Numbered from the stretch's first letter, positions 1 to 64,000 are shown. The stretch is DNA of 64,000 nucleotides from an uncultured delta proteobacterium (GCA_963796685.1 CAWCMR010000025.1:1152001-1216000); one strand, 5' to 3'. Program-made: numbers and translations. The notes: a model not told the origin generated them from the sequence alone.

Positions 1-454
1 CGAGGGCCGCGCGCAAGGCTTGCTCGGCCGCGTGTTGCAACGACTTGGGATGGCCGGCGCTGCCGGTTTCGAGCTTGGTGTTGGGATCGACCGGCGCCGG
101 GCGAATCGCGAAACGCGCCAGCTGGGGCGATCCGGAGGCGTAGATTCTGACCAGCAGGGTCTCGATGTCATCGATCGGCTGCCCAAGCTTGCTCAGGGCC
201 TGGCCAGCCACCAGCGCCGGCAGGGGATGGCCGGCACGGATATCGTGCATGGCGACCGTACGATATACCTGGGCGGCGACGTCCACGGCACCGGCCTCCA
301 CGAGGATGTCCGCGATGAGCGTCCGCACCTCGTAGTCGAGCGGAACCGACGCCAAAATCCGCTCGTAGACCGACAGAGCGCCCGCGAAATCGCCTCGTTG
401 GCGCAGGAGTCGAGCCTCGGCTCGGGCTTCACGCAAGGTGGTGATCATGGCCAT
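1..454 (-). CDS. TPR-like N-terminus of a larger protein running off the window edge (possibly a cyclic-nucleotide-binding protein)
   Basis: Manual translation from ATG 454: MAMITTLREARAEARLLRQRGDFAGALSVYERILASVPLDYEVRTLIADILVEAG..., open to base 1. Absent from the ORF track because the stop is outside the window. Confidence 0.6.
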   Translation of the reverse strand, partial: MAMITTLREARAEARLLRQRGDFAGALSVYERILASVPLDYEVRTLIADILVEAGAVDVAAQVYRTVAMHDIRAGHPLPALVAGQALSKLGQPIDDIETLLVRIYASGSPQLARFAIRPAPVDPNTKLETGSAGHPKSLQHAAEQALRAAL

Positions 455-534
455 TAGAGTCGGTCAAGGTCGGGGACGTGGCAAGAGCAGAAAGGAACCC
501 CTGAACCCGCGACAAGCTCAGCGACGGTTTCAGG

Positions 535-1098
535 TCAGTTGACACGGAAGATAGCGCACAGCATCTCGCTGGCGAAGTAGGCCGTGTCGGCTGGATCCTC
601 GATGCGTTTGGGGCGCAGGAAGGTGTTCATGATTCTTCCCCGGGTGTCGCGTCGCAGGTAGGGATCGCGCGGGGTCACGTAGCTGTGCCGGGTGCTGGCG
701 TCGCGCCACTCGCGGAACCCGATGCGTCCGCTTGGCTCGGCGGTCTCGACCAGGCCAACGTGCGTGCCGCACCCGGCCCCAAGATCGAAGAAGAGCACGT
801 CGCCGCCGCGGGCCTGGTCGGCGTGGACCTGGGCAAACTGCCCGCGCATGAAAGCGAAGAGCGCAGGCACGCTGCCGTCGGTTCCGAAGCGAACGCCACG
901 CGCATGGAGCGATTCCTCCACCAAGGAGGCGGCACTTCGTTTCGGGTGGTGCTGCCCCGACTTGTGCGCTCCGAGCACATTGGATTCCGAGCGGAACTGC
1001 GCCGACGGAACATAGAGGCTTTGCGAAGAGACCGTCGAACAACCGGCCACCGCGGTTAGGGCGATTAGAAACCCGAGCCTGGATAACGATGCCTGCAT
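535..1098 (-). CDS. NlpC/P60- or CHAP-like lipoprotein, catalytic Cys apparently absent
   Basis: Lipobox VAGC; GDVLFFD and THVGLV motifs typical of NlpC/P60. Confidence 0.6.
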   Translation of the reverse strand: MQASLSRLGFLIALTAVAGCSTVSSQSLYVPSAQFRSESNVLGAHKSGQHHPKRSAASLVEESLHARGVRFGTDGSVPALFAFMRGQFAQVHADQARGGDVLFFDLGAGCGTHVGLVETAEPSGRIGFREWRDASTRHSYVTPRDPYLRRDTRGRIMNTFLRPKRIEDPADTAYFASEMLCAIFRVN

Positions 1099-1181
1099 GG
1101 ACTACATTGTAGCACTATGTAATTTCTAGACCTACATTTTGCTACCATTCGTCACCCAAGCCTGCTTGGCAACGCGTCAAG

Positions 1182-2261
1182 TCACAACGCTGCCAGAATC
1201 TGCTGCTTCGCGTCCTCGATTGGAATGTCGACCAGCACGGCCTCACCGGGTCGGGGCACGAAGACGAAGCGCACGGCATCGGATCGTCGCTTCTTGTCGA
1301 CCTCGATGCGGTCGAGCACCTTGGCGGTGAGGCGGGCGCGCACGTCGACCGGAAGCGAAAGCCGAACGAGCAGGGTTTGGGTGCGCGCGCGCAGACCGGG
1401 CACGGTCACGCCGCGCGCCTCGCCAAGCGCCAAGGCCGCGACCATGCCCAGGGAAACCGCCTCGCCATGCAAGAGCTCGTAGCCCGAGGCGGCCTCCACG
1501 GCGTGACCCACGGTGTGACCGAAGTTCAAGATGGCGCGGCGGCCGCGCTCGCGCTCGTCCTCGCTGACCACGTCGATCTTCACCTGCACCGCAGACGCAA
1601 TGGCGGCGGCCAGCGAGGCCGGGGAAAGCCCTTGGCCCGCCTCTGCCTCGAGCCTGGCGAGGAGGCCGGCGTCCGCAATTAGGGCCGCCTTGACGACTTC
1701 GGCCAAGCCGGCCGCAACCTCGCGTCGCGGAAGGGTGTCGAGAAAGCCCAAATCCGCCACCACCACGCGCGGCTGGTAAAAGGCACCCACCAGGTTCTTT
1801 CCCGCAGGAATGTCCACGCCGGTCTTGCCTCCGACAGACGCGTCCACCGCCGCAAGCAGCGTGGTCGGACACAGGGCGAAGGCCACGCCTCGCAAATAGA
1901 TGGAGGCGACGAACCCGGCGTGATCCGTGGCTGCGCCGCCGCCGATCCCGATGAGGGCACATCCGCGATCGTAGCCGTGCGCGGCCAGCCACTCGCAGGT
2001 GCGCTCGACAGCGGCCAGGTTCTTGGCCGATTCCCCCCTCGGCAGCAGAAAGCTCTGCACGCGCGGTAGGCGGGCGCCAAGCGCGGCCAGGAGCGGCGGC
2101 ACGCGCGGAGAGACCCGTGCCACCTGCTCGTCGACGAGCACGGCCACGCCGCTCGGCGTGCCTAGCGCAGCGGCGATTCGCTCCGCCACTTCCTCGGGTG
2201 TGTGGGGTGCGACGTGAACGTCGTAGCTGCGATCGGCCAGGGGTACGCGTAACGTGGTCAC
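1182..2261 (-). CDS. aroB: 3-dehydroquinate synthase
   Basis: GGGAATD, PTTLLAAVDASVGGKTG, LNFGHTVGHAVE and LHGEAV motifs; GTG start at 2261 after GAGGAG. Confidence 0.95.
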   Translation of the reverse strand: MTTLRVPLADRSYDVHVAPHTPEEVAERIAAALGTPSGVAVLVDEQVARVSPRVPPLLAALGARLPRVQSFLLPRGESAKNLAAVERTCEWLAAHGYDRGCALIGIGGGAATDHAGFVASIYLRGVAFALCPTTLLAAVDASVGGKTGVDIPAGKNLVGAFYQPRVVVADLGFLDTLPRREVAAGLAEVVKAALIADAGLLARLEAEAGQGLSPASLAAAIASAVQVKIDVVSEDERERGRRAILNFGHTVGHAVEAASGYELLHGEAVSLGMVAALALGEARGVTVPGLRARTQTLLVRLSLPVDVRARLTAKVLDRIEVDKKRRSDAVRFVFVPRPGEAVLVDIPIEDAKQQILAAL

Positions 2262-2313
2262 GCTCCTCGGACTACAACGACAGCCCGCGATGGGCAAGTC
2301 CTTGTCATGGCGA

Positions 2314-2799
2314 CTACGGGGGCGGCAGACACGCGTTGCCTGCGCTGCGAACGGAGAGGGCATGGGCGGGCTCGCCGCGACGGAGATGGGGGCGAAGGAG
2401 TTGCACGGGCAACGCTGGCCGCGGAGGCGGGTGCGTCGCCTTGACCGCCAAGGAGGCCGGCAGTTGCGCTGGCCCCACCTCGGGCGAATCGGGGCGCACC
2501 ACCCTTTGGGCCGTCGAGGGGCCACCCACGGCCAGGTGCATGCGCCATCGACGCACGGTCTTGCGCCCGATGCCCTTGATGCGCGCCAAATCGTCCACGA
2601 TGCGAAAGGGATGGGCGCGCCGGTAGGCCAGGATGTTGCGCACACGCGCCGGTCCCACGCCAGGGATCAGGCGCAATTCCTCCGGCGTGGCCGTGTTCAG
2701 GTTCACCACCCCTTCCAGCATGGTCTTGTCCGCCCACGCCGACGACGTGGTTGCGAAAGACGCGACCATGACCACAGCGACAACAAACCATCGCAGCAT
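2314..2799 (-). CDS. comEA: ComEA-family helix-hairpin-helix DNA-binding protein
   Basis: Signal peptide, then VNLNTATPEELRLIPGVG...IKGIGRKT. Confidence 0.8.
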   Translation of the reverse strand: MLRWFVVAVVMVASFATTSSAWADKTMLEGVVNLNTATPEELRLIPGVGPARVRNILAYRRAHPFRIVDDLARIKGIGRKTVRRWRMHLAVGGPSTAQRVVRPDSPEVGPAQLPASLAVKATHPPPRPALPVQLLRPHLRRGEPAHALSVRSAGNACLPPP

Positions 2800-3124
2800 G
2801 CTGTCTTCTCGGCAACGGCACCGAAAAAGTTGCGTGCGACGTCGTTCAGGCCCTGGGCTCTCTTCTCCCTCTGCGCCCTCAAGAGGTGTCCAGAAATCGG
2901 GCTGGGAGTGAGGTCGATTTTTCCGTGGTCGTTGCTGCTGGCTGCACACCTGGTTCCTCGTCCCTATTCCTTTCCGTGGGCAGCACTTCTCAGACACGCG
3001 CTAAGGAAGCCAGGAAGCCAGGAATGGAAATCAAGCGCGTCTTTGCCTCCCAACGCCGACGACGCTGCCGGCTTTGTTCTCTTTCCCCCTGCTTTCCTGG
3101 CTTCCTCAGACGTTTATTCCGGCT

Positions 3125-3168
3125 CCCTCTCCGTCCCGGCCCGACGGGAGAGGGGCCGGGGGTGAGGA
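3125..3168. repeat. REP-like palindromic element
   Basis: CCCTCTCC...GGGAGAGGG...GGTGAGG, same motif as 11445-11568 and 20046-20250. Confidence 0.5.
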
Positions 3169-3270
3169 GTCGTTCCTCCAACGCGGCACTGGCCATTGTC
3201 TCGCGGCTACCGGTTGTCACCCGTTCGACCCGAGCCCTGATCACCAATTTCTGGACACATCTTCAGTCTC

Positions 3271-4011
3271 TTAGAAAAAACTGTCGTGAAGAACCTCGGA
3301 CAGCAGGTTGCACAAGGCATGGAAGATCGCGCCCGGCGCAACCGACCCGGAGCGGCTGCGCATCCACCCGAAGGCCAGGGCGGGAAAGAAGACCGCCAAG
3401 CGGGCAGGCTGAAAATCGACCAGGAAGTGACCCAGGGCAAACAGGACGCTGGTGATCAGCAAGGGCCATCCCACCGCTGCCCCCCACAGGCGGCGTTGCG
3501 AGGGGAACCGCTCCTCGAAGCGCGACATCAGGTAGCCGCGAAAGAAGACCTCCTCGGGAACGGCGACGACCAGAATCTGTGAGAGCGCCAGAACCAAGAA
3601 TCCCTCGGGCAGCCGCAGGTGCATTCCCGCGACGCCGCGCCAGTGCGAACAGATGGGAGCCACGACGCGTGCGATGTCGAACCTTGGACAAAGCGCGCCG
3701 TAGTAGATGAAGAAACCAAGAATGAACACGGGCCAGGTGACAAGCAGGGCGAGGCCCAGGACGCGCAAGCCGGGGCCGACGGGAGCAAGCGTGATGCCCG
3801 CTGCCCGATCATCGAAAGCCTGCCCCGACAACCTGGCCGCCAGCTGCGGACCCACCAGAAACACGCACGCGATCGCCCCGTTCATGACCTGCTGGACGAA
3901 ACCGACCGAGCGACCGATCCAGTAGAGGCTCGCCGCAACGACGATGGCGACGGTGAAAGCAAGGAGCGGCTCGGCGAGGCTGGTGGGTGCTTGCTCTCGA
4001 CGCTCCGGCAC
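3271..4011 (-). CDS. CPBP (Rce1/Abi-like) glutamic intramembrane protease, myxosortase-like
   Basis: PEEVFFRG, LFALGH and FHALCN motifs; multiple TM segments; start GTG 4011 inferred from an upstream GGAG. Confidence 0.85.
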   Translation of the reverse strand: MPERREQAPTSLAEPLLAFTVAIVVAASLYWIGRSVGFVQQVMNGAIACVFLVGPQLAARLSGQAFDDRAAGITLAPVGPGLRVLGLALLVTWPVFILGFFIYYGALCPRFDIARVVAPICSHWRGVAGMHLRLPEGFLVLALSQILVVAVPEEVFFRGYLMSRFEERFPSQRRLWGAAVGWPLLITSVLFALGHFLVDFQPARLAVFFPALAFGWMRSRSGSVAPGAIFHALCNLLSEVLHDSFF

Positions 4012-4040
4012 GACCGCTTGCTCCGTGACCGGCAGCGTCG

Positions 4041-4310
4041 CTATCCGAAGAGCCCACCCAGGTCGTTCAAGCTGGCCATGGCGGAAGCCGCCTCGGCCTT
4101 GGCGCTGGCCAGACGATCGGGTGCGGCATGATCGATGGGTGCGCCGGGTGCGCGCAGGCAGGTCAGAAGATCGCCAAGCTGGCTGTCGAGCGCGACCAGG
4201 GCTTCCCGGCTGCGCCGGAGCGCGGCGACTGTCTTCCCCATGGTGAGGCGCGAGCGCTCGGGGAGCACCTGTCTCCCCGTAACCTTGATTGCCCGGCGCG
4301 CGAGTCTCAT
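4041..4310 (-). CDS. small helical hypothetical protein
   Basis: Co-oriented ORF filling the gap between the PilZ and CPBP genes. Confidence 0.4.
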   Translation of the reverse strand: MRLARRAIKVTGRQVLPERSRLTMGKTVAALRRSREALVALDSQLGDLLTCLRAPGAPIDHAAPDRLASAKAEAASAMASLNDLGGLFG

Positions 4311-4372
4311 GGATCGAGTCTCGACAACACGGCGATTCTGTCAACTTTCTCGATCGAGTTTTGAGACGGCGA

Positions 4373-4795
4373 TCAACTATTGCCGCGGATCTTCTCTTCG
4401 TCGTCGCTGAGATAGGCGAAGGTGCGGACCAGGCCCAGAATTCGGTCGCGTTGCGCGGGGGTCAGATCCACGAACTGCACGCCCATGCCGGGATTGATGC
4501 TGTCCGCGCCGTGCGGCTGATTGACCCAGATGACCCTGCCGTCCACGTCCAGCCGCGAGCCATCCTGGGTGCGAAAACGCAGGTTCAGCAAGGTGCCGGG
4601 CGGCCGCGGGCTGGTGGTCTGGATGAAGATCCCCATGGCCGACATGTCGGTGATATAGGCGAACAGAAAGGTGTCGTCGCAGCGATAGTCCACCTCCAGG
4701 CACACCGCCACGCGCTCGTGCACGCGACGCTCGCGCCCGCGCCGCCGATCCTGAGGCACCTCGGTCTTGCGCTTGCGGCGTTCCTTGGCTGTCAT
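4373..4795 (-). CDS. PilZ-domain protein (myxobacterial TIGR02266 type)
   Basis: RRxxxR (ERRVHER) and DMSAMGIF motifs; PGMGVQF. Confidence 0.9.
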   Translation of the reverse strand: MTAKERRKRKTEVPQDRRRGRERRVHERVAVCLEVDYRCDDTFLFAYITDMSAMGIFIQTTSPRPPGTLLNLRFRTQDGSRLDVDGRVIWVNQPHGADSINPGMGVQFVDLTPAQRDRILGLVRTFAYLSDDEEKIRGNS

Positions 4796-4797
4796 GG

Positions 4798-7212
4798 CTA
4801 CTTGATCTCGATGAATCCGATCTGGGTTCGATCGCCGCCATCGTTGCTGCCGGCCGTGATCTTGAGCCGCTTGCCCTCCCCGCCTGGCCAGAAGCCCATG
4901 AGGACCGTGTATTTGCCCGCGGGGGTGGTCATGAGGGGAACGTCCACGTCATACCGATCGCGAATGTATTCGCCCGGCAACCAATAGTCTGTAGGGAAAG
5001 TGCCGTTGAGCAAGGGGTGGTCGCCCAGAAGGCGCGGCTCGCCCGGGGCGTCGAAGTGCACGAAGACGCGGAAGCCCGGCTTGGGCTTCTTGTACACGCG
5101 GAAATAGAGGGTGAGTGGGATCGTGCCTGGCCGGCGAATGCTGGGCGGAAAATCCGCCCCCACGAGCTCGATGGCATCCTCGAACATGGTGTGCATCGGG
5201 ATGCGCCACTTCCACGGTGCCGGCTGATCCGGCCATTCCATTTTGACCGCGCCTTCGGGTTTGACCGCGCCTTCGGGTTTGACCGCGCCTTCGGGCTTGG
5301 CGGTGCCCTCGGCCAGGTTGGGCCCGCTCGCCACGATCTTGGGCAGCACGGGCGCCATCCACACGTCCTTCTTGAGCGGATTCTCGTCCTTCTCGCCGTC
5401 CAGCTGGTTGGAGACCAGCAGGAAACGCGACGAGGATCCGTCGACCACGAAATAGCCGACATGCGCGGTCTTCAAGGCGACATCGAGCGGAGCAAGCTCG
5501 GTGGCCGACACCAGGGCGAACACGCGGTCCTTGCTGCGTAGGAATTCGGCCACGCGCTCGGTGGTGGGCAGGTCGACCATCTCCTTGTGGCTGTAGAAGC
5601 CCGCGCCCTGCGCCTCGACCTTGAAGCGGCCGATCCTCTCGCCGTGCGTGGCGAAGCGCCTATAGGACTCGAGCAGCGGCTTGAACGAGAGATGTTTCGA
5701 AAGCGATGGAACCAGGTATTGACCCAAGGTGAACGCGAAGATCAGGGCCACCGCCATCGCCGCCTGGATACCGTAGCGGCCGACTTCGACCACGGCCTTT
5801 TCGATCCGCCGGCGCCAAGGACCGGCGGCGCCCAGCTCGCGCATGGCCACGCGGCCGAGGGCGCGGCCGCGCGTGGCCAGCCCGGTGTACACGCCGCCCG
5901 CGAAGAGAACGCCGATGGCGAGGAAGAACGGCCCCATTTTCAACGTCGGTGGCCAATGGACCTTGGCCAGCGTGTGGACCGACACCAGCTCCTCGGGGCC
6001 GATGTCGAAGTCCCGCGCGACCACCATGGTCCCGGTGGCGATGAGCAAGCCGAGCACCGGTTCGGCGCGGTCGCCCTCCAGCGCTTCATCCAAGAGCACG
6101 CCGATGGCCAGGGCGATGGGCGCCAGGGCCACGAATCGCGCTTCCCCGGTCATGTGAACGAAAAAGCTCGACAGCGCGAAGCCGAAAGCCGCGAAGACGA
6201 GCAGGTAGAGCTGAACGAAGGCGTAGCGATCGCCGTCGGGCTCGTTTCCCCCGCCAAGACGGATGAGCGGCCGCCCGAGCGCGAAGACCGCGAGGGCGCT
6301 CCAGGGAAAGAGGCCAAACCCAAGCTGCCTGATGAGGTACTCGAAGGTGGTGGACGGCGCGCCGGCCCGAGGCACGCCCCCGAGCAGGAGGGAGAATTTG
6401 CCGGCCACGTTCCCGGTGGCGAGCGTGACGATGAAGAGAAGGATGCCCGCCACGACCACCGCGACGATGGCCGTGCGACCACGCGCGCCTTGCACAAGGA
6501 GCCCGCGGCCGAAGCTGACGTCCGCGGGGACATCCGGCCCCACGCCACGCGCGCAAATTTCCGCTCCGCCCTCCCCTCCGTCCCGCCGTGGCCGCAACCC
6601 GAATCCGACCAGCAGGCTGCCGGCCAAAGCGAGGCAAGGCAGCGCCACGCCGAGCAGGGCCCCGCCGGCAAGCAGCCCCATGCCAAGCCCCACGCAGGCG
6701 ATGAGCAGATGGCGCACCCGCCGCGTGCCATCCCCGGGCCAAGCGTAACGGCCGAATCCACCCAGGGCCAAGGCCAGGGCCGCCACCAGCGGCATATCGG
6801 ATACGATCTGGCGCGCCTCCAGGACGAACAGCGGCAGGGAGCCGAGAGCGAGGGCCGCGAGGATCGCAGCCCTCCGCCTGAAAAGCCCCAGTCCTGCCCA
6901 GTACACGGCGAGAATCGCGAGAATAGCGCACAGGCCGTTGCCAATGCGCCCGCCGAATTCACCCACCGAGAACACGCGCATGCCGACGGCGCTCAAGACC
7001 AGGTCGAGCGGTGGCTCGGCGGTGAACCTCTTGTCCACCGTGACGTCGAAGACAGACGAGCTGTCGGCCATGTCGCGCGCGTGCTCGGCGATCTTCAGCT
7101 TCCAGGGATCCCAGAAGCCGAACGATCCCAGCCGCGGCAGGATCAGCACGACCGCGAAAAGCGCGATCCACCAAACGGACGGTATCCGCCGCAATCTGTC
7201 GATGAAGCTCAT
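4798..7212 (-). CDS. ArnT/GT39-like (GT-C) integral membrane glycosyltransferase with C-terminal periplasmic domain
   Basis: FWDPW, PPLD and many TM helices; C-terminal VFVH...DH...W.PGE.IRD domain. Confidence 0.75.
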   Translation of the reverse strand: MSFIDRLRRIPSVWWIALFAVVLILPRLGSFGFWDPWKLKIAEHARDMADSSSVFDVTVDKRFTAEPPLDLVLSAVGMRVFSVGEFGGRIGNGLCAILAILAVYWAGLGLFRRRAAILAALALGSLPLFVLEARQIVSDMPLVAALALALGGFGRYAWPGDGTRRVRHLLIACVGLGMGLLAGGALLGVALPCLALAGSLLVGFGLRPRRDGGEGGAEICARGVGPDVPADVSFGRGLLVQGARGRTAIVAVVVAGILLFIVTLATGNVAGKFSLLLGGVPRAGAPSTTFEYLIRQLGFGLFPWSALAVFALGRPLIRLGGGNEPDGDRYAFVQLYLLVFAAFGFALSSFFVHMTGEARFVALAPIALAIGVLLDEALEGDRAEPVLGLLIATGTMVVARDFDIGPEELVSVHTLAKVHWPPTLKMGPFFLAIGVLFAGGVYTGLATRGRALGRVAMRELGAAGPWRRRIEKAVVEVGRYGIQAAMAVALIFAFTLGQYLVPSLSKHLSFKPLLESYRRFATHGERIGRFKVEAQGAGFYSHKEMVDLPTTERVAEFLRSKDRVFALVSATELAPLDVALKTAHVGYFVVDGSSSRFLLVSNQLDGEKDENPLKKDVWMAPVLPKIVASGPNLAEGTAKPEGAVKPEGAVKPEGAVKMEWPDQPAPWKWRIPMHTMFEDAIELVGADFPPSIRRPGTIPLTLYFRVYKKPKPGFRVFVHFDAPGEPRLLGDHPLLNGTFPTDYWLPGEYIRDRYDVDVPLMTTPAGKYTVLMGFWPGGEGKRLKITAGSNDGGDRTQIGFIEIK
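5243..5312. repeat. 18-bp in-frame tandem repeat (KPEGAV x3 plus a degenerate copy)
   Basis: TTGACCGCGCCTTCGGGT repeated. Confidence 0.9.
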
Positions 7213-7279
7213 GCGTGCACTCTGGCTGTCCTTTGCAGGGCCGGCACTCTAGCAGCGTGCTTGTGCAAAGGAAACACGA

Positions 7280-8170
7280 TCACGGGCGTCCGGGCGCGAA
7301 CGCGACCTCCGGGGACCGGCCGTGCACATGGCAGGTTTCCCCCGGCCTGAGCACGACCAGTCGTTCCGCGAGCCCACGTTCCCGACACAACCTTGCCAGC
7401 CAGGTCAGGGGTTCGTCGAGAGGCTCGTAGCCGAGCGGGAACTCCCCGTACGCGACGGGGACGAGCAGCTTGGCCCCGAGATCCTGGAAAGCCTGCAGTG
7501 CATCGAGCGGCGACATGTGGTCTGCCCGCTGGCTGGGCGGCTCGTAGCCGGCAATGGGCAGCAGGGCCACGTCCGGGTGCAAACGTCGGCCGATCTCCTC
7601 GAAACCCGAAAAATAAGCCGTGTCCCCCGCGTAGTACACCGAAGCCTGCCCGCACTTCACGATGTAGCCCACGGCGGAGCGCCAGGAACGATCGATAGGG
7701 CCACGGCGACCGTCGTGACGAGCGGCCACGGCCGTGATCTCCAAATCCCGGTGCTCCAGCGATTGCCCCGGTGCCAGCTCGACCTGGCGGTCGAAACCCA
7801 AACCACGCACCAGCGATATGCATCGCGGTGGAACCACGATCACGGCGCGCCGAGAGAGCTTGCGTAGGGTGGGTGGGTGCAATCGATCTTGGTGGGCGTG
7901 AGAAATGAGGACCAGGTCCGCTTCGGCCGCATCCGCGCTGTGCAGGCAAGCCGCCTCTTGGCGTCGCACGCCGAGAAGGAACTCGCCGAGAAATGGATCG
8001 ATGAGCAGCCGCGAGCGCTGGCTGGTCAGCATGACCGAGGCATGGCCCACGAAGGTCACGGCGAGGTGGCCTTGCGGCGGGTGCGCCACGGCCCTCGCCT
8101 GCTCGCGCGCTGGCCGCGCCAGAAGCCGGCGCATCACCGTGCGCAGCATCCGCAGCGAGAGCACCCGCAC
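7280..8170 (-). CDS. MBL-fold metallo-hydrolase with degenerate metal motif
   Basis: GHASV, LIDP, SHAHQDRL, YYAGDT and ALLPI motifs. Confidence 0.8.
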   Translation of the reverse strand: MRVLSLRMLRTVMRRLLARPAREQARAVAHPPQGHLAVTFVGHASVMLTSQRSRLLIDPFLGEFLLGVRRQEAACLHSADAAEADLVLISHAHQDRLHPPTLRKLSRRAVIVVPPRCISLVRGLGFDRQVELAPGQSLEHRDLEITAVAARHDGRRGPIDRSWRSAVGYIVKCGQASVYYAGDTAYFSGFEEIGRRLHPDVALLPIAGYEPPSQRADHMSPLDALQAFQDLGAKLLVPVAYGEFPLGYEPLDEPLTWLARLCRERGLAERLVVLRPGETCHVHGRSPEVAFAPGRP

Positions 8171-8359
8171 CAGGCTGCTCTCGGAGGCCGGGCGCGCCCG
8201 GCGACGATGCTCGTGATCGAGCTTCCTTGGCCCGTTCGATCACTTTCCGCTGCCAATCGTCGTCGCCCTGCAAGACCATTCCCGCCTACAGTAGCGAGTC
8301 TGCGCGTGATGGTCGACCCGAACCCTTTCGATCCATGCTCGCGTGCTATGCTGGCCTGC

Positions 8360-9049
8360 ATGCGCACGACGTCTTTTTTTCTGCTTTCCCTTTCGGCTCT
8401 CTTCGTGCTGTCCGCCGGTTGCAAGAGATCGGCAGAAGGCGCCCCTGCGGCTGCGGCCAAGGCCGCGGCGGTCAAACCCTCGCTCGACAAACCCCAGACC
8501 TTGAATGAGCGTGCCAGCGACGTCTATCGGGCCAAGTTTGCCACGTCGAAGGGCGACTTCGTCATCGAGGTCCACCGCGATTGGGCGCCGGTCGGTGCCG
8601 ATCGCTTCTTCAACCTGGTGAAATACGGCTACTACAACGACACGCGCTTCTTCCGCGTGGTCAAGGGGTTCATGGCCCAGATTGGCATCAGCGGCCGGCC
8701 CGAGCTCAACACCATCTGGCGCGAGCAGCGCATCGCCGACGATCCGCCGAAGAAGTCGAACCTGCGCGGTTTCGTGTCCTTCGCCACCGCCGGGCCCGGC
8801 ACGCGCACCACCCAATTCTTCATCAACTACGCCGACAGCAACAGCCGCCTCGATACCATGGGCTTCGCGCCCTTCGGCCAGGTTGTGAGCGGCATGGAGG
8901 TCGTCGACGCCCTGTATGGCGACTACGGTGAAGGGGCGCCGCAGGGCCGCGGTCCCAACCAAGGCCGCATCCAGAACGAAGGGAATGCCTACCTTCTGCG
9001 CGACTTCCCACAGCTCGACTACGTGAAGGAAGCGACGATTCTGCCGTGA
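8360..9049 (+). CDS. cyclophilin-type peptidyl-prolyl cis-trans isomerase, lipoprotein
   Basis: Lipobox SAGC; FFRVVKGFMAQ, TQFFIN and PFGQVVSGMEVVD motifs. Confidence 0.92.
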   Translation: MRTTSFFLLSLSALFVLSAGCKRSAEGAPAAAAKAAAVKPSLDKPQTLNERASDVYRAKFATSKGDFVIEVHRDWAPVGADRFFNLVKYGYYNDTRFFRVVKGFMAQIGISGRPELNTIWREQRIADDPPKKSNLRGFVSFATAGPGTRTTQFFINYADSNSRLDTMGFAPFGQVVSGMEVVDALYGDYGEGAPQGRGPNQGRIQNEGNAYLLRDFPQLDYVKEATILP

Positions 9050-9109
9050 TGCCGGCTTTTCGCCGGCTGTCCACTTGCGGGCGGGGTGGGGCCTTGGTAC
9101 CGTCGTGCC

Positions 9110-9388
9110 ATGTTGGTTCGGTCCAAGCTCGCTGGCCCGGTTGCCGCCCTCGCCTTCGGTGCGGCCTTGTTCTTATCCGGTTGCTCGTCCAGCAAGCCGC
9201 GCGATCTCCAATACGGAACCGATGCCGACCTGTTCTACGTGCCCCAGGACGCGCCTCCCGCGACCACTGCGACTGACGCCCAAGCCATAGACGCCGAGCC
9301 CGCGGTCGACTCGGGGAATGCACTCGACTCCGACCAAGCCGTCGACGGCGGGGCGGTGCTCGACGCGTCCATCGATGGAGACGACTAG
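9110..9388 (+). CDS. small acidic lipoprotein
   Basis: Lipobox LSGC, then an Asp/Ala-rich tail. Confidence 0.6.
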   Translation: MLVRSKLAGPVAALAFGAALFLSGCSSSKPRDLQYGTDADLFYVPQDAPPATTATDAQAIDAEPAVDSGNALDSDQAVDGGAVLDASIDGDD

Positions 9389-9408
9389 GAAGGCGACAGG
9401 TCGCTGGA

Positions 9409-11385
9409 ATGGCCGGACCATCTGCCGATCGCATCACCGAGTGGGAAGGCGGCTCCCTGAGCGAGCTCGTGTCCATGCTCCAGTCCGCGGCCCTGCCGGT
9501 TCGCATCGAGGTCATCGCGCCGGGGACGACCGGGAGCAACGCGGGCGAGGTTCATTTGCTGGCGGGGGGCCTCGCCGATGCGTTCGCAGGTAGCTTGCGC
9601 CGCGACGATGCGATGGCGGCCCTGCAGCGCCTGGAAGGGGCTCGCTACGTGGTCGAGTGCCGGCTCCCCAATCCGGAGTCCGGATCCCTGAGCGAGCCCG
9701 GCCCGCACGACGGGAGCCTGAAAGATCGCCCTCTCGCGTCGCTGATGCGCTACTGCGAGGACTATGTCCTGACCTGCAGACTGGAAGTCTGGCGAGGCCA
9801 GGATCGGGCCGTGATCAGCTATCGGCGCGGGGAAATCATCGGTACCACCGTGGGTGGAAGCGAAGGCTCGGACCGCCTACCCGAAGTGCTGGCGTGGACC
9901 GACGGTTCCTATGAGATCATCTTGCCCGCGCCCGTTCTGCCCCAGATGCCGTCGCGTGGCCGCGATGCTGCGGGGGCGCGAGCGGAGCGGAAGCGCCACA
10001 CGACCCTGCCCATGATGCCCGGCCCGGACGGGAGGCTCGACCCTGAAAGCCCAAAGGGCGCGCCTGCCGGAGCGGGCGCGGCGGCTGGCGCCGCAACCAA
10101 CCTGCGCCCGGCTACACCCCCACCCGTGCGGCCGTCCCTTTCCCAGGCCCCTGTGCAACATGTCAGCACCGCACCGTCGAGTGCCGCCGCGCAGAAGGCT
10201 CCGGCCCGACAGCCCGCGCCCGCCGCGGTCGCGCCAAGGCCGATCGCCGTTTCCTTTGCGTCGCCTTTGCAACCTGAGATGACCACGCGGGGAACGCCTC
10301 CTGTTCCTGCTGTGCCGCTGGTGCCTTCCCCGGCGCCGCAACCCGCCGCGAATCCCACTGTGTCAGGCAAGGCAGTGCCGTTGGTCTCGCCCAAGGCGGC
10401 CTCGCCAGCCCAGGTCAAAGCCCCCGCACCAGCGGCCCAACCCGCGCGCAAGCCTGCGGCTCAGCAACCCGCGGCCCAACCGCTGCAGAAGCCGGCCGTC
10501 GCCCAGCCCGCCCCTTCGCCTCTCCAGAAGCAGAAGCCGGCCGCCGTCCAGCCCGCCCCTTCGCCTCTCCAGAAGCCGGCCGCCGCCCAGCCCGCCCCTT
10601 TGCCTCTCCAGAAGCCGGCCGCCGCCCAGCCCGCCCCTTTGCCTCTCCAGAAGCCGGCCGCCGCCCAGCCCGCCCCTTCACCTCTCCAGAAGCCGGCCGC
10701 CGCCCAGCCCGCCCCTTTGCATCTCCAGAAGCCGGCCGCCGCCCAGCCCGCCCCTTCGCCTCTCCAGAAGCCGGCCGCCGCCCAGCCCGCCCCTTCGCCT
10801 CTCCAGAAGCCGGCCACCGTCGCCCAGCCCGCCCCTTCGCCTCTCCAGAAGCCGGTCGTCGCCCAGCCTGAGCGAAAGCCAACTCCTCTGTCGGTTCAAC
10901 CTTCCGTCCAACCTTCGCAAAGGCCCACCCCGCTGGTGGCCCAACCCGGGCCCCAAGCCCCCCTCAAGCCCGGCGCCCCTGTCCAGGCCACCGCCCAACA
11001 TCCCGAGCAACCCGCACCCCACGAGGACAAGCCTCTGGCTGCCCCCGCGCGTCCATCCAAGCCAGGCTCTTCACCGGCGACTTCCAACGATCTGCTGCCC
11101 GCCTCGGGAACCATCGAGGCGAAACCCAAGCATGCGAACTACCTTCCCCCGACCACGCCCCCCATCCAGATCGCGGATGAGCCGCAGATAGCCTCGACCG
11201 TGCAGCCAGCGACCCCGGTCTTCGTGCAAAGCCGGCAGCCCAAGCCTCGGCGCGCGCGCGCGGCCCCCAGGAAAGGGATGGGCGAGCGCCCGGTGCGGGT
11301 CTACGTCCTGCTGGGCCTTGCCATCGGCGCGGCCGTCGTGCTGGGTTACTGGGCCTACTGGTATTTGCTGCTCGGCCGCCACTAG
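9409..11385 (+). CDS. DUF4388-like N-terminal domains, long Pro/Ala/Gln linker and C-terminal TM anchor
   Basis: GSL...LASLMRYCE...ISYRRGEI...VLAWTDGSYEI; hydrophobic C-terminus. Confidence 0.7.
   Translation: MAGPSADRITEWEGGSLSELVSMLQSAALPVRIEVIAPGTTGSNAGEVHLLAGGLADAFAGSLRRDDAMAALQRLEGARYVVECRLPNPESGSLSEPGPHDGSLKDRPLASLMRYCEDYVLTCRLEVWRGQDRAVISYRRGEIIGTTVGGSEGSDRLPEVLAWTDGSYEIILPAPVLPQMPSRGRDAAGARAERKRHTTLPMMPGPDGRLDPESPKGAPAGAGAAAGAATNLRPATPPPVRPSLSQAPVQHVSTAPSSAAAQKAPARQPAPAAVAPRPIAVSFASPLQPEMTTRGTPPVPAVPLVPSPAPQPAANPTVSGKAVPLVSPKAASPAQVKAPAPAAQPARKPAAQQPAAQPLQKPAVAQPAPSPLQKQKPAAVQPAPSPLQKPAAAQPAPLPLQKPAAAQPAPLPLQKPAAAQPAPSPLQKPAAAQPAPLHLQKPAAAQPAPSPLQKPAAAQPAPSPLQKPATVAQPAPSPLQKPVVAQPERKPTPLSVQPSVQPSQRPTPLVAQPGPQAPLKPGAPVQATAQHPEQPAPHEDKPLAAPARPSKPGSSPATSNDLLPASGTIEAKPKHANYLPPTTPPIQIADEPQIASTVQPATPVFVQSRQPKPRRARAAPRKGMGERPVRVYVLLGLAIGAAVVLGYWAYWYLLLGRH
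10486..10869. repeat. 39-bp in-frame tandem repeat (KPAAAQPAPSPLQ, about 9-10 units)
   Basis: CAGAAGCCGGCCGCCGCCCAGCCCGCCCCTTCGCCTCTC repeated with few variants. Confidence 0.95.
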
Positions 11386-11444
11386 TGCACCGAACGGGTT
11401 GAATGCTGTGCAGAATCGAGAGCTTGCGAAGTACTCGGAAGGTT

Positions 11445-11568
11445 CACCTCGCCCCGCGAAGCGGGGAGAGGTCGACGCGCGAAGCGCGTCGGGTGAGGGG
11501 TTCGGCCATGCGAGAGAGTGCGCTGACCCCTCACCCTAGCCCTCTCCCCGCTGCGCGGGGCGAGGGGA
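11445..11568. repeat. pair of inverted REP-like palindromes
   Basis: CCTCGCCCCGCGAAGCGGGGAGAGG...GGGTGAGGGG and CCCCTCACCCTAGCCCTCTCCCCGCTGCGCGGGGCGAGGGG. Confidence 0.75.
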
Positions 11569-11655
11569 TTGGAGCGCGCACGTGCGTAGCAACTTCTTGA
11601 ATTCCCGGCACTTTCGAACCGTTCGGTGCTCTAGGCTTGGCAGGGTGGAAAGACC

Positions 11656-12402
11656 GTGAGCTTTTTCGCTGACATCGCTGACGTCTATCGCAAGACGAAG
11701 AAGCCGAAGGACATCCTGTGGAATCGCTTCGTGGCCCGGCCCCTGGCGGCGACCCTGCTGGTCCCCCTGGCCAAGAGCCGAATCACGCCCAATCAGATCA
11801 CGTTCGTGTCGCTTTTGACCTTCGTGGTCGCCATGGTCATGCTGGCGCTCGCTCGCGGGCACCTTGGGCTCGTGGGCGCGGTCCTGATCCTGGAGCTCTC
11901 CTACATCCTCGACTGCACCGATGGTCAGCTTGCCCGTCTCAAGCACAAGGCTTCGCCGGTGGGAGCACACCTGGACTTTCTGATGGACGAGCTCAAGGCC
12001 TTCCTGCTCGTGGCCGCCACCGGCATTCGGTTGTGGCAAGCGGACGGCCATGAATTCTGGCTGGTCGAGGCCTTGCTTGGGCTGGCGGTGGTGGCCAGCG
12101 CCATCAGCCTGACCACGTTCATCCGCCGGCCCGAGTACCTGTCGGCCACGGGCGCGGCCAGACCGCAATCGGCGGGCGACTACGGAGACGGATTTGCGGC
12201 CGCACAGAAGCCGGCGCGCCCGACCTCGCTGTTCGGTCTCGTCGAAGAGCTGGGCCGTTTCCTCATCCACTACCCGAGCTACCTCGTGTTCGTGGCCATC
12301 GCGGATCAGCTCGACGTGTTCCTGCACGTGTACCTCGCCATCAACGCCGCCTACGCCGCGCGCTCGCTGCTCGGCGTGGTGCTGAAGCTGGGACGGCCGT
12401 GA
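11656..12402 (+). CDS. CDP-alcohol phosphatidyltransferase family protein
   Basis: TPNQIT; DCTDGQLAR...GAHLDFLMD signature. Confidence 0.92.
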   Translation: MSFFADIADVYRKTKKPKDILWNRFVARPLAATLLVPLAKSRITPNQITFVSLLTFVVAMVMLALARGHLGLVGAVLILELSYILDCTDGQLARLKHKASPVGAHLDFLMDELKAFLLVAATGIRLWQADGHEFWLVEALLGLAVVASAISLTTFIRRPEYLSATGAARPQSAGDYGDGFAAAQKPARPTSLFGLVEELGRFLIHYPSYLVFVAIADQLDVFLHVYLAINAAYAARSLLGVVLKLGRP

Positions 12403-13208
12403 ATTCCCCTCGCGCCAAGGCCATCATCGTCGCTGCCGGGCGGGGTCGCCGTCTGGGGGAGAACACGGCCGAGATCCCCAAGTGCATGGTGCGCGTAAAC
12501 GGCCAGCCCATCTTGCACTGGCAACTGCACGCCTTCGCTGCGGCCGGGATTCGCGACATCGTCATCGTGCGCGGCTACCTGGGCGACCGCATCGATGCGG
12601 GCGCCTTTCCGGTGCGCTTCGTCGACAACCCGGAATGGGCGAGCAACAACATCTTGACCTCGTTGATGTACGCCGCGGCCGAGCTGGCCGGCGGCTTCTA
12701 TTTTTCCTACTGCGACATCGTGTACGCACCGAGCGTGGTCGCCCGACTCGCGGCGACCGCGCGCGAGCCGGCGTCGGCCACGCTGGTCATCGACCGACGC
12801 TGGGCCGACGCTTACCAGGGGCGTACCCTGCACCCCGTGTCCGAGGCCGAGCTGACGGCGATCGAATCGACGGGGCCAGCCGGACCAAGCCGCGTGGTCC
12901 AAGTCGGCAAGGGCGCGGTCCCGGCCGAGCTGGCCGTGGGCGAATTCATCGGCCTTGCCCACTTTTCGCACGCAGGGGCGGCGGCCCTGGCCAAGACCTG
13001 GCAGGAGGCGCTCGGCGCGGGCGGCCTCGACGCTCCCTTCGGCCGGGCAAAGACCCTGCGCCAGGCCTACCTAACCGATGCGCTCAACGCCATGGCCGGG
13101 GTGGGCGAGCGGCTGGCTCCGGTTTTCATCGACGGCGAGTGGCGCGAGATCGACACCCAGCAGGATCTGGCGGCGGCCGAGCGCTCCGCCAAGCTGTGGA
13201 CTGGCTGA
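12399..13208 (+). CDS. LicC-like nucleotidyltransferase (cytidylyltransferase family)
   Basis: AAGRGRRL...IPKCM; EFIGL; WREIDTQQDL; GTGA overlap with the upstream gene. Confidence 0.88.
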   Translation: MNSPRAKAIIVAAGRGRRLGENTAEIPKCMVRVNGQPILHWQLHAFAAAGIRDIVIVRGYLGDRIDAGAFPVRFVDNPEWASNNILTSLMYAAAELAGGFYFSYCDIVYAPSVVARLAATAREPASATLVIDRRWADAYQGRTLHPVSEAELTAIESTGPAGPSRVVQVGKGAVPAELAVGEFIGLAHFSHAGAAALAKTWQEALGAGGLDAPFGRAKTLRQAYLTDALNAMAGVGERLAPVFIDGEWREIDTQQDLAAAERSAKLWTG

Positions 13209-13259
13209 TCGCTGGCAACCCGAGCTGCCGCGGGGCAGGCGCGGCTGCTATCATGAACG

Positions 13260-14165
13260 ATGGTGGCAGCGGAAGTCCCGACCGAAGCCGTTGTGCGTGC
13301 CTCTCCCGACCGTGGACAGGCCGAGTCCTGGACCTTGGTCCTGGAGGCGATGGCCATTCCGCATCGTGTGGTTCCGACCGACATCGGCTTCGCCGTCATG
13401 GTGCCACCGAAGATGGTGGCACCCGCCATAGCGGCGCTCGATGCCCAGGACAAGGAGGCCGAAGAGGGACCGGTGGTCGAGGTCGCACCCCCGGACCATG
13501 GGCCGTCCTTCGTGGGCACGGGCATTGCCGTCACGCTGATAGCGTTCTTCGTGGTGACCGGGCCGCTTTCGGGTCCCGACCTCGCGGGCTGGTTCCGCAA
13601 CGGCAGCGCGGTCTCGCATGCCATCGTCAGCAACCACGAGGTGTGGCGCGCGGTTACCGCGCTCACCTTGCACGTGGATACCATGCACGTCGCGGGCAAC
13701 GCCATCGCAAGCCTGCTCTTCGTCAGCGCGCTCGGGCGCTGGCTGGGAGGTGGGCTGGCCGTCCTCGTCACCCTGCTGGCCGGGATCGCGGGAAACCTGC
13801 TGACAGCCTGCATCTACTACAAGACGTCGCACGACGTGGTCGGGGCATCGACCGCGACCTTCGGTGCCCTGGGAGTGCTGGGCGGGCTGCAGCTCGTGCG
13901 GCGCTTTCGCCCGCGCGGCGTGGGGCGCTTCCGACGGGCCCTGCTCGGCATCGCGGCGGCCCTGGGACTGCTGGCCATGCTGGGCATGGGCGAGCGCGCG
14001 GACGTGGTGGCCCACGCCACGGGCACGGGTTTCGGCGTCCTCTTCGGCGCGCTGCTTGGCTTTCGCCTCAAGCAGCCCGTGCGAGCCCTCGGCCAGGCCT
14101 TGGCGCTGCTGAGCGCCGTCGCCATCATCGCCGGCGCATGGCTCTTGGCATTCCACCCCCTGTGA
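13260..14165 (+). CDS. rhomboid-family intramembrane serine protease
   Basis: WRAVTALTLH...HVAGN; GAST catalytic motif; AHATG. Confidence 0.9.
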   Translation: MVAAEVPTEAVVRASPDRGQAESWTLVLEAMAIPHRVVPTDIGFAVMVPPKMVAPAIAALDAQDKEAEEGPVVEVAPPDHGPSFVGTGIAVTLIAFFVVTGPLSGPDLAGWFRNGSAVSHAIVSNHEVWRAVTALTLHVDTMHVAGNAIASLLFVSALGRWLGGGLAVLVTLLAGIAGNLLTACIYYKTSHDVVGASTATFGALGVLGGLQLVRRFRPRGVGRFRRALLGIAAALGLLAMLGMGERADVVAHATGTGFGVLFGALLGFRLKQPVRALGQALALLSAVAIIAGAWLLAFHPL

Positions 14166-14187
14166 GATCTGCTGCTACTATTCGGCC

Positions 14188-15621
14188 GTGAAGAACCGTT
14201 CGCCAGCCGAGAACCAGGTCAGCAACACCCAACTGCACCGGACCATCGCCAATCTGCGCGAGGAGTTCGCGGACAAGCTTTCCGCGCTGGTCGGCGTCCC
14301 CTCGGTCAGCATGGAGCCCGATCGCCACACCGAGGTTCGCCGCTGCGCCGAGCTCGCCTGCGCCTACCTGCGCGCAAGCGGCGCCGAGGCCCAGGTCATC
14401 GAGACCAAGGGTCTGCCCCTGGTCCTCGGACGCGTCATCCAGAATCCCGCTTTCCCGACGGTGACGATCTACAACCACCTCGACGTGCAGCCGGCCGACA
14501 GCGAGGGTTGGCGAACCAACCCGTTCGTGCTCGAAGCCATCGACGAGCGCTACCACGGCCGCGGCGCCACCGACGACAAGGGACCGGCGCTGACCGCGCT
14601 CTTCGCCGTCCGCTTGGCCCTGGCGGCGTCGGTGAAGCTCAATTTCCAGTTCTTGTGGGAGTGCGAGGAGGAGATCGGTAGCCCGAGCTTCGCGACCGCC
14701 CTGGCTGCCCTGGTCAAGGCGCAACCCGGTCTGGGCACGGATTCGATCGTGGTTTCGGACACCATCTGGCCCTCTGCCAACCAGCCCGCCATCCCGGTCG
14801 GTCTGCGCGGGCTGCTTGCCTTCCTGGTGCGCCTGCAGACCGGCGACAAGGCCGTTCACTCGGGCACGACGGGCGGGGCGGCCCGCAATCCCGTGGGCGA
14901 GCTGTGCGCGCTCATCGCCGCGTGCTACGACGCCCGGACAGGCAAGGTTCGCATTCCGGGCTTCTACGGGGGCATCCGCAAGCCGTCGGCAAGCGAGCGC
15001 CGGGAGCTCGCGCGCGCGGGCTTCGCGCGCAAGGATTTCCAAAAGGCGCACGGCCTGCGCAGCCTGCGCTTTGCCGACGATGCTCGCCTGCGCCAGGCCA
15101 TCATGACCGAGCCCACCTTCGAGGTGCACGGCCTGACAGGCGGCTACGTGGGTCCAGGCGTCAAGACCATCGTGCCCCACAAGGCCGAGGCCAAGCTCTC
15201 GTGTCGCCTGGTACCGGGCCAGGAGCCGAGGGAGGTCTTCCGCCGTATCAAGCGCTTCATCGGTCGGGAGTGCCCGGACGCCGAGGTCGTGTTCGACGCG
15301 GCCCTTGAGCCCTACCTTGCGGACTCCAAAGGTCCTTTTTTGCAAGCCGCGCTGCGCGCTACCAAGGAAACCTTCGGCAAGGAAGCCGCGCTCACCCGCG
15401 AGGGCGGCTCGATTGGCGCGGTGGTCACCATGGCCAGGCTCCTGCGCAAGGAGGTCGTGCTCCTCGGCCTTTCCTTGCCCGAGGACGGGTACCACGCCAT
15501 CAACGAGAGCTTCTCGTGGCGACAGGCCGAAAACGGCATGGCCATGTTCTATCGCTACTTCCACAACCTGGCCGCCATCGATCCACGCCGCCGGCAAAGC
15601 CGGGTTGCACGACGGCAATAG
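14188..15621 (+). CDS. M20-family metallopeptidase (dipeptidase-like)
   Basis: YNHLDVQP, GRGATDDKG, EEEIGS and YHAINE motifs. Confidence 0.92.
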   Translation: MKNRSPAENQVSNTQLHRTIANLREEFADKLSALVGVPSVSMEPDRHTEVRRCAELACAYLRASGAEAQVIETKGLPLVLGRVIQNPAFPTVTIYNHLDVQPADSEGWRTNPFVLEAIDERYHGRGATDDKGPALTALFAVRLALAASVKLNFQFLWECEEEIGSPSFATALAALVKAQPGLGTDSIVVSDTIWPSANQPAIPVGLRGLLAFLVRLQTGDKAVHSGTTGGAARNPVGELCALIAACYDARTGKVRIPGFYGGIRKPSASERRELARAGFARKDFQKAHGLRSLRFADDARLRQAIMTEPTFEVHGLTGGYVGPGVKTIVPHKAEAKLSCRLVPGQEPREVFRRIKRFIGRECPDAEVVFDAALEPYLADSKGPFLQAALRATKETFGKEAALTREGGSIGAVVTMARLLRKEVVLLGLSLPEDGYHAINESFSWRQAENGMAMFYRYFHNLAAIDPRRRQSRVARRQ

Positions 15622-15638
15622 CCGGGTACATTCTGTAC

Positions 15639-16085
15639 ATGACGGCGGCTACGGGAAAATCGGCCAGCGCGCCCAATCGGCGCACGGCGTGGAAGATTCT
15701 TCTTACCGTGTTGGTTTCGGCGGTCGCCGTATCGGGCCTCCTGTGGGCGTCGCTGGGCGAGGGTGCCGAGTATTACAAGCACGTGGACGAAGCGCTGGCG
15801 AGCCAGTCGCACCTTTTCGGCAAGCGGTTGCGCGTGCACGGCAACGTCGTGGATGGCTCGCTGGTGCACCAGGCCGGCACCCTCGACTACCGTTTCGTGA
15901 TGGAGAGCAAGGCGCCGCGCAATCACGCCACGCTGCCCGTGGACTTCCACGGCATTCCGCCCGATTTGTTCAAGCCTGGCGCCGAGGTCATTGCGGCCGG
16001 TGTGCTGGGCAAGGACGGCATGCTGCGCTCGGATCGCATCGAGACCAAGTGCCCGTCGAAGTACGAGACCCAGGCCACGAAATAG
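15639..16085 (+). CDS. ccmE: cytochrome c maturation heme chaperone, CxxxY type
   Basis: N-terminal TM; LRVHGNV; GIPPDLFKPG; TKCPSKY. Confidence 0.88.
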   Translation: MTAATGKSASAPNRRTAWKILLTVLVSAVAVSGLLWASLGEGAEYYKHVDEALASQSHLFGKRLRVHGNVVDGSLVHQAGTLDYRFVMESKAPRNHATLPVDFHGIPPDLFKPGAEVIAAGVLGKDGMLRSDRIETKCPSKYETQATK

Positions 16086-16178
16086 CCCTCCCACGCCCGC
16101 TACGCGGGGCGGAGTGGTTTCAGATACATGCTGGGTGCATTCCGGGCGGTGAGAATGTAGAAATCGGCGAGATTCGCC

Positions 16179-17360
16179 ATGCCAGTGGATAGCCAGGCAA
16201 AACCGCGCACCGCGCCCGCCGACAAGCGCCACAACCATGCCCTGGATGGCTTGCGCTTCCTCGCCTTTCTCTTGGTCTTCTTCTTCCACGCCTTGCAGCG
16301 AAGTCCCTGGGGAAATTGGCCGATCATCCGCTTCGGCTATCTCGGCGTGCCCATTTTCTTCGTGCTGTCGGGGTTCCTGATTGGCGGAATTCTGCTCGAC
16401 CTCAAGGACAAGACAGGACCGGGGTTCGGGCTCGGTGCCAAGCTCAAGACCTTCTACATCCGGCGGGCTTTGCGCATCTTCCCGGTCTACTACCTCTTCA
16501 TCGCGATCCTTGCCGTGTTCTTCCTGCTATCGGGCCGCCCGGATCCTGTCGCCAGCGACAGCTTTTTCTGGCACCTCGCGTACCTGACCAATTTCCGCTC
16601 CTTCTTCGTAGGCATGGATCGCATCCGCGAAGGCCACTTCTGGAGCCTGGCCGTGGAGGAGCACTTCTACCTGATCGCCCCCTTGGTGGTGCTCCTGGTC
16701 AAGCCGCGCACGCTGGTGCGCCTGCTCGCCGGGATCATCGTGGCCGTGGCGGTGGCCCGCGCGCTCATCGACCATTCCGGCTCCAGCCGCGATTTCTGGG
16801 TGCTCTCGCCCATGCAATTCGACCTGCTCGGGCTCGGCATCGCCACCGCCATCATCGAGCGCAAGGGCCGGTTCGCCGGCATCGGCGCCCGCGGACTGCG
16901 CTGGATGGGCATGGCTGGCGCCATCTTCTTCGCCCTCTTCATCGCGCATTTCTATTGGCCCGTGCACGGCACCGGTGGTCTCTTCGCCACGTTCGGTCCC
17001 ATTTCCCTTGGTCTGGCCACGGCGGCGCTGGTGCTGACCTTGTGGCAGCGGCCGGGCTGGTTTCCGTCGCGCGTCCTGGGCGTGCGCCCCTTCGCCTACT
17101 TCGGCCAGATAAGCTACGGTCTCTATCTTTTCCATCCCAATTGCCTGGGTTGGTCCAGCCGCTACTACGGTACCTACAATCTGCCCAACGCGTGCGCCGG
17201 GCTCGCCATCACCCTTGCCGTCGCCATGCTGTCCTGGCATCTGTTCGAAAAGCCCATCAACAACCTCAAGAACCGCTTCACGTACGTTGAAAAGCGGGCG
17301 AGCAGGCGGCCGGCGGCCGAGCCCGCCGCCGCCCGATCCATGCCCCTGCCCGAATCGTAG
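16179..17360 (+). CDS. acyltransferase-3 (OafA-like) membrane O-acyltransferase
   Basis: LDGLR, FFVLSGFLI, RRALRIFP, HFWSLAVEEHFY and ISYGLYLFH motifs. Confidence 0.92.
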   Translation: MPVDSQAKPRTAPADKRHNHALDGLRFLAFLLVFFFHALQRSPWGNWPIIRFGYLGVPIFFVLSGFLIGGILLDLKDKTGPGFGLGAKLKTFYIRRALRIFPVYYLFIAILAVFFLLSGRPDPVASDSFFWHLAYLTNFRSFFVGMDRIREGHFWSLAVEEHFYLIAPLVVLLVKPRTLVRLLAGIIVAVAVARALIDHSGSSRDFWVLSPMQFDLLGLGIATAIIERKGRFAGIGARGLRWMGMAGAIFFALFIAHFYWPVHGTGGLFATFGPISLGLATAALVLTLWQRPGWFPSRVLGVRPFAYFGQISYGLYLFHPNCLGWSSRYYGTYNLPNACAGLAITLAVAMLSWHLFEKPINNLKNRFTYVEKRASRRPAAEPAAARSMPLPES

Positions 17361-18851
17361 TTAGACGTACTTGAGGCCGTCGACCACCTGCTGGCGCGAG
17401 GCCCGCTTGGCCGGATAGAGCGTGGCCAAAAGACAGATGATCTGGGTGGCGCCGGCGACCAACAGGATTTCGTGCGCCGACACCTCGACGGGCAAGCGCG
17501 CGATCAAGTACACCTTGGGATCCAAGGGATAGCCGTAGAGCGCGGCCAGGCCGCACATGGCTAGCCCGTAGGCGATCCCGAGCCCGGTTCCCACGAAGCC
17601 CACGATGCTGCCCGACACCAGGAAGAGGCGCAGCAGCGAGCCCCGGCGCGCGCCCATGGCCGCGAGGATGGAGACCTCGCGCACCTTGGATAGAACGACC
17701 AGCGTCAGCGAAGCCAGAATGTTGAACGCCGCCACCACGGTGATGAGCACGAGCAGGAGCGAGATGATGACCTTCTGCATGGTGAGGGCCATGAAGAGGT
17801 TCTTGTTCAGGGTCTTCCAGTCGATGACCCGGCGGTCCGGTCCAAGTCGCGCCTCCACCGCATCCTCGAGCCGCAAAGCCTGCATCGGGTCGGAGAAGCG
17901 CAGCTCCACGCCGAAGATGGACTCGCGGGCGTTGCCCAGGCGCTTGGCGTCCTCGATGGGAATGAAGCCCAGGCGTGCGTCGTACTCTTGAAAACCGAAG
18001 GAGGAGATGCCGACGACGCGAAAAGTATACGCGCTGGGTCCGGACTCGAAGCCGCCGGAGAAGGGCACCAGCACCTGGATGCAATCGCCGACCGTGGCGT
18101 GGACCTTGTGGGCCAGCTCGCTGCCCAGGATGAGGCGCCCGACCATTCCCTTGCGGCCGCCCGATCCTTCGCTGCCCGGGCACGTGGCCGGGTTGTCGAG
18201 ATCGTCGACCGAGCCCGCGACCAGCGCCCGCCGGAGCTCGGGCACACCCTCGGAGACTTCCACGCCCTTGAGGTTGGCGCCGATTTTGCCAATCATCACC
18301 TCGCCGGCCGTGAAGCTGAACCGCGAGGTGCGGACCAGACCCGGAAAACCGACCATCTCGGCGCGGATTTTTTGCGCGTCTCGCTCGGCCTCATCGACAT
18401 CGCGCTCGAGCCCATAGGAGGTCACGATGAGATGGGCGTTCACCGCCTGGACCTTCTCCTGGAATTCGCGCTCGAACCCGCTGGTCACGGACAGCACCAC
18501 CACCAGCGAGGCCACGCCGAGCATCACGCCCACGGTGGAGACCGTCGTGAAGACCGAGAACAGGCGAAGAAGCACGAACAGAATCGTGGCCAGCAGGGCC
18601 ACCAACGCGACGATCACGCTGAAGGTTTCGAGGGTGCGGTGATGGCTGCGCGTGGCCAGGACCATGGCGAAATCCACCATCGTGATCGCCAGGGCGACGA
18701 AGGGACCGAACCGCACGACGCGCGACTTGGACTGCCGGCGCAGGTAGCGGGTGCCCACGAATCGTTCGAAGCCAAACCCGAGGAGCAGGGAAAGGCTGGC
18801 GACGAGGGCCAGTAGCCCGGCGGCAAGGATCCCCGTGATGACAGCAGCCAT
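17361..18851 (-). CDS. LolC/E-family ABC transporter permease
   Basis: VVVLSVTSGFE, DWKTLNKNLF, VAAFNI and LYPAKRAS motifs. Confidence 0.88.
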   Translation of the reverse strand: MAAVITGILAAGLLALVASLSLLLGFGFERFVGTRYLRRQSKSRVVRFGPFVALAITMVDFAMVLATRSHHRTLETFSVIVALVALLATILFVLLRLFSVFTTVSTVGVMLGVASLVVVLSVTSGFEREFQEKVQAVNAHLIVTSYGLERDVDEAERDAQKIRAEMVGFPGLVRTSRFSFTAGEVMIGKIGANLKGVEVSEGVPELRRALVAGSVDDLDNPATCPGSEGSGGRKGMVGRLILGSELAHKVHATVGDCIQVLVPFSGGFESGPSAYTFRVVGISSFGFQEYDARLGFIPIEDAKRLGNARESIFGVELRFSDPMQALRLEDAVEARLGPDRRVIDWKTLNKNLFMALTMQKVIISLLLVLITVVAAFNILASLTLVVLSKVREVSILAAMGARRGSLLRLFLVSGSIVGFVGTGLGIAYGLAMCGLAALYGYPLDPKVYLIARLPVEVSAHEILLVAGATQIICLLATLYPAKRASRQQVVDGLKYV

Positions 18852-18968
18852 GGTGCGTGCAAGCTACGGGACGAGGTCGCATCGGTCAAACACGTCCTTC
18901 GTCAAGGACGCATACTTGCCTAAGGTTCCTTGACAGGCCTTGCCGCCGCCACATACCGTTCTACCTGG

Positions 18969-20030
18969 ATGAACGCGCTCAAAACCCTCCGTTCACTGGC
19001 GATTGGGATTGTGCTTGTCTCCATGACCGTTGCGGGCAAGGCTTCGGCCGGCAGGAACGACCTCAAGCTGCTGAACTTGTGCCCGCAGGCTTCCTCGACG
19101 CTCGGCACCCAGGAGTGCCGCTGGGTCCAGCGCGACGCCAACGGCCGCGTCACGGGCGTCAATATCGACAGCGAGGGGAGAAGCAACTTCCGCAGCTTGA
19201 TGTCCGAGCTGGGTGTGGTGATGGCGCCGCGGATCCCCATGCCCGCGGACACCATCGGTTTTGCCGGTTTTCAGGTCAGCGGCGAGCTGAGCGTCACCCA
19301 AATCGCAAACAACAGGAGCTACTGGAACGGCGTCGAAGCCGTGTCGCCGCAATCGCCCGATGCCGCCCGACCCGACAGCACGCTGTCCACCGTGGGCGTC
19401 TTCCTGCGCAAGGGGATCTGGTTCCCGGCACCATCGTTCGAGCTGGGCGGAGGCGTGGTCAATCTCCTCGATTCGCAGATGCTGTCTTGGCAGGGTTACG
19501 CCAAGTTTGCTCTGAACGAAGGTTTCCATGACCTGCCCTTCCCGTCCTTGGCGGTTCGCGCGGCCATCTCCCATCTGACCGGGACCGACCAGGTCGACCT
19601 CACGACCACCAGCCTCGACGTGCTGGTCTCCAAGGGTTTCGGCGTGCTCAAGACCCTGCGCATCGAGCCCTTTGGCGGCTGGAGCTTGCTCATGATCAAG
19701 GCCAGCAGCAAGTGCATCGACTTCGCCCCGATATATGATGCCAGCGTAGTGGCCCAGGCGGCCCCTGGCCAGGCCATCGCTGGCAATTGCGCTGCCACCC
19801 AAGGGGGAACCACGAGCTACCTCCTGGCCGACGCGGCCTTTCCAAGCCAGGACCTCATCACACGCTACCGCGTGTTCGGCGGGGCCAAGCTCAAGTTCGG
19901 AATCCTGGCCGTGATCGCCCAGTACGAGCTCTACTTGGTGGGGCACAGCCGCGACGAGAACGTCATCTCGGCCGTCGATCAAAGCAGCCAGCAGAGCTCG
20001 TTCTCGCTCAGCACCGGCCTCGAGTTCTAG
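18969..20030 (+). CDS. secreted hypothetical protein, probable outer-membrane beta-barrel
   Basis: Signal peptide, alternating beta-strand pattern and C-terminal Phe (STGLEF). Confidence 0.6.
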   Translation: MNALKTLRSLAIGIVLVSMTVAGKASAGRNDLKLLNLCPQASSTLGTQECRWVQRDANGRVTGVNIDSEGRSNFRSLMSELGVVMAPRIPMPADTIGFAGFQVSGELSVTQIANNRSYWNGVEAVSPQSPDAARPDSTLSTVGVFLRKGIWFPAPSFELGGGVVNLLDSQMLSWQGYAKFALNEGFHDLPFPSLAVRAAISHLTGTDQVDLTTTSLDVLVSKGFGVLKTLRIEPFGGWSLLMIKASSKCIDFAPIYDASVVAQAAPGQAIAGNCAATQGGTTSYLLADAAFPSQDLITRYRVFGGAKLKFGILAVIAQYELYLVGHSRDENVISAVDQSSQQSSFSLSTGLEF

Positions 20031-20045
20031 ACGGCACGCTAGATC

Positions 20046-20250
20046 CTCGCCTCTCCCCGACGGGGAAAGGCCGACGACGTCTGCGTCGGCGGGTGAGGGG
20101 GCACTCGCGAAAAGGCGACTTCTTCCGCCCCTCACCAGCCGCGCTTCGCGCGGCGCCCTCTCAGCCCTGCGGGCACTTCGGGTCCTGCACGCCCTACCCC
20201 TGCCCCCGCGGCTTCGCCGCGCCCTCGCCCGCTGCGCGGGGCGAGGGGAT
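20046..20250. repeat. cluster of REP-like palindromes between convergent genes
   Basis: CTCTCCCCGACGGGGAAAGG...GGGTGAGGGG; CCCTCACC...; CCCTCGCCCGCTGCGCGGGGCGAGGGG. Confidence 0.7.
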
Positions 20251-20346
20251 GTGGCCGCTGCGCGGCCTCCGGAAAGCAAATTCCGGTTTCAGGTGCGAGA
20301 TTCTCAACACTCGCCGGCTCCCCACGCGGCTGTCGCGAACGAAGGC

Positions 20347-20601
20347 CTAGTGGGCCGGCAATCCGCTGCGGATGATGCGGCGAAGACCCTCGACCGGCAA
20401 CCTTGGACCCCGTTTCTCCTCTTCGAAGATGATCTGGGCCATGGTGGCGGCGGTGAGATCCTGCTGCGTCGTCTTATCGATGACTCGGATTTCGTCGCCA
20501 TTGCGAATCAAACCAGCAATTTGCTGGAGAGTCACATAGTGCGAATCCTGGGTGTCGTAGAGCTTCCGGTTCGAGTAGCGCTTGATCGTGCGTGTCGTCA
20601 T
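20347..20601 (-). CDS. PHA synthesis regulator (PhaR-like) DNA-binding domain protein
   Basis: IKRYSNRKLYDTQDSHYVTL...DLTAATMAQII. Confidence 0.88.
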   Translation of the reverse strand: MTTRTIKRYSNRKLYDTQDSHYVTLQQIAGLIRNGDEIRVIDKTTQQDLTAATMAQIIFEEEKRGPRLPVEGLRRIIRSGLPAH

Positions 20602-20745
20602 GCCGCTATCATGCATCGTCACCTGGACGCGTCAAGGGCGATCTTGTACGAACGCGCAAACACAGATGTTTTTCGTCCTTTTTGTGGTGCACGCTCAAGG
20701 CAGATCGCTCATCGCCGAGCGGCACGCGAAGAGCGACCGGAAACG

Positions 20746-20976
20746 CTACGAGGCCTTGTCGGCCGGCTTGGCGGGCTCCGGCTTCTGGGCCTGGGCCTCC
20801 CCGTCGATCTCGGGCTTCTTGGGCGACACCTCGATCTCGTTCGAGCTGTTCACGGCGCGCTTGAAGTTCTTGATGGCGCGCCCCAGCCCGTCGCCCAGCT
20901 GGGGCAGCTTGCTGGCGCCGAATACGACCATGACCACGAGAAAGATGAGGATGATTTCGCCAGTGCCGAGTCCCAT
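20746..20976 (-). CDS. tatA: twin-arginine translocase TatA/E subunit
   Basis: MGLGTGEIILIFLVVMVVFGASKLPQLGDGLGRAIKNFK. Confidence 0.93.
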   Translation of the reverse strand: MGLGTGEIILIFLVVMVVFGASKLPQLGDGLGRAIKNFKRAVNSSNEIEVSPKKPEIDGEAQAQKPEPAKPADKAS

Positions 20977-21119
20977 TTGGATTGCCTCAGCTAAGTCTAT
21001 AGCACCCGCGAAGTGCATGGGCAAACCCGCCCACTCCAAAGCCTCCCGGTGCCCGTGTGACTTCACGAGACTTCACGGTTTCTTGGTGACCACCGCCTCT
21101 TCCGCTACGATCCCATCCC

Positions 21120-23252
<2,133 letters not shown>

Positions 23253-23293
23253 CAAGCGGTGCCAAGCGGACCAAGCGGACCAAGCGGACAACG

Positions 23294-24277
23294 ATGAGCC
23301 CGGACGAGAACGTGGACGGCGGCGCCACCAGGATGGTGGTGGAAGCGGACGAAGTCGGCGCGCGCCTCGACGGCTTCTTGGCCCGCCGGCAGGCCGTACC
23401 CAGCACGTCGGCCGCCAGGCGCGCGCTGGCCTCGGGCATCGTGCGGGTCAACGGTCATGCCGCCAAGAAGGGCACGCACCTGCAGGTCGGCGATGTCGTC
23501 GAGCTGAGCGAGGGACCGAACCAAGGCGTCGTGCTGGTACCGACCCCCGATGTGGAGCTGACCGTGCTCTACCAGGACGATGACCTGGTGGCGGTCGACA
23601 AGCCCGCGGGCATCCCCTCGCACCCGTTGCACGCGGGCGAGGGTGCCACGGTGGCCGGCGCCCTGGTGGCTCGCTTTCCCGAGTGCGCCGCCGCCTCGCC
23701 CGACGCGCGCGAGGGCGGTCTTGGTCACCGCCTGGATGTGGGGACCTCGGGCGTGCTCCTGACTGCGCGCAACCGCGAGGCCTGGTATCGCCTGCGCGAG
23801 TCCCTGGCCGCCGCGGCCTGCGAGAAGATCTATCTCGCCGAGGTTCGCGGCGAATTTCCGACTGCCGAGGTGCGCGACTTCGTCCTTCCCGGTCCGCGCC
23901 CCTCGAGCCTGGTGGTCACGGCGCCCATTGGACGCCAAGGCCGGCGGGGCAACAAGGTGCGGCTTGCAGCGGGTCGGCAGCCGCTCGCTGCGCGCACCGA
24001 AGTCACGCTGCTCGAATCCCGCGCCGGCACCGCGCTGGTCGAGGCCCGCCTCGCGCGCGGCAGGGCCCACCAGGTGCGCGCCCATCTCGCCTTTCTCGGC
24101 ATTCCCGTGGTCGGCGACGCCACCTATGGCCAGGTCGACGAAGGCGCCAATCCAGGGCTGCATCTCCATGCCTGGGCGGTTTCCATCGTGCACCCAACCA
24201 CCGGGACCCCCCTGCACATCGAAGCCGCGCTTCCCGCCTGGGCGCGCCGCCGGAGCCAGCGCGAAACGCGACCCTAG
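23294..24277 (+). CDS. RluA/RluD-family pseudouridine synthase
   Basis: S4-like RLDGFL; VDKPAG; HRLDVGTSG; GRAHQVRAH; GDATYG; LHA. Confidence 0.92.
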   Translation: MSPDENVDGGATRMVVEADEVGARLDGFLARRQAVPSTSAARRALASGIVRVNGHAAKKGTHLQVGDVVELSEGPNQGVVLVPTPDVELTVLYQDDDLVAVDKPAGIPSHPLHAGEGATVAGALVARFPECAAASPDAREGGLGHRLDVGTSGVLLTARNREAWYRLRESLAAAACEKIYLAEVRGEFPTAEVRDFVLPGPRPSSLVVTAPIGRQGRRGNKVRLAAGRQPLAARTEVTLLESRAGTALVEARLARGRAHQVRAHLAFLGIPVVGDATYGQVDEGANPGLHLHAWAVSIVHPTTGTPLHIEAALPAWARRRSQRETRP

Positions 24278-24408
24278 CGATGTGTCTGACGCCTCCGGGC
24301 GTTTCCTTCTCCGCGCAACGGCTGCATACTGGGCACACAAGCTGGATGGAAAGCACGAGCTGCTGACATCCTGAGCTCGCGCTCCGGAACAGGTTAGTGA
24401 GGGAATCA

Positions 24409-25752
24409 ATGAGGTATGCGAATACGATCCTGCCCGTGGGAACCTTGGCAATCTGGCTCGGCTGCTCGAGCGCGAACAAGGGACCGAGTGATGCTGCGCC
24501 GGGAGTGGACGCCAGCGGAGGGGTGCTGGGGGTGGGCGGCTCGATGGGAACGGGTGGTGTCCAAGGGACAGGCAGCGTTTCCGACGGCGGCCCCACGGGG
24601 AGCGGCGGAATCCAAGGCACCGGCGGTGCGCCCAAGGGGGGATCGACCGGGACCGGCGGGATCCAAGGCACCGGCGGTGCGCCCAAGGGGGGATCGACCG
24701 GGACCGGCGGTCTGCCAGGAACCGGCGGTCTGCCAGGGACCGGCGGTCTGCCAGGAACCGGCGGTCTGCCAGGAACCGGCGGTCTGCCAGGGACCGGCGG
24801 TCTGCCAGGGACCGGCGGCGCTACCACTGTGGGAGCACCACCCACCGTCGGCAGTTGCCAGATCTTCCCAGCGGATGACGCGTGGAACACCGACGTGTCC
24901 GGCTATCCCCTGAACGCGAACAGTGCCACGTATCTTGCGAACATGTCGGCGAGCACCGCTTTTCATCCCGACTGGGGCACGATGTCCGATGGCTACGGCA
25001 TTCCCTACTCGTCCGGGACCGGGGCGACTCCCCAGCCGCTAACCTGGACTGCATCCTGGGGAGATACCGAGAGTGACGTTTTGCCCTGCCCGTCGGGGAG
25101 CGGCCAGTTCTGCTACCCCATCCCGCATTCCGCGCCCATCGAAGGCGGGCCGAGTGCCGCCGCAGATGCCGACCGTCACCTTCTCTACGTGGACACCAGC
25201 GGTGCACCGGACAACTGCACCCTCTACGAGCTCTACAACGCCCAGAACCCGACCGGCAGCTCCGGGTGGACAGCGGCCAACGGCGCCATCTTCCACCTGG
25301 GATCGAATACCCTTCGTACCGCCGGTTGGACGTCGACCGATGCAGCCGGCTTACCCGTTCTTGCCGGGCTCGTGCGTTTCGACGAGGTGATGGCGGGTGA
25401 GATCCGGCACGCCATTCGGTTCACCATCGTCCACTCCTCGCAGGGCTACATTCACCCCGCCACCCATGCGGCGGGGAGCTCCAACACATCGTTGCCTCCG
25501 ATGGGACTGCGCCTCCGTCTGAAAGCCTCGTTCGATACGAGCAAGGTTACCGGCCCGACGCTGGTCATCCTCACCGCGTTCAAGAGATACGGCATCATCC
25601 TGGCCGACAACGGCAGCAACTGGTACATCACCGGCGAGTCGAACGAAGGGTGGGCACCTTACATGGACGATCTCGTTTCAGGTCTACGAGGTGTCCACGG
25701 CAGCGATTTCGAGGTCGTGGACACGGGCCCCGTGTCCACGGATGGACTGTAG
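24409..25752 (+). CDS. lipoprotein with Gly/Thr repeat linker and a globular domain of unknown function
   Basis: Lipobox WLGC; GTGG repeats; C-terminal DRH...LYEL...AAGLP...YGIILADNG domain. Confidence 0.75.
   Translation: MRYANTILPVGTLAIWLGCSSANKGPSDAAPGVDASGGVLGVGGSMGTGGVQGTGSVSDGGPTGSGGIQGTGGAPKGGSTGTGGIQGTGGAPKGGSTGTGGLPGTGGLPGTGGLPGTGGLPGTGGLPGTGGLPGTGGATTVGAPPTVGSCQIFPADDAWNTDVSGYPLNANSATYLANMSASTAFHPDWGTMSDGYGIPYSSGTGATPQPLTWTASWGDTESDVLPCPSGSGQFCYPIPHSAPIEGGPSAAADADRHLLYVDTSGAPDNCTLYELYNAQNPTGSSGWTAANGAIFHLGSNTLRTAGWTSTDAAGLPVLAGLVRFDEVMAGEIRHAIRFTIVHSSQGYIHPATHAAGSSNTSLPPMGLRLRLKASFDTSKVTGPTLVILTAFKRYGIILADNGSNWYITGESNEGWAPYMDDLVSGLRGVHGSDFEVVDTGPVSTDGL
24604..24819. repeat. nested in-frame repeats: 51-bp x2 and 18-bp (GTGGLP) x6
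   Basis: ACCGGCGGTCTGCCAGG(A/G) tandem units. Confidence 0.9.
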
Positions 25753-25824
25753 CGGTCCGCGTGGTTCCTCGCTCGCGCCACGCTCTATCTCCCCTGAATC
25801 GGAAGGACTAGCGAGCCCCCTCGC

Positions 25825-26949
25825 CTACCATGTGACCCTCTGCCTGCCCGCGACGAATCGCCACAACCCGACCACGGCGGCGGCGTTGAGCACTACGAAC
25901 GTTCGCGCCAAAGTCCCCGCGCGGCCGGCACGGCCTCCCAGCGCTGCCAACGCGTAGAACGCGATTTGGCCCACCAGAAGCCCGCACAGAACATTCCTTT
26001 CCGCGCCTTGCGTCCCCAACCCCGCAGCAGCCATGGAGCACGTGAGCAACAACGTCAGAAGAAACCAGGGACAGAACAGCCGCGCGACCTTGTGAGAGAT
26101 CGTCTCGAACCATGACGGATTCGCGAACGGCAGCAACAGACGCGGCATACGCGAGAAGAGCTGGTAGTTGCCAGCAAGCGTCCTGACCTTCCGGCCGAAC
26201 TCGCGCTCGTCGGAGAAGGCTTCATCGTGAGCGACCGCATCCTCGGCGAAAAGAACACGCGCCCTACGGAGACGCAGCGTCATCGGAATCCATACATCGT
26301 CAAGAATCAGATCGAAGGGCAACGACCCCAGGTCGTTCCTGCGCAGAGCAGACAGAGCTCCGGTCATTCCTACCACGCTACCAAGCCGAGACTCTTGTCT
26401 GCGGATCCACTTCTCGTAGCGCCAGTAGGCGCCGCCACCTGTACTACCTTCGAGCACGAGGTTGCCTGTCACGCAACCGACCTGAGGAGCCGCGAGAAGC
26501 CCCAGCAGCGCGCGCACCGCACCTGGTTCTAGGGATTGACGTACATCGGTGAGTATCAGGACCTCGCCCGTGGCCCGCTCTCGCATACGATTGAGCGCCG
26601 TGGGCTTGCCCATGCGAGTATCTCCCCGAACGAGCTGCACACGCGGATTCCTCAGCGCCCAATCCGAGACGATCGCGTCGGTGCCGTCACTGCTAGCGTC
26701 GGAGTAGACGAGGATATCCATCTTTCCGGCCGGATAGTCCAGGGCCAGGAGGCTGCGTAACTTGGCATCAATGTATGCCTGGCAGTTATGGGCGGCCATG
26801 CAGACACTGACCGTCGGCTCCCAGCCGGCGTTCGGGCGTGGTTGCCAAGGCCACAAACGGGCAAGCAGCGCGAGCAGCAGCGGGTAGCCGAAGTACGTGT
26901 AGGTCAGGCAGACCAGAGCTACTACGGCCGCGAGGAAGGTGGGGCTCAG
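25825..26949 (-). CDS. GT2 membrane glycosyltransferase
   Basis: YTYFGYP, SDASSDGT, GKPTALN, YWRYE and ILDDV motifs; start probably CTG overlapping the upstream TGA. Confidence 0.88.
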   Translation of the reverse strand: MSPTFLAAVVALVCLTYTYFGYPLLLALLARLWPWQPRPNAGWEPTVSVCMAAHNCQAYIDAKLRSLLALDYPAGKMDILVYSDASSDGTDAIVSDWALRNPRVQLVRGDTRMGKPTALNRMRERATGEVLILTDVRQSLEPGAVRALLGLLAAPQVGCVTGNLVLEGSTGGGAYWRYEKWIRRQESRLGSVVGMTGALSALRRNDLGSLPFDLILDDVWIPMTLRLRRARVLFAEDAVAHDEAFSDEREFGRKVRTLAGNYQLFSRMPRLLLPFANPSWFETISHKVARLFCPWFLLTLLLTCSMAAAGLGTQGAERNVLCGLLVGQIAFYALAALGGRAGRAGTLARTFVVLNAAAVVGLWRFVAGRQRVTW

Positions 26950-27674
26950 CGTCCCGTCCTCTTGAGCACGGCCAGCGGGGTTTGCACGAGAATCCAGATC
27001 TCCATTCGGAGGAAGGAAGGGAAGTCCTCGACAGCGGCACCATAGGCGAAGTCGTAGAGCGCCTTGATGCGCATGTCGTCCGCCAGGGCGCCCTCGGCGC
27101 CGTCGACCTTGAACGGGTTGGTCAATGAGCCGACCATGGATTCTATCTTGCTGCCGGGAAGGGGGCCTCCCGTGTAGCTCAGCGATACCTGCGCCAAGCC
27201 GGTTAGCCCAGGCTTGACGCCGCGCATTCTCTCCTCGAAGAAGGGAATGGCCAACGCCAAGTTCGAGATAAGCTCTGGTCGCTCCGGCCGCGGGCCCACG
27301 AGGCTCATGTCTCCGCGCAGCACGTTCCAAAGCTGCGGAAGCTCGTCGAGGCGAGTGCGGCGAAGAAAACGCCCCACGCGAGTAACGCGATCATCATCTT
27401 TAGCGGCGACAACCGCTCCGGTGGTGGCTTCGGCGTTGGGCCGCATCGTGCGGAACTTGAGGATGTCGAACTCTTCGAATCGGTAACGAAGGTTCGCGCC
27501 TGGGTCGCGACCTAGCAAACGGCCGGCACGGCGCTGCCTGAATAGCACGGGCCCGGGAGAGTTGAGGTAGATTGCCGCGCCGATGATCGGGTATAATGGG
27601 GCGGTCAAGGCTAGCCCAACACCCGCAGCAAAGACATCGAATGCCCGTTTAGCTATACGAACCGAGGTTCTCAC
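26946..27674 (-). CDS. priming sugar-phosphate transferase (WcaJ/EpsZ-like catalytic domain)
   Basis: [33 protein letters not shown] and [10 protein letters not shown] motifs. Confidence 0.93.
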
Positions 27675-27719
27675 AGCCGCGCCGCCTCAGGGCAAAGACG
27701 CCCCAGGATTCTTGAAGCG

Positions 27720-28223
27720 ATGATTAAATTTACGCGTGCCAACGGCTGCAACGTCATCTGTCTCGAGGTACCTGGGATCATCGAGTGCAGGGATATGACA
27801 CTTCGCACCGTTGCGGCCGCCTGCAAACTAGTCATGCCAGACTCCCGCGTGCGGGAGGTGCATCACGCTGAGCTCATCACGCATATTGTGTCCGCCGTGG
27901 GTGAAGCATACAACAACATCGTCCTGCACGGATACGCCGGGCGCGAGCCAGGCACGGTCCACATGCGGATCGAGAACTGTTGTGAATGGATGCGGGTCAT
28001 GATGAAGGACACTGGGATAAGCTTCGACCCGCGCCAAGTGCTCCCTCCTGATTTGGAGGCTCTTCCCGAGTCGGGTATGGGGATCTTTATCATGCGATCG
28101 TTTGTCGACGAAATTACCTATGAGGCGGGTCCCCCCAACACTCTGATGCTCTTCAAACGTCTTGACGGAGACAAGGAGAGCGGTATCACTAGGCTCCGCG
28201 TGCCCGTTCCAAGTCGGGGCTAG
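27720..28223 (+). CDS. RsbW/SpoIIAB-like anti-sigma factor kinase
   Basis: AVGEAYNNIVLHGY, DTGISFDP and ESGMGIFIM motifs. Confidence 0.88.
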   Translation: MIKFTRANGCNVICLEVPGIIECRDMTLRTVAAACKLVMPDSRVREVHHAELITHIVSAVGEAYNNIVLHGYAGREPGTVHMRIENCCEWMRVMMKDTGISFDPRQVLPPDLEALPESGMGIFIMRSFVDEITYEAGPPNTLMLFKRLDGDKESGITRLRVPVPSRG

Positions 28224-28258
28224 CGGGTCTTGATCAACCATTACTACTGACATAGCGT

Positions 28259-28567
28259 ATGACATTCAAACTCAGCACAGAGTCTGGCGTCTCCACCCTT
28301 CGTATCGAAGGCGAGCTGGATGCAAACTCGGTCGTCGAGCTCAGGCCGATCATAAGCAAGATCGGCGAAGAACGCCCTTCCCAAGTGCTCGTCGATCTTG
28401 CGGCCCTTCGCTTGATCGACAGCTCGGGCGTGGGTGCCATCGTCGCTTTGTTCAAAGTGGTCCGCGCCTATGGAGGCACCCTGGACGTCGTAGGTGTTCG
28501 CGATCAGCCTCTGGCCATACTTCGCCTTCTACACCTCGACCGTGTCCTGGTCCGTAAGGTGGCGTAA
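28259..28567 (+). CDS. STAS anti-anti-sigma factor
   Basis: GELDA...VDL..LRLIDSSGVGAIV (phospho-acceptor Ser). Confidence 0.92.
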   Translation: MTFKLSTESGVSTLRIEGELDANSVVELRPIISKIGEERPSQVLVDLAALRLIDSSGVGAIVALFKVVRAYGGTLDVVGVRDQPLAILRLLHLDRVLVRKVA

Positions 28568-28777
28568 AGAACGAAGAGAGGAACTTAACGCATCGAGAGC
28601 AAGAGCGAGACTTGAAGCGGCTGAACGTCTTGTCCGCCGCATCGCATCGCGTAGCCCAGCGAAGGACTGTCGAGGTTCCCGCGGAGATTCGGCACCGCGT
28701 GCCGACGCCAGCGAATCTCTCGGGTTCCAGTATGCTGCTGCCGCATTGCCTCTTCGTGCTATCTTCGGTACCTCGCA

Positions 28778-29998
28778 ATGTTGGGACGCCATCCATGCCT
28801 ATCCTGCGCGACCTTCGTCGTCGTCGTCCTTGGAATCGGACGACCTGCTCAGGCCAATGTAGAATATGGGCTCTCGGCCACCAGCCTGACCGGGGTGAGT
28901 GACAACCCGGGGGCACAGCCGGATGGGACAGCAAGGCAGCTCGATGGGTTCGAGACCGTTCAAGGTAACGTCCATCTCTCCCTGCCTGGGGCGCGGTCAC
29001 AGAACCAGGCTAGCTACGGACTCACGGCCATGACTTGGTTCCGGGGCGCGCAAGGGTCCACGCTCGCCCACACGCTTGCTTTGTCCAGCTCGATCCAAGC
29101 AACGCCTGCGACACGAATTGCACTCGGCGCGGGAGCATCGTACGCGCAACTCTACATGCTCGATACGACGGCGTCAGCCGACCCACAAACGGCTGGCCCT
29201 CGTCCTGCGGGAAGCCAGCAATTCGTGACCATCCAAGCAAACCAAGGCCTGTCCTTGCAGCTCGGAAGCTCCTGGCAAGCGACCCAGTCGCTACTGGGAC
29301 AGATGTACCTCCCGATCCACGGCGCTGTGGCTTCGAGCACGAACAAAAATCTCGCGCTTACTGTTGACGTCGCCCACGAGTGGCAGCGTGACCAGGCCAG
29401 CCTAAATGGCCGTTTGGGTGTGATGCAATCGACCGCCCAGACAGAGCCCGAACTGACGACGACCTTGAACAGCGAGTTTGTTCAGCCCGGACTGGGTTGG
29501 ACACACGAGTGGACGCCCGAGCTCTCACACGCTCTGACCAGTGGTGTCGTCTTCATGCGGGTATTGGGCCAGACAAGCACGTCGTTCGCGGTCTCCGCAA
29601 GTGCGGCTTGGCACAGCCTTGGGCGACAGATCGCGCTACACGCCGGACAGTCCGCCGACGTTAATGTTTACGTGGGGAGCGCCTACGAACGTCGTTTCGT
29701 CACGCTGAGCCTCGGTCTGCCGGCCAACCGTTCCGAGACGCTTCAGATGTCCGCCGACGCAAACCTTGAGCACGACACGACCGCGGCGACTTCCAACGCA
29801 GGAGTAGGAAGTGCCGATGTGTTCTTCGGGCACGGGGGCCTGCACTGGAATCCAGGCGGTGCGTTCGTTTATGGGCTCGAATACATTTTCCGGGACCAGC
29901 GCGCCTCTTCCGGGGACTCTGGCCTTTCGCCTCTTGCCTCGTTTCGTTCCCAGACGGCGATGCTCACGATCGCGGCGCACTATCCTAGCAGATCCTAG
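28778..29998 (+). CDS. probable outer-membrane beta-barrel for polysaccharide export (EpsX/WzpB-like)
   Basis: Signal-like N-terminus, SDN motif, about 400 aa of amphipathic strands, terminal aromatic residue; EPS locus context; start uncertain. Confidence 0.6.
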   Translation: MLGRHPCLSCATFVVVVLGIGRPAQANVEYGLSATSLTGVSDNPGAQPDGTARQLDGFETVQGNVHLSLPGARSQNQASYGLTAMTWFRGAQGSTLAHTLALSSSIQATPATRIALGAGASYAQLYMLDTTASADPQTAGPRPAGSQQFVTIQANQGLSLQLGSSWQATQSLLGQMYLPIHGAVASSTNKNLALTVDVAHEWQRDQASLNGRLGVMQSTAQTEPELTTTLNSEFVQPGLGWTHEWTPELSHALTSGVVFMRVLGQTSTSFAVSASAAWHSLGRQIALHAGQSADVNVYVGSAYERRFVTLSLGLPANRSETLQMSADANLEHDTTAATSNAGVGSADVFFGHGGLHWNPGGAFVYGLEYIFRDQRASSGDSGLSPLASFRSQTAMLTIAAHYPSRS

Positions 29999-30422
29999 CA
30001 GCCTCTAGCGGCTGGTCGATCTATCGCCAGGGCATCTGAACCGGCCCAGAAATGCCGTCGCCGACGCCGCTGTGACCGTGATTCGCCAGGTCAGTGGGCG
30101 CAGCATAGCCGGGACACTTGGAGCCCACCTCGGAGAAAACGTCCAGCAGGAGAGCCCTACCCGAGGCGTCTTGCTGGAGCGGTGCTACGTCGCAACCCTC
30201 AAGAACCAAGACGGCTTCTGACACATGCGCCCCTTATGAAACCAGTGTCGTTGCAACCACGCCCGCCTAACGATCCGAGTCGTCCCGAGCCTCCGAACCT
30301 GGTTTGCGATTCGGTCACGCAGACTGCCGCGCCGCGATGCACAGCCCAGCACCCCAACAGCCCAGCGCCGCCCTTGTCTAACTGCAGCGCTCTGCATAGA
30401 CTCCGCACCAGGCGTAACGAAA

Positions 30423-31547
30423 ATGACCAGGCCTGCTGCCCCCAACGCCTTACGCCCAAACCGGTACAGGAGCGACGCACGCACGGCCGGTTGGATCGGC
30501 GCCAAGCCGGTGATCGCTCGGCGAATTGTGTCCTTGTGCGCATTCGCTTACCCGTTGGCGCTGGTCGGGGTGGTAGTAGCATTTCGTCTCGTTGGAGAGC
30601 GCTGGTGGTTGACGACGACAGCGCTCTACCTGCCGCGCGTCGGATGGGCGTTGCCGCTCCCCTTCGTGACCGTCGCGCTGCTGATTACCCGCAGCTACCG
30701 GCTGCTCCTCACGCAGCTCGCGGCGCTCTTGCTACTGCTCTTTCCGCTCATGGGGCTGTACCTTTCCGGTCCGCGGCCAGAAACACCGGGCGCGCTAAAC
30801 TTTCGGATCTTCACGTTCAACATCGGCCTAGGAATGAACGGCGTCGCCGATGTGCTTGCCCGCATCCGCGATGCGCGCGCTGACGTGGTCGTGCTCGAGG
30901 AGGTCAGCGACGAGAACGTCGCCTTCCTGCGCGCCGGCCTCTCTGGCTTCGCGTTTCAGCACCTCGATCAGTTCGTGATCGCCAGCCGATTTCCGATCGA
31001 CAAAGCGTTCGTGCCTCCAGAGATCGAGGTCGACGGCGCCCCGCATTCTCGCCACTACGCGCGCTGCCGCCTGCGAACGCCCGCGGGCCCCATCCGACTC
31101 TACGTGACCCACCCGATTTCGCCCCACGGCGTGCTCGACCGGATCCGGGGGGACGGACTCCGCGACGAGATCCTGAGCGGCCGTACTTTTATGGCCCGTA
31201 CGCGTGAAGGCGTGGCGGCAAACGCGCGTCAGCGCGTGGCACAGGTCCGTGCCCTCGCGGAGGACGCCGCCCACTCGCCCGATCCGGTGCTCATCGCGGG
31301 AGACACCAACCTGCCTGGGCTGAGCTGGGCCTTCGCGCGCTGGTTGGGTGGCTATCAGGACGCCTTCGCGGAGGTCGGACGCGGTTTTGGGTACACCTAC
31401 CCGGCGCACAAGCGGGTCTGGATGCGGATCGATCGAATCCTGGGTGGTCCGGGGATCACGTTTTTGAACGCGGGGCCGATCGGGCCCCGCTCTTACACCC
31501 ATCTAGGCCTGGTGGCCGAAGCAGAAATCTATCCAGCCACGCGATGA
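30423..31547 (+). CDS. membrane-anchored endonuclease/exonuclease/phosphatase family protein
   Basis: Three TM segments; TFNI, LEEV, AGDTN and RIDRI motifs; terminal His. Confidence 0.85.
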   Translation: MTRPAAPNALRPNRYRSDARTAGWIGAKPVIARRIVSLCAFAYPLALVGVVVAFRLVGERWWLTTTALYLPRVGWALPLPFVTVALLITRSYRLLLTQLAALLLLLFPLMGLYLSGPRPETPGALNFRIFTFNIGLGMNGVADVLARIRDARADVVVLEEVSDENVAFLRAGLSGFAFQHLDQFVIASRFPIDKAFVPPEIEVDGAPHSRHYARCRLRTPAGPIRLYVTHPISPHGVLDRIRGDGLRDEILSGRTFMARTREGVAANARQRVAQVRALAEDAAHSPDPVLIAGDTNLPGLSWAFARWLGGYQDAFAEVGRGFGYTYPAHKRVWMRIDRILGGPGITFLNAGPIGPRSYTHLGLVAEAEIYPATR

Positions 31548-31672
31548 CTCTGAGACCTAGGACTGACACCAAAGGGCAGGTGCTTTAACATCCATGGAAA
31601 TCGTTGCATCGGCGAACCGGCATTCCACGCGGGGCTGGCGCAGGCGCAGCAAGACACGTATCCTGCACCATC

Positions 31673-31813
31673 ATGTGGTCTCATACTCTCGCCGTGAGTG
31701 TCTGGGCCGTCATGGCTGCGGGCTGCGCCACGCAGGCAGTCTGCGACTATTCGAAGGAGCCCGATCCGCGCCGTACGGAATACGCGGTGGGGCCAGGCGA
31801 CGTGCTACGAGTC
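31673..31813 (+). pseudogene. 5' fragment of an OPX (Wza-like) paralogue cut by element A
   Basis: MWSHTLAVSVWAVMAAGCATQAVCDYSKEPDPRRTEYAVGPGDVLRV versus the intact gene MWPRTLAVCAWMITAAGCATQVAYDYSKEPDPRRSEYTVGPADVLRV. Confidence 0.85.
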
Positions 31814-31960
31814 AGGCGTGAGCAGGGACATCTAGCCTGAGGGGTGCGGGCGGAGTTTTGATCGCGTTTGTTGAGGGACAAAAGAACGAGCCCCCTCAAG
31901 AAACTTGCGAAAAGTGTCCGAGGGGGCTCGCCTCCGGGTTGCTCAGACTCGGAGGAGACC

Positions 31961-32632
31961 ATGATGCACGTTCAGCGGCTGGCAGTGGAATTCTTTGCCA
32001 TGCTCGAGAAGCTCGATGAGAAGATTGCGGCCAAGGTGGCGGCGGGTAGGTGCCGGCACTGTGATGGGCCGCTACACCAGGGGAATTACCGGCGCAAGCC
32101 CCGGGGTGGCATGATCGGGGCGACAGGGGAGGAATTCACGCGACGGCACTCTCTGTGCTGCGGTCGTCGAGGGTGTCGCAAGCGGGCGTTGCCACCGTCG
32201 CTGCGTTTTCTGGGGCGGCGGGTGTATCTGGAGGTGGTTGTGGTGTTGGCCAGCGTGATGGTGCAGGTCATGGCCACGGTACGCGCGGCCGAGGAGGCGA
32301 GCGGGGTGCCGCTGCGAACGCTACGCCGGTGGGGCAGCTGGTGGCGCGAGGTGTTTCCGATGCTGCCGACGTGGGCGGAGCTGCGGGCGCGCTTCGTGCC
32401 TCCACCGCCGGACGAGGCCCAGCTTACTTGGTCGCTGCTCGCGCGCCTCGGTGGTCAGGAATATCGCCCCGACCACAATGACGACAGGGTTGCGGACGTG
32501 AGCTCATTGCTTCTGTGCGCACGCTACCTGGCACCGGCGACGAGCGATTCCGTAGTGGCTCGCGCCAGCTCCTCTGTGTCGTCCTCGCCGGTGATGCACG
32601 TTTGGTCGAGCGTCTTCGCACCACCGAGCTGA
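31961..32632 (+). CDS. Cys-rich Zn-ribbon/HTH transposon accessory protein (C-terminus altered by deletion)
   Basis: CRHC...YRRKPRGG...CC...GCRKR..PPSLRF; RTLRRW..WWR; homologous to 43757-44347. Confidence 0.7.
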   Translation: MMHVQRLAVEFFAMLEKLDEKIAAKVAAGRCRHCDGPLHQGNYRRKPRGGMIGATGEEFTRRHSLCCGRRGCRKRALPPSLRFLGRRVYLEVVVVLASVMVQVMATVRAAEEASGVPLRTLRRWGSWWREVFPMLPTWAELRARFVPPPPDEAQLTWSLLARLGGQEYRPDHNDDRVADVSSLLLCARYLAPATSDSVVARASSSVSSSPVMHVWSSVFAPPS

Positions 32633-32934
32633 TGCCTCTCGGCAGCCGCATCCGCCGCCGCCTCGTCCTCGAATATGCATCCCGCGATGAGCTCCTCGCC
32701 TGCCTCGACCACCTCCTCGAAACCGCTGGTAATCCCACCCTCATGACCACCGAGCTCAAAGCCACCCTCGCCGATCATGCTGCCGGCAACTACCGCGTCC
32801 TCATGAATCTTGGCGATGAGCTGCTCGCACTCGCCGCCGACAAAGACCTGCCCCGCCTCGACGAAAAGCTTTTCCTGGAAGCCTTCAACCAGCAGCCACG
32901 CCCCACTGCCAAGGCGCCTGCGAAACGTCGATGA
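32560..32934 (+). pseudogene. C-terminal fragment of an ExeA-family AAA+ ATPase
   Basis: LLCVVLAGDARL...PLGSRIRRRL...AAGNYRVL; no Walker A. Confidence 0.75.
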
Positions 32935-33194
32935 TCATCGTCATTCCCCCGGACGACGATCTCTGTGTCGCCCCCGAGCTGGCTATCCTCGCCGCCCTCG
33001 AGGCCGGACTCGCCATCGCCGTCCAAGTCCTGAACATCACCCACACCGAGATCTTTGCCCCGGGCGACGACCGTCACCCGGCCAACCTCGACACCCGCGT
33101 TGCCGCAGAGATCATGGCCCAGGCCACCAGCATGATCGCCACCATCAACCGTTACCGCCGCGCTCTTCTCGACCCCGATGCCGACCCGCCCTGA
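32931..33194 (+). CDS. small acidic protein, last gene of element A
   Basis: ATGA-coupled to the ATPase stop; APELAILAAL motif. Confidence 0.65.
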   Translation: MIIVIPPDDDLCVAPELAILAALEAGLAIAVQVLNITHTEIFAPGDDRHPANLDTRVAAEIMAQATSMIATINRYRRALLDPDADPP

Positions 33195-33375
33195 CCGGGA
33201 CTCGCCGCATTCATGTCCTCGTGCGCCCCGCCAATAGATTGCTCCGCGTCCCCTCAGAAAACGTGCGCACGCTCACCGCAGAGCGCGAATTCTTCGAAGA
33301 GGGACTCCAGGGCCTCCTTCGCACTCGAGCCATGGCCCGTGGTAGGGCGGGACGGCGCCCTCCTTGCCGTCGAAG

Positions 33376-33969
33376 CTAGGGCACAATAATGATATCGCCA
33401 GGAAGGACGACGATATTCTGCTCAAGTTGCTTTCCGGTCCGGAGTTTTTCGACATCTACCGGAATCTGGCGTGGATTGCCCGATGCCGAGTCGCGGATGA
33501 TGAAAGTCTTCTCAGGGCTGGCAAAACGGTTGGGACCGCCGGCCATGGTGATCGCCTCCAGCACGGTGACGTAGTTCGTCGGCGTGAAGTTGCCACTCTT
33601 TTCGACATTGCCTGTGATGGTAAACTGGTAGCTACTGCCCGAAACCAGTGCGATGGTGACTTGCAGATTTTCGGGTTTCACAAAGCTCGCCAGGCCGGTG
33701 GCGATCTGGGCGCGGATTTTGGATAGTGGCAGGCCAGCTGCCTTGATGTCGCCGACGAGCGGCATCGTGATATTGCCATCCGGACGCACCCGAGCCTCGA
33801 TGCTCAGTTCTGGCTCACGCCAGACGTTGACCCGCAGTACGTCAGCCGGTCCCACGGTATACTCCGAGCGGCGTGGATCGGGTTCCTTCGAATAGTCGTA
33901 GGCTACCTGCGTGGCACAGCCTGCGGCAGTGATCATCCAGGCACAGACGGCTAAGGTACGGGGCCACAT
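33376..33969 (-). CDS. short OPX/Wza-family polysaccharide export lipoprotein (EpsY-like)
   Basis: Lipobox AAGC; VRPDGNITMPLVGDIKAAG PES motif; SLBB domain; ends LPGDIIIVP with no OM helix. Confidence 0.92.
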   Translation of the reverse strand: MWPRTLAVCAWMITAAGCATQVAYDYSKEPDPRRSEYTVGPADVLRVNVWREPELSIEARVRPDGNITMPLVGDIKAAGLPLSKIRAQIATGLASFVKPENLQVTIALVSGSSYQFTITGNVEKSGNFTPTNYVTVLEAITMAGGPNRFASPEKTFIIRDSASGNPRQIPVDVEKLRTGKQLEQNIVVLPGDIIIVP

Positions 33970-34103
33970 GGCGGATCAGAGTACTTGTCTTGTCGCGTGT
34001 TCGCCAGATTGATTTCGAATCCGCGTCACCGACAACCACCCGCAACACCCTTGCAACCCATGGGACGCGTAGTATCATGACTCTGCTTGGATTGTCGAAA
34101 AAC

Positions 34104-35585
34104 ATGAGTGATCGTTCTGTCTTCTCTCCGCATTTGACTACGGCCTGGTTTCTCCTTGTCTTCTGGATGGCCAGCCCCGCCAGCTGCTCGCACAGTGCCG
34201 CGTCAAACGGCGGCCAGCTAGGTGGCGGCGGAAGCGGATCTGGCAGCGCCAACGGCGGCAGCGGTGGTGCAGGAGGATCGCTGGGGAACCCAACGGATCT
34301 GTGCGCAGGTTACGCCGTCCGCTCGACCGAGCTTGTCCCCTACTCTGCGCTCCCGAAGCCGGTCCTTCTCCAGGGGGTTCAGGATCCCGACTTCCCGCTC
34401 TCGGTCATTCGTCGCATCACCGACCAGTCTGAATGGCCGGGCAACACGACCACGGTTCCGGCTTACCCGACGATCCCAGTCTGGAACGCCGACGAGTCTT
34501 TGATGGTTCTCTACGTGCAGGGCTTTGGTCACGTACTGCTCGATGGCAAGACCTATCAGTTCAAGCACCAACTCGAGATCAATCCGCCCGACTTGGAGCA
34601 CTACTATTGGGACACCCACGATCCGGACGTTCTGTATTTCGTCGCCGATCAGGCGCCGCACGTCCTCAACAAGTACCACGTGTCGACTAGCACATCCGAG
34701 GTGCTGCACAACTTTGATCCCGACCTTGCTTCGGGCGGTCAGTTGGCATCGGCCTGCGCAGGACACGATACGTCCGCGACGATCAGCGGCGGCGAAGATC
34801 CGTTCTTCATTAGTTACGACAACGACCTGTTCGGCCTGGGGTGCCGGCTGAATAGCAGCGGACCCAACGGTGCTTCCAATTTCGTTGGGTTCAGCTATCG
34901 CGTATCGACGAACCAGATCGGTAAGACCCTCCCCAACGAGGGTACTGTCCCGCAGGCGAGCCCGTCGGGACAATACGTCTACTTCTATGCCGACGAGAAG
35001 GTGACGCAGGTCCTCGATCCCATGACCCACGGGCTAATCCGCACGCTTCCGTGGGACGGCACTTCACACAGCGATCTCCTACTCAATGCCAAAGGCGAGG
35101 ACATCGTAGCGGGCGTGCAGTTCGACGGGCCGTCCGGAAGTGGCACGCTGCTCGCTGGCAACCTAGTGACTGGCAAGGTCACGACCATCATCGGACCGAC
35201 GAAGACGGGCACGGGGGATTCCTATTCGTATCCGCCGAGCGGCACGCTGGTGAGCGGAAAGGCGCTCAAGAACCCTGGATGGGTGGTCGTCGGTGTCACC
35301 GGCGATATCCAGCTGACCAAGACCTACCTCGATCAGGAGATCGTCCTTGCGGACGTCGACACAGGGGACTTCTGCCGCGTTGCGCACCACCGCAGCATCG
35401 GCAAGTGGGCGGACGGCTCGGTGGACAACTACTGGGCGCAGCCGAACGTGGTCTTCAGCCCATCGGGGACGCGAGTCGCCTTCCCGAGTGACTGGGGGGC
35501 TGCCAAGCCGGGCTCAAGCCTGAAGCCCGACGCGAACGCCCCAGTCGACGTCTACGTCCTCGAGCTTCCCAGTTACCGGCCGTAG
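34104..35585 (+). CDS. secreted beta-propeller-like protein, copy 1
   Basis: Signal, Gly linker, then PAYPTIPVWNADES...HHRS...YWAQP..SPSGTRVAFPSDW. Confidence 0.75.
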   Translation: MSDRSVFSPHLTTAWFLLVFWMASPASCSHSAASNGGQLGGGGSGSGSANGGSGGAGGSLGNPTDLCAGYAVRSTELVPYSALPKPVLLQGVQDPDFPLSVIRRITDQSEWPGNTTTVPAYPTIPVWNADESLMVLYVQGFGHVLLDGKTYQFKHQLEINPPDLEHYYWDTHDPDVLYFVADQAPHVLNKYHVSTSTSEVLHNFDPDLASGGQLASACAGHDTSATISGGEDPFFISYDNDLFGLGCRLNSSGPNGASNFVGFSYRVSTNQIGKTLPNEGTVPQASPSGQYVYFYADEKVTQVLDPMTHGLIRTLPWDGTSHSDLLLNAKGEDIVAGVQFDGPSGSGTLLAGNLVTGKVTTIIGPTKTGTGDSYSYPPSGTLVSGKALKNPGWVVVGVTGDIQLTKTYLDQEIVLADVDTGDFCRVAHHRSIGKWADGSVDNYWAQPNVVFSPSGTRVAFPSDWGAAKPGSSLKPDANAPVDVYVLELPSYRP

Positions 35586-37715
35586 CTACTGGCTCCATCA
35601 AACAAGGACAATAAGAGTTGGGCCGAAGACCGTTTCGCTTCGGCAGCACTATCTGGCCGCATAGCGATGTAACCCGCCAACAAAGTGCCAGCGTAATTTG
35701 CCTCGATTGCGACGTACAGGGGTACTCGAGTGAGCACCGCATTACGCCAGCACATTTCAGACAATGCGCGGAGGATCCGATGACGTACAATTAGCAGCGT
35801 GGTCTGTCGAGGCTACGACAGAGTCAGGTACCCAAGCAGTGAATGTAGAGTGAAAGGGCGCTGCGACAACCCAAGGAGGATTCTTTCAATGAAGTACTAT
35901 TGGCTGGCATACGCCGTTTTGAGTGTAGTGTTGCCTTCGAGCTTCGGTTGTTCGAGCGGTAGTGCCAAGACCGCGCTTTCGCCTGACAGTGGTGCTGCAG
36001 GGAGAGACAGCAGTGGGGTCGGAGGCCCTGGCACCGGCGGAAGTGGAGGTATTGGCAATACCGGCAGCGGGGGGGCAGGCGATGTTCGCGCCAGCACTGG
36101 CGAGGGCGGTGCTGGTGGGACGGGCGATGGCGGTCTTGGGGTGGTTGGTACGGGCGGGGTGGTTGGCACCGGTGGCGCGGGTGGAAGGGTTGGGACACGC
36201 GACGGCGGAATCGACGTTGGTGGCAGGGGAGGAAATGCCAGAACGGGCGATGCGGCGGGTTCCGGTGGTGCCACGGGCGGATCGGGTGGCAGCAGCCTGA
36301 GTGACGCAGGCCGGGATGGCGCGGTCGACGCGGCTTCCGGTGGATCGCTTGGTGGACAGGGAGGCCCAGTAGATTCTGCCAACGGCGGGAGCGGTGGTGC
36401 AGGAGGATCGCTGGGGAACCCAACGGATCTGTGCGCAGGTTACGCCGTCCGCTCGACCGAGCTTGTCCCCTACTCTGCGCTCCCGAAGCCGGTCCTTCTC
36501 CAGGGGGTTCAGGATCCCGACTTCCCGCTCTCGGTCATTCGTCGCATCACCGACCAGTCTGAATGGCCGGGCAACACGACCACGGTTCCGGCTTACCCGA
36601 CGATCCCAGTCTGGAACGCCGACGAGTCTTTGATGGTTCTCTACGTGCAGGGCTTTGGTCACGTACTGCTCGATGGCAAGACCTATCAGTTCAAGCACCA
36701 ACTCGAGATCAATCCGCCCGACTTGGAGCACTACTATTGGGACACCCACGATCCGGACGTTCTGTATTTCGTCGCCGATCAGGCGCCGCACGTCCTCAAC
36801 AAGTACCACGTGTCGACTAGCACATCCGAGGTGCTGCACAACTTTGATCCCGACCTTGCTTCGGGCGGTCAGTTGGCATCGGCCTGCGCAGGACACGATA
36901 CGTCCGCGACGATCAGCGGCGGCGAAGATCCGTTCTTCATTAGTTACGACAACGACCTGTTCGGCCTGGGGTGCCGGCTGAATAGCAGCGGACCCAACGG
37001 TGCTTCCAATTTCGTTGGGTTCAGCTATCGCGTATCGACGAACCAGATCGGTAAGACCCTCCCCAACGAGGGTACTGTCCCGCAGGCGAGCCCGTCGGGA
37101 CAATACGTCTACTTCTATGCCGACGAGAAGGTGACGCAGGTCCTCGATCCCATGACCCACGGGCTAATCCGCACGCTTCCGTGGGACGGCACTTCACACA
37201 GCGATCTCCTACTCAATGCCAAAGGCGAGGACATCGTAGCGGGCGTGCAGTTCGACGGGCCGTCCGGAAGTGGCACGCTGCTCGCTGGCAACCTAGTGAC
37301 TGGCAAGGTCACGACCATCATCGGACCGACGAAGACGGGCACGGGGGATTCCTATTCGTATCCGCCGAGCGGCACGCTGGTGAGCGGAAAGGCGCTCAAG
37401 AACCCTGGATGGGTGGTCGTCGGTGTTACCGGCGATATCCAGCTGACCAAGACCTACCTCGATCAGGAGATCGTCCTTGCGGACGTCGACACAGGGGACT
37501 TCTGCCGCGTTGCGCACCACCGCAGCATCGGCAAGTGGGCGGACGGCTCGGTGGACAACTACTGGGCGCAGCCGAACGTGGTCTTCAGCCCATCGGGGAC
37601 GCGAGTCGCCTTCCCGAGTGACTGGGGGGCTGCCAAGCCGGGCTCAAGCCTGAAGCCCGACGCGAACGCCCCGGTCGACGTCTACGTCCTCGAGCTTCCC
37701 AGTTACCGGCCGTAG
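34248..37715 (+). repeat. 1.34-kb direct duplication (34248-35585 and 36378-37715, offset 2130)
   Basis: Visually identical except at three positions; alternative-frame ORF translations confirm this. Confidence 0.95.
35889..37715 (+). CDS. secreted beta-propeller-like lipoprotein, copy 2 (long Gly-rich linker)
   Basis: Lipobox-like SFGC; globular domain identical to copy 1. Confidence 0.78.
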   Translation: MKYYWLAYAVLSVVLPSSFGCSSGSAKTALSPDSGAAGRDSSGVGGPGTGGSGGIGNTGSGGAGDVRASTGEGGAGGTGDGGLGVVGTGGVVGTGGAGGRVGTRDGGIDVGGRGGNARTGDAAGSGGATGGSGGSSLSDAGRDGAVDAASGGSLGGQGGPVDSANGGSGGAGGSLGNPTDLCAGYAVRSTELVPYSALPKPVLLQGVQDPDFPLSVIRRITDQSEWPGNTTTVPAYPTIPVWNADESLMVLYVQGFGHVLLDGKTYQFKHQLEINPPDLEHYYWDTHDPDVLYFVADQAPHVLNKYHVSTSTSEVLHNFDPDLASGGQLASACAGHDTSATISGGEDPFFISYDNDLFGLGCRLNSSGPNGASNFVGFSYRVSTNQIGKTLPNEGTVPQASPSGQYVYFYADEKVTQVLDPMTHGLIRTLPWDGTSHSDLLLNAKGEDIVAGVQFDGPSGSGTLLAGNLVTGKVTTIIGPTKTGTGDSYSYPPSGTLVSGKALKNPGWVVVGVTGDIQLTKTYLDQEIVLADVDTGDFCRVAHHRSIGKWADGSVDNYWAQPNVVFSPSGTRVAFPSDWGAAKPGSSLKPDANAPVDVYVLELPSYRP

Positions 37716-37919
37716 TCCGCAGCCGCGTCTCAAGCTGAGTCGAGTCGCCCTCCAGCCTTACGGGCTGGAGCGAGCCTGCGCGGGGGGCAGGAGCAATTCT
37801 GGGTAGGCCCGCGACGTCTGTCGTGACATCCAAACCAAACGCACAACAACGTGCACGCTGCACGGAAGGTCGATGTTCATCGATCCGGAGCGACAGGTTC
37901 ATCTACTTTGAGAGGGGAG

Positions 37920-38960
37920 TTAGAAAACAACGGGCTTGCGAAATAGACTGGAGAGCCGCCGAGGCAGCAGCAGCTTGGCCGCGGTCCTCACGGTGGTTCG
38001 GTCTGCGATGCCGTAGCGGAGGCTCTGCACCAAGTGGCGCGCGCCCCGAAGTCTCTGGTCATCGGCCATCGCACTGGCTGCGGCGAGGTGGGAGTAGCCG
38101 AGACGTTTCCGGAATTCCGCGTCGCTTACGAGCGACAGATCGAGTGTCTTCAGGCTTTCAAGTACCAGTAGACGCGACTCAGCTATGTCCGCCGAATATT
38201 TGTCCGACGACATCTGGTCGGGCGAATAGCGATACCGCATCAGTGGATGGTTGATAAACGCCACATCGCCCTCGCGGCTCAGGCGCAGCAGATACTCCCA
38301 GTCACTGTCCCGGCGAAACTTCTTGTCTAGCATCCCAGCACGCTGGGCCGCTTCCCGCCGGTACAATACGGTGGGCGGGTGCAGGACGTTGCCACCGACA
38401 AGTTGGCGATAGATCGCCCCGTAGTGAATGCTAACCAGTTCGGGCAAAGCGCCCATGTGCGGCAAGCCAGTGGTCCGGAACAGCTGATGGCGGGGGAAGA
38501 AACCCGCCAATCCCCCGGGCGTCCGGCCGATAGCGCCATAGCACGACGACATGTGCGAGCGATCGAAGTAGCCACTCTCGTCGAAGGCCGAGAAATCAGA
38601 TGCTATCAGCGCGCACACGGGATGTTGTTGCATAAAGGCGACCTGCAGTGCCACCTTTTCGGCATTCCACAGATCGTCAGAGTCGAGCCACGCCACGAAT
38701 TCCCCAGTACTTCTGGCCATGCCCGCGTTACGGGCGGCGGCCAGACCCTGGTTTTGCTGGCGAACGTAAATGATACGATCGCGGTACGGCTCGACAGCGC
38801 GTTCCGTGCCGTCGGTGGATCCATCGTCGACGACAATGAGCTCGATTTGCGGATAGGTCTGCGCCAAAGCACTGTCCAGGGTCTGGGCAATGACGTTCCC
38901 ACGATTGTAACTAGGCACGACGACGCTCACGATCGGATTCACAATATGTATCGATAGCAT
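37920..38960 (-). CDS. GT2 glycosyltransferase
   Basis: VSVVVPSYNR, VVDDGSTD, AARNAG and LDSDD motifs. Confidence 0.92.
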   Translation of the reverse strand: MLSIHIVNPIVSVVVPSYNRGNVIAQTLDSALAQTYPQIELIVVDDGSTDGTERAVEPYRDRIIYVRQQNQGLAAARNAGMARSTGEFVAWLDSDDLWNAEKVALQVAFMQQHPVCALIASDFSAFDESGYFDRSHMSSCYGAIGRTPGGLAGFFPRHQLFRTTGLPHMGALPELVSIHYGAIYRQLVGGNVLHPPTVLYRREAAQRAGMLDKKFRRDSDWEYLLRLSREGDVAFINHPLMRYRYSPDQMSSDKYSADIAESRLLVLESLKTLDLSLVSDAEFRKRLGYSHLAAASAMADDQRLRGARHLVQSLRYGIADRTTVRTAAKLLLPRRLSSLFRKPVVF

Positions 38961-39086
38961 GAAGCGTGGATTGTGTCAGTTTCGATCTCGCTTTTTGAGG
39001 GGACACCGAGTAGGGAAAATGAGGGGATTCCCGATACCCGTTCCCACACGCTGTAGGGGTCAGCGGGTAGCGGAATCGGGAATCAG

Positions 39087-39947
39087 CTACCCTGAGGCGA
39101 GGAGGTAGCCGGCGGCACTCTTGCGGACGCGGCCCTCAGCGACGAGGGTGGCGAGGGCATCGCAGGCGCTCTTGTTGCGGATGCGGCAGGCGGTGCGGAG
39201 GGCGGCAAGCGACAGCGGGGTGGCGGTGTCGGCGAGTGCGCGCTCGATCTTCTCGACGGGGGATGTGGCGGGCGGAGCTTCGGTGATGGCGCGAGCTTCG
39301 ATCACCCGCAGGGCGAGAGCGTCGCCATCGTTCTTGAGAGCGACGTGCAAGCCGCCGAAGGACGGTGCGGCGCGATGCTCGACGGTGAGTACGAGGTCGT
39401 CGCCGGTGCGGCGGAGATAGAGGTTGGAGTCGCCCCAGGCGTGAAATTCGGACGAGCCGCGCAGGGCCTGGCCCGCCCTGGCCTTGGCGGCGCCTTTGCG
39501 CGCATGGTGGACCAGGACCACCGCGACGGCGAGGCGACGCTGCAGCTCGCGCAGAAAGGCGAGCAGCGGGGCGACCTCGCCGGAGACGTTCTCGTCGATG
39601 CGGTGCAGGCGCACGAAAGGGTCAAGGATGAGCAGGCGGGGATGCAGGTGCTCGACGGTCTGGGCGAGGCGATCGCGATCGTCGGCTAGGTCGAGGCGGA
39701 GGACGGGTGCGGTGATGACCTGGATGTCGAGGGCATCGAGGCTGGTGCCGGCGGCAAGGGCGATGCCTTCGAGACGGCGGCGCACGATGTGCAGGGCATC
39801 CTCGGCGGCGAAGAGCAGGACCCGGCCGGACGCGGCGGGCGGGAAACGGCCGAGGCAGGGCACAGAGGCGGCGACGGCCACCGCCATGTCGAGAGCGAGG
39901 AAGGACTTGCAGCACTTGGGCTCGCCGCCGACGATGCCGACGGCCTG
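39087..39947 (-). pseudogene. AAA_25/RepA-like ATPase, 5'-truncated by element B; probable passenger of another IS21-like element
   Basis: GEPKCCKS Walker A, LILDPF Walker B, VHHARK and LRGSS; N-terminus replaced by the element B terminus. Confidence 0.75.
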
Positions 39948-40055
39948 TGTGTTGCCACGCAAACAGGCTGATGGGTTTGCGGTTCAGATAGCAGATGGGC
40001 ATCACGGAAGTGACAGGGTGGCTGTCACGTCGGTGATGCCCATCATCGGGTCGGC

Positions 40056-40280
40056 TCAGAAGCAGTCGTCGTGAGGGCCGTCGGGGACAGATTCCCAGAC
40101 GGCGTCAGGGGGCCTGGGGGTTTCGATTCCGCGTGCAGCCTGGAGGTCGGCCATGGCATCGCCGTGTGCACGCCAGATGGCGGCGATGACCCGCTCGAAC
40201 ACATCGACGAGGATCAGGGCGCAAGATGTGTCGATGGGCGGCAGGTGGATCTGAGCGTGCGGTGGCGGCGGGCGCCTCAT
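40056..40280 (-). CDS. small protein, last gene of element B
   Basis: ATGA-coupled to the ATPase; acidic C-terminus (HDDCF). Confidence 0.6.
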   Translation of the reverse strand: MRRPPPPHAQIHLPPIDTSCALILVDVFERVIAAIWRAHGDAMADLQAARGIETPRPPDAVWESVPDGPHDDCF

Positions 40281-41092
40281 GCTGCCTCCCTGGGTTCGGT
40301 ATCGACGACACGGGTGATGGCATCGCGCTCGACGAGTTTTCGCTTTCTGCGGGCGGCGTCGCGAAGGGCGGCGGTGGCGAGCCGGTCGAGGTCGCGCAAA
40401 GATCCTGCGGCGGCTTCGTGGAGCATGGCCAGGGCGTCAGCCGTGACAAGCTCGCGGTCGCAGCCTGATTGCTTGAGTCTGGAGCGAATGTAGTCGGCGG
40501 TGTCGTCCGGGGTCAGGGGCGTGACGTTGAGCCGCGTGTAAATGCGCGAGTACAAGGATCGATTGCGACGGAGGACAAGCCTGTCGGAAAGCTCTGGCAG
40601 GCCGACGAGGACGAGGGACAGGAGCGCCCTGCTGTCCCACTGGTAGTTCAGCAAAATGTGTAGGTGGTCCAGCATGTCCTGATGGAGCAGGTGCGCCTCG
40701 TCGAGGAGGAAGACCGGATGAACACGCTCGCGGCCAAGATCTTCGACGTGGGAGGAGACGGCGAAAAAGAGAGCCGCTGCGGCGGCGGAAGGCGCGAGCC
40801 CCAAGGCGAGGCAAAGCTGGCGATAAAAATCGCGGCGTCCGAGGGTGGCGTTGTGGCAGTAGGTGAGTCGGAAACCAGTTTGCGGCAGCCTGTGGCGCAG
40901 GGCACGCAGAACGCAGGTTTTACCGGCGCCGGGATCGCCGGTGAGGACGATGGAAGCACGCTCGTGGAGGGCTTCGCACAGCTCGTGTACCAGGGCCTCC
41001 TTGGAAGGCGGCATCCACAGATCGACGTCTGCTATTTCCTTGGAGAATGGGGCGCGTTCGAGGGCGAAGTGGCCGAGATAGGCGGGCGTCAT
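40277..41092 (-). CDS. ExeA-family AAA+ ATPase (transposition helper)
   Basis: PFSKEI; GDPGAGKT Walker A; LLDEAH Walker B; LVLVGLPEL. Confidence 0.9.
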   Translation of the reverse strand: MTPAYLGHFALERAPFSKEIADVDLWMPPSKEALVHELCEALHERASIVLTGDPGAGKTCVLRALRHRLPQTGFRLTYCHNATLGRRDFYRQLCLALGLAPSAAAAALFFAVSSHVEDLGRERVHPVFLLDEAHLLHQDMLDHLHILLNYQWDSRALLSLVLVGLPELSDRLVLRRNRSLYSRIYTRLNVTPLTPDDTADYIRSRLKQSGCDRELVTADALAMLHEAAAGSLRDLDRLATAALRDAARRKRKLVERDAITRVVDTEPREAA

Positions 41093-42453
41093 CGGTCACC
41101 TCCTTGTGGCGAAGGGTTTCGTCCGACAGCTCGGTCGAGCAGCACGGAAGGCGGATCGAAGGGCACCGGTCGCGAGGCTTTTGTCGCATGTCCCCCGCCA
41201 CGATTTGGACGTTTTCGCTGGGCGTTCTTGCCAGGGTCGACGGGATGCAGAGGCAACGCCTTTCCCTCGTGCTCGACCCACGGAGCTTCGCTCATGTCGA
41301 CGAGGCAACGGGCCACCATGACCAGGCGCCCTGCGAGAAAGCCCTGATCGAGCTCCCAGTCCGTACCCTCCAGTGGCAGCGTGGTGTCTCGGCGGACGCG
41401 GCGGCGCACGCGCACGGTGAGCGCCTCGCGCAGCTTGCGCTCGTCGAAGCGATCGGTGGGACGCTCGGCTGCCTCGTACACGCGCGCGGGCGAGCGGCCA
41501 AGCAGCGAAGCGTGCGGCGCCTTGTGGTAGTGCTCGTCGAGGAAGGCCCACAGCCGCACGTTGATGTCGTGTAGCGACGATACCTGGCCGAGAAAGTCGA
41601 TACACCCCTGGCGCAGGGTGCGCCAGAAGCGCTCCATCTTTCCACGCGCCTGCGGGTCGTAGGGACGCGCGTGCAACAGGGAGACGCCCATGCGCGCGCA
41701 AGCCGTGGACAAGATGTCGCCGCGATAGGTACTGCCATTGTCGAGGTACAAGGCATCCGGTGGCCCATGTCTGCGCAGGGCACGCACAAACATCCCCAGC
41801 ATGTCCACCTCGCGCTCGGTGTGGTGCGCTTCCAGCGCGATGATGAAGCGGGAGGCATCGTCGAGCAGTCCGTGAATTCGCACCGGCATGTTTTTACCGC
41901 CGACCGAAATCGCCGGGCCATAACAGACATCGCCGTGCCAGAGCGCCCCAGGCCGCTCTGCTTCCCAGCGCAGCCTGGTCTTCGGCCCCTTGCCATCGCG
42001 CATGGGAATGCGGTCCAGCCCCTCGTCGGCGAAAAGTCGCCGCACCGTCGAGGCCGACACCGCGTCCTTGCTCAATCGCCCGTCGACGGTCAGGGTGCGA
42101 AGGATCAAAGGCACCGAAGCCGAGGGATGCTCACGCCGGATGTCGCACAGAAGCGTGCGCTGCTCCGCTGTCAGCTCCTGCGCGCGTCCACTGTCGCTGC
42201 GGGGCTCGGGGCGCAGGGCATCTAGGCTTCCGGCCTTGTAGGCGTAATACCAGCGCTCCAGCGTCGGAACCGAGAATCTGCGCGTGCTGTCCGCTCCCGG
42301 CGGCCGGTAGCGCTCGGCGGCCAGATCTTTCAGCGTCGCCGCCAACTCTCCGTGGTCGAGATCTCGTCGGGTGAGTGCGCCGACGATTTCGCTGCGGAAG
42401 ATGGCTACCTCCTCGGCATGGTCCTTGGGCTTCAGGCTTTGTAGGTCGGTCAT
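41089..42453 (-). CDS. DDE (rve / Mu-like) transposase
   Basis: LWHGD, LLDDASR, YLDNGS and GKMERFWRT motifs; N-terminal HTH (TLERWYY). Confidence 0.92.
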   Translation of the reverse strand: MTDLQSLKPKDHAEEVAIFRSEIVGALTRRDLDHGELAATLKDLAAERYRPPGADSTRRFSVPTLERWYYAYKAGSLDALRPEPRSDSGRAQELTAEQRTLLCDIRREHPSASVPLILRTLTVDGRLSKDAVSASTVRRLFADEGLDRIPMRDGKGPKTRLRWEAERPGALWHGDVCYGPAISVGGKNMPVRIHGLLDDASRFIIALEAHHTEREVDMLGMFVRALRRHGPPDALYLDNGSTYRGDILSTACARMGVSLLHARPYDPQARGKMERFWRTLRQGCIDFLGQVSSLHDINVRLWAFLDEHYHKAPHASLLGRSPARVYEAAERPTDRFDERKLREALTVRVRRRVRRDTTLPLEGTDWELDQGFLAGRLVMVARCLVDMSEAPWVEHEGKALPLHPVDPGKNAQRKRPNRGGGHATKASRPVPFDPPSVLLDRAVGRNPSPQGGDR

Positions 42454-42581
42454 GGTGTTGTCATGGTGTCCCTTCTGCAACCGCGGTGTGCGATGCACGT
42501 AAAGCCATGCTTCATTCCGGCCGTGCCTGGCAGGGATCTTCGCGGGTGGGCGAAGTCCCAGCGACGGGAAAAGTCTGATGG

Positions 42582-43214
42582 TCATCGCATAGCGAGCGCT
42601 GCTCCTTGGAAAGCCCGCGTTGCCACAGACGCCTCGCCCGAAGGCGGCGGCCCGAGTGAAGCCAGTCCCAGCGCCGCCCGCTCAGCCGCCTGCCGTGCGG
42701 TGAAATCCGAAGGCGCAGCACGTAGTCCGGACAGCAGCGTGCGCGCACGAATGGCCCGAATCCACCGTCGCAACGTGGCCCAGCCGGTGATGGCGGTCTG
42801 GCCGATGATCGTCCGCGGGCTCGTCTGTCGCCGCACTTCCGCAATGGACAATTTCTGCACCCCGAACAAGGCCAACGCCCACCCGACCGCAGACGATGAG
42901 TAAAGCCGCCCAGGAATCGTCTCGCAAGGAACCACGGTGAGCACGGCGCCACACCGGCAAAGAAAGCGACGGACGAGCAGCAAGACCATCTTGGGCACTT
43001 GCCCCGGTCCTGGCGGTCCCAAGAACTGTCTCTCGCGCAGCCCATGCCCGATGATCCCAAGCCTCGCTCCCGGCGGACAGCCAGCTCGTCCACATACAGG
43101 GCAGGTACTCGGTCTCAGCATGTCCACACCCGGCATTGCCACCAACCACAGCTTGACCCCGACCTTGCCGTGCACGATTGTCTGAAGCGCTCCGTTCCTC
43201 TCGTTTCCTTTCAC
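42582..43214 (-). CDS. Zn-ribbon/HTH accessory protein (DUF6431-like), first gene of element B
   Basis: CPVC...GHGLRERQ...RRFLCRCG; WATLRRW; start uncertain. Confidence 0.7.
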   Translation of the reverse strand: MKGNERNGALQTIVHGKVGVKLWLVAMPGVDMLRPSTCPVCGRAGCPPGARLGIIGHGLRERQFLGPPGPGQVPKMVLLLVRRFLCRCGAVLTVVPCETIPGRLYSSSAVGWALALFGVQKLSIAEVRRQTSPRTIIGQTAITGWATLRRWIRAIRARTLLSGLRAAPSDFTARQAAERAALGLASLGPPPSGEASVATRAFQGAALAMR

Positions 43215-43434
43215 GTCGGGTGCGGAGCACGACCAGGCAGGGCGGTGGCTACGCCCTCCTGGTCACCTACATAGCTGCGGCCAGCGACATGCCGATGCTC
43301 CTCCTTTCCCTGCCGCCACTACCCTGATTCCCTGCCCGTGGCCATGGCCATCTCCACGCCGGGAATGATGGCGATTGTCCAAGCCATGCCATCACCGATA
43401 CCGCGCGATCTCCCGCCGCTCAGCAGCACTCACA

Positions 43435-43663
43435 CCGCCTCGGAACAGCCACGGGCCGCGTACAGCCAGCGCTCCAGTGTCGAGAAACCGAATTGCACGG
43501 GCGCGTCCGTGATCGGGTGCCGCCACGGCTTGCTCGCCAATCGTTTCAGCTCTTCGCAAAGCTCGCCCCGCGAAGGCGGCGCCGCCAAGAGCGGCCCGAT
43601 GATGGAAAAGCGCAGGTATGCCCAGCGCGCGTGTCGGCTTCCTTCGTCCTTGCCATTGGCCAT
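43435..43663 (-). pseudogene. N-terminal fragment of the element C transposase
   Basis: WAYLRFSIIGPLLAAPP..GEL...STLERWLY, similar to the N-terminus of 41089-42453; cut at the element B end. Confidence 0.8.
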
Positions 43664-43756
43664 CGTCTCCAACTCCTCTTTCCCGGATTTACCGGGGTGA
43701 TGGGCATGGATACCGCGCCAGGTCGCGATGGTTTGGACATCTTCTGCGGGCCGGCT

Positions 43757-44347
43757 TCACCCCTCGAAAAGCCAGTTTGCCGTCGCCGTCTTGGTCGTGA
43801 CCGGCGCGAGAAAGCGCAGGGCCGCGACCAGTTGCTTCTCCTCGTCGCCAGCAAAGCGGGCCCAAAGCGAGCCAGGCAGCGTCGACGCCACCGGCGCAGG
43901 CGGCGCCAGCAGTCCCTGCGCCGCCTTCCAGAACCGGCTCCCGGCGAAGTCCCCCCGCCACCACGCCTCCCACCGTTTCAGCGTCCGCAGGCTCACCCCG
44001 ACCTGCTCGCGCAACCGCCTCCATTGCAACACCGAGAGCGCGCCTCGCAGCCCGCTGGTCACCACGAACACCGGCGCAAGAAAGACCCGGCGTCCGAAGA
44101 ACCGCACCGACGGCGGCGTCACCCTCCGCCGGCAGCCCTCCCGCGCGCAACAGAAGCTATGCCGCGACCTGAACGCCGCGCCGATCTCACCGGGACCTCC
44201 GCGCGGCTTGCGCGGGTAGCGCGCGCTGTGCAGGCGCCCCCCGCAGCGGCACCCCGCCGCACGGGCATCGGCAGCCAGCTGATCATCGATTTGCTGGAGT
44301 CGGATGTAGAAACGAACCTCTTGCAACAGGGCCACAATCCGTGGCAC
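43757..44347 (-). CDS. Cys-rich Zn-ribbon/HTH transposon accessory protein
   Basis: CRCGGRLHSARYPRKPRGG...SFCCAREGCRRRVTPPSVRF; RTLKRW..WWR. Confidence 0.75.
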   Translation of the reverse strand: MPRIVALLQEVRFYIRLQQIDDQLAADARAAGCRCGGRLHSARYPRKPRGGPGEIGAAFRSRHSFCCAREGCRRRVTPPSVRFFGRRVFLAPVFVVTSGLRGALSVLQWRRLREQVGVSLRTLKRWEAWWRGDFAGSRFWKAAQGLLAPPAPVASTLPGSLWARFAGDEEKQLVAALRFLAPVTTKTATANWLFEG

Positions 44348-44490
44348 ACGGGTCTCCTCTCGTCTTCTTGGTCGAAAACGAGAGGAGAGACCCTCTCGGG
44401 GCGGCTTTCAAGCTCTCCGAGGGGGTCTTGCTTTTTCCCTCACGTACCGTGACCGCGGAACCCGGACTAACCCCCTACGCTACGTGCTTA

Positions 44491-45826
44491 GGAACCGCTC
44501 GAAGATAACGCTTGAAGGTGGGTGAGCAAGTTTTTCGCTTCTTCCTTCGATTTCTGCTCTTTGATGGAGGATGGCGAGAAGCGATGACGTCGCACGTCTC
44601 CGGACGAAATACGAAATGTTGCGTGGCGTACTGAACGAGCGCACACGAAGGCTCTGGGCTGCCACAGAAGCAGACGCAATCGGCTTCGGCGGCATCAGCC
44701 GGGTGGTCGAGGCCACGGGATTGAGCTGGCCCACGGTCGTGAAGGGACTTGGCGAGTTGACCGAGCAGCGCGACAGTGGCACGGTTCTGCCGCCCGATCG
44801 GATTCGTCGCCCCGGCGGTGGCGATAGGCAGCTCAAGGACAAAGACCCAACGCTGCTTCCGGATCTCGACGCACTGGTGGAGCCAGCCACGAGGGGTGAC
44901 CCGGAATCGCCGCTTCGATGGACGTGCAAGAGCACGAGGAAGCTCGCCGAGGAATTGGCGAAGCGGGGACACAAGATCAGTCCGCAGACTGTGGCCGAAT
45001 TGCTCAAGGAGCAGGGGTACAGTCTCCAGGCCAACCGCAAGACGAGGGAGGGCAAGTCGCAGCATCCCGACCGCAATGCACAGTTCGAGCACATCAACAG
45101 CCAAGCCAAGCTTTTCGAGAAACGTGGACAGCCCGTGATCTCCGTCGACACCAAGAAGAAGGAGTTGGTCGGCGACTACAAGATGGCCGGCCGGGAGTGG
45201 TGGCCGGAAGGCCAGCCCGAGATAGTGCAGATGCACGACTTTCCGGACCCGCGCGTGGGCAAAGCCATCCCCTACGGTGTCTACGATGTAAACAGCAATG
45301 AGGGCTGGGTCAACGTCGGTATCGACCACGACACCCCCGACTTCGCGGTCGCGGCGATCCGGGCCTGGTGGAAACACATGGGGGCGCAGCGCTACCCGTA
45401 CGCAAGCGAATTGATGATCACGGCCGACAGCGGCGGCAGCAATGCCGCTCGTTCTCGGGGCTGGAAAATGGCCTTGCAGAAACTCGCTGACGAAATTGGG
45501 CTCCGCATCACCGTCTCGCACTTTCCGCCCGGCACGAGCAAGTGGAACAAGATCGAGCACCGGATGTTCTGTCATATCTCGAAGAATTGGCGAGGACGTC
45601 CGCTGCTCACGCACGACGTGGTGGTGAACCTTATCGCGAACACGACTACACACACCGGACTGACCATCAAGGCGAAGCTCGACAAGCGCTCGTACCCTAC
45701 AGGCAACGTAGTCACTGACGCCGATTTTGACGCCCTCAACATCAAGCTCGCCGAATTCCACGGCGACTGGAACTACGTCCTGGCGCCAAGTGTCTCAACT
45801 TAGAAAATCTATCTTCGAGCGGTTCC
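44491..45826 (+). mobile_element. ISAzo13-family insertion sequence
   Basis: Perfect 17-bp IRs GGAACCGCTCGAAGATA / TATCTTCGAGCGGTTCC; TTA target duplication. Confidence 0.93.
44571..45803 (+). CDS. ISAzo13-family transposase
   Basis: RGDPESPLRWT, HPDRNAQF, ISVDTKKKE, TADSGGSN and PPGTSKWNKIEHR motifs. Confidence 0.95.
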   Translation: MARSDDVARLRTKYEMLRGVLNERTRRLWAATEADAIGFGGISRVVEATGLSWPTVVKGLGELTEQRDSGTVLPPDRIRRPGGGDRQLKDKDPTLLPDLDALVEPATRGDPESPLRWTCKSTRKLAEELAKRGHKISPQTVAELLKEQGYSLQANRKTREGKSQHPDRNAQFEHINSQAKLFEKRGQPVISVDTKKKELVGDYKMAGREWWPEGQPEIVQMHDFPDPRVGKAIPYGVYDVNSNEGWVNVGIDHDTPDFAVAAIRAWWKHMGAQRYPYASELMITADSGGSNAARSRGWKMALQKLADEIGLRITVSHFPPGTSKWNKIEHRMFCHISKNWRGRPLLTHDVVVNLIANTTTHTGLTIKAKLDKRSYPTGNVVTDADFDALNIKLAEFHGDWNYVLAPSVST

Positions 45827-45843
45827 TTAGGCTCATCGGCGGC

Positions 45844-45971
45844 CCTGAGGTCCAGCCCGCAACGTGCAGCCCGGCTCATCGCAGCAGGGCAACGTCGCCA
45901 GCGGGGACGACCATGTCCTGCTCAAGCCGCTTGCGGGATCAGAGCTCTCCGATCATGGAGAGCTGGCGTGG
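45844..45971 (-). pseudogene. decayed 3' fragment of an OPX-like gene
   Basis: Translates IGEL*SRKRLEQDMVVPAGDV versus OPX VEKLRTGKQLEQNIVVLPGDI. Confidence 0.6.
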
Positions 45972-45981
45972 TGCAGCCCCG

Positions 45982-46854
45982 TCAAGCTGCTGACCGTGGC
46001 TGCATTGCGGTCACGAGCAGGAGTTCGCCGAAATCGCGCAGAAAGGGTAGCCGCTCGCAAATACGGGAGATGGGAGCTTGCGGTAGCCGGAGCCGCCGAA
46101 CAAACGGAGGTATGATCTGTATCGGCTGAATCCGAACATCAGCGAAGTACCGCGAGAGTTCTTCACGGACCTCATCGCTGGTTTGAAACTCGCGGAAAAG
46201 ATTGGAGCCCGCATAATCTCCAACCTTTGCGATTCCGTCCAATCGAGCCCTGCGGCTGTAGAAGTGCGCGCTGAAGGCGAACCGGCCGTTGCTACGTAGC
46301 GCGTGGGCCGCGGCCGCATACACTGTAAGGCGAGCGCTCGCGTTCGGAAGATTCGATATCAGGGTGCATAGGATGCGGTCCGCGCACTGTGGCGCAAGCG
46401 CGAGTTTCGTCACGTCGGCACGTACAAGAGCCGCGGAGGGCGCCACTCCCCGAGCAACCCTCTCCAGCCCCACCATCGAGAAGTCGACCGCCAAGAGTCG
46501 CGTGGCGGCGTGCTGCAAGTGGCTCGTCATTCGTCCGGCACCGCACCCCAGCTCTAGCACCGTCTGATTCGGCTTCAGTGCCATCGCGTGCAGGTGGGAT
46601 CGAACTTCTGCCTGCTGCATCCCCGTCAAGTGGATCTTCTCTGCGCCCCATTCAAGTTCGCGATGCGCGAGCTCGCTCCGAGCAGTTGAGTCGAGCCCCC
46701 GTAGATCGAGGAGATCGAGCACGCCGTTGACGATCTGCGCCTCCCATCCGCACGCACACACAACACTGCTCGTTGCAGTGGTGACGACAGCCCCGTCACG
46801 TGGACAGCGAAGCAACAACGTCGCCCACGTCGGGAACCCGACTTTCGTACTCAT
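45982..46854 (-). CDS. class I SAM-dependent methyltransferase with N-terminal Trm112-like Zn knuckle
   Basis: LLRCPRD...CACG; VLELGCGAG; AVDFS. Confidence 0.85.
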   Translation of the reverse strand: MSTKVGFPTWATLLLRCPRDGAVVTTATSSVVCACGWEAQIVNGVLDLLDLRGLDSTARSELAHRELEWGAEKIHLTGMQQAEVRSHLHAMALKPNQTVLELGCGAGRMTSHLQHAATRLLAVDFSMVGLERVARGVAPSAALVRADVTKLALAPQCADRILCTLISNLPNASARLTVYAAAAHALRSNGRFAFSAHFYSRRARLDGIAKVGDYAGSNLFREFQTSDEVREELSRYFADVRIQPIQIIPPFVRRLRLPQAPISRICERLPFLRDFGELLLVTAMQPRSAA

Positions 46855-47039
46855 AGCCCTGCGAATTAGCATGAATTCGCTGAATCGCAAACTGCTTGCC
46901 TAGAAGGGCCCTTCGTCCAGATGAAGCAACGCGTCCTGTTGAATCACTTAGTATAGCAAAGATATTGCGCGTCTGTGTTACGTGTCAATGGGACGGGGAT
47001 CTGGATTCCGGTTCTTGCCTGGCCAACGTGGACAGCGTC

Positions 47040-47501
47040 ATGTGGCGGTTCTCCGTCATTCAAACTGAACGAGACAGGTTACCCATCTTGTTCGCGCTTT
47101 TGAGCGCGACCCTGGTGGGTTGCAGTTCTTCCCCCACCGAGAGCTCCGTTCTGTTCTCGTCGCAAAAGAGTGCGCTAACCGCATCGACGATTGGAGAAAC
47201 GAACGTCCTCTCGATACCTGACTCGGGCAACGCCAATTATCTCCTGGCGCAGAGCGCGACGCTTTCCCAGGCGGCTGAGATCCAATCGATCTCATTCTAC
47301 GTCTCGCGAGCAGCTGGGAGCTTGCGTCTTGGGATCTACGACGCTTCCGGCCCGGGTGAACATCCTGGCTCGAAGAAAGCGGCGACCAACTCCTTCAAGC
47401 CGAGCGTCGGCTGGAACACGGTGAACGTCATCGTCCCGGTGTCGCTCGCGCCTGGCAATTATTGGCTCGCGTATCTTCACAACAACAACCACCTTAACTT
47501 T
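47040..47501 (+). pseudogene. lipoprotein with a beta-sandwich domain, truncated by IS insertion
   Basis: Lipobox LVGC; LRLGIYD...GWNT...LAPGNYWLAY; frame ends inside the IS end. Confidence 0.65.
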
Positions 47502-49068
47502 GGGTGTTGATCTTACCCTGACGTGAAAACTCGAAGAAACACAAAGGGAGGGAATGTCCGCGAAACGAAAGAGGTTTTAGACATACCATGCACCTGAATG
47601 TTGTTGCCAGGAACGAAGCACACACCCAAGGACAGAAGGCCCCAATGTCGGTCGCCAAACTGCGAGCAATCTTGGAAGATGCGGGGATGCGAAAGAAGGG
47701 GCCCAAGGAGACCTTCGAGACATTCGAGAAGCGTCTCCACCAGCAGCTACAGGAGGTCGAGCGCGATTTGTTGGCCGAAGAGTTGGAGCGTGCCGACGTG
47801 GACGCGGATGCCATCGTGGTCGAGGGGACCGGATACCGGCGAGTCTTGCGCGCGGCTCAAACGTACATGACCGCCGCCGGGCCAGTAACCGTCGAGCGAG
47901 CGCTCTTCAAGGACCGAAGCAACGACCACGAACCCTGCATCGTGCCGCTGGACTTGAAGGTGGGGGTGGTCGATGGCTTCTGGACGCCGATGGCGGCCCA
48001 GCAGGCGACCTGGGTGGTATCGCAAATGACTCCGCAGACCGGCGAGGAGCTTTTCAAGAGGGTGGGCAACATGACGCCCTCGAAAAGCAGCTTGGACCGG
48101 CTGCCGAAGCGATTGGCCGAGCGGTGGAATGACGACCGGAAGGAGTTCGAGAAGGTTTTGCGCGAAGGGATGACCATCCCCGAGGAGGCGGTCACGGTGA
48201 TGGCGAGTCTCGACGGAGTGCTGGCGCCCATGAAGGATGGAGGCGCGGCGGATAAGCGTGCGGAGACCGCCGCACGCGGGCATATCGCGAAGGGCCCCGC
48301 TGGCTATCGCGAGGTTGGATGCGCGACGCTTGGTTTTTGCGACCGAAATGGAAGACTTCTGGCGGCGGTGCGCATGGCAAAAATGCCCGAGCCACACAAG
48401 GCGTCGCTCAAGGAAGCCTTGAAGGCGGAATTGGACATGGCGTTGTCGCTGCGTCCCGACCTGCAACTGATGAAGGCCGCCGACGGGGCAAACGACAATT
48501 GGACGTACTTGCACAAGGAATTGCCCAAGGGGTCGGAGGTGGTGGATTTCTTCCACGCAGCGGAACACCTGAACACGGCCTTGGCCTCTGCCTACGGCGA
48601 TGGCACGGTCGAAACGCAACGGCGATTCAACGACCTACGGCACGTGCTGCTGGAAGAGGAAGGCGGGGTCAAGAAGGTGATTCGGTCACTGATCTACCTT
48701 CGGGAAAAGCACCCGCACAGCAAACACATTCCAACCGAATTGGCGTATTTCCGAAAATACCAGAAGCGCATGCGTTACGCGGAAATGAAGGCACAAGGTC
48801 TGCCCATCGGGACCGGGGTCATGGAAGCCGCATGCAAGACCTTGGTAACGCAGAGAATGAAACAAAGTGGAATGCGCTGGGGCAAGCAAGGTGGCCAAGC
48901 CATCTTGAATCTACGGGGCTGGGCGCAAAGCGAACGATTCGACCAAGCCTGGGCTCTGCTCGCCGCCACCTACCGAGTCGCGATTACCGTCCTCAATGAC
49001 GTCGTTTCAATTCGCTCGGCCCGCCTTTGAAACCCACGGATTTTCACGCCAGCATGAGAGCTACACCG
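47502..49068 (+). mobile_element. ISKra4/UPF0236-like insertion sequence
   Basis: Imperfect IRs GGTGT...CTG.CGTGAAAA; target duplication TTAACTTT (47494-47501 and 49069-49076). Confidence 0.85.
47588..49030 (+). CDS. ISKra4-like (mutator-type DDE) transposase
   Basis: SLDGV, ADGA..NW, DFFHAAEHL and PIGTGVMEAACK...RMKQSGMRW motifs. Confidence 0.88.
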   Translation: MHLNVVARNEAHTQGQKAPMSVAKLRAILEDAGMRKKGPKETFETFEKRLHQQLQEVERDLLAEELERADVDADAIVVEGTGYRRVLRAAQTYMTAAGPVTVERALFKDRSNDHEPCIVPLDLKVGVVDGFWTPMAAQQATWVVSQMTPQTGEELFKRVGNMTPSKSSLDRLPKRLAERWNDDRKEFEKVLREGMTIPEEAVTVMASLDGVLAPMKDGGAADKRAETAARGHIAKGPAGYREVGCATLGFCDRNGRLLAAVRMAKMPEPHKASLKEALKAELDMALSLRPDLQLMKAADGANDNWTYLHKELPKGSEVVDFFHAAEHLNTALASAYGDGTVETQRRFNDLRHVLLEEEGGVKKVIRSLIYLREKHPHSKHIPTELAYFRKYQKRMRYAEMKAQGLPIGTGVMEAACKTLVTQRMKQSGMRWGKQGGQAILNLRGWAQSERFDQAWALLAATYRVAITVLNDVVSIRSARL

Positions 49069-49079
49069 TTAACTTTGTG

Positions 49080-50567
49080 GGCCCCTTAACAGAATCTGTG
49101 GGTAACACAGGCGGGCTCGGGTAGATGGCCCATCTCGTGATACAGGGCAGTTTCCAGCACTTTGTAGGTGCGAAAGCCTCGGGCTTTTCTGAGCGCGAGT
49201 TTGGCGTTGGCGTTCATGCCCTCGACGGCGGCGGCGGAAATCTCCTTTTTGGCCCGAAACCAGTTGAGAATCAGCTCACGATGGCTGCGCAGAGTGCGCG
49301 CCACCTTCTTCATGGGTTCAAGGCGCGAGCGCATGGCACGGGTGCACCAGCGGTCAAGAAACCAGCCCGCCCAGTGGGGGACGTGTAGCACCAGAACAAG
49401 CGCAGGCTCTGCTTGAGCAGGTAGGCGCGGATTGAGCGCAGGTCGTAGCGCAAGACGTCGGTGAGCTTGAGGCACTGCTTGCCGGTGAGGTTCTCAGGGT
49501 TCTTGAGAAGGCACCAGCGGGCATGCTTGAGCACCGGCTCGTAGCCCTGGCGGACAAGCTCGCGGGCTTCCCCGGCGCGCACCTCGTCGACGGCCTTGTT
49601 GACCTTGGCCACGATGTGGAATCGGTCGAGGACGTTGATGGCCTGGCTGGCCAACTCGGCGATCACATCGAGGTACGGCTTCCACATGTCGCTGGCCACG
49701 AAACGCAAAGCCTTTGAACGGACCTTTCCGAACATGGCGAAGAAGCCGCGAAAACTCTGTTCGGTGCGTTCTTTGCCCACCCAGAGTAGTCGGCGCGCGC
49801 CTTCGTCGATCTGGTAGACGACGGTGAGGTACTTGTGTCCGGTCCAGACCGCGATCTCGTCGACGCCAATGGCTTGGACGCCGTCAAGGCAGCGATGGGC
49901 CAGGCCGTAGTCGACCACCCAGCGGATGGCGCGATAGACGACACCCCAGTTGGTGCCGAAAATGGCGGCGACCTCGCTCCACGATAGACGGCGCGCCCAT
50001 CGCGCGAGAAACAGCCGGTAGGCGTTGCAGGATGAGTGCTTGCCCTCGGCCCACGGGACCTTCTCAACGGTGACACCGCAGGTCTCACAATCCACCCGCC
50101 GCATGCAGTACCACAGCAACACGGCAAATCCCCACAGCGGGACGAAGGCGAATCCGCGTGGTGTCTTGGACGTGTCGTAGGTCGGCCCGGGTTGTTCGCA
50201 GCCTGAACAAATCGCCTTCGACCCCTTGCGCGCCATCATGGCTACGTGGATCGTCCCGCCATCGTCCCCGAAATAGGTCGTTCCGTAGACAAAGCCTTTG
50301 AACCGGTGACACCGGTTTAGAATCGTCTTAAGTTGCACCTCGGGTCCTCGGAGTTCATTTGCACCCGAGACGATACTCGTTTCGGGGAACATCGCAGGAC
50401 CCACTTTTCCATGTGCAGCGAGGGCTGCGGCGCTCGCGGAGTCACCCGATCAGCGCCGCCCCAAAAGCGGCGCCGGGCGACGCAGCCGTCGTCTTCGAGC
50501 AGTTGTCGCCTCGCCGCTGCCCGTCCGCCAACCCGGTCAAATCACGCACTGATTCTGTTAGGGAGCC
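49080..50567 (-). mobile_element. ISL3-family insertion sequence
   Basis: IRs GGCCCCTTAACAGAATC / GATTCTGTTAGGGAGCC; no target duplication. Confidence 0.85.
49086..50338 (-). pseudogene. ISL3 transposase, frameshifted at the G5 run 49376-49380
   Basis: IGVDEI, SDMWKPY and DRFHI in one frame; VEGMN...RKARGFR...THRFC in another. Confidence 0.88.
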
Positions 50568-50613
50568 ATCACGTCCCGATATCATGAAGCATGGGCTCTG
50601 TCAGTCCTGACGG

Positions 50614-50740
50614 CCTGAGATCCCGCGCACAGCCTGCCGCTCGGCTCATGGCAGCAGGGGATTGCTCCAGGAAGGACGACGATGTTCTACTTGAGCCGCT
50701 TGCCGGTTCAGAGGTCTCCAATCTCCATGGGGATCTGACA
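50614..50740 (-). pseudogene. second decayed 3' fragment of an OPX-like gene
   Basis: CCAGGAAGGACGACGAT is shared with the intact OPX gene near 33400; translates IGDL*TGKRLK*NIVVLPG. Confidence 0.65.
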
Positions 50741-50918
50741 CGCAGAGACATGATCCAAGTTGAGTAGGACTATGTCCTTGCAAGTCCCCGGGCGTCGGCG
50801 TAACAATCGGCTCGTTCATCAGGAACGGATACTTCTTCATGTATGTGGCTTGGTCGACGATGGCGGTGAAGGCTCACGAGTACGCGAGCGGAGGAGGTGT
50901 GCCCTGAGGTCAAACACC

Positions 50919-52028
50919 ATGTCCGCGACGGTGCTGGTCTCGAGCGATGGGCTGGTAGCTCAGACCGCAGCTCCCAAGGGCAGACGCGAGTATCTGCCGT
51001 TCATGCACAGCCTGCGAGGACTCGCCATCACCTGGGTGGTGTCGGTGCATGTCCTGGACTGCATCGCCCGTCGAACGCCTCGCGAGCTCTCCTGGCAACT
51101 CCTTGTGTATCTGTTCGTTTCGAACGCCACTGTCCCCTTCATCTTCGTCTCAGGGTTCCTGTTTCAGCACCTGTCCGACCGCTACCGCGCCAGCGCGTAC
51201 CTGTGGCGCCGATTTGCCACGGTGATCTTGCCCTACCTGGTCATCTCCATGCCAGCTATCCTTCACCAGTACGCAACGCACACGGGGATCTACCTTCACC
51301 AGGACGGGCGACAGCCCTGGGCCATTGCCCTGGCGGCGTACCTGACTGGGGCGCATCTGACGGTTCCTCTTTGGTACATCCCAGTCATCGCTATGTATTA
51401 CCTGGCGTCCCCGATCTTCATTCGTTTTGTGCGGCAGCCATGGCTGTATTGGTCCATCGCTCCGCTGCTCGTACTGGCCACGTTCCTGCACCGGTCATAT
51501 GGCCATCGGGTGGTCTGGCAATCGGCTCTCTATTTCCTACCCGTGTTCTTGATCGGTATGGCCGTCAGCCAATATCGACAGCAGGTGCTGGCCTGGGTGG
51601 CGCCACGGCGATGGCTTTTCCTGACCTGCGTGCTCACCGTGCTCGTGGCGGCCGTGACGTTGAACGGTCATCACGGGCCGATCTTCTCGCGTCATCCGTT
51701 CTCCACGGAGAATGGTGTGCTGGATCTGGACCTGGTTGGCAAAGTGGGGCTAACTATCTTCTGTCTCGATTTCCTGCGCCGTCATGATGCTCCCATCCGT
51801 AGCGGGCTCGCGATCCTGGCTGACACCAGCTTTGGCATCTTCTTCCTACACGGCTTCTTACTACAGCGGATGGTCGCCAAGCCGGCCTGGCAACAGATCT
51901 CCGGCTCGGCTTGGGCTCCACTTGTGTTTCTTCTCGGGGTCGCTGGCGTTGTAGCCATTTGCGTTGTCACCGTCCTGGCGATCCAGAAGCTACTAGGAAA
52001 GCGCAGTCGCTACCTGATCGGCTGCTGA
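50919..52028 (+). CDS. acyltransferase-3 family protein
   Basis: SLRGLAI, PFIFVSGFLF, LWYIP and SFGIFFLH motifs. Confidence 0.88.
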   Translation: MSATVLVSSDGLVAQTAAPKGRREYLPFMHSLRGLAITWVVSVHVLDCIARRTPRELSWQLLVYLFVSNATVPFIFVSGFLFQHLSDRYRASAYLWRRFATVILPYLVISMPAILHQYATHTGIYLHQDGRQPWAIALAAYLTGAHLTVPLWYIPVIAMYYLASPIFIRFVRQPWLYWSIAPLLVLATFLHRSYGHRVVWQSALYFLPVFLIGMAVSQYRQQVLAWVAPRRWLFLTCVLTVLVAAVTLNGHHGPIFSRHPFSTENGVLDLDLVGKVGLTIFCLDFLRRHDAPIRSGLAILADTSFGIFFLHGFLLQRMVAKPAWQQISGSAWAPLVFLLGVAGVVAICVVTVLAIQKLLGKRSRYLIGC

Positions 52029-52153
52029 CCCCCTCGGCCCCGGCTGGATCGTGCAAGCCCGAATCTCTCACTCGGATGCTTCAGAGGTGGATGGGGTGGG
52101 CGTGCGAGTGGCCGCTGTCGCAGATGACAAATCCTCTGGAGGGCGCACGATGG

Positions 52154-53218
52154 TCAGGCGTGCAACCTTCCCTTGAGGAAGTGAACCAGCTTCTTGAGAT
52201 CGACTCCCAGTCGATCGGGGACGCAGGATAAGAGTAGGATTTCCCACGGACGCAAATGGAATGGCTCGCGCAGAAGTCCCTTGAGCACGAACGGTCGCGC
52301 CTTGTCGAGCTCGCCCAGGTCCAGGTAGGCTTGGCCAATCCGGAAATAGGAAGAGGCAAGCCTAGCGTTGATCACTTTATCCGGAAGCCGTATGCGAGCC
52401 CTGTCGGCTGCCAATACGGGAAGAATCGTACGCAGATTGTTCAGCGCCAGGTGAACCATGTATTCAGGTCGGGTCAAAGCATCGCCCATCCCAATTTGGT
52501 AGCGAATGCTCGACGCATCGAGAAAAGCCACTGGTCCTTCCCGGCATGTCCTCAAATGGAAATCGTAGTCTTCCCCCGTAAACTTCAGGTCGGGCCTGAA
52601 CCCCTTCACGCGCTCCAAACGATCTCGCCTGAGGAGCACAGTCGAAGTGTGCACGAGGTTCCCGAGCACCATTTCTGAAAAGATGTCGCCGGTAAACAAC
52701 CGAACCCCGCGAAGCTCTACTGGCCCATCGGGCATGATGTCGCCGAGATCCCACTGCCTGTCGAAGATTGCTCGACTGCCGAGCCTCTGATACGCGCCAT
52801 ACATGGACTTCAGGTATTTCTGCTTGAACATTGTACCGTCAGGACCAACGGCATCCATGTCGGTCCAAATCATTCCGGCGTCGGGAACGAATCCCAGGCA
52901 GGCGAGCTGGGCAGCCAACTTCCACGGAAGCCACTCGTCGTCGGAGTCGAGAAGCGAAATGAATTCGCCCGTGGCCAGTGCAAACCCATGATTGCGGGCA
53001 GCAGACACACCAGCATTTTCCTGATGCACGTATCTAACCCTACCTTCCGTCGAATAGGTTGATCGAACCAATTCCCGGGTCTTGTCCGTCGACCCGTCAT
53101 CAACAACGATGACTTCGACGTTGTGATGAGTCTGATTCAAAGTGCTGTCTATTGCGCGCCGCAGACAATAAGCGCGATTGAATGTCGGAATAACGACGCT
53201 AACCAGTGGCGATGACAT
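52154..53218 (-). CDS. GT2 glycosyltransferase (paralogue of 37920-38960)
   Basis: VSVVIPTFNR, VVDDGSTD, LDSDD and EDYDF motifs. Confidence 0.92.
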   Translation of the reverse strand: MSSPLVSVVIPTFNRAYCLRRAIDSTLNQTHHNVEVIVVDDGSTDKTRELVRSTYSTEGRVRYVHQENAGVSAARNHGFALATGEFISLLDSDDEWLPWKLAAQLACLGFVPDAGMIWTDMDAVGPDGTMFKQKYLKSMYGAYQRLGSRAIFDRQWDLGDIMPDGPVELRGVRLFTGDIFSEMVLGNLVHTSTVLLRRDRLERVKGFRPDLKFTGEDYDFHLRTCREGPVAFLDASSIRYQIGMGDALTRPEYMVHLALNNLRTILPVLAADRARIRLPDKVINARLASSYFRIGQAYLDLGELDKARPFVLKGLLREPFHLRPWEILLLSCVPDRLGVDLKKLVHFLKGRLHA

Positions 53219-53422
53219 GAGAACCCTCCGTCTGTACGCTTGCAGCGCGCAAGAAACCGGGTGTGACGGTGCAGGAGATCTTCAGCCCCCATCAGGTGAT
53301 TTGGGGATTTCCTGCCTCTTTCGTCGTTGGCGTTTTCAATCCAGCCGCTGCGAAGGGCTGAATGAGCGTGCTTGCCACGCTTGGGCGACGTGCGCGCGTG
53401 TCGCGAGGACACGGCAGAATGA

Positions 53423-53851
53423 TTACGCGTGACGTACGGGAGGGGATGTCTTGGGGGCGATGAGGATGACTTTGGCGACTCGCACCATCCCCTCGCTGGC
53501 GACCTGGTTAGCCCGTTCTTCGAGCGGAATCGCTGTGGTGGAGAACGAAAGCTCAGCCGACGAAAACTGGACCAAGAGGTTTGATAGAAGGCACGCTGAA
53601 CGCGAATCTTCGTCATGAAGAACAACATCGGCCGACGTGCCCTGGTCCTTCGCACTCCGCGTCAGAGTGGAGGACCTGGCATGGGTTGGCATGCGGTCGC
53701 GGTCCTCGATCCGGTTGTGTTCAAGACAGAATACGTGTGCGTGGGATGCGACGGCCTGGTGCAGCTGGGTCGCGACGGGCGCGAACGCAATCCACACGCT
53801 GCACCAGAGCGCGATCAGAAGCGTACCAAAATGTAAGGTTTTCTTCCTCAT
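53423..53851 (-). CDS. DUF2946-like His/Cys small membrane protein
   Basis: TM segment, H...HxHxxCxEH, AC motif and terminal APKTSPP. Confidence 0.6.
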   Translation of the reverse strand: MRKKTLHFGTLLIALWCSVWIAFAPVATQLHQAVASHAHVFCLEHNRIEDRDRMPTHARSSTLTRSAKDQGTSADVVLHDEDSRSACLLSNLLVQFSSAELSFSTTAIPLEERANQVASEGMVRVAKVILIAPKTSPPVRHA

Positions 53852-54180
53852 CACCACCCAAACTTGGCCAACTGTACGATTGACTTCCGCAACAACTACC
53901 CGCCAGACAAACTTACCCCTGAGTCCTACACCGGAGAGTTCCGAAATTCCAGGTCCTTTCTGTTCCGGGTGGATGTGCCTCGCGTTCGACAATGACCCCA
54001 TCCACCACGCGACAGCCGCAGGCGATAGAGTATGCTATCTTGCCGCATTCATGCAATATCAGCAGCCACGGGCGGCCATTGCGGTGTCTCTACCGAGCGC
54101 GTCGACGATGATGATGGTGCCATGCGCGTAATAATTCATCTTGGGGCTTGCTTTAGCGCGATAGGTCACGGACTGCGTGC

Positions 54181-55338
54181 ATGATTGAATCGACGTCGAT
54201 GAACGCGGTTCGTGTGATTCAATCGGATGCCGAGTTTGCTTCCCTGGCCAACGAATGGGAGGCTCTGCAGAAAGACGCACGATCAACCAGCGTGTTTCAG
54301 ACCTTCGATTGGCAGTCCCTCTGGTGGAAGACCTATGGACCAGGCCGGCTGTTGCGCCTGCTCTTGGCGACCGAAGGCGAGCGATTGGTGGGCATCTTGC
54401 CGCTCTATATCCAGACGGTGCCCACGATGCGGTTTTCGGTGCGCATTTTGCGCCCCATCGGCATCGGGGCGGACACATCGCCCGACGATCTGGGGCCGGT
54501 GCTCGCCGCTTCGTGCGAGGAACGAGTCGCGCAGGCGCTTGCCAGAGCAGTCATACAGCTCCCGGGCTGGGACGTACTGCAGCTCAGTGACATGCTTCCC
54601 GATTGCCCTTTCATGGCGGCCATTCGGGCGGAGATTGGGCGCCAGGGTCTGCCGCTCCTGACCGGCCGATCCGAGCGCATCGCCTATCTCGACCTTCCGT
54701 CGACCTGGGAAGGGTGGCTCGAAAAGTTGAGTCGTGACCGCCGCTGGCGCATTCGAAGCCTGCGCAAGAAACTCTACGCCGCGCATCCCACCCGGTTCCT
54801 GGTCTGGAGCGATCCGAACACCCTTGATGCGGTCATCGACCGCCTGGTGTTTCTGCACAACAAACGGTGGAATGCGGTAGGCGAGGTTCACGGCTTCGCG
54901 ACGCCGGAGTACGTCGAATTTCATCGAGCGGTCATGCACGCCTGTCTCCGTCACGACCGTTTGCGTTTGTATTGCCTTGAGGTGGCTGGTCAAATCGTCG
55001 CCATGTACTACTTTTACCAGTTTCGAAACCGCGTCTACCTCATGCAGAGCGGCTTCGATCCGGATTTCTCGAAGCTGAAGCCGGGCCAGGTGCTGCTTCA
55101 CCACATCGTCGAGCACGCCATTGGCGAGGGACGCAGCGTGCTCGACTTCCTGAGGGGAGACCACCGCTACAAAGACGAGCTGGCAACGGGCGAACGCGAA
55201 ACGGTGTACGTGACCGCCTTCCGCTGGACCAGGGGCGCGCTGGCCCACCATGCTCGGAGAATCGTGATGCCTGCAGTAAGGACCCGCCTCATGGAGGTCC
55301 TTCGGAGGCTTCGCCCTTTACCGTCGAAAACGGAATGA
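54181..55338 (+). CDS. GNAT (CelD/BcsL-like) acyltransferase
   Basis: VFQTFDW, LVGILPL, QSGFDP...PGQVL and DFLRGDHRYK motifs. Confidence 0.88.
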   Translation: MIESTSMNAVRVIQSDAEFASLANEWEALQKDARSTSVFQTFDWQSLWWKTYGPGRLLRLLLATEGERLVGILPLYIQTVPTMRFSVRILRPIGIGADTSPDDLGPVLAASCEERVAQALARAVIQLPGWDVLQLSDMLPDCPFMAAIRAEIGRQGLPLLTGRSERIAYLDLPSTWEGWLEKLSRDRRWRIRSLRKKLYAAHPTRFLVWSDPNTLDAVIDRLVFLHNKRWNAVGEVHGFATPEYVEFHRAVMHACLRHDRLRLYCLEVAGQIVAMYYFYQFRNRVYLMQSGFDPDFSKLKPGQVLLHHIVEHAIGEGRSVLDFLRGDHRYKDELATGERETVYVTAFRWTRGALAHHARRIVMPAVRTRLMEVLRRLRPLPSKTE

Positions 55339-55403
55339 ATATGGAGCTCTTTGCGCTCAAGCGCCAGGCCGCCCCAATATACCCACTCGGATAGCGTCAC
55401 ATC

Positions 55404-56831
55404 TCAATAAGAGTAGCTCGGTAGCTCGAGTACGTACGTATCCACGGTTGCCCCGTTGCCCCAGTCGCTGGCGAATGCAGCTCGCGTTCCGCTGGGACTG
55501 GGAACGGCATGTGGTTCAGCCCAGTACGACTCCCCCAACTTGGTGTTGTTCTTGCCCCAACTGCGATGCCTTCCCAGACGGCAAACCTTGCCGGTGTTGG
55601 TGTCGGCATAGAGCAACTCTTGATCGAGCAGGCCCTGTGGTCCCGATGTATTGTCGCTAATTGTGGAAACGAGGACCCAACCAGGCATCCGGTAGGCGAG
55701 GGCCGATACGTGTCCGCTAGGCGGATAGGGGTACCCTGTTTGAGGGCCGATGACAACGCCGCCGCTACCATTGGTAAGATCCCACGTCACCAGGATTCCG
55801 ACGTCATCTTTGGCGTCGTCGTAGACGTTGCCATTCCAAGTATCGTGGCCGTTGGCGAGGCGACCCAGGGACGCGTGGCTATCGGGCTCCTGGAGGTTCA
55901 GCGAACGCGTTAGGGTCAGGCTGGTATCCATCACCTGGCCCGTGCCCGCCTCAAGGTATGCCAGGGTACCGCCGGGGGCCACTTGAGCCGGAGGCGTTCC
56001 GGCGACAGTCTTCGATGCTAGTATGGAATTCGTCGAGATGTCGTAGATGAACATTTTGGTGCCACAGGTGAGCCCAATTCGATGGGAATCCCAGGACGTA
56101 AACATGGGATCGGATCCATTGCTCACTGAGGCATTTCCGCACGCGCTGCCGAAGTTGGTCAGCGTATCACGTTTCCCGGCTCGGACGTGGTAGCGAATGA
56201 AGTCCTGGTTGTCGACGTAGTATAGAACATCTGGATCCGAGGTATCCCAATACACCTGCTCGATGTCGGCGGGCGAGATGTCCAAAGAGCGTATCAAGGC
56301 GTAGCTCTTGCCATCGTAGAGTTGATGACCACTCCCGATACTGTACAGGATGAGCAACGACTCATCGGCGTTCCAGGCCGACACGGTGGAGTACATCGGT
56401 GCGATGACGGCGTCACCGCCCCCACTCGCGGCGACCGCCGTGACGCGCCGAAATACCGTACCAAACTCGGCGTCGACCACGGTTTGGCCAGGCGCGGGCT
56501 TGGTCAACGCCGTCTGCGTGTGGGGCAGCTTGTCCTGCACGAGTCCCGCACACAGATCCGTAACAGGGCCCGTAGGGATCCCACCCATCCCGCCCCCTAT
56601 TCCTGTGGTCTTCGAGCCGCCTGTCCCAGAGCCCGAGCCACCCGTTCCAAAGCCCGGATCAACGGATCCACCCGAGCCCACGACGGCTCCTCCGGTTCCG
56701 GATCCCGCGGTTGAACCGCTCCCGCTGCCATGGTCCGCGGAGCCCGATCCACTGCAGTCCAACAGGATCACGCCAGCCACCAGCGCAAAACTACCCAAGA
56801 TCCATCTATGCCATCGCTTCACGTCGATCAT
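55404..56831 (-). CDS. secreted beta-propeller-like lipoprotein, divergent paralogue
   Basis: Lipobox-like LLDC; PMYSTVSAWNADES; YWAEPH..PSPSGTRAAFASDW; TYVLELPSY. Confidence 0.8.
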   Translation of the reverse strand: MIDVKRWHRWILGSFALVAGVILLDCSGSGSADHGSGSGSTAGSGTGGAVVGSGGSVDPGFGTGGSGSGTGGSKTTGIGGGMGGIPTGPVTDLCAGLVQDKLPHTQTALTKPAPGQTVVDAEFGTVFRRVTAVAASGGGDAVIAPMYSTVSAWNADESLLILYSIGSGHQLYDGKSYALIRSLDISPADIEQVYWDTSDPDVLYYVDNQDFIRYHVRAGKRDTLTNFGSACGNASVSNGSDPMFTSWDSHRIGLTCGTKMFIYDISTNSILASKTVAGTPPAQVAPGGTLAYLEAGTGQVMDTSLTLTRSLNLQEPDSHASLGRLANGHDTWNGNVYDDAKDDVGILVTWDLTNGSGGVVIGPQTGYPYPPSGHVSALAYRMPGWVLVSTISDNTSGPQGLLDQELLYADTNTGKVCRLGRHRSWGKNNTKLGESYWAEPHAVPSPSGTRAAFASDWGNGATVDTYVLELPSYSY

Positions 56832-56952
56832 TTTATGATTTCTCGTCGGATGCGAAAGAAACTTGTGTGCTGGCCGTGTTGAATTGGGTTCATTGGTGGC
56901 GCGGTGCGCACAACGATGTCGGTCGAGATGACTGGTGGCGAAGAGGCGGGCA

Positions 56953-58839
56953 TCAAGGCGCCTTGCCCAGCCGGGCCAGGAGCTGGCGTGCAATTTCGCG
57001 ACGTGCGATCCGCCAAGCAGCCGCATCGTGACTCCAGTCCCCCGGCAGCTCCCAACGCGGGTGTCGCCAAGGAGGGTCAACGCCCGGTTCATTGAGTGCA
57101 GATCGGACGACTCCCCGAACCACACTATCAGGATCACCGCCAGCTTCGCGGAGGAGTGTGAAGTACTCGTAGTCGAACATCCCTCGCCTGAGCGCTTTCA
57201 TGCGAAATGAAGAGATGGGACCATCGACCGCCGGGAAACCGATCGTCGGAAGCAAATGGCCTGGGTAGAAAAGGATCCCGTTGCCCAGTAGCTCGTCGTT
57301 CCAATTCATGGCCTGGTGATAGGGATCTTCACCCCAGAAGTTTCCAACCCAGAGGAAGATCCCATCGACACGATAGCGCCAAGCAATCCACGGCCACGTC
57401 GTCATGGCAAGCCCATCATTGTTGATGCAGTTTCCCCCTACGAACGGCTCGTGGTGTTGATAGAACCAGGTCCGATTCCCAGCTCGTTGGCGCTGAGCCA
57501 TTTGCGAGGGAACGTAACCGCCACCCCAGGTGGCCCAGATGTCGACGCTACCAAACCATTCGGGCCTGGGCGCCACGGTGACCAAGTGGTCGACTGAGGC
57601 GCCCGAATCGTGCAGAGCTCGCCCGTAGTCAGCCACGAGACTCAGCAAATTCGGATAAGTCGTAAGATCGGGTTCGTCGACCATGTAGGCAAACAAAGAT
57701 GGGTGACTCCATCCTTTCTCGTTGAAGTGCGTCCGAAAGGCCTGCATGTACTTCCGGATGGCTGTCCGATGAGCTGGGGTTAGGGCGGCATCACGCTGAT
57801 AGTTGCCGCCGAAGTTTGGAGGATCTCCGGGGCGTGCTCCCCACCATACAAATCCGCCGACCTTCCATTGGGGTGGTGGCTCTCTGTCTTGGAAGAGGCT
57901 GCCGTCCAGAACGGGTCCATTGACAGCATCATACCGAGTCCAGTCGATTTTCTGGGGAGTTCCGCTCGACTCATCCCAGCTCACCTGCGGCTGGTCATCA
58001 ATCACCTGGGTCCAGAACCGGTGGGCGTGCGCCATCCTATGATAGGAGTGCAGGAGTTTCGCGTACCCGGCGATCGCGGGCTCGTCACCGAGCCCCTCCC
58101 GTCGAAGCAGGCGTGTTGCGTACAGAGGAACCCACGCGAACAGGTGCCGACGCGCAGGTATTGCGAACGGCATCACTTCCAGCTGCAAGTTGACTAGCCG
58201 CTCGGCGCCGTCGCGTGGCACGATCCGAAGGACGCCTTGATAGGCTCCCGGGCGCGTGGTCTCGGGCACCAATAGGTCGACCCAAAGAGGCTGGTTCCGA
58301 CGCGCTGACAATTGGACGGGACTGGCGACCGCGCGACCGCTGGTCGGGTCGCGTAGAGGAATTAGCGGATCGGGGTATTGTCCCGGCGCAAGGCCCACCA
58401 CGGTGGGGTCCGTGGCCGGCGTGTCGAGGAAGGCTTCAAAGAAGACCTCTATGGCAGAGGATTCCAATTTGCCTGCCGACCCATTCAGGTCCCCCGGAAC
58501 CACATCAAGAGCCAGCGGCGATGGAGACGCCAGCACGAGTTGGAATGAGACGGTTTCGCCTCTGGCGGCTTGCAGGTCTACCGATGTCGGCCAGGTCGAA
58601 ACGGGTTCGTCAAGGGGATCCCCCGGACGGACCTTGACGGCTTCGTCCACAATCCACACCGATAGTCCCTCAGGCGTATTCTTGCGTTCGCGGGGCTGGG
58701 GCGTGTCCAACCCCAGCGCAGATCGCTCGACCCTGCGTGCGATCCTTCGACCGAAATTGAGAACCTTTGAAGGAATGAAAGTTAGGGACACGCCTATGAG
58801 AAGGATGGCGACGCCGAAGACTGCATGGCGGCGCTTCAT
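56953..58839 (-). CDS. DUF4091 / GH123-like glycoside hydrolase
   Basis: AARGETVSFQ, YPDPLIP, YMVDEP and GILFYPG...SSFRMKALRRGMFDYEY motifs. Confidence 0.78.
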   Translation of the reverse strand: MKRRHAVFGVAILLIGVSLTFIPSKVLNFGRRIARRVERSALGLDTPQPRERKNTPEGLSVWIVDEAVKVRPGDPLDEPVSTWPTSVDLQAARGETVSFQLVLASPSPLALDVVPGDLNGSAGKLESSAIEVFFEAFLDTPATDPTVVGLAPGQYPDPLIPLRDPTSGRAVASPVQLSARRNQPLWVDLLVPETTRPGAYQGVLRIVPRDGAERLVNLQLEVMPFAIPARRHLFAWVPLYATRLLRREGLGDEPAIAGYAKLLHSYHRMAHAHRFWTQVIDDQPQVSWDESSGTPQKIDWTRYDAVNGPVLDGSLFQDREPPPQWKVGGFVWWGARPGDPPNFGGNYQRDAALTPAHRTAIRKYMQAFRTHFNEKGWSHPSLFAYMVDEPDLTTYPNLLSLVADYGRALHDSGASVDHLVTVAPRPEWFGSVDIWATWGGGYVPSQMAQRQRAGNRTWFYQHHEPFVGGNCINNDGLAMTTWPWIAWRYRVDGIFLWVGNFWGEDPYHQAMNWNDELLGNGILFYPGHLLPTIGFPAVDGPISSFRMKALRRGMFDYEYFTLLREAGGDPDSVVRGVVRSALNEPGVDPPWRHPRWELPGDWSHDAAAWRIARREIARQLLARLGKAP

Positions 58840-59011
58840 CTCTCAACTCCGGCACGGACCCGCGGACCGGGATCCAGGGGTCTTCCAGCAACGCGGCTAC
58901 GGGTGTGGTATGGCAAAATTGACCTCCAAATCCTGTGGGCGGCCAGGCATGACCGGCCGCTCTTCGCTTGACTCAGCCCTGGGTTAGCACGGTCGCGGAC
59001 GCCCCACCGAT

Positions 59012-59720
59012 TCACGGCAGGGGCCTACGGCACCCGTCCGAAGCCTCCTCCGGATCGCGCAGGTCCACCAAATATTCGTTGATCGCCCTCGTTCTCCGAC
59101 TTCTTCCCGACCATGGCGTAGTAGCGCCCTTTCGCGTCCAGGTTGCCTTCCAGCTTTCCCCTGGCGGCAGTGTATTCCGAGAAGGAGCGCAGGTGCTTCT
59201 TGCCCTCGCCAGCGATGTCGCATCTGAATATTGTTCGTACCTCTCCGGTTCCGTCCATGTCGAGGTGGTAAAAGACGTTGGGGTCGGTGGGATGCCACGA
59301 CACCTCGGCATCGCTAGTGCCGATATGGAGATCGCGAATTGGCTTCCAGGACTTGGTGTCGTACAGCAGATAGGTGCCGTCGCTGCCCCACAATATGGCG
59401 CGGCTGTTGTCGGAGTTGAACGGATTCGCCTTGGAGTAGTAGTGGCGAATGCGTTTCAATCCGGGCCATTGGGAGGCATCACCAATTCGGGTGATACACG
59501 TGCCGAAAACTGGGTCCTTGAACGGGCGATGCAGAGCAGGAAGCGCCGCGTGCGGCGGGACATGGCGATCATGGCCAGTCATAAGACGCTCAAACGCCTT
59601 GGGCGGTCGGCTGGGTGACGACGATTTCGGAGTAGCCGCCGGAGACCTGGCGCCGCGCTCACTCGCGACAGCGACTATTGCTAGGACCATGCCGAGCAGA
59701 ATGAGCGAAAGGGATCTCAT
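59012..59720 (-). pseudogene. fourth beta-propeller-like paralogue with internal deletion and frameshift
   Basis: DPVFGTCITRI...YYSKANPFNSD N-half; C-terminal-like AINEYLVDLR lies in another frame after about 59087. Confidence 0.6.
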
Positions 59721-59724
59721 GGCA

Positions 59725-60702
59725 TTATCCGCTATGATGCTGCCGTTGCCACAAGGAATAGACCACCGTCGTGAGGTTCTCCCCGCTCGGGATGCGAGGA
59801 ACCGCCAGCCAGTCCGTATCCGCGTTTGCCACGCCGGGCGATGTTGAGAACGCGACTGTGAAGCCGTGCTCGCGCAAGAGAGCTTGGGTCTGGGAGGTGT
59901 AGTCGGCCGGACTGCCATTGGGATAGGCGAATAGCCAGGGGTGTTGCCCCGTCTCGGCGGCGATACGCTCGCGGCAGGTGCGGATCTCCATGGAGGCTTG
60001 GTCTGAGGTAATCCGCGACAGGATGGGGTGATTGTGGGTGTGGCCGCCGAATCGGGTCAGGTCCAAGGTGCGGCGAACCTCGTCCCAGTTGAGGAACTCC
60101 CGCTTCGGGGGCGAGGGCTCGCCCAACTCGTCCAGCAGCCGCGCCAGGACGGTGTGACGTCCATCATCTGGAAGCCCCTTCAGATGCGCGCGCGCCTGTC
60201 GGCCAAAGGCCGCCCGCGCGGCCGCATCAGGAAGGGGGACGAGCGGTCCATCCGGGGACAGTTGCATCGTCGTCCGTCGGGTGGCGAGGGCTGCCCGCTG
60301 CACGCGATCGGTCCACAGCGTCCCGCCCTCGTCGACCAACGAGGTGGCCAGGAACACTATCGCCGGGATCTGGAGATCGCGCAGAATAGGATAGGCGAGG
60401 TCGTGGTAATCGCGGTAGCCGTCATCGAAGGTGATTAGCACTGCGGGCTTGAGGCGGCTGGGATGGCGGGCACGGTCCACCAGGGCCTCGGGCGCAATGG
60501 GATCGCAGTGCCTGCGGATCCATTGCATCTGGGACGCGAAGCGATCGACGGGGGTGCCCTCCTCCACCGAGCCGGGCGCTAGCACTCGGTGATACATCAA
60601 GACAAGCACCCCCGGCGGACGCGCGAGAGGACCTACGAGCCGCCAGGCCAAAGTCGAACCAATGATCCGTTTCAAGGCCAAGCGGAACTTCGCTGGTATC
60701 AT
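59725..60702 (-). CDS. polysaccharide deacetylase (CE4)
   Basis: LMYHRV, ITFDDGY, GHTHNHP and FAYPNG motifs. Confidence 0.92.
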   Translation of the reverse strand: MIPAKFRLALKRIIGSTLAWRLVGPLARPPGVLVLMYHRVLAPGSVEEGTPVDRFASQMQWIRRHCDPIAPEALVDRARHPSRLKPAVLITFDDGYRDYHDLAYPILRDLQIPAIVFLATSLVDEGGTLWTDRVQRAALATRRTTMQLSPDGPLVPLPDAAARAAFGRQARAHLKGLPDDGRHTVLARLLDELGEPSPPKREFLNWDEVRRTLDLTRFGGHTHNHPILSRITSDQASMEIRTCRERIAAETGQHPWLFAYPNGSPADYTSQTQALLREHGFTVAFSTSPGVANADTDWLAVPRIPSGENLTTVVYSLWQRQHHSG

Positions 60703-62208
60703 GACGGAACTGTCCCTCCTTTCAATCGGCGCAGCCGATCCATCCCCTTCTTCATAATGGCGCGCGCATCGCGATCAATCAGAACCATTATGACGAGGTA
60801 AATCGCCACGCCCATGACGGCCCGCACGCCTACGGTAGCCAGGCGATGGCCGGAATAGATAAATCGGACTGCTAGGAACATCGACACTGAGCCGAAGGCG
60901 GTGCGTAGCATGGTCGTCCAAGGAATCGCCACGGGCAACAGCCGCCGGCCGACTAGGCCGAAGCCCAGGGCTGTGACACTGTAGCTGATCAGGGTGGCAA
61001 CAGCGGCTGCCAGGATCCCCATGCGGGGAATGAGCACTATATTGAGCACGAGATTGAGCAGCGCCCCGCCAATCACGATGGACATGACGACACGCGTCTT
61101 GCGATGGATGAAGAGGCCCGCTCCCAGCATCGAATTCGTGCCGTCCACCACCATGCCAGCGATCACCCAGGGCAGTATCCCCACCGAGCTGGCGTACTTG
61201 TTGGACGCCAAGGCGGGCAGCAACTCGGGACCGACTGCGGCCAGCCCTGCGATGACTGGGCCACCCAGGACCACGTACGTGCGTAGCGACCGGGCGATGA
61301 AGGCTGCGGTTTCATCTTGGCCCTTGCGGTCCCACAGCTGCATGTACAGCGGCATGATGGCCTGGCTCACCGAAGCGATGAATACGGCTTGCACGTACTG
61401 GCACAGGTTGTACGCAGCCGAGTAGAGGCCCAGCGGCTCCTCTCCCATGAAGCCCTCAATGACGTACCGATCTCCCACCGACAGGATGATTCCCGACAGC
61501 TCGTAGCCGATGAGCATGGGCACACCGAAGCGGAGTAACTCACCATAGAGGGGACGGGAGAATTGCGACAGGGAAGGTCCGGGGCGGTTGCGGAACATGC
61601 TGCGCGCCAAGATGACCATGGCCAGGACTTCGATGATTGCCGTGGCCACGTAGAAGGAAGTCAGGCTGCATGCCACCAGTAGGACAGCCACTAGAATCAA
61701 GGCGAGGCCCACATACTTCTTCGTGACCTGGTAGATCAGCAAGGTCGAAGTCTTCTGCTCGGCACGCAGGAAGTTCACCAGGGCGCTCTCCAGAACCTGG
61801 GCCACCACCACCACCGACACGATCCCCAGTAGGTGCGGCATGCGGACGTTGCCCAGCCAGCGGGCCGGAACGAGTTGCGCACCGATGCCGAGCAGCAGGG
61901 CGACCAAGAGGGAAGTGCCCAGCATGCCCAGCAGCGTGGACGAGGTCAGCCTGGGCCAGCGTGAACTGTCCTTTGCCCGACGAAATTTCACTTTGGTACC
62001 GGATAATGGAGTGCTGCACACCCACCTTCCCCAGTGCCACCGAGATGGTGAGGGTAGCCGCAACCAGGTTCATCACGCCATAGTCGGCGACCGAGAAGAC
62101 GCGGGTCAGGATGGGAAAAGTGATCAGGCCGGCCAACATGGTCAGCAGACCGATGAATGAGTAGTGCGAGGTGTGGACGAGAAGGCGTTTGAGGGGAGAG
62201 TTTGTCAT
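60699..62208 (-). pseudogene. wzx: Wzx-like flippase with a +1 frameshift at about 61950
   Basis: N-terminus (PILTRVFSVADYG) and remainder (GDRYVI...LGLYSAAY) are in different frames; GCC CAG G CTG ACC. Confidence 0.8.
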
Positions 62209-62521
62209 GCGGTGCGCACATTCACCCATCGTGCTCGAAGGACAGAGACCAGACCGCAGGCGGCGGACCGAGGCTCTCCCTTCCGGTTCTCGGGGACGTC
62301 ACGTTGGTCCTCGGGACCTGGATGTGCCTGGGATGGGCGGCTCATGGGCGCCAAACTATAACAGACCCACCTACAGGAACCGACCTAGGGCCGGCAAGAC
62401 TCTCATGGCGCGTAGTGTCAGGAAGGCGGGTCGTTGCTCTTGGTCAGGGAAACTATTACACTACGAGACTACCTTCCCAACCAGTATCTTGCACCTCAAA
62501 CGGACCTAGCAATGTCTCGAA

Positions 62522-64000
62522 ATGAGTAGTCCCGGACCCGGCTTCGGAAGCCTCTTGCCCTCCCTCATTCGGGAAGCAAAGCGTCGCATTTTGTCTTTGA
62601 CCATGCTTTTCGCAGTGGTCGCCATTGGAGGCTTGGTCGTCGGGTTGCTTCTGCCCAAGACCTGGGAATGCTCTGCGTTGCTGGTCCCGGACGCCACTAC
62701 CATCAAGCGCCTGATGGAAGGTGGCGGCAACGCCGAAAACCATTTGGCCACCACGATTCAAGCGGTACAGACCCGCAAAATCATGAATGAAGTCCTTACG
62801 TTCGGCGGGTGGCTGAACGGGAAACCATCGCCGCAGGAGGAGGAACGCCTGCTTGCCCGGCTGCGGTCGCGCCTACGCATCGAAAACAACACACGCGAGA
62901 ACACGATCCGAATCAGCTACCGCGACAACGATCCCAAACGGACGTTCCTGATCACAAACAAGATGGTTGAGATCATGATCCGCGAGGCTGCGAGCGCCAA
63001 GGAAACATCCAGCCGCGAGACCTACGAATTCGTCGAGGGACAGGTGAAGGCGTACGGCGGCGAGCTCACCGTCGCGCACGAGAAACTACTCGCCTACTAC
63101 CGCAACCAGGACGCACCGGCAACTGCCCCCGAATCCGACGGTCCGGCGGGAGAAACATCGCCCGGGCACGGCGACAGTCGCCATTCTGCCCGGATCTCCA
63201 TAGAGGAGCTTGCCAAATTGCGTGCCGAGGAGGCAACCCTGGCCGCCCAACTTGCACGCGCCCGTTCTGGGCCGTCTTCTTCAGGGGAGTCGCGTCGCGC
63301 AGAAGAACAGCTCCGCGCCCGCGTGGAACAATTGCGATTCGAGTACGAGCGCCTTGCTAGCAGCTACACCGAGCGCCATCCAGACGTGGTGCGCAAGGCA
63401 AACGATCTGGAGGCAGCTCGTCAGGAGCTACGGCGAATGGAGGCCGCGCGAGTCGAGAACGATAGAGCCGTAGTCGCGACCGCGGCGCTTGACGAGCAGG
63501 TCGCCAGCGCTGCCCGCGTTCGCCTGGAGGAGCTTCGCGCCCGAATTGAGGCCGGGTCGCCGAACACGTTTGGACGCTCGTCGCGCCACCGTCCATCGAC
63601 CATGGCGCGACCGTCTGCCGTCACCGATACAAACCTAGTTGATCCTGACATGCGCCACGTGGGTCAGGATTCGAAGCTTTCGGAGCTGTTGAGCAGGTAT
63701 GAGACGACCCGCGACGTATACCAGGATCTACTGAAGAAGCGCGAAACCGCGCGCCTTTCCATGAACCTCGATCTCGAGCGCGGAAGCGTCACACTGAGAG
63801 TGCAGGAACCAGCCAGGATGCCGGTTATTGCGAGCGGTCTGCGGGTCATGTACAAGAGCCTCATCGGGCTGGTACTGGCCGCGGCAGTGCCGCTGGGCCT
63901 GCTCGTGGCGCTGGTCTCGTTTGATGGTCGCGTACGCAGCCCGGACCTGATCGAGCGTTTGGCGCGGGTGCCGATTCTGGTCACAATCCCTTACGCTCCT
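62522..64000 (+). CDS. polysaccharide co-polymerase / chain-length determinant (Wzc/GumC-like), runs off the window edge
   Basis: Manual translation: TM1 (GLVVGLLLPKTW), IRISYRDNDP, YTERHPDV, YQDLLKKRETA, VQEPA, TM2 and FDGRVRS. Confidence 0.88.
   Translation, partial: MSSPGPGFGSLLPSLIREAKRRILSLTMLFAVVAIGGLVVGLLLPKTWECSALLVPDATTIKRLMEGGGNAENHLATTIQAVQTRKIMNEVLTFGGWLNGKPSPQEEERLLARLRSRLRIENNTRENTIRISYRDNDPKRTFLITNKMVEIMIREAASAKETSSRETYEFVEGQVKAYGGELTVAHEKLLAYYRNQDAPATAPESDGPAGETSPGHGDSRHSARISIEELAKLRAEEATLAAQLARARSGPSSSGESRRAEEQLRARVEQLRFEYERLASSYTERHPDVVRKANDLEAARQELRRMEAARVENDRAVVATAALDEQVASAARVRLEELRARIEAGSPNTFGRSSRHRPSTMARPSAVTDTNLVDPDMRHVGQDSKLSELLSRYETTRDVYQDLLKKRETARLSMNLDLERGSVTLRVQEPARMPVIASGLRVMYKSLIGLVLAAAVPLGLLVALVSFDGRVRSPDLIERLARVPILVTIPYAP

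Follow-up and report, generated by a model that had tools for sequence, protein, structure and literature searches.

Three Tn6049-family transposons, one nested within another, in the EPS locus of a soil myxobacterium

Introduction

An EPS locus in the genome of a soil myxobacterium contains, within 14 kb, three transposons of the Tn6049 family, here called A, B and C. Their crowding raises the question of what these elements are and whether they lie together because they select this site. The window that we analysed, a stretch of 64,000 nucleotides, had been annotated before from its sequence alone. This initial annotation saw three versions of one four-gene element, in which a leading Cys-rich protein might select the target and a trailing small protein might act as regulator, and it took the clustering as a sign of target preference. 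We compared the elements with named transposons, with copies of B in this and another genome and with related elements in metagenomes.

Results

Two lineages in one locus

The locus is an EPS locus as annotated, with Poly_export/SLBB, GT2, acyltransferase, flippase and deacetylase genes present. Table 1 lists the features of the three elements. In BLASTP comparisons with Tn6049 of pMOL30, the leading zinc-ribbon/HTH protein (Zn protein) of C is 43% identical to its counterpart (E 1e-33), and the N-terminus of the C DDE transposase is 62% identical to residues 10-74 of the Tn6049 transposase. The Zn protein of A is likewise 43% identical to that of Tn6049, and its ATPase remnant matches residues 156-268 of the Tn6049 ATPase with 65% identity. 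B is more remote: its DDE transposase is 26% identical (3e-30) and its ATPase 27% identical (6e-16), and its Zn protein has no similarity to that of Tn6049 detectable by BLASTP. The same holds within the window, where the Zn proteins of A and C share 40% identity and that of B has no BLASTP similarity to either. B and Tn6049 have the same order of genes on one strand (Zn protein, DDE transposase, AAA ATPase, fourth ORF) between TG..CA ends, and A and C keep the Tn6049 order wherever it is not deleted. By these comparisons, A and C are Tn6049-type elements in decay, and B, which is intact, belongs to a distant sister lineage. The earlier view of A and C as partial relatives of B is borne out; their lineage, however, differs from B's.

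Table 1. Features of the three elements and their immediate surroundings (positions in the window)
Feature	Position	Strand	Remarks
Left flank of A: Poly_export paralogue, first 47 codons, cut by A	31673..31818	+	
Element A, Tn6049-type, internally deleted	31819..33275	+	termini TGAGC...GCTCA
A gene 1: zinc-ribbon/HTH protein	31961..32632	+	40% vs C, 43% vs Tn6049
A ATPase remnant, C-terminal ~113 residues	32515..32934	+	65% vs Tn6049 ATPase
A fourth gene: 87-aa protein	32931..33194	+	family common to both lineages
Element C, decayed AAA_25-type Tn6049 relative, holding B and an ISAzo13-like IS	38960..45835	-	
Palindrome beyond C AAA_25 gene	39026..39084	.	20-nt arms, 80% complementary
C fourth gene remnant, AAA_25 (RecA-fold, RepA/DnaB-like)	39087..39949	-	abuts B; ORF 39087-39962
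Element B, intact 3.5-kb transposon	39950..43447	-	termini TGTT...AACA
Palindrome within B downstream end	39994..40044	.	inverted TGATGG-type half sites
B gene 4: 74-aa acidic protein	40056..40280	-	Asp-rich stretch and Phe at end; translation
B gene 3: AAA+ ATPase, ExeA-like	40277..41092	-	AAA_22 2e-25; start overlaps DDE stop
B gene 2: DDE transposase	41089..42585	-	Pfam rve 6.5e-14, HTH_32 8.9e-11
B gene 1: 210-aa zinc-ribbon and helical (HTH-like) protein	42582..43214	-	divergent DUF6431 relative
C gene 2 remnant: first ~75 codons of DDE	43448..43672	-	truncated by B end
C gene 1: 196-aa zinc-ribbon/HTH protein	43757..44347	-	43% identity to Tn6049 first gene
ISAzo13-like IS, 5 bp inside C outer terminus	44487..45830	+	transposase 44571-45803

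The kind of element already has a name, Tn6049 being its only named member; the family is widespread and its mechanism has barely been studied. The initial annotation had asked whether such an element was already described together with its accessory functions. The type is named in the available parts of PMC2864759 and PMC4739549; neither a description of the accessory functions nor a functional test of any of the four element proteins was found in the literature searched.

Element B and its copies

The termini of B, TGTT at 39950 and AACA at 43447, were placed by means of 93% identical copies from another genome; altogether five copies in two genomes fix them, and the match to contigs of independent soil metagenome runs breaks off or diverges at precisely these two positions. 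The annotated TG...CA ends are thereby confirmed, with the limits corrected from 39948-43434, and the four-gene layout (Cys-rich protein, DDE transposase, ATPase, small acidic gene, all on the minus strand) stands. Copies with differing flanks number two in this genome and at least five in another. The second copy in this genome, on contig C9, is 99.17% identical, matches window positions 39948-43447 and sits inside a CRISPR spacer, flanked by the 4-bp duplication CATG. Target duplications at B-type insertions comprise CATG, GCTCG, CTCGG, ATTGG, GGCCC and ACACG, with 5 bp at loci L013 and L014. Around A, B and C in the window no target duplication is seen, because the flanks are rearranged.

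The CxxC...CxC, GHG and TLRRW motifs of the B Zn protein are invariant in 40 homologues, and an AF2 model (pLDDT 88.3) predicts a beta zinc ribbon followed by a helical domain. For the B transposase the best-scoring model is NCBIfam IS481 (NF033577), at 177 bits, under the cutoff of 224. In the window copy the transposase ORF overlaps the stop of the Zn gene owing to 11 extra bases near 42449. Neither the copies on C9 and in the other genome nor two metagenome contigs have these bases, and the true start is therefore probably near Met45, at ~42453. The fourth gene, whose start overlaps the ATPase stop, is conserved in three B-type elements (L013, L018 and L021) and matches no Pfam family.

The palindrome near the downstream end of B has 23-nt arms that are 91% complementary (RNA fold z -5.9) and is retained, with changed letters, in L021 and L018. 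In all seven B-type elements (7/7) the terminal 260 nt contain three to nine GATGG/CCATC motifs, against 0.5-1.7 expected, at conserved positions. Ends of the family as a whole combine TG..CA, short imperfect inverted repeats and several subterminal repeats of the TGATGG type.

Decay of elements A and C

The outer coordinates annotated for A and C (31819, 33275 and 45835) are consistent with the terminal sequences. For C, the extent 43435-45835 proved too short: the element continues beyond B, through the AAA_25 gene and its palindrome, to an inner terminus at 38960 or 38974. The AAA_25 remnant is without its first ~25 codons (Pfam AAA_25 4.8e-28, from profile position 33) and is 57-73% identical to the post-ATPase gene in the closest of 18 metagenome elements. 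Equivalent palindromes, built of GGAAAC/GGAACC repeats, are found in 12 of the 13 related elements read; the other, L064, ran off its contig. One element does cut another, as had been noted, the B end at 43447 truncating the C transposase gene. The ISAzo13-like IS reaches 583 bits with the NCBIfam ISAzo13 model and has 21-nt inverted repeats that are 95% complementary. A TTAG duplication may flank this IS.

A has lost its DDE gene and the N-terminal half of its ATPase gene. Its 87-aa protein is 30% identical (E 1e-7) to a protein of locus L097 and 33% identical (E 3e-7) to one of the B-type locus L031. The Poly_export fragment on its left is 72% identical to the N-terminus of 33376-33969. B thus inserted into the C transposase gene, and ~2.2 kb of C beside B was then lost; the ISAzo13-like IS went into the outer end of C, and A cut the Poly_export paralogue.

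A conserved core and a variable fourth slot

Among B-type loci with room for the next gene, the DDE gene follows the Zn gene in 30/31 and the ATPase gene follows the DDE gene in 22/22; for Tn6049-type loci the counts are 60/64 and 40/41. The annotated pairing of a DDE transposase and an AAA+ ATPase with a leading Cys-rich DNA-binding protein is supported. The loci behind 30/31 and 60/64 were found by their Zn gene, and its retention is therefore uninformative between the readings discussed below.

What follows the ATPase varies. An AAA_25 gene comes next in 18 of 34 loci with room, DnaA_N together with AAA_25 was found in all five loci tested (four over the DnaA_N cutoff), and L131 has a DnaG CHC2 finger in this slot. 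Small acidic proteins in the slot end in Phe behind an Asp/Glu-rich stretch in 9 of 11 cases, a pattern like that of the SSB tail. Of 26 proteins scanned from this slot, 18 match no Pfam family, and the L022 and L026 lineages have only ~90 bp beyond the ATPase gene. Within the window, the slot holds a ~90-aa helical protein in A, the acidic Phe-ended protein in B, and AAA_25 with an iteron-like palindrome in C; variants elsewhere include DnaA_N-AAA_25 fusions and the DnaG-type zinc finger. The fourth slot is a swappable cassette, judged by its domains often related to replication, and the trailing gene is no conserved regulator.

The zinc-ribbon/HTH proteins

The family of the B Zn protein overlaps DUF6431 (PF20020), which matches 12 of 40 members (best E 3e-7); Zn_ribbon_ISL3 matches 6/40, and in the Tn6049-type family HTH_23 matches 19 of 45 members. 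The Atlas neighbours of the B and C Zn proteins are DUF6431(+HTH) clusters with PF20020 on 14-74% of members. The Zn proteins of the window themselves match nothing in Pfam, the DUF6431 model included. The annotated guess of DUF6431 is thus right at the family level for B's protein, while the window proteins lie under Pfam detection. A DUF6431 gene beside a DDE-type integrase is mentioned, in the available part of PMC12323340, for a Ruminococcus gnavus contig; no description of DUF6431 function was found in the literature searched. Both families are large, with 3556 homologues for the Tn6049-type protein and at least 1000 representative clusters for the B profile. Aligned with hhalign, they give a probability of 2.3%, and motif order alone is colinear; homology between them is not demonstrable at the level of sequence.

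None of the three Cys-rich proteins matches TniQ in Pfam, even at E<=10. Foldseek gave no match at E<=0.001, and the best VIA-align score (Z 4.3) was to HTH proteins; the fold matches, to HTH and NrdR-ribbon proteins, are weak, and neither TniQ nor TnsD is among them, although the fold could be present without such a match.

Insertion sites

Seven of eight Tn6049 insertions have duplications of 4-7 bp, unrelated in sequence, and the eight lie in unrelated genes, including those of an RND pump, a T4SS coupling protein and an oxidoreductase. No target sequence or gene shared among these and the resolved B-type insertions was found. In the window, transposases of the ISAzo13, ISKra4 and ISL3 types occupy 44571-50404 of the same locus, whose EPS flanks have 60-62% GC against 64.6% for the genome. 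On the other side, three of the five family members of this 7.3-Mb genome lie within the 14 kb, and in another genome B-type copies lie a few kb apart and near IS21/RIT elements. Two of the B-type insertions with resolved flanks are in CRISPR arrays; the second has its 5-bp duplication at the centre of the palindromic CRISPR repeat. These arrays belong to related genomes and have 105 and at least 67 repeats.

Because IS elements of unrelated families are gathered here too, an insertion-tolerant region accounts for the pile-up better than targeting does. The locus would tolerate insertions, and dead elements would serve as neutral landing sites. The three-in-five and CRISPR figures fit a purely neutral view only through selection.

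Discussion

Proposed mechanism

The reading that best accounts for these observations together, to which we give a probability of about 60%, is a nested set of Tn6049-family transposons with a MuB-like ATPase, a DNA-binding Zn protein and a replication cassette, in a tolerant locus. The DDE protein would bind the repeated end sites and join the 3' CA ends to a staggered target. Like MuB, IstB or TnsC, the ATPase would act as a platform on DNA, under the control of ATP, that brings in the target and activates the transposase. This role is drawn by analogy, because the nearest PDB sequence neighbours are Cdc6 for the ATPase (E 1e-3) and retroviral integrases for the DDE protein (E 2e-4), with no solved MuA, MuB, TnsB, TnsC or IstB among the matches. 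The Zn protein may be a detached transposase-type DNA-binding module whose sites are the ends or the promoter of the element. Like IS1 InsA, it would serve in assembly, in repression or in both, and not as a site-specific target selector. The fourth-slot cassette would tie a strand-transfer or copy-out intermediate to host replication.

One could go further and see in the fourth slot a set of interchangeable replication adaptors, each of which either passes the intermediate to the host replisome or supplies a helicase-like loader of its own. This step is tentative, the link to replication resting on domain names and on the likeness to the SSB tail. If it were true, a very common transposon family would finish transposition by self-directed replication, and the window would display three different adaptors side by side.

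Alternatives

An unlikely alternative is that the Zn protein is an operon repressor only, a brake on copy number that stays outside the transpososome. IS1 InsA and the Mu repressors are precedents, the C-terminal half of the protein is HTH-like, and its gene comes first, directly after the end where the promoter must lie; the internally deleted derivatives A, L035 and L101 all keep it. However, zinc ribbons of this type (the 6/40 matches above) stand at the N-terminus of ISL3 transposases, as part of the enzyme, and the TGATGG-type repeats occur at both ends, not at the promoter end alone.

The TniQ/TnsD-like selector of the initial annotation, working through the ATPase on a preferred target in or near the locus, seems improbable. 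The Zn protein is, as TniQ is, a zinc-binding DNA binder and adjoins the DDE and AAA+ pair in both lineages, and the concentration of family members in these 14 kb, like the neighbouring B-type copies and IS21/RIT elements of the other genome, would suit a selector. Yet neither Pfam nor the fold matches reveal TniQ, and the Zn gene lies upstream of the transposase gene, not behind that of the ATPase. The notion of target preference also sits poorly with eight Tn6049 insertions in unrelated genes with unrelated 4-7 bp duplications, six differing B-type duplications, and unrelated IS families in the same locus.

That the ATPase and/or the fourth module aims the elements at DNA structures (hairpins, cruciforms or replication intermediates) is very doubtful: it would explain the insertions in CRISPR arrays, one centred on a palindromic repeat, and in palindrome-rich mobile elements (B inside C, other copies beside IS21/RIT elements), and would suit the DnaA_N, AAA_25 and DnaG-finger domains, but the CRISPR cases are only two, from related genomes with very long arrays, Tn6049 inserts in ordinary genes, and purifying selection by itself leaves an excess of surviving insertions in arrays and dead elements.

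Significance and comparison with known systems

Tn6049-type elements are very common, and the sole statement on their mechanism that we found, in the available text of a 2018 paper, is that the Tn6049 transposition module "could not be categorized" (PMC6210171), which agrees with the annotation of a poorly characterised class. B, compact and apparently intact at 3.5 kb, comes from a harmless soil bacterium and would make a convenient test object. In genome annotation, the AAA_25 gene and the 'hypothetical' Cys-rich genes of this stretch should be read as parts of transposons, and the EPS locus as one that mobile DNA has broken repeatedly.

Tn6049 itself (3.5 kb) is present in 12 copies in Cupriavidus metallidurans CH34 and also on the P. 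aeruginosa plasmid pHS87a. Its gene order is like that of B, with a small Cys-rich 'transposase', an IS481-like DDE protein, an AAA ATPase ('gspA') and a small acidic ORF; TG..CA ends, ~12-bp imperfect inverted repeats and short duplications are given for it in the available part of PMC4739549. Unlike Tn6049, C has an AAA_25 gene and a palindrome instead of the small ORF, and the small ORF of A comes from another family. The elements are like the IS481 family in their best transposase model, in the variable length of their duplications and in their TGT/ACA ends, which are noted for IS481 and Tn7-like elements in the available part of PMC11406308. Unlike IS481, which has one protein, they add a zinc-ribbon/HTH protein, an AAA+ ATPase, a fourth cassette and several subterminal repeats.

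With Mu, Tn7-like elements, Tn5053 (TniA/B/Q), Tn552 and IS21 they share a DDE transposase with a nucleotide-binding helper, TG..CA ends with multiple internal sites and, in several B-type copies, 5-bp duplications; the protein sizes of Tn552 are presumably similar as well. Pfam found no Mu-transposase, TnsC, TniB or TniQ domain in the element proteins, just rve, HTH_32 and AAA_22 for the DDE protein and ATPase, and the IS21 IstB model gives the ATPase 25 bits, under its cutoff of 200. They also differ from this group in having neither TnsA nor a resolvase and in duplications of 4-7 bp. The combination of an IS481-like enzyme with an ATPase, a detached zinc ribbon and a cassette therefore places the family between simple insertion sequences and regulated transposons of the Mu/Tn7 type.

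Relationship to Tn6049

The three elements in the EPS locus are members of the Tn6049 family or sisters of it. A tblastn search of plasmids with the zinc protein of element C (the zinc-ribbon/HTH-like product of its first gene) returned Cupriavidus records, and the matching locus on pMOL30 is Tn6049, with the same four genes. In published accounts, Tn6049 is a 3.5 kb element with 12 copies in CH34 and an ATPase labelled 'gspA' (PMC2864759), has 12-bp imperfect inverted repeats and a 4-bp repeat on pHS87a (PMC4739549), and carries a transposition module that 'could not be categorized' (PMC6210171); no functions are assigned to its proteins in the portions searched. A literature search combining IS481, ATPase and zinc found nothing relevant. 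Identity to Tn6049 is 43% for the zinc proteins of both A and C (which are 40% identical to each other), 65% for the ATPase remnant of A and 62% for the transposase remnant of C, versus 26% for the DDE transposase and 27% for the ATPase of B. The initial annotation had described A and C as partial, divergent versions of the B layout; partial they are, but they are of the Tn6049 type, whereas no similarity to Tn6049 was detected for the zinc protein of B.

The host genome (7.3 Mb, 64.6% GC) contains only five members of this superfamily: two copies of B, A, C, and a degraded pair on a further contig, C14. The latter (about 105800-107800) is a fourth, distant DDE and AAA_22 pair, 28-34% identical to B; its DDE gene is split over two frames, and tblastn found no zinc-protein gene at this locus. 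The closest matches of the window's proteins are labelled Polyangia or Myxococcota.

Features of the EPS locus and its mobile elements (window positions)
Feature	Position	Strand	Remark
Element A	31819-33275		ends TGAGC...GCTCA
Gene pair, 531 and 638 aa	33990-37715	plus	C-terminal ~430 residues identical
GT2 glycosyltransferase gene	37920-38960	as C genes	start at or within ~15 bp of C inner terminus
Element C	~38960/38974-45835		two candidates for inner terminus
C palindrome	39026-39084		equivalent of relatives' GGAAAC/GGAACC palindrome
AAA_25 gene	39087-39962		N-terminally truncated, abuts B
Element B	39950-43447		AACA (39950 side), TGTT (43447 side)
B palindrome	39994-40044		strong
B gene 4, acidic 74-aa protein	40280-40056	minus	
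B gene 3, AAA_22 ATPase	41092-40277	minus	
B gene 2, DDE protein	42585-41089	minus	HTH_32 and rve
B gene 1, 210-aa Cys-rich protein	43214-42582	minus	
ISAzo13-like IS, inverted repeats	44487-44507, 45810-45830		5 bp inside C outer terminus
ISKra4-like transposase	47588-49030		just beyond studied region; NCBIfam 168.7 bits, below cutoff 205
ISL3-like transposase	49310-50404		just beyond studied region; NCBIfam 197 bits, above cutoff 180

Element B, an intact and mobile transposon

Element B has a second copy on contig C9 of the same genome (99.17% identity across 3,500 columns), and one other genome holds at least five copies at 93% identity. Alignment of the flanks of these copies gives the termini listed in the table, and independent soil-metagenome contigs stop or diverge precisely at both positions. 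The TG...CA-type ends recognized initially are upheld, with coordinates shifted from 39948-43434. The C9 copy lies within a single spacer of a 105-repeat CRISPR array; once the 4-bp CATG duplication is removed this spacer measures 34 nt, the commonest spacer length of that array. The array (C9 89586-100538) consists of 105 identical 37-nt repeats with spacers of 32-38 nt, the B copy is its one interruption, and two near-duplicate neighboring spacers occur near 97988-98096. In the other genome two B copies are flanked by 5-bp duplications, GCTCG and CTCGG, the latter at the center of a CRISPR repeat. The window copy has no target duplication; its flanks are two different parts of C.

The four ORFs are uninterrupted in both the window and C9 copies. 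The window copy carries 11 additional bases near 42449 that are missing from the C9 copy, from the copies in the other genome and from two metagenome contigs. The overlap of the DDE ORF with the stop of the zinc gene is therefore peculiar to the window copy, and the probable start of the transposase is near Met45, the point from which sequence similarity to relatives begins. The start/stop overlaps between the DDE and ATPase genes, and between the ATPase and small genes, are retained in both B copies and in Tn6049. In seven B-type elements, TGATGG-type repeats recur at constant spacing from the element ends and number 3-9 within the terminal 260 nt, versus 0.5-1.7 expected. The 13-mer motif GGTGATGCCCATC is not enriched in the window (3 matches versus 2.26 expected); only its shorter core, GATGG, is enriched, at conserved positions in the ends. 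The palindrome of B is kept in relatives with different letters.

No excision or circle joints across 39600-43800 were found in contigs of four public runs, contigs being blind to rare forms. A soil metatranscriptome library (run X7) yielded contigs 90-95% similar to all four B genes (40054-43447), which is compatible with expression of a B-related element but is not proof, as DNA can occur in such libraries. In one MAG, insertion of an IS21-type element (IstA/IstB; L016 1717-5997) has split the zinc-protein gene of a B-type copy, and B coordinates 384-388 form a 5-bp overlap there. Locus L017 of that MAG has the identical IS21/B junction and a different upstream part, a sign of rearrangement between copies.

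Elements A and C and the surrounding locus

In element A the DDE gene has been lost, as has the 5' half of the ATPase gene; a fourth gene, homologous to fourth genes from both lineages, is retained. It cuts a Poly_export paralogue after 47 codons. Internally deleted derivatives occur in both lineages (L035 6001-7026, L101, and A); these keep the zinc-protein gene and a 3' part, either the ATPase C-terminus or AAA_25, with the transposase gone, and they may be non-autonomous elements.

Element C had been placed at 43435-45835. Its outer end stands, but the element continues on the other side of B. Of the Tn6049-type metagenome relatives, 41 have a complete ATPase gene; 34 of these leave room for a fourth gene, and in 18 of the 34 an AAA_25 gene comes after the ATPase. 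The closest of these AAA_25 genes are 57-73% identical to the one in the window. A palindrome of GGAAAC/GGAACC repeats follows the AAA_25 gene in 12 of the 13 related elements read. Because the AAA_25 gene follows the ATPase in relatives and the equivalent palindrome is present here, we assign both features to C. No target duplication was found at the ends of C. As initially proposed, one element cuts another: B sits in the C transposase gene, and about 2.2 kb of C beside B is missing.

The surrounding polysaccharide locus encodes Poly_export/SLBB, three GT2 glycosyltransferases, two acyltransferases, a methyltransferase, a deacetylase and a flippase, and the long ORFs from 31.8 to 45.8 kb are mobile-element genes. 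The GT2 gene next to C may now be driven by read-through or by a promoter within that end of C. The shared C-terminal region of the neighboring 531- and 638-aa genes indicates a recent tandem duplication of about 2.1 kb; neither protein has a Pfam family, and both have Gly/Ser-rich N-terminal regions. To the right of the elements, the ISKra4-like and ISL3-like transposases lie back to back (47588-50404) and raise the IS load of the locus.

Gene layout and the fourth slot

The gene order is conserved in both lineages, the loci counted having been found via the zinc protein, whose presence is therefore given by construction. In B-type loci with room, a DDE gene follows the zinc gene in 30 of 31 and an ATPase follows the DDE gene in 22 of 22; the Tn6049-type counts are 60/64 and 40/41. 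The reverse test, which searched 20 loci from the ATPase outward and sought the zinc protein by tblastn, found its gene detectable in five; three further loci are themselves 5'-truncated, and one has no DDE gene. The remaining 11 have a distant DDE gene (26-36% identity) and no zinc protein found by tblastn; at one of them, L159, an upstream Cys-rich ORF has, by eye, the same motif order.

The fourth slot, after the ATPase, is variable in content among related elements. It holds small acidic proteins (in 9 of 11 the last residue is Phe, preceded by an Asp/Glu-rich stretch), a family of ~90 aa, AAA_25 proteins, DnaA_N+AAA_25 fusions (5/5 tested, four above the DnaA_N cutoff), a DnaG-type CHC2 finger, or one of two more families with no Pfam hits. 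In a Pfam scan 18 of 26 fourth-slot proteins had no family, and some lineages have nearly no room 3' of the ATPase.

The Cys-rich proteins

The suggestion that the Cys-rich protein might be a TniQ-like target selector gained no TniQ match from the fold comparison, an absence that does not by itself exclude the fold. The model of the B protein is confident (pLDDT 88.3) and predicts a helical domain after a beta zinc ribbon. It has no clear structural relative: a PDB fold search at E<=0.001 came back empty, VIA-align peaked at Z 4.3, with weak matches to HTH and NrdR-ribbon folds only, and TniQ was not among the fold matches. The model of the C protein is of lower confidence (pLDDT 68.3). A relationship to DUF6431, also raised initially, holds at the family level, with matches in 12 of 40 B-family proteins, but not for the window members, as those of both families are without a Pfam match. 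Six of the 40 match the ISL3 transposase zinc ribbon, and 19 of 45 Tn6049-type proteins match HTH_23. Atlas neighbors of both families are DUF6431(+HTH) clusters, which we treat as leads only. Motif order is alike in the two families; their common ancestry was not shown by profile comparison (probability 2.3%, E 0.021). Complex predictions for the B transposase and ATPase with the zinc protein as partner scored 0.72, 0.00 and 0.00 in runs without controls, which speaks neither for nor against binding.

Targets and clustering

The initial annotation took the clustering of three elements as a sign of target preference, which the insertion sites do not support. Eight Tn6049 insertions lie in unrelated genes, seven with the duplications CTATCG, TATGG, CTGC, CACG, TTCCAGG, ACAC and CGATGT and one without, and the B-type duplications have no common consensus. 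The B copies of the other genome are found next to, or within, IS21 and tyrosine-recombinase elements, and B has itself been interrupted by IS21. Because of these observations, and because other IS families are present at the locus, we read the clustering as the result of insertions surviving where the DNA tolerates them. An insertion preference directed by structure or replication is a minor alternative that would account for the two CRISPR-array insertions and the clustering within 14 kb; the unrelated target genes and the other IS families fit tolerant DNA better. An automatic finder of ends and duplications, run on 32 Tn6049-type and 17 B-type loci, most of them on metagenome contigs that end at or near the element, recovered clean TGTT ends with a 5-bp duplication in only five B-type loci. 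At six other B-type loci, none of the ORFs beside the element matched a Pfam family.

Comparison with known systems

Elements A, B and C are a real, well-resolved, nested set of transposons of a known kind, whose chief value is as a compact test case for the unstudied Tn6049 family. The ATPase would play a MuB/IstB-like role, although the B ATPase is nearest by sequence to Cdc6 and has no sequence match among solved transposition ATPases. The zinc protein may bind the ends or a promoter, and the products of the fourth slot could provide a link to replication. By analogy, the elements would work like the Mu/Tn7/IS21 scheme, but they fall outside Mu, Tn7 and IS21 as those families are delimited, and outside IS481 in the strict sense.
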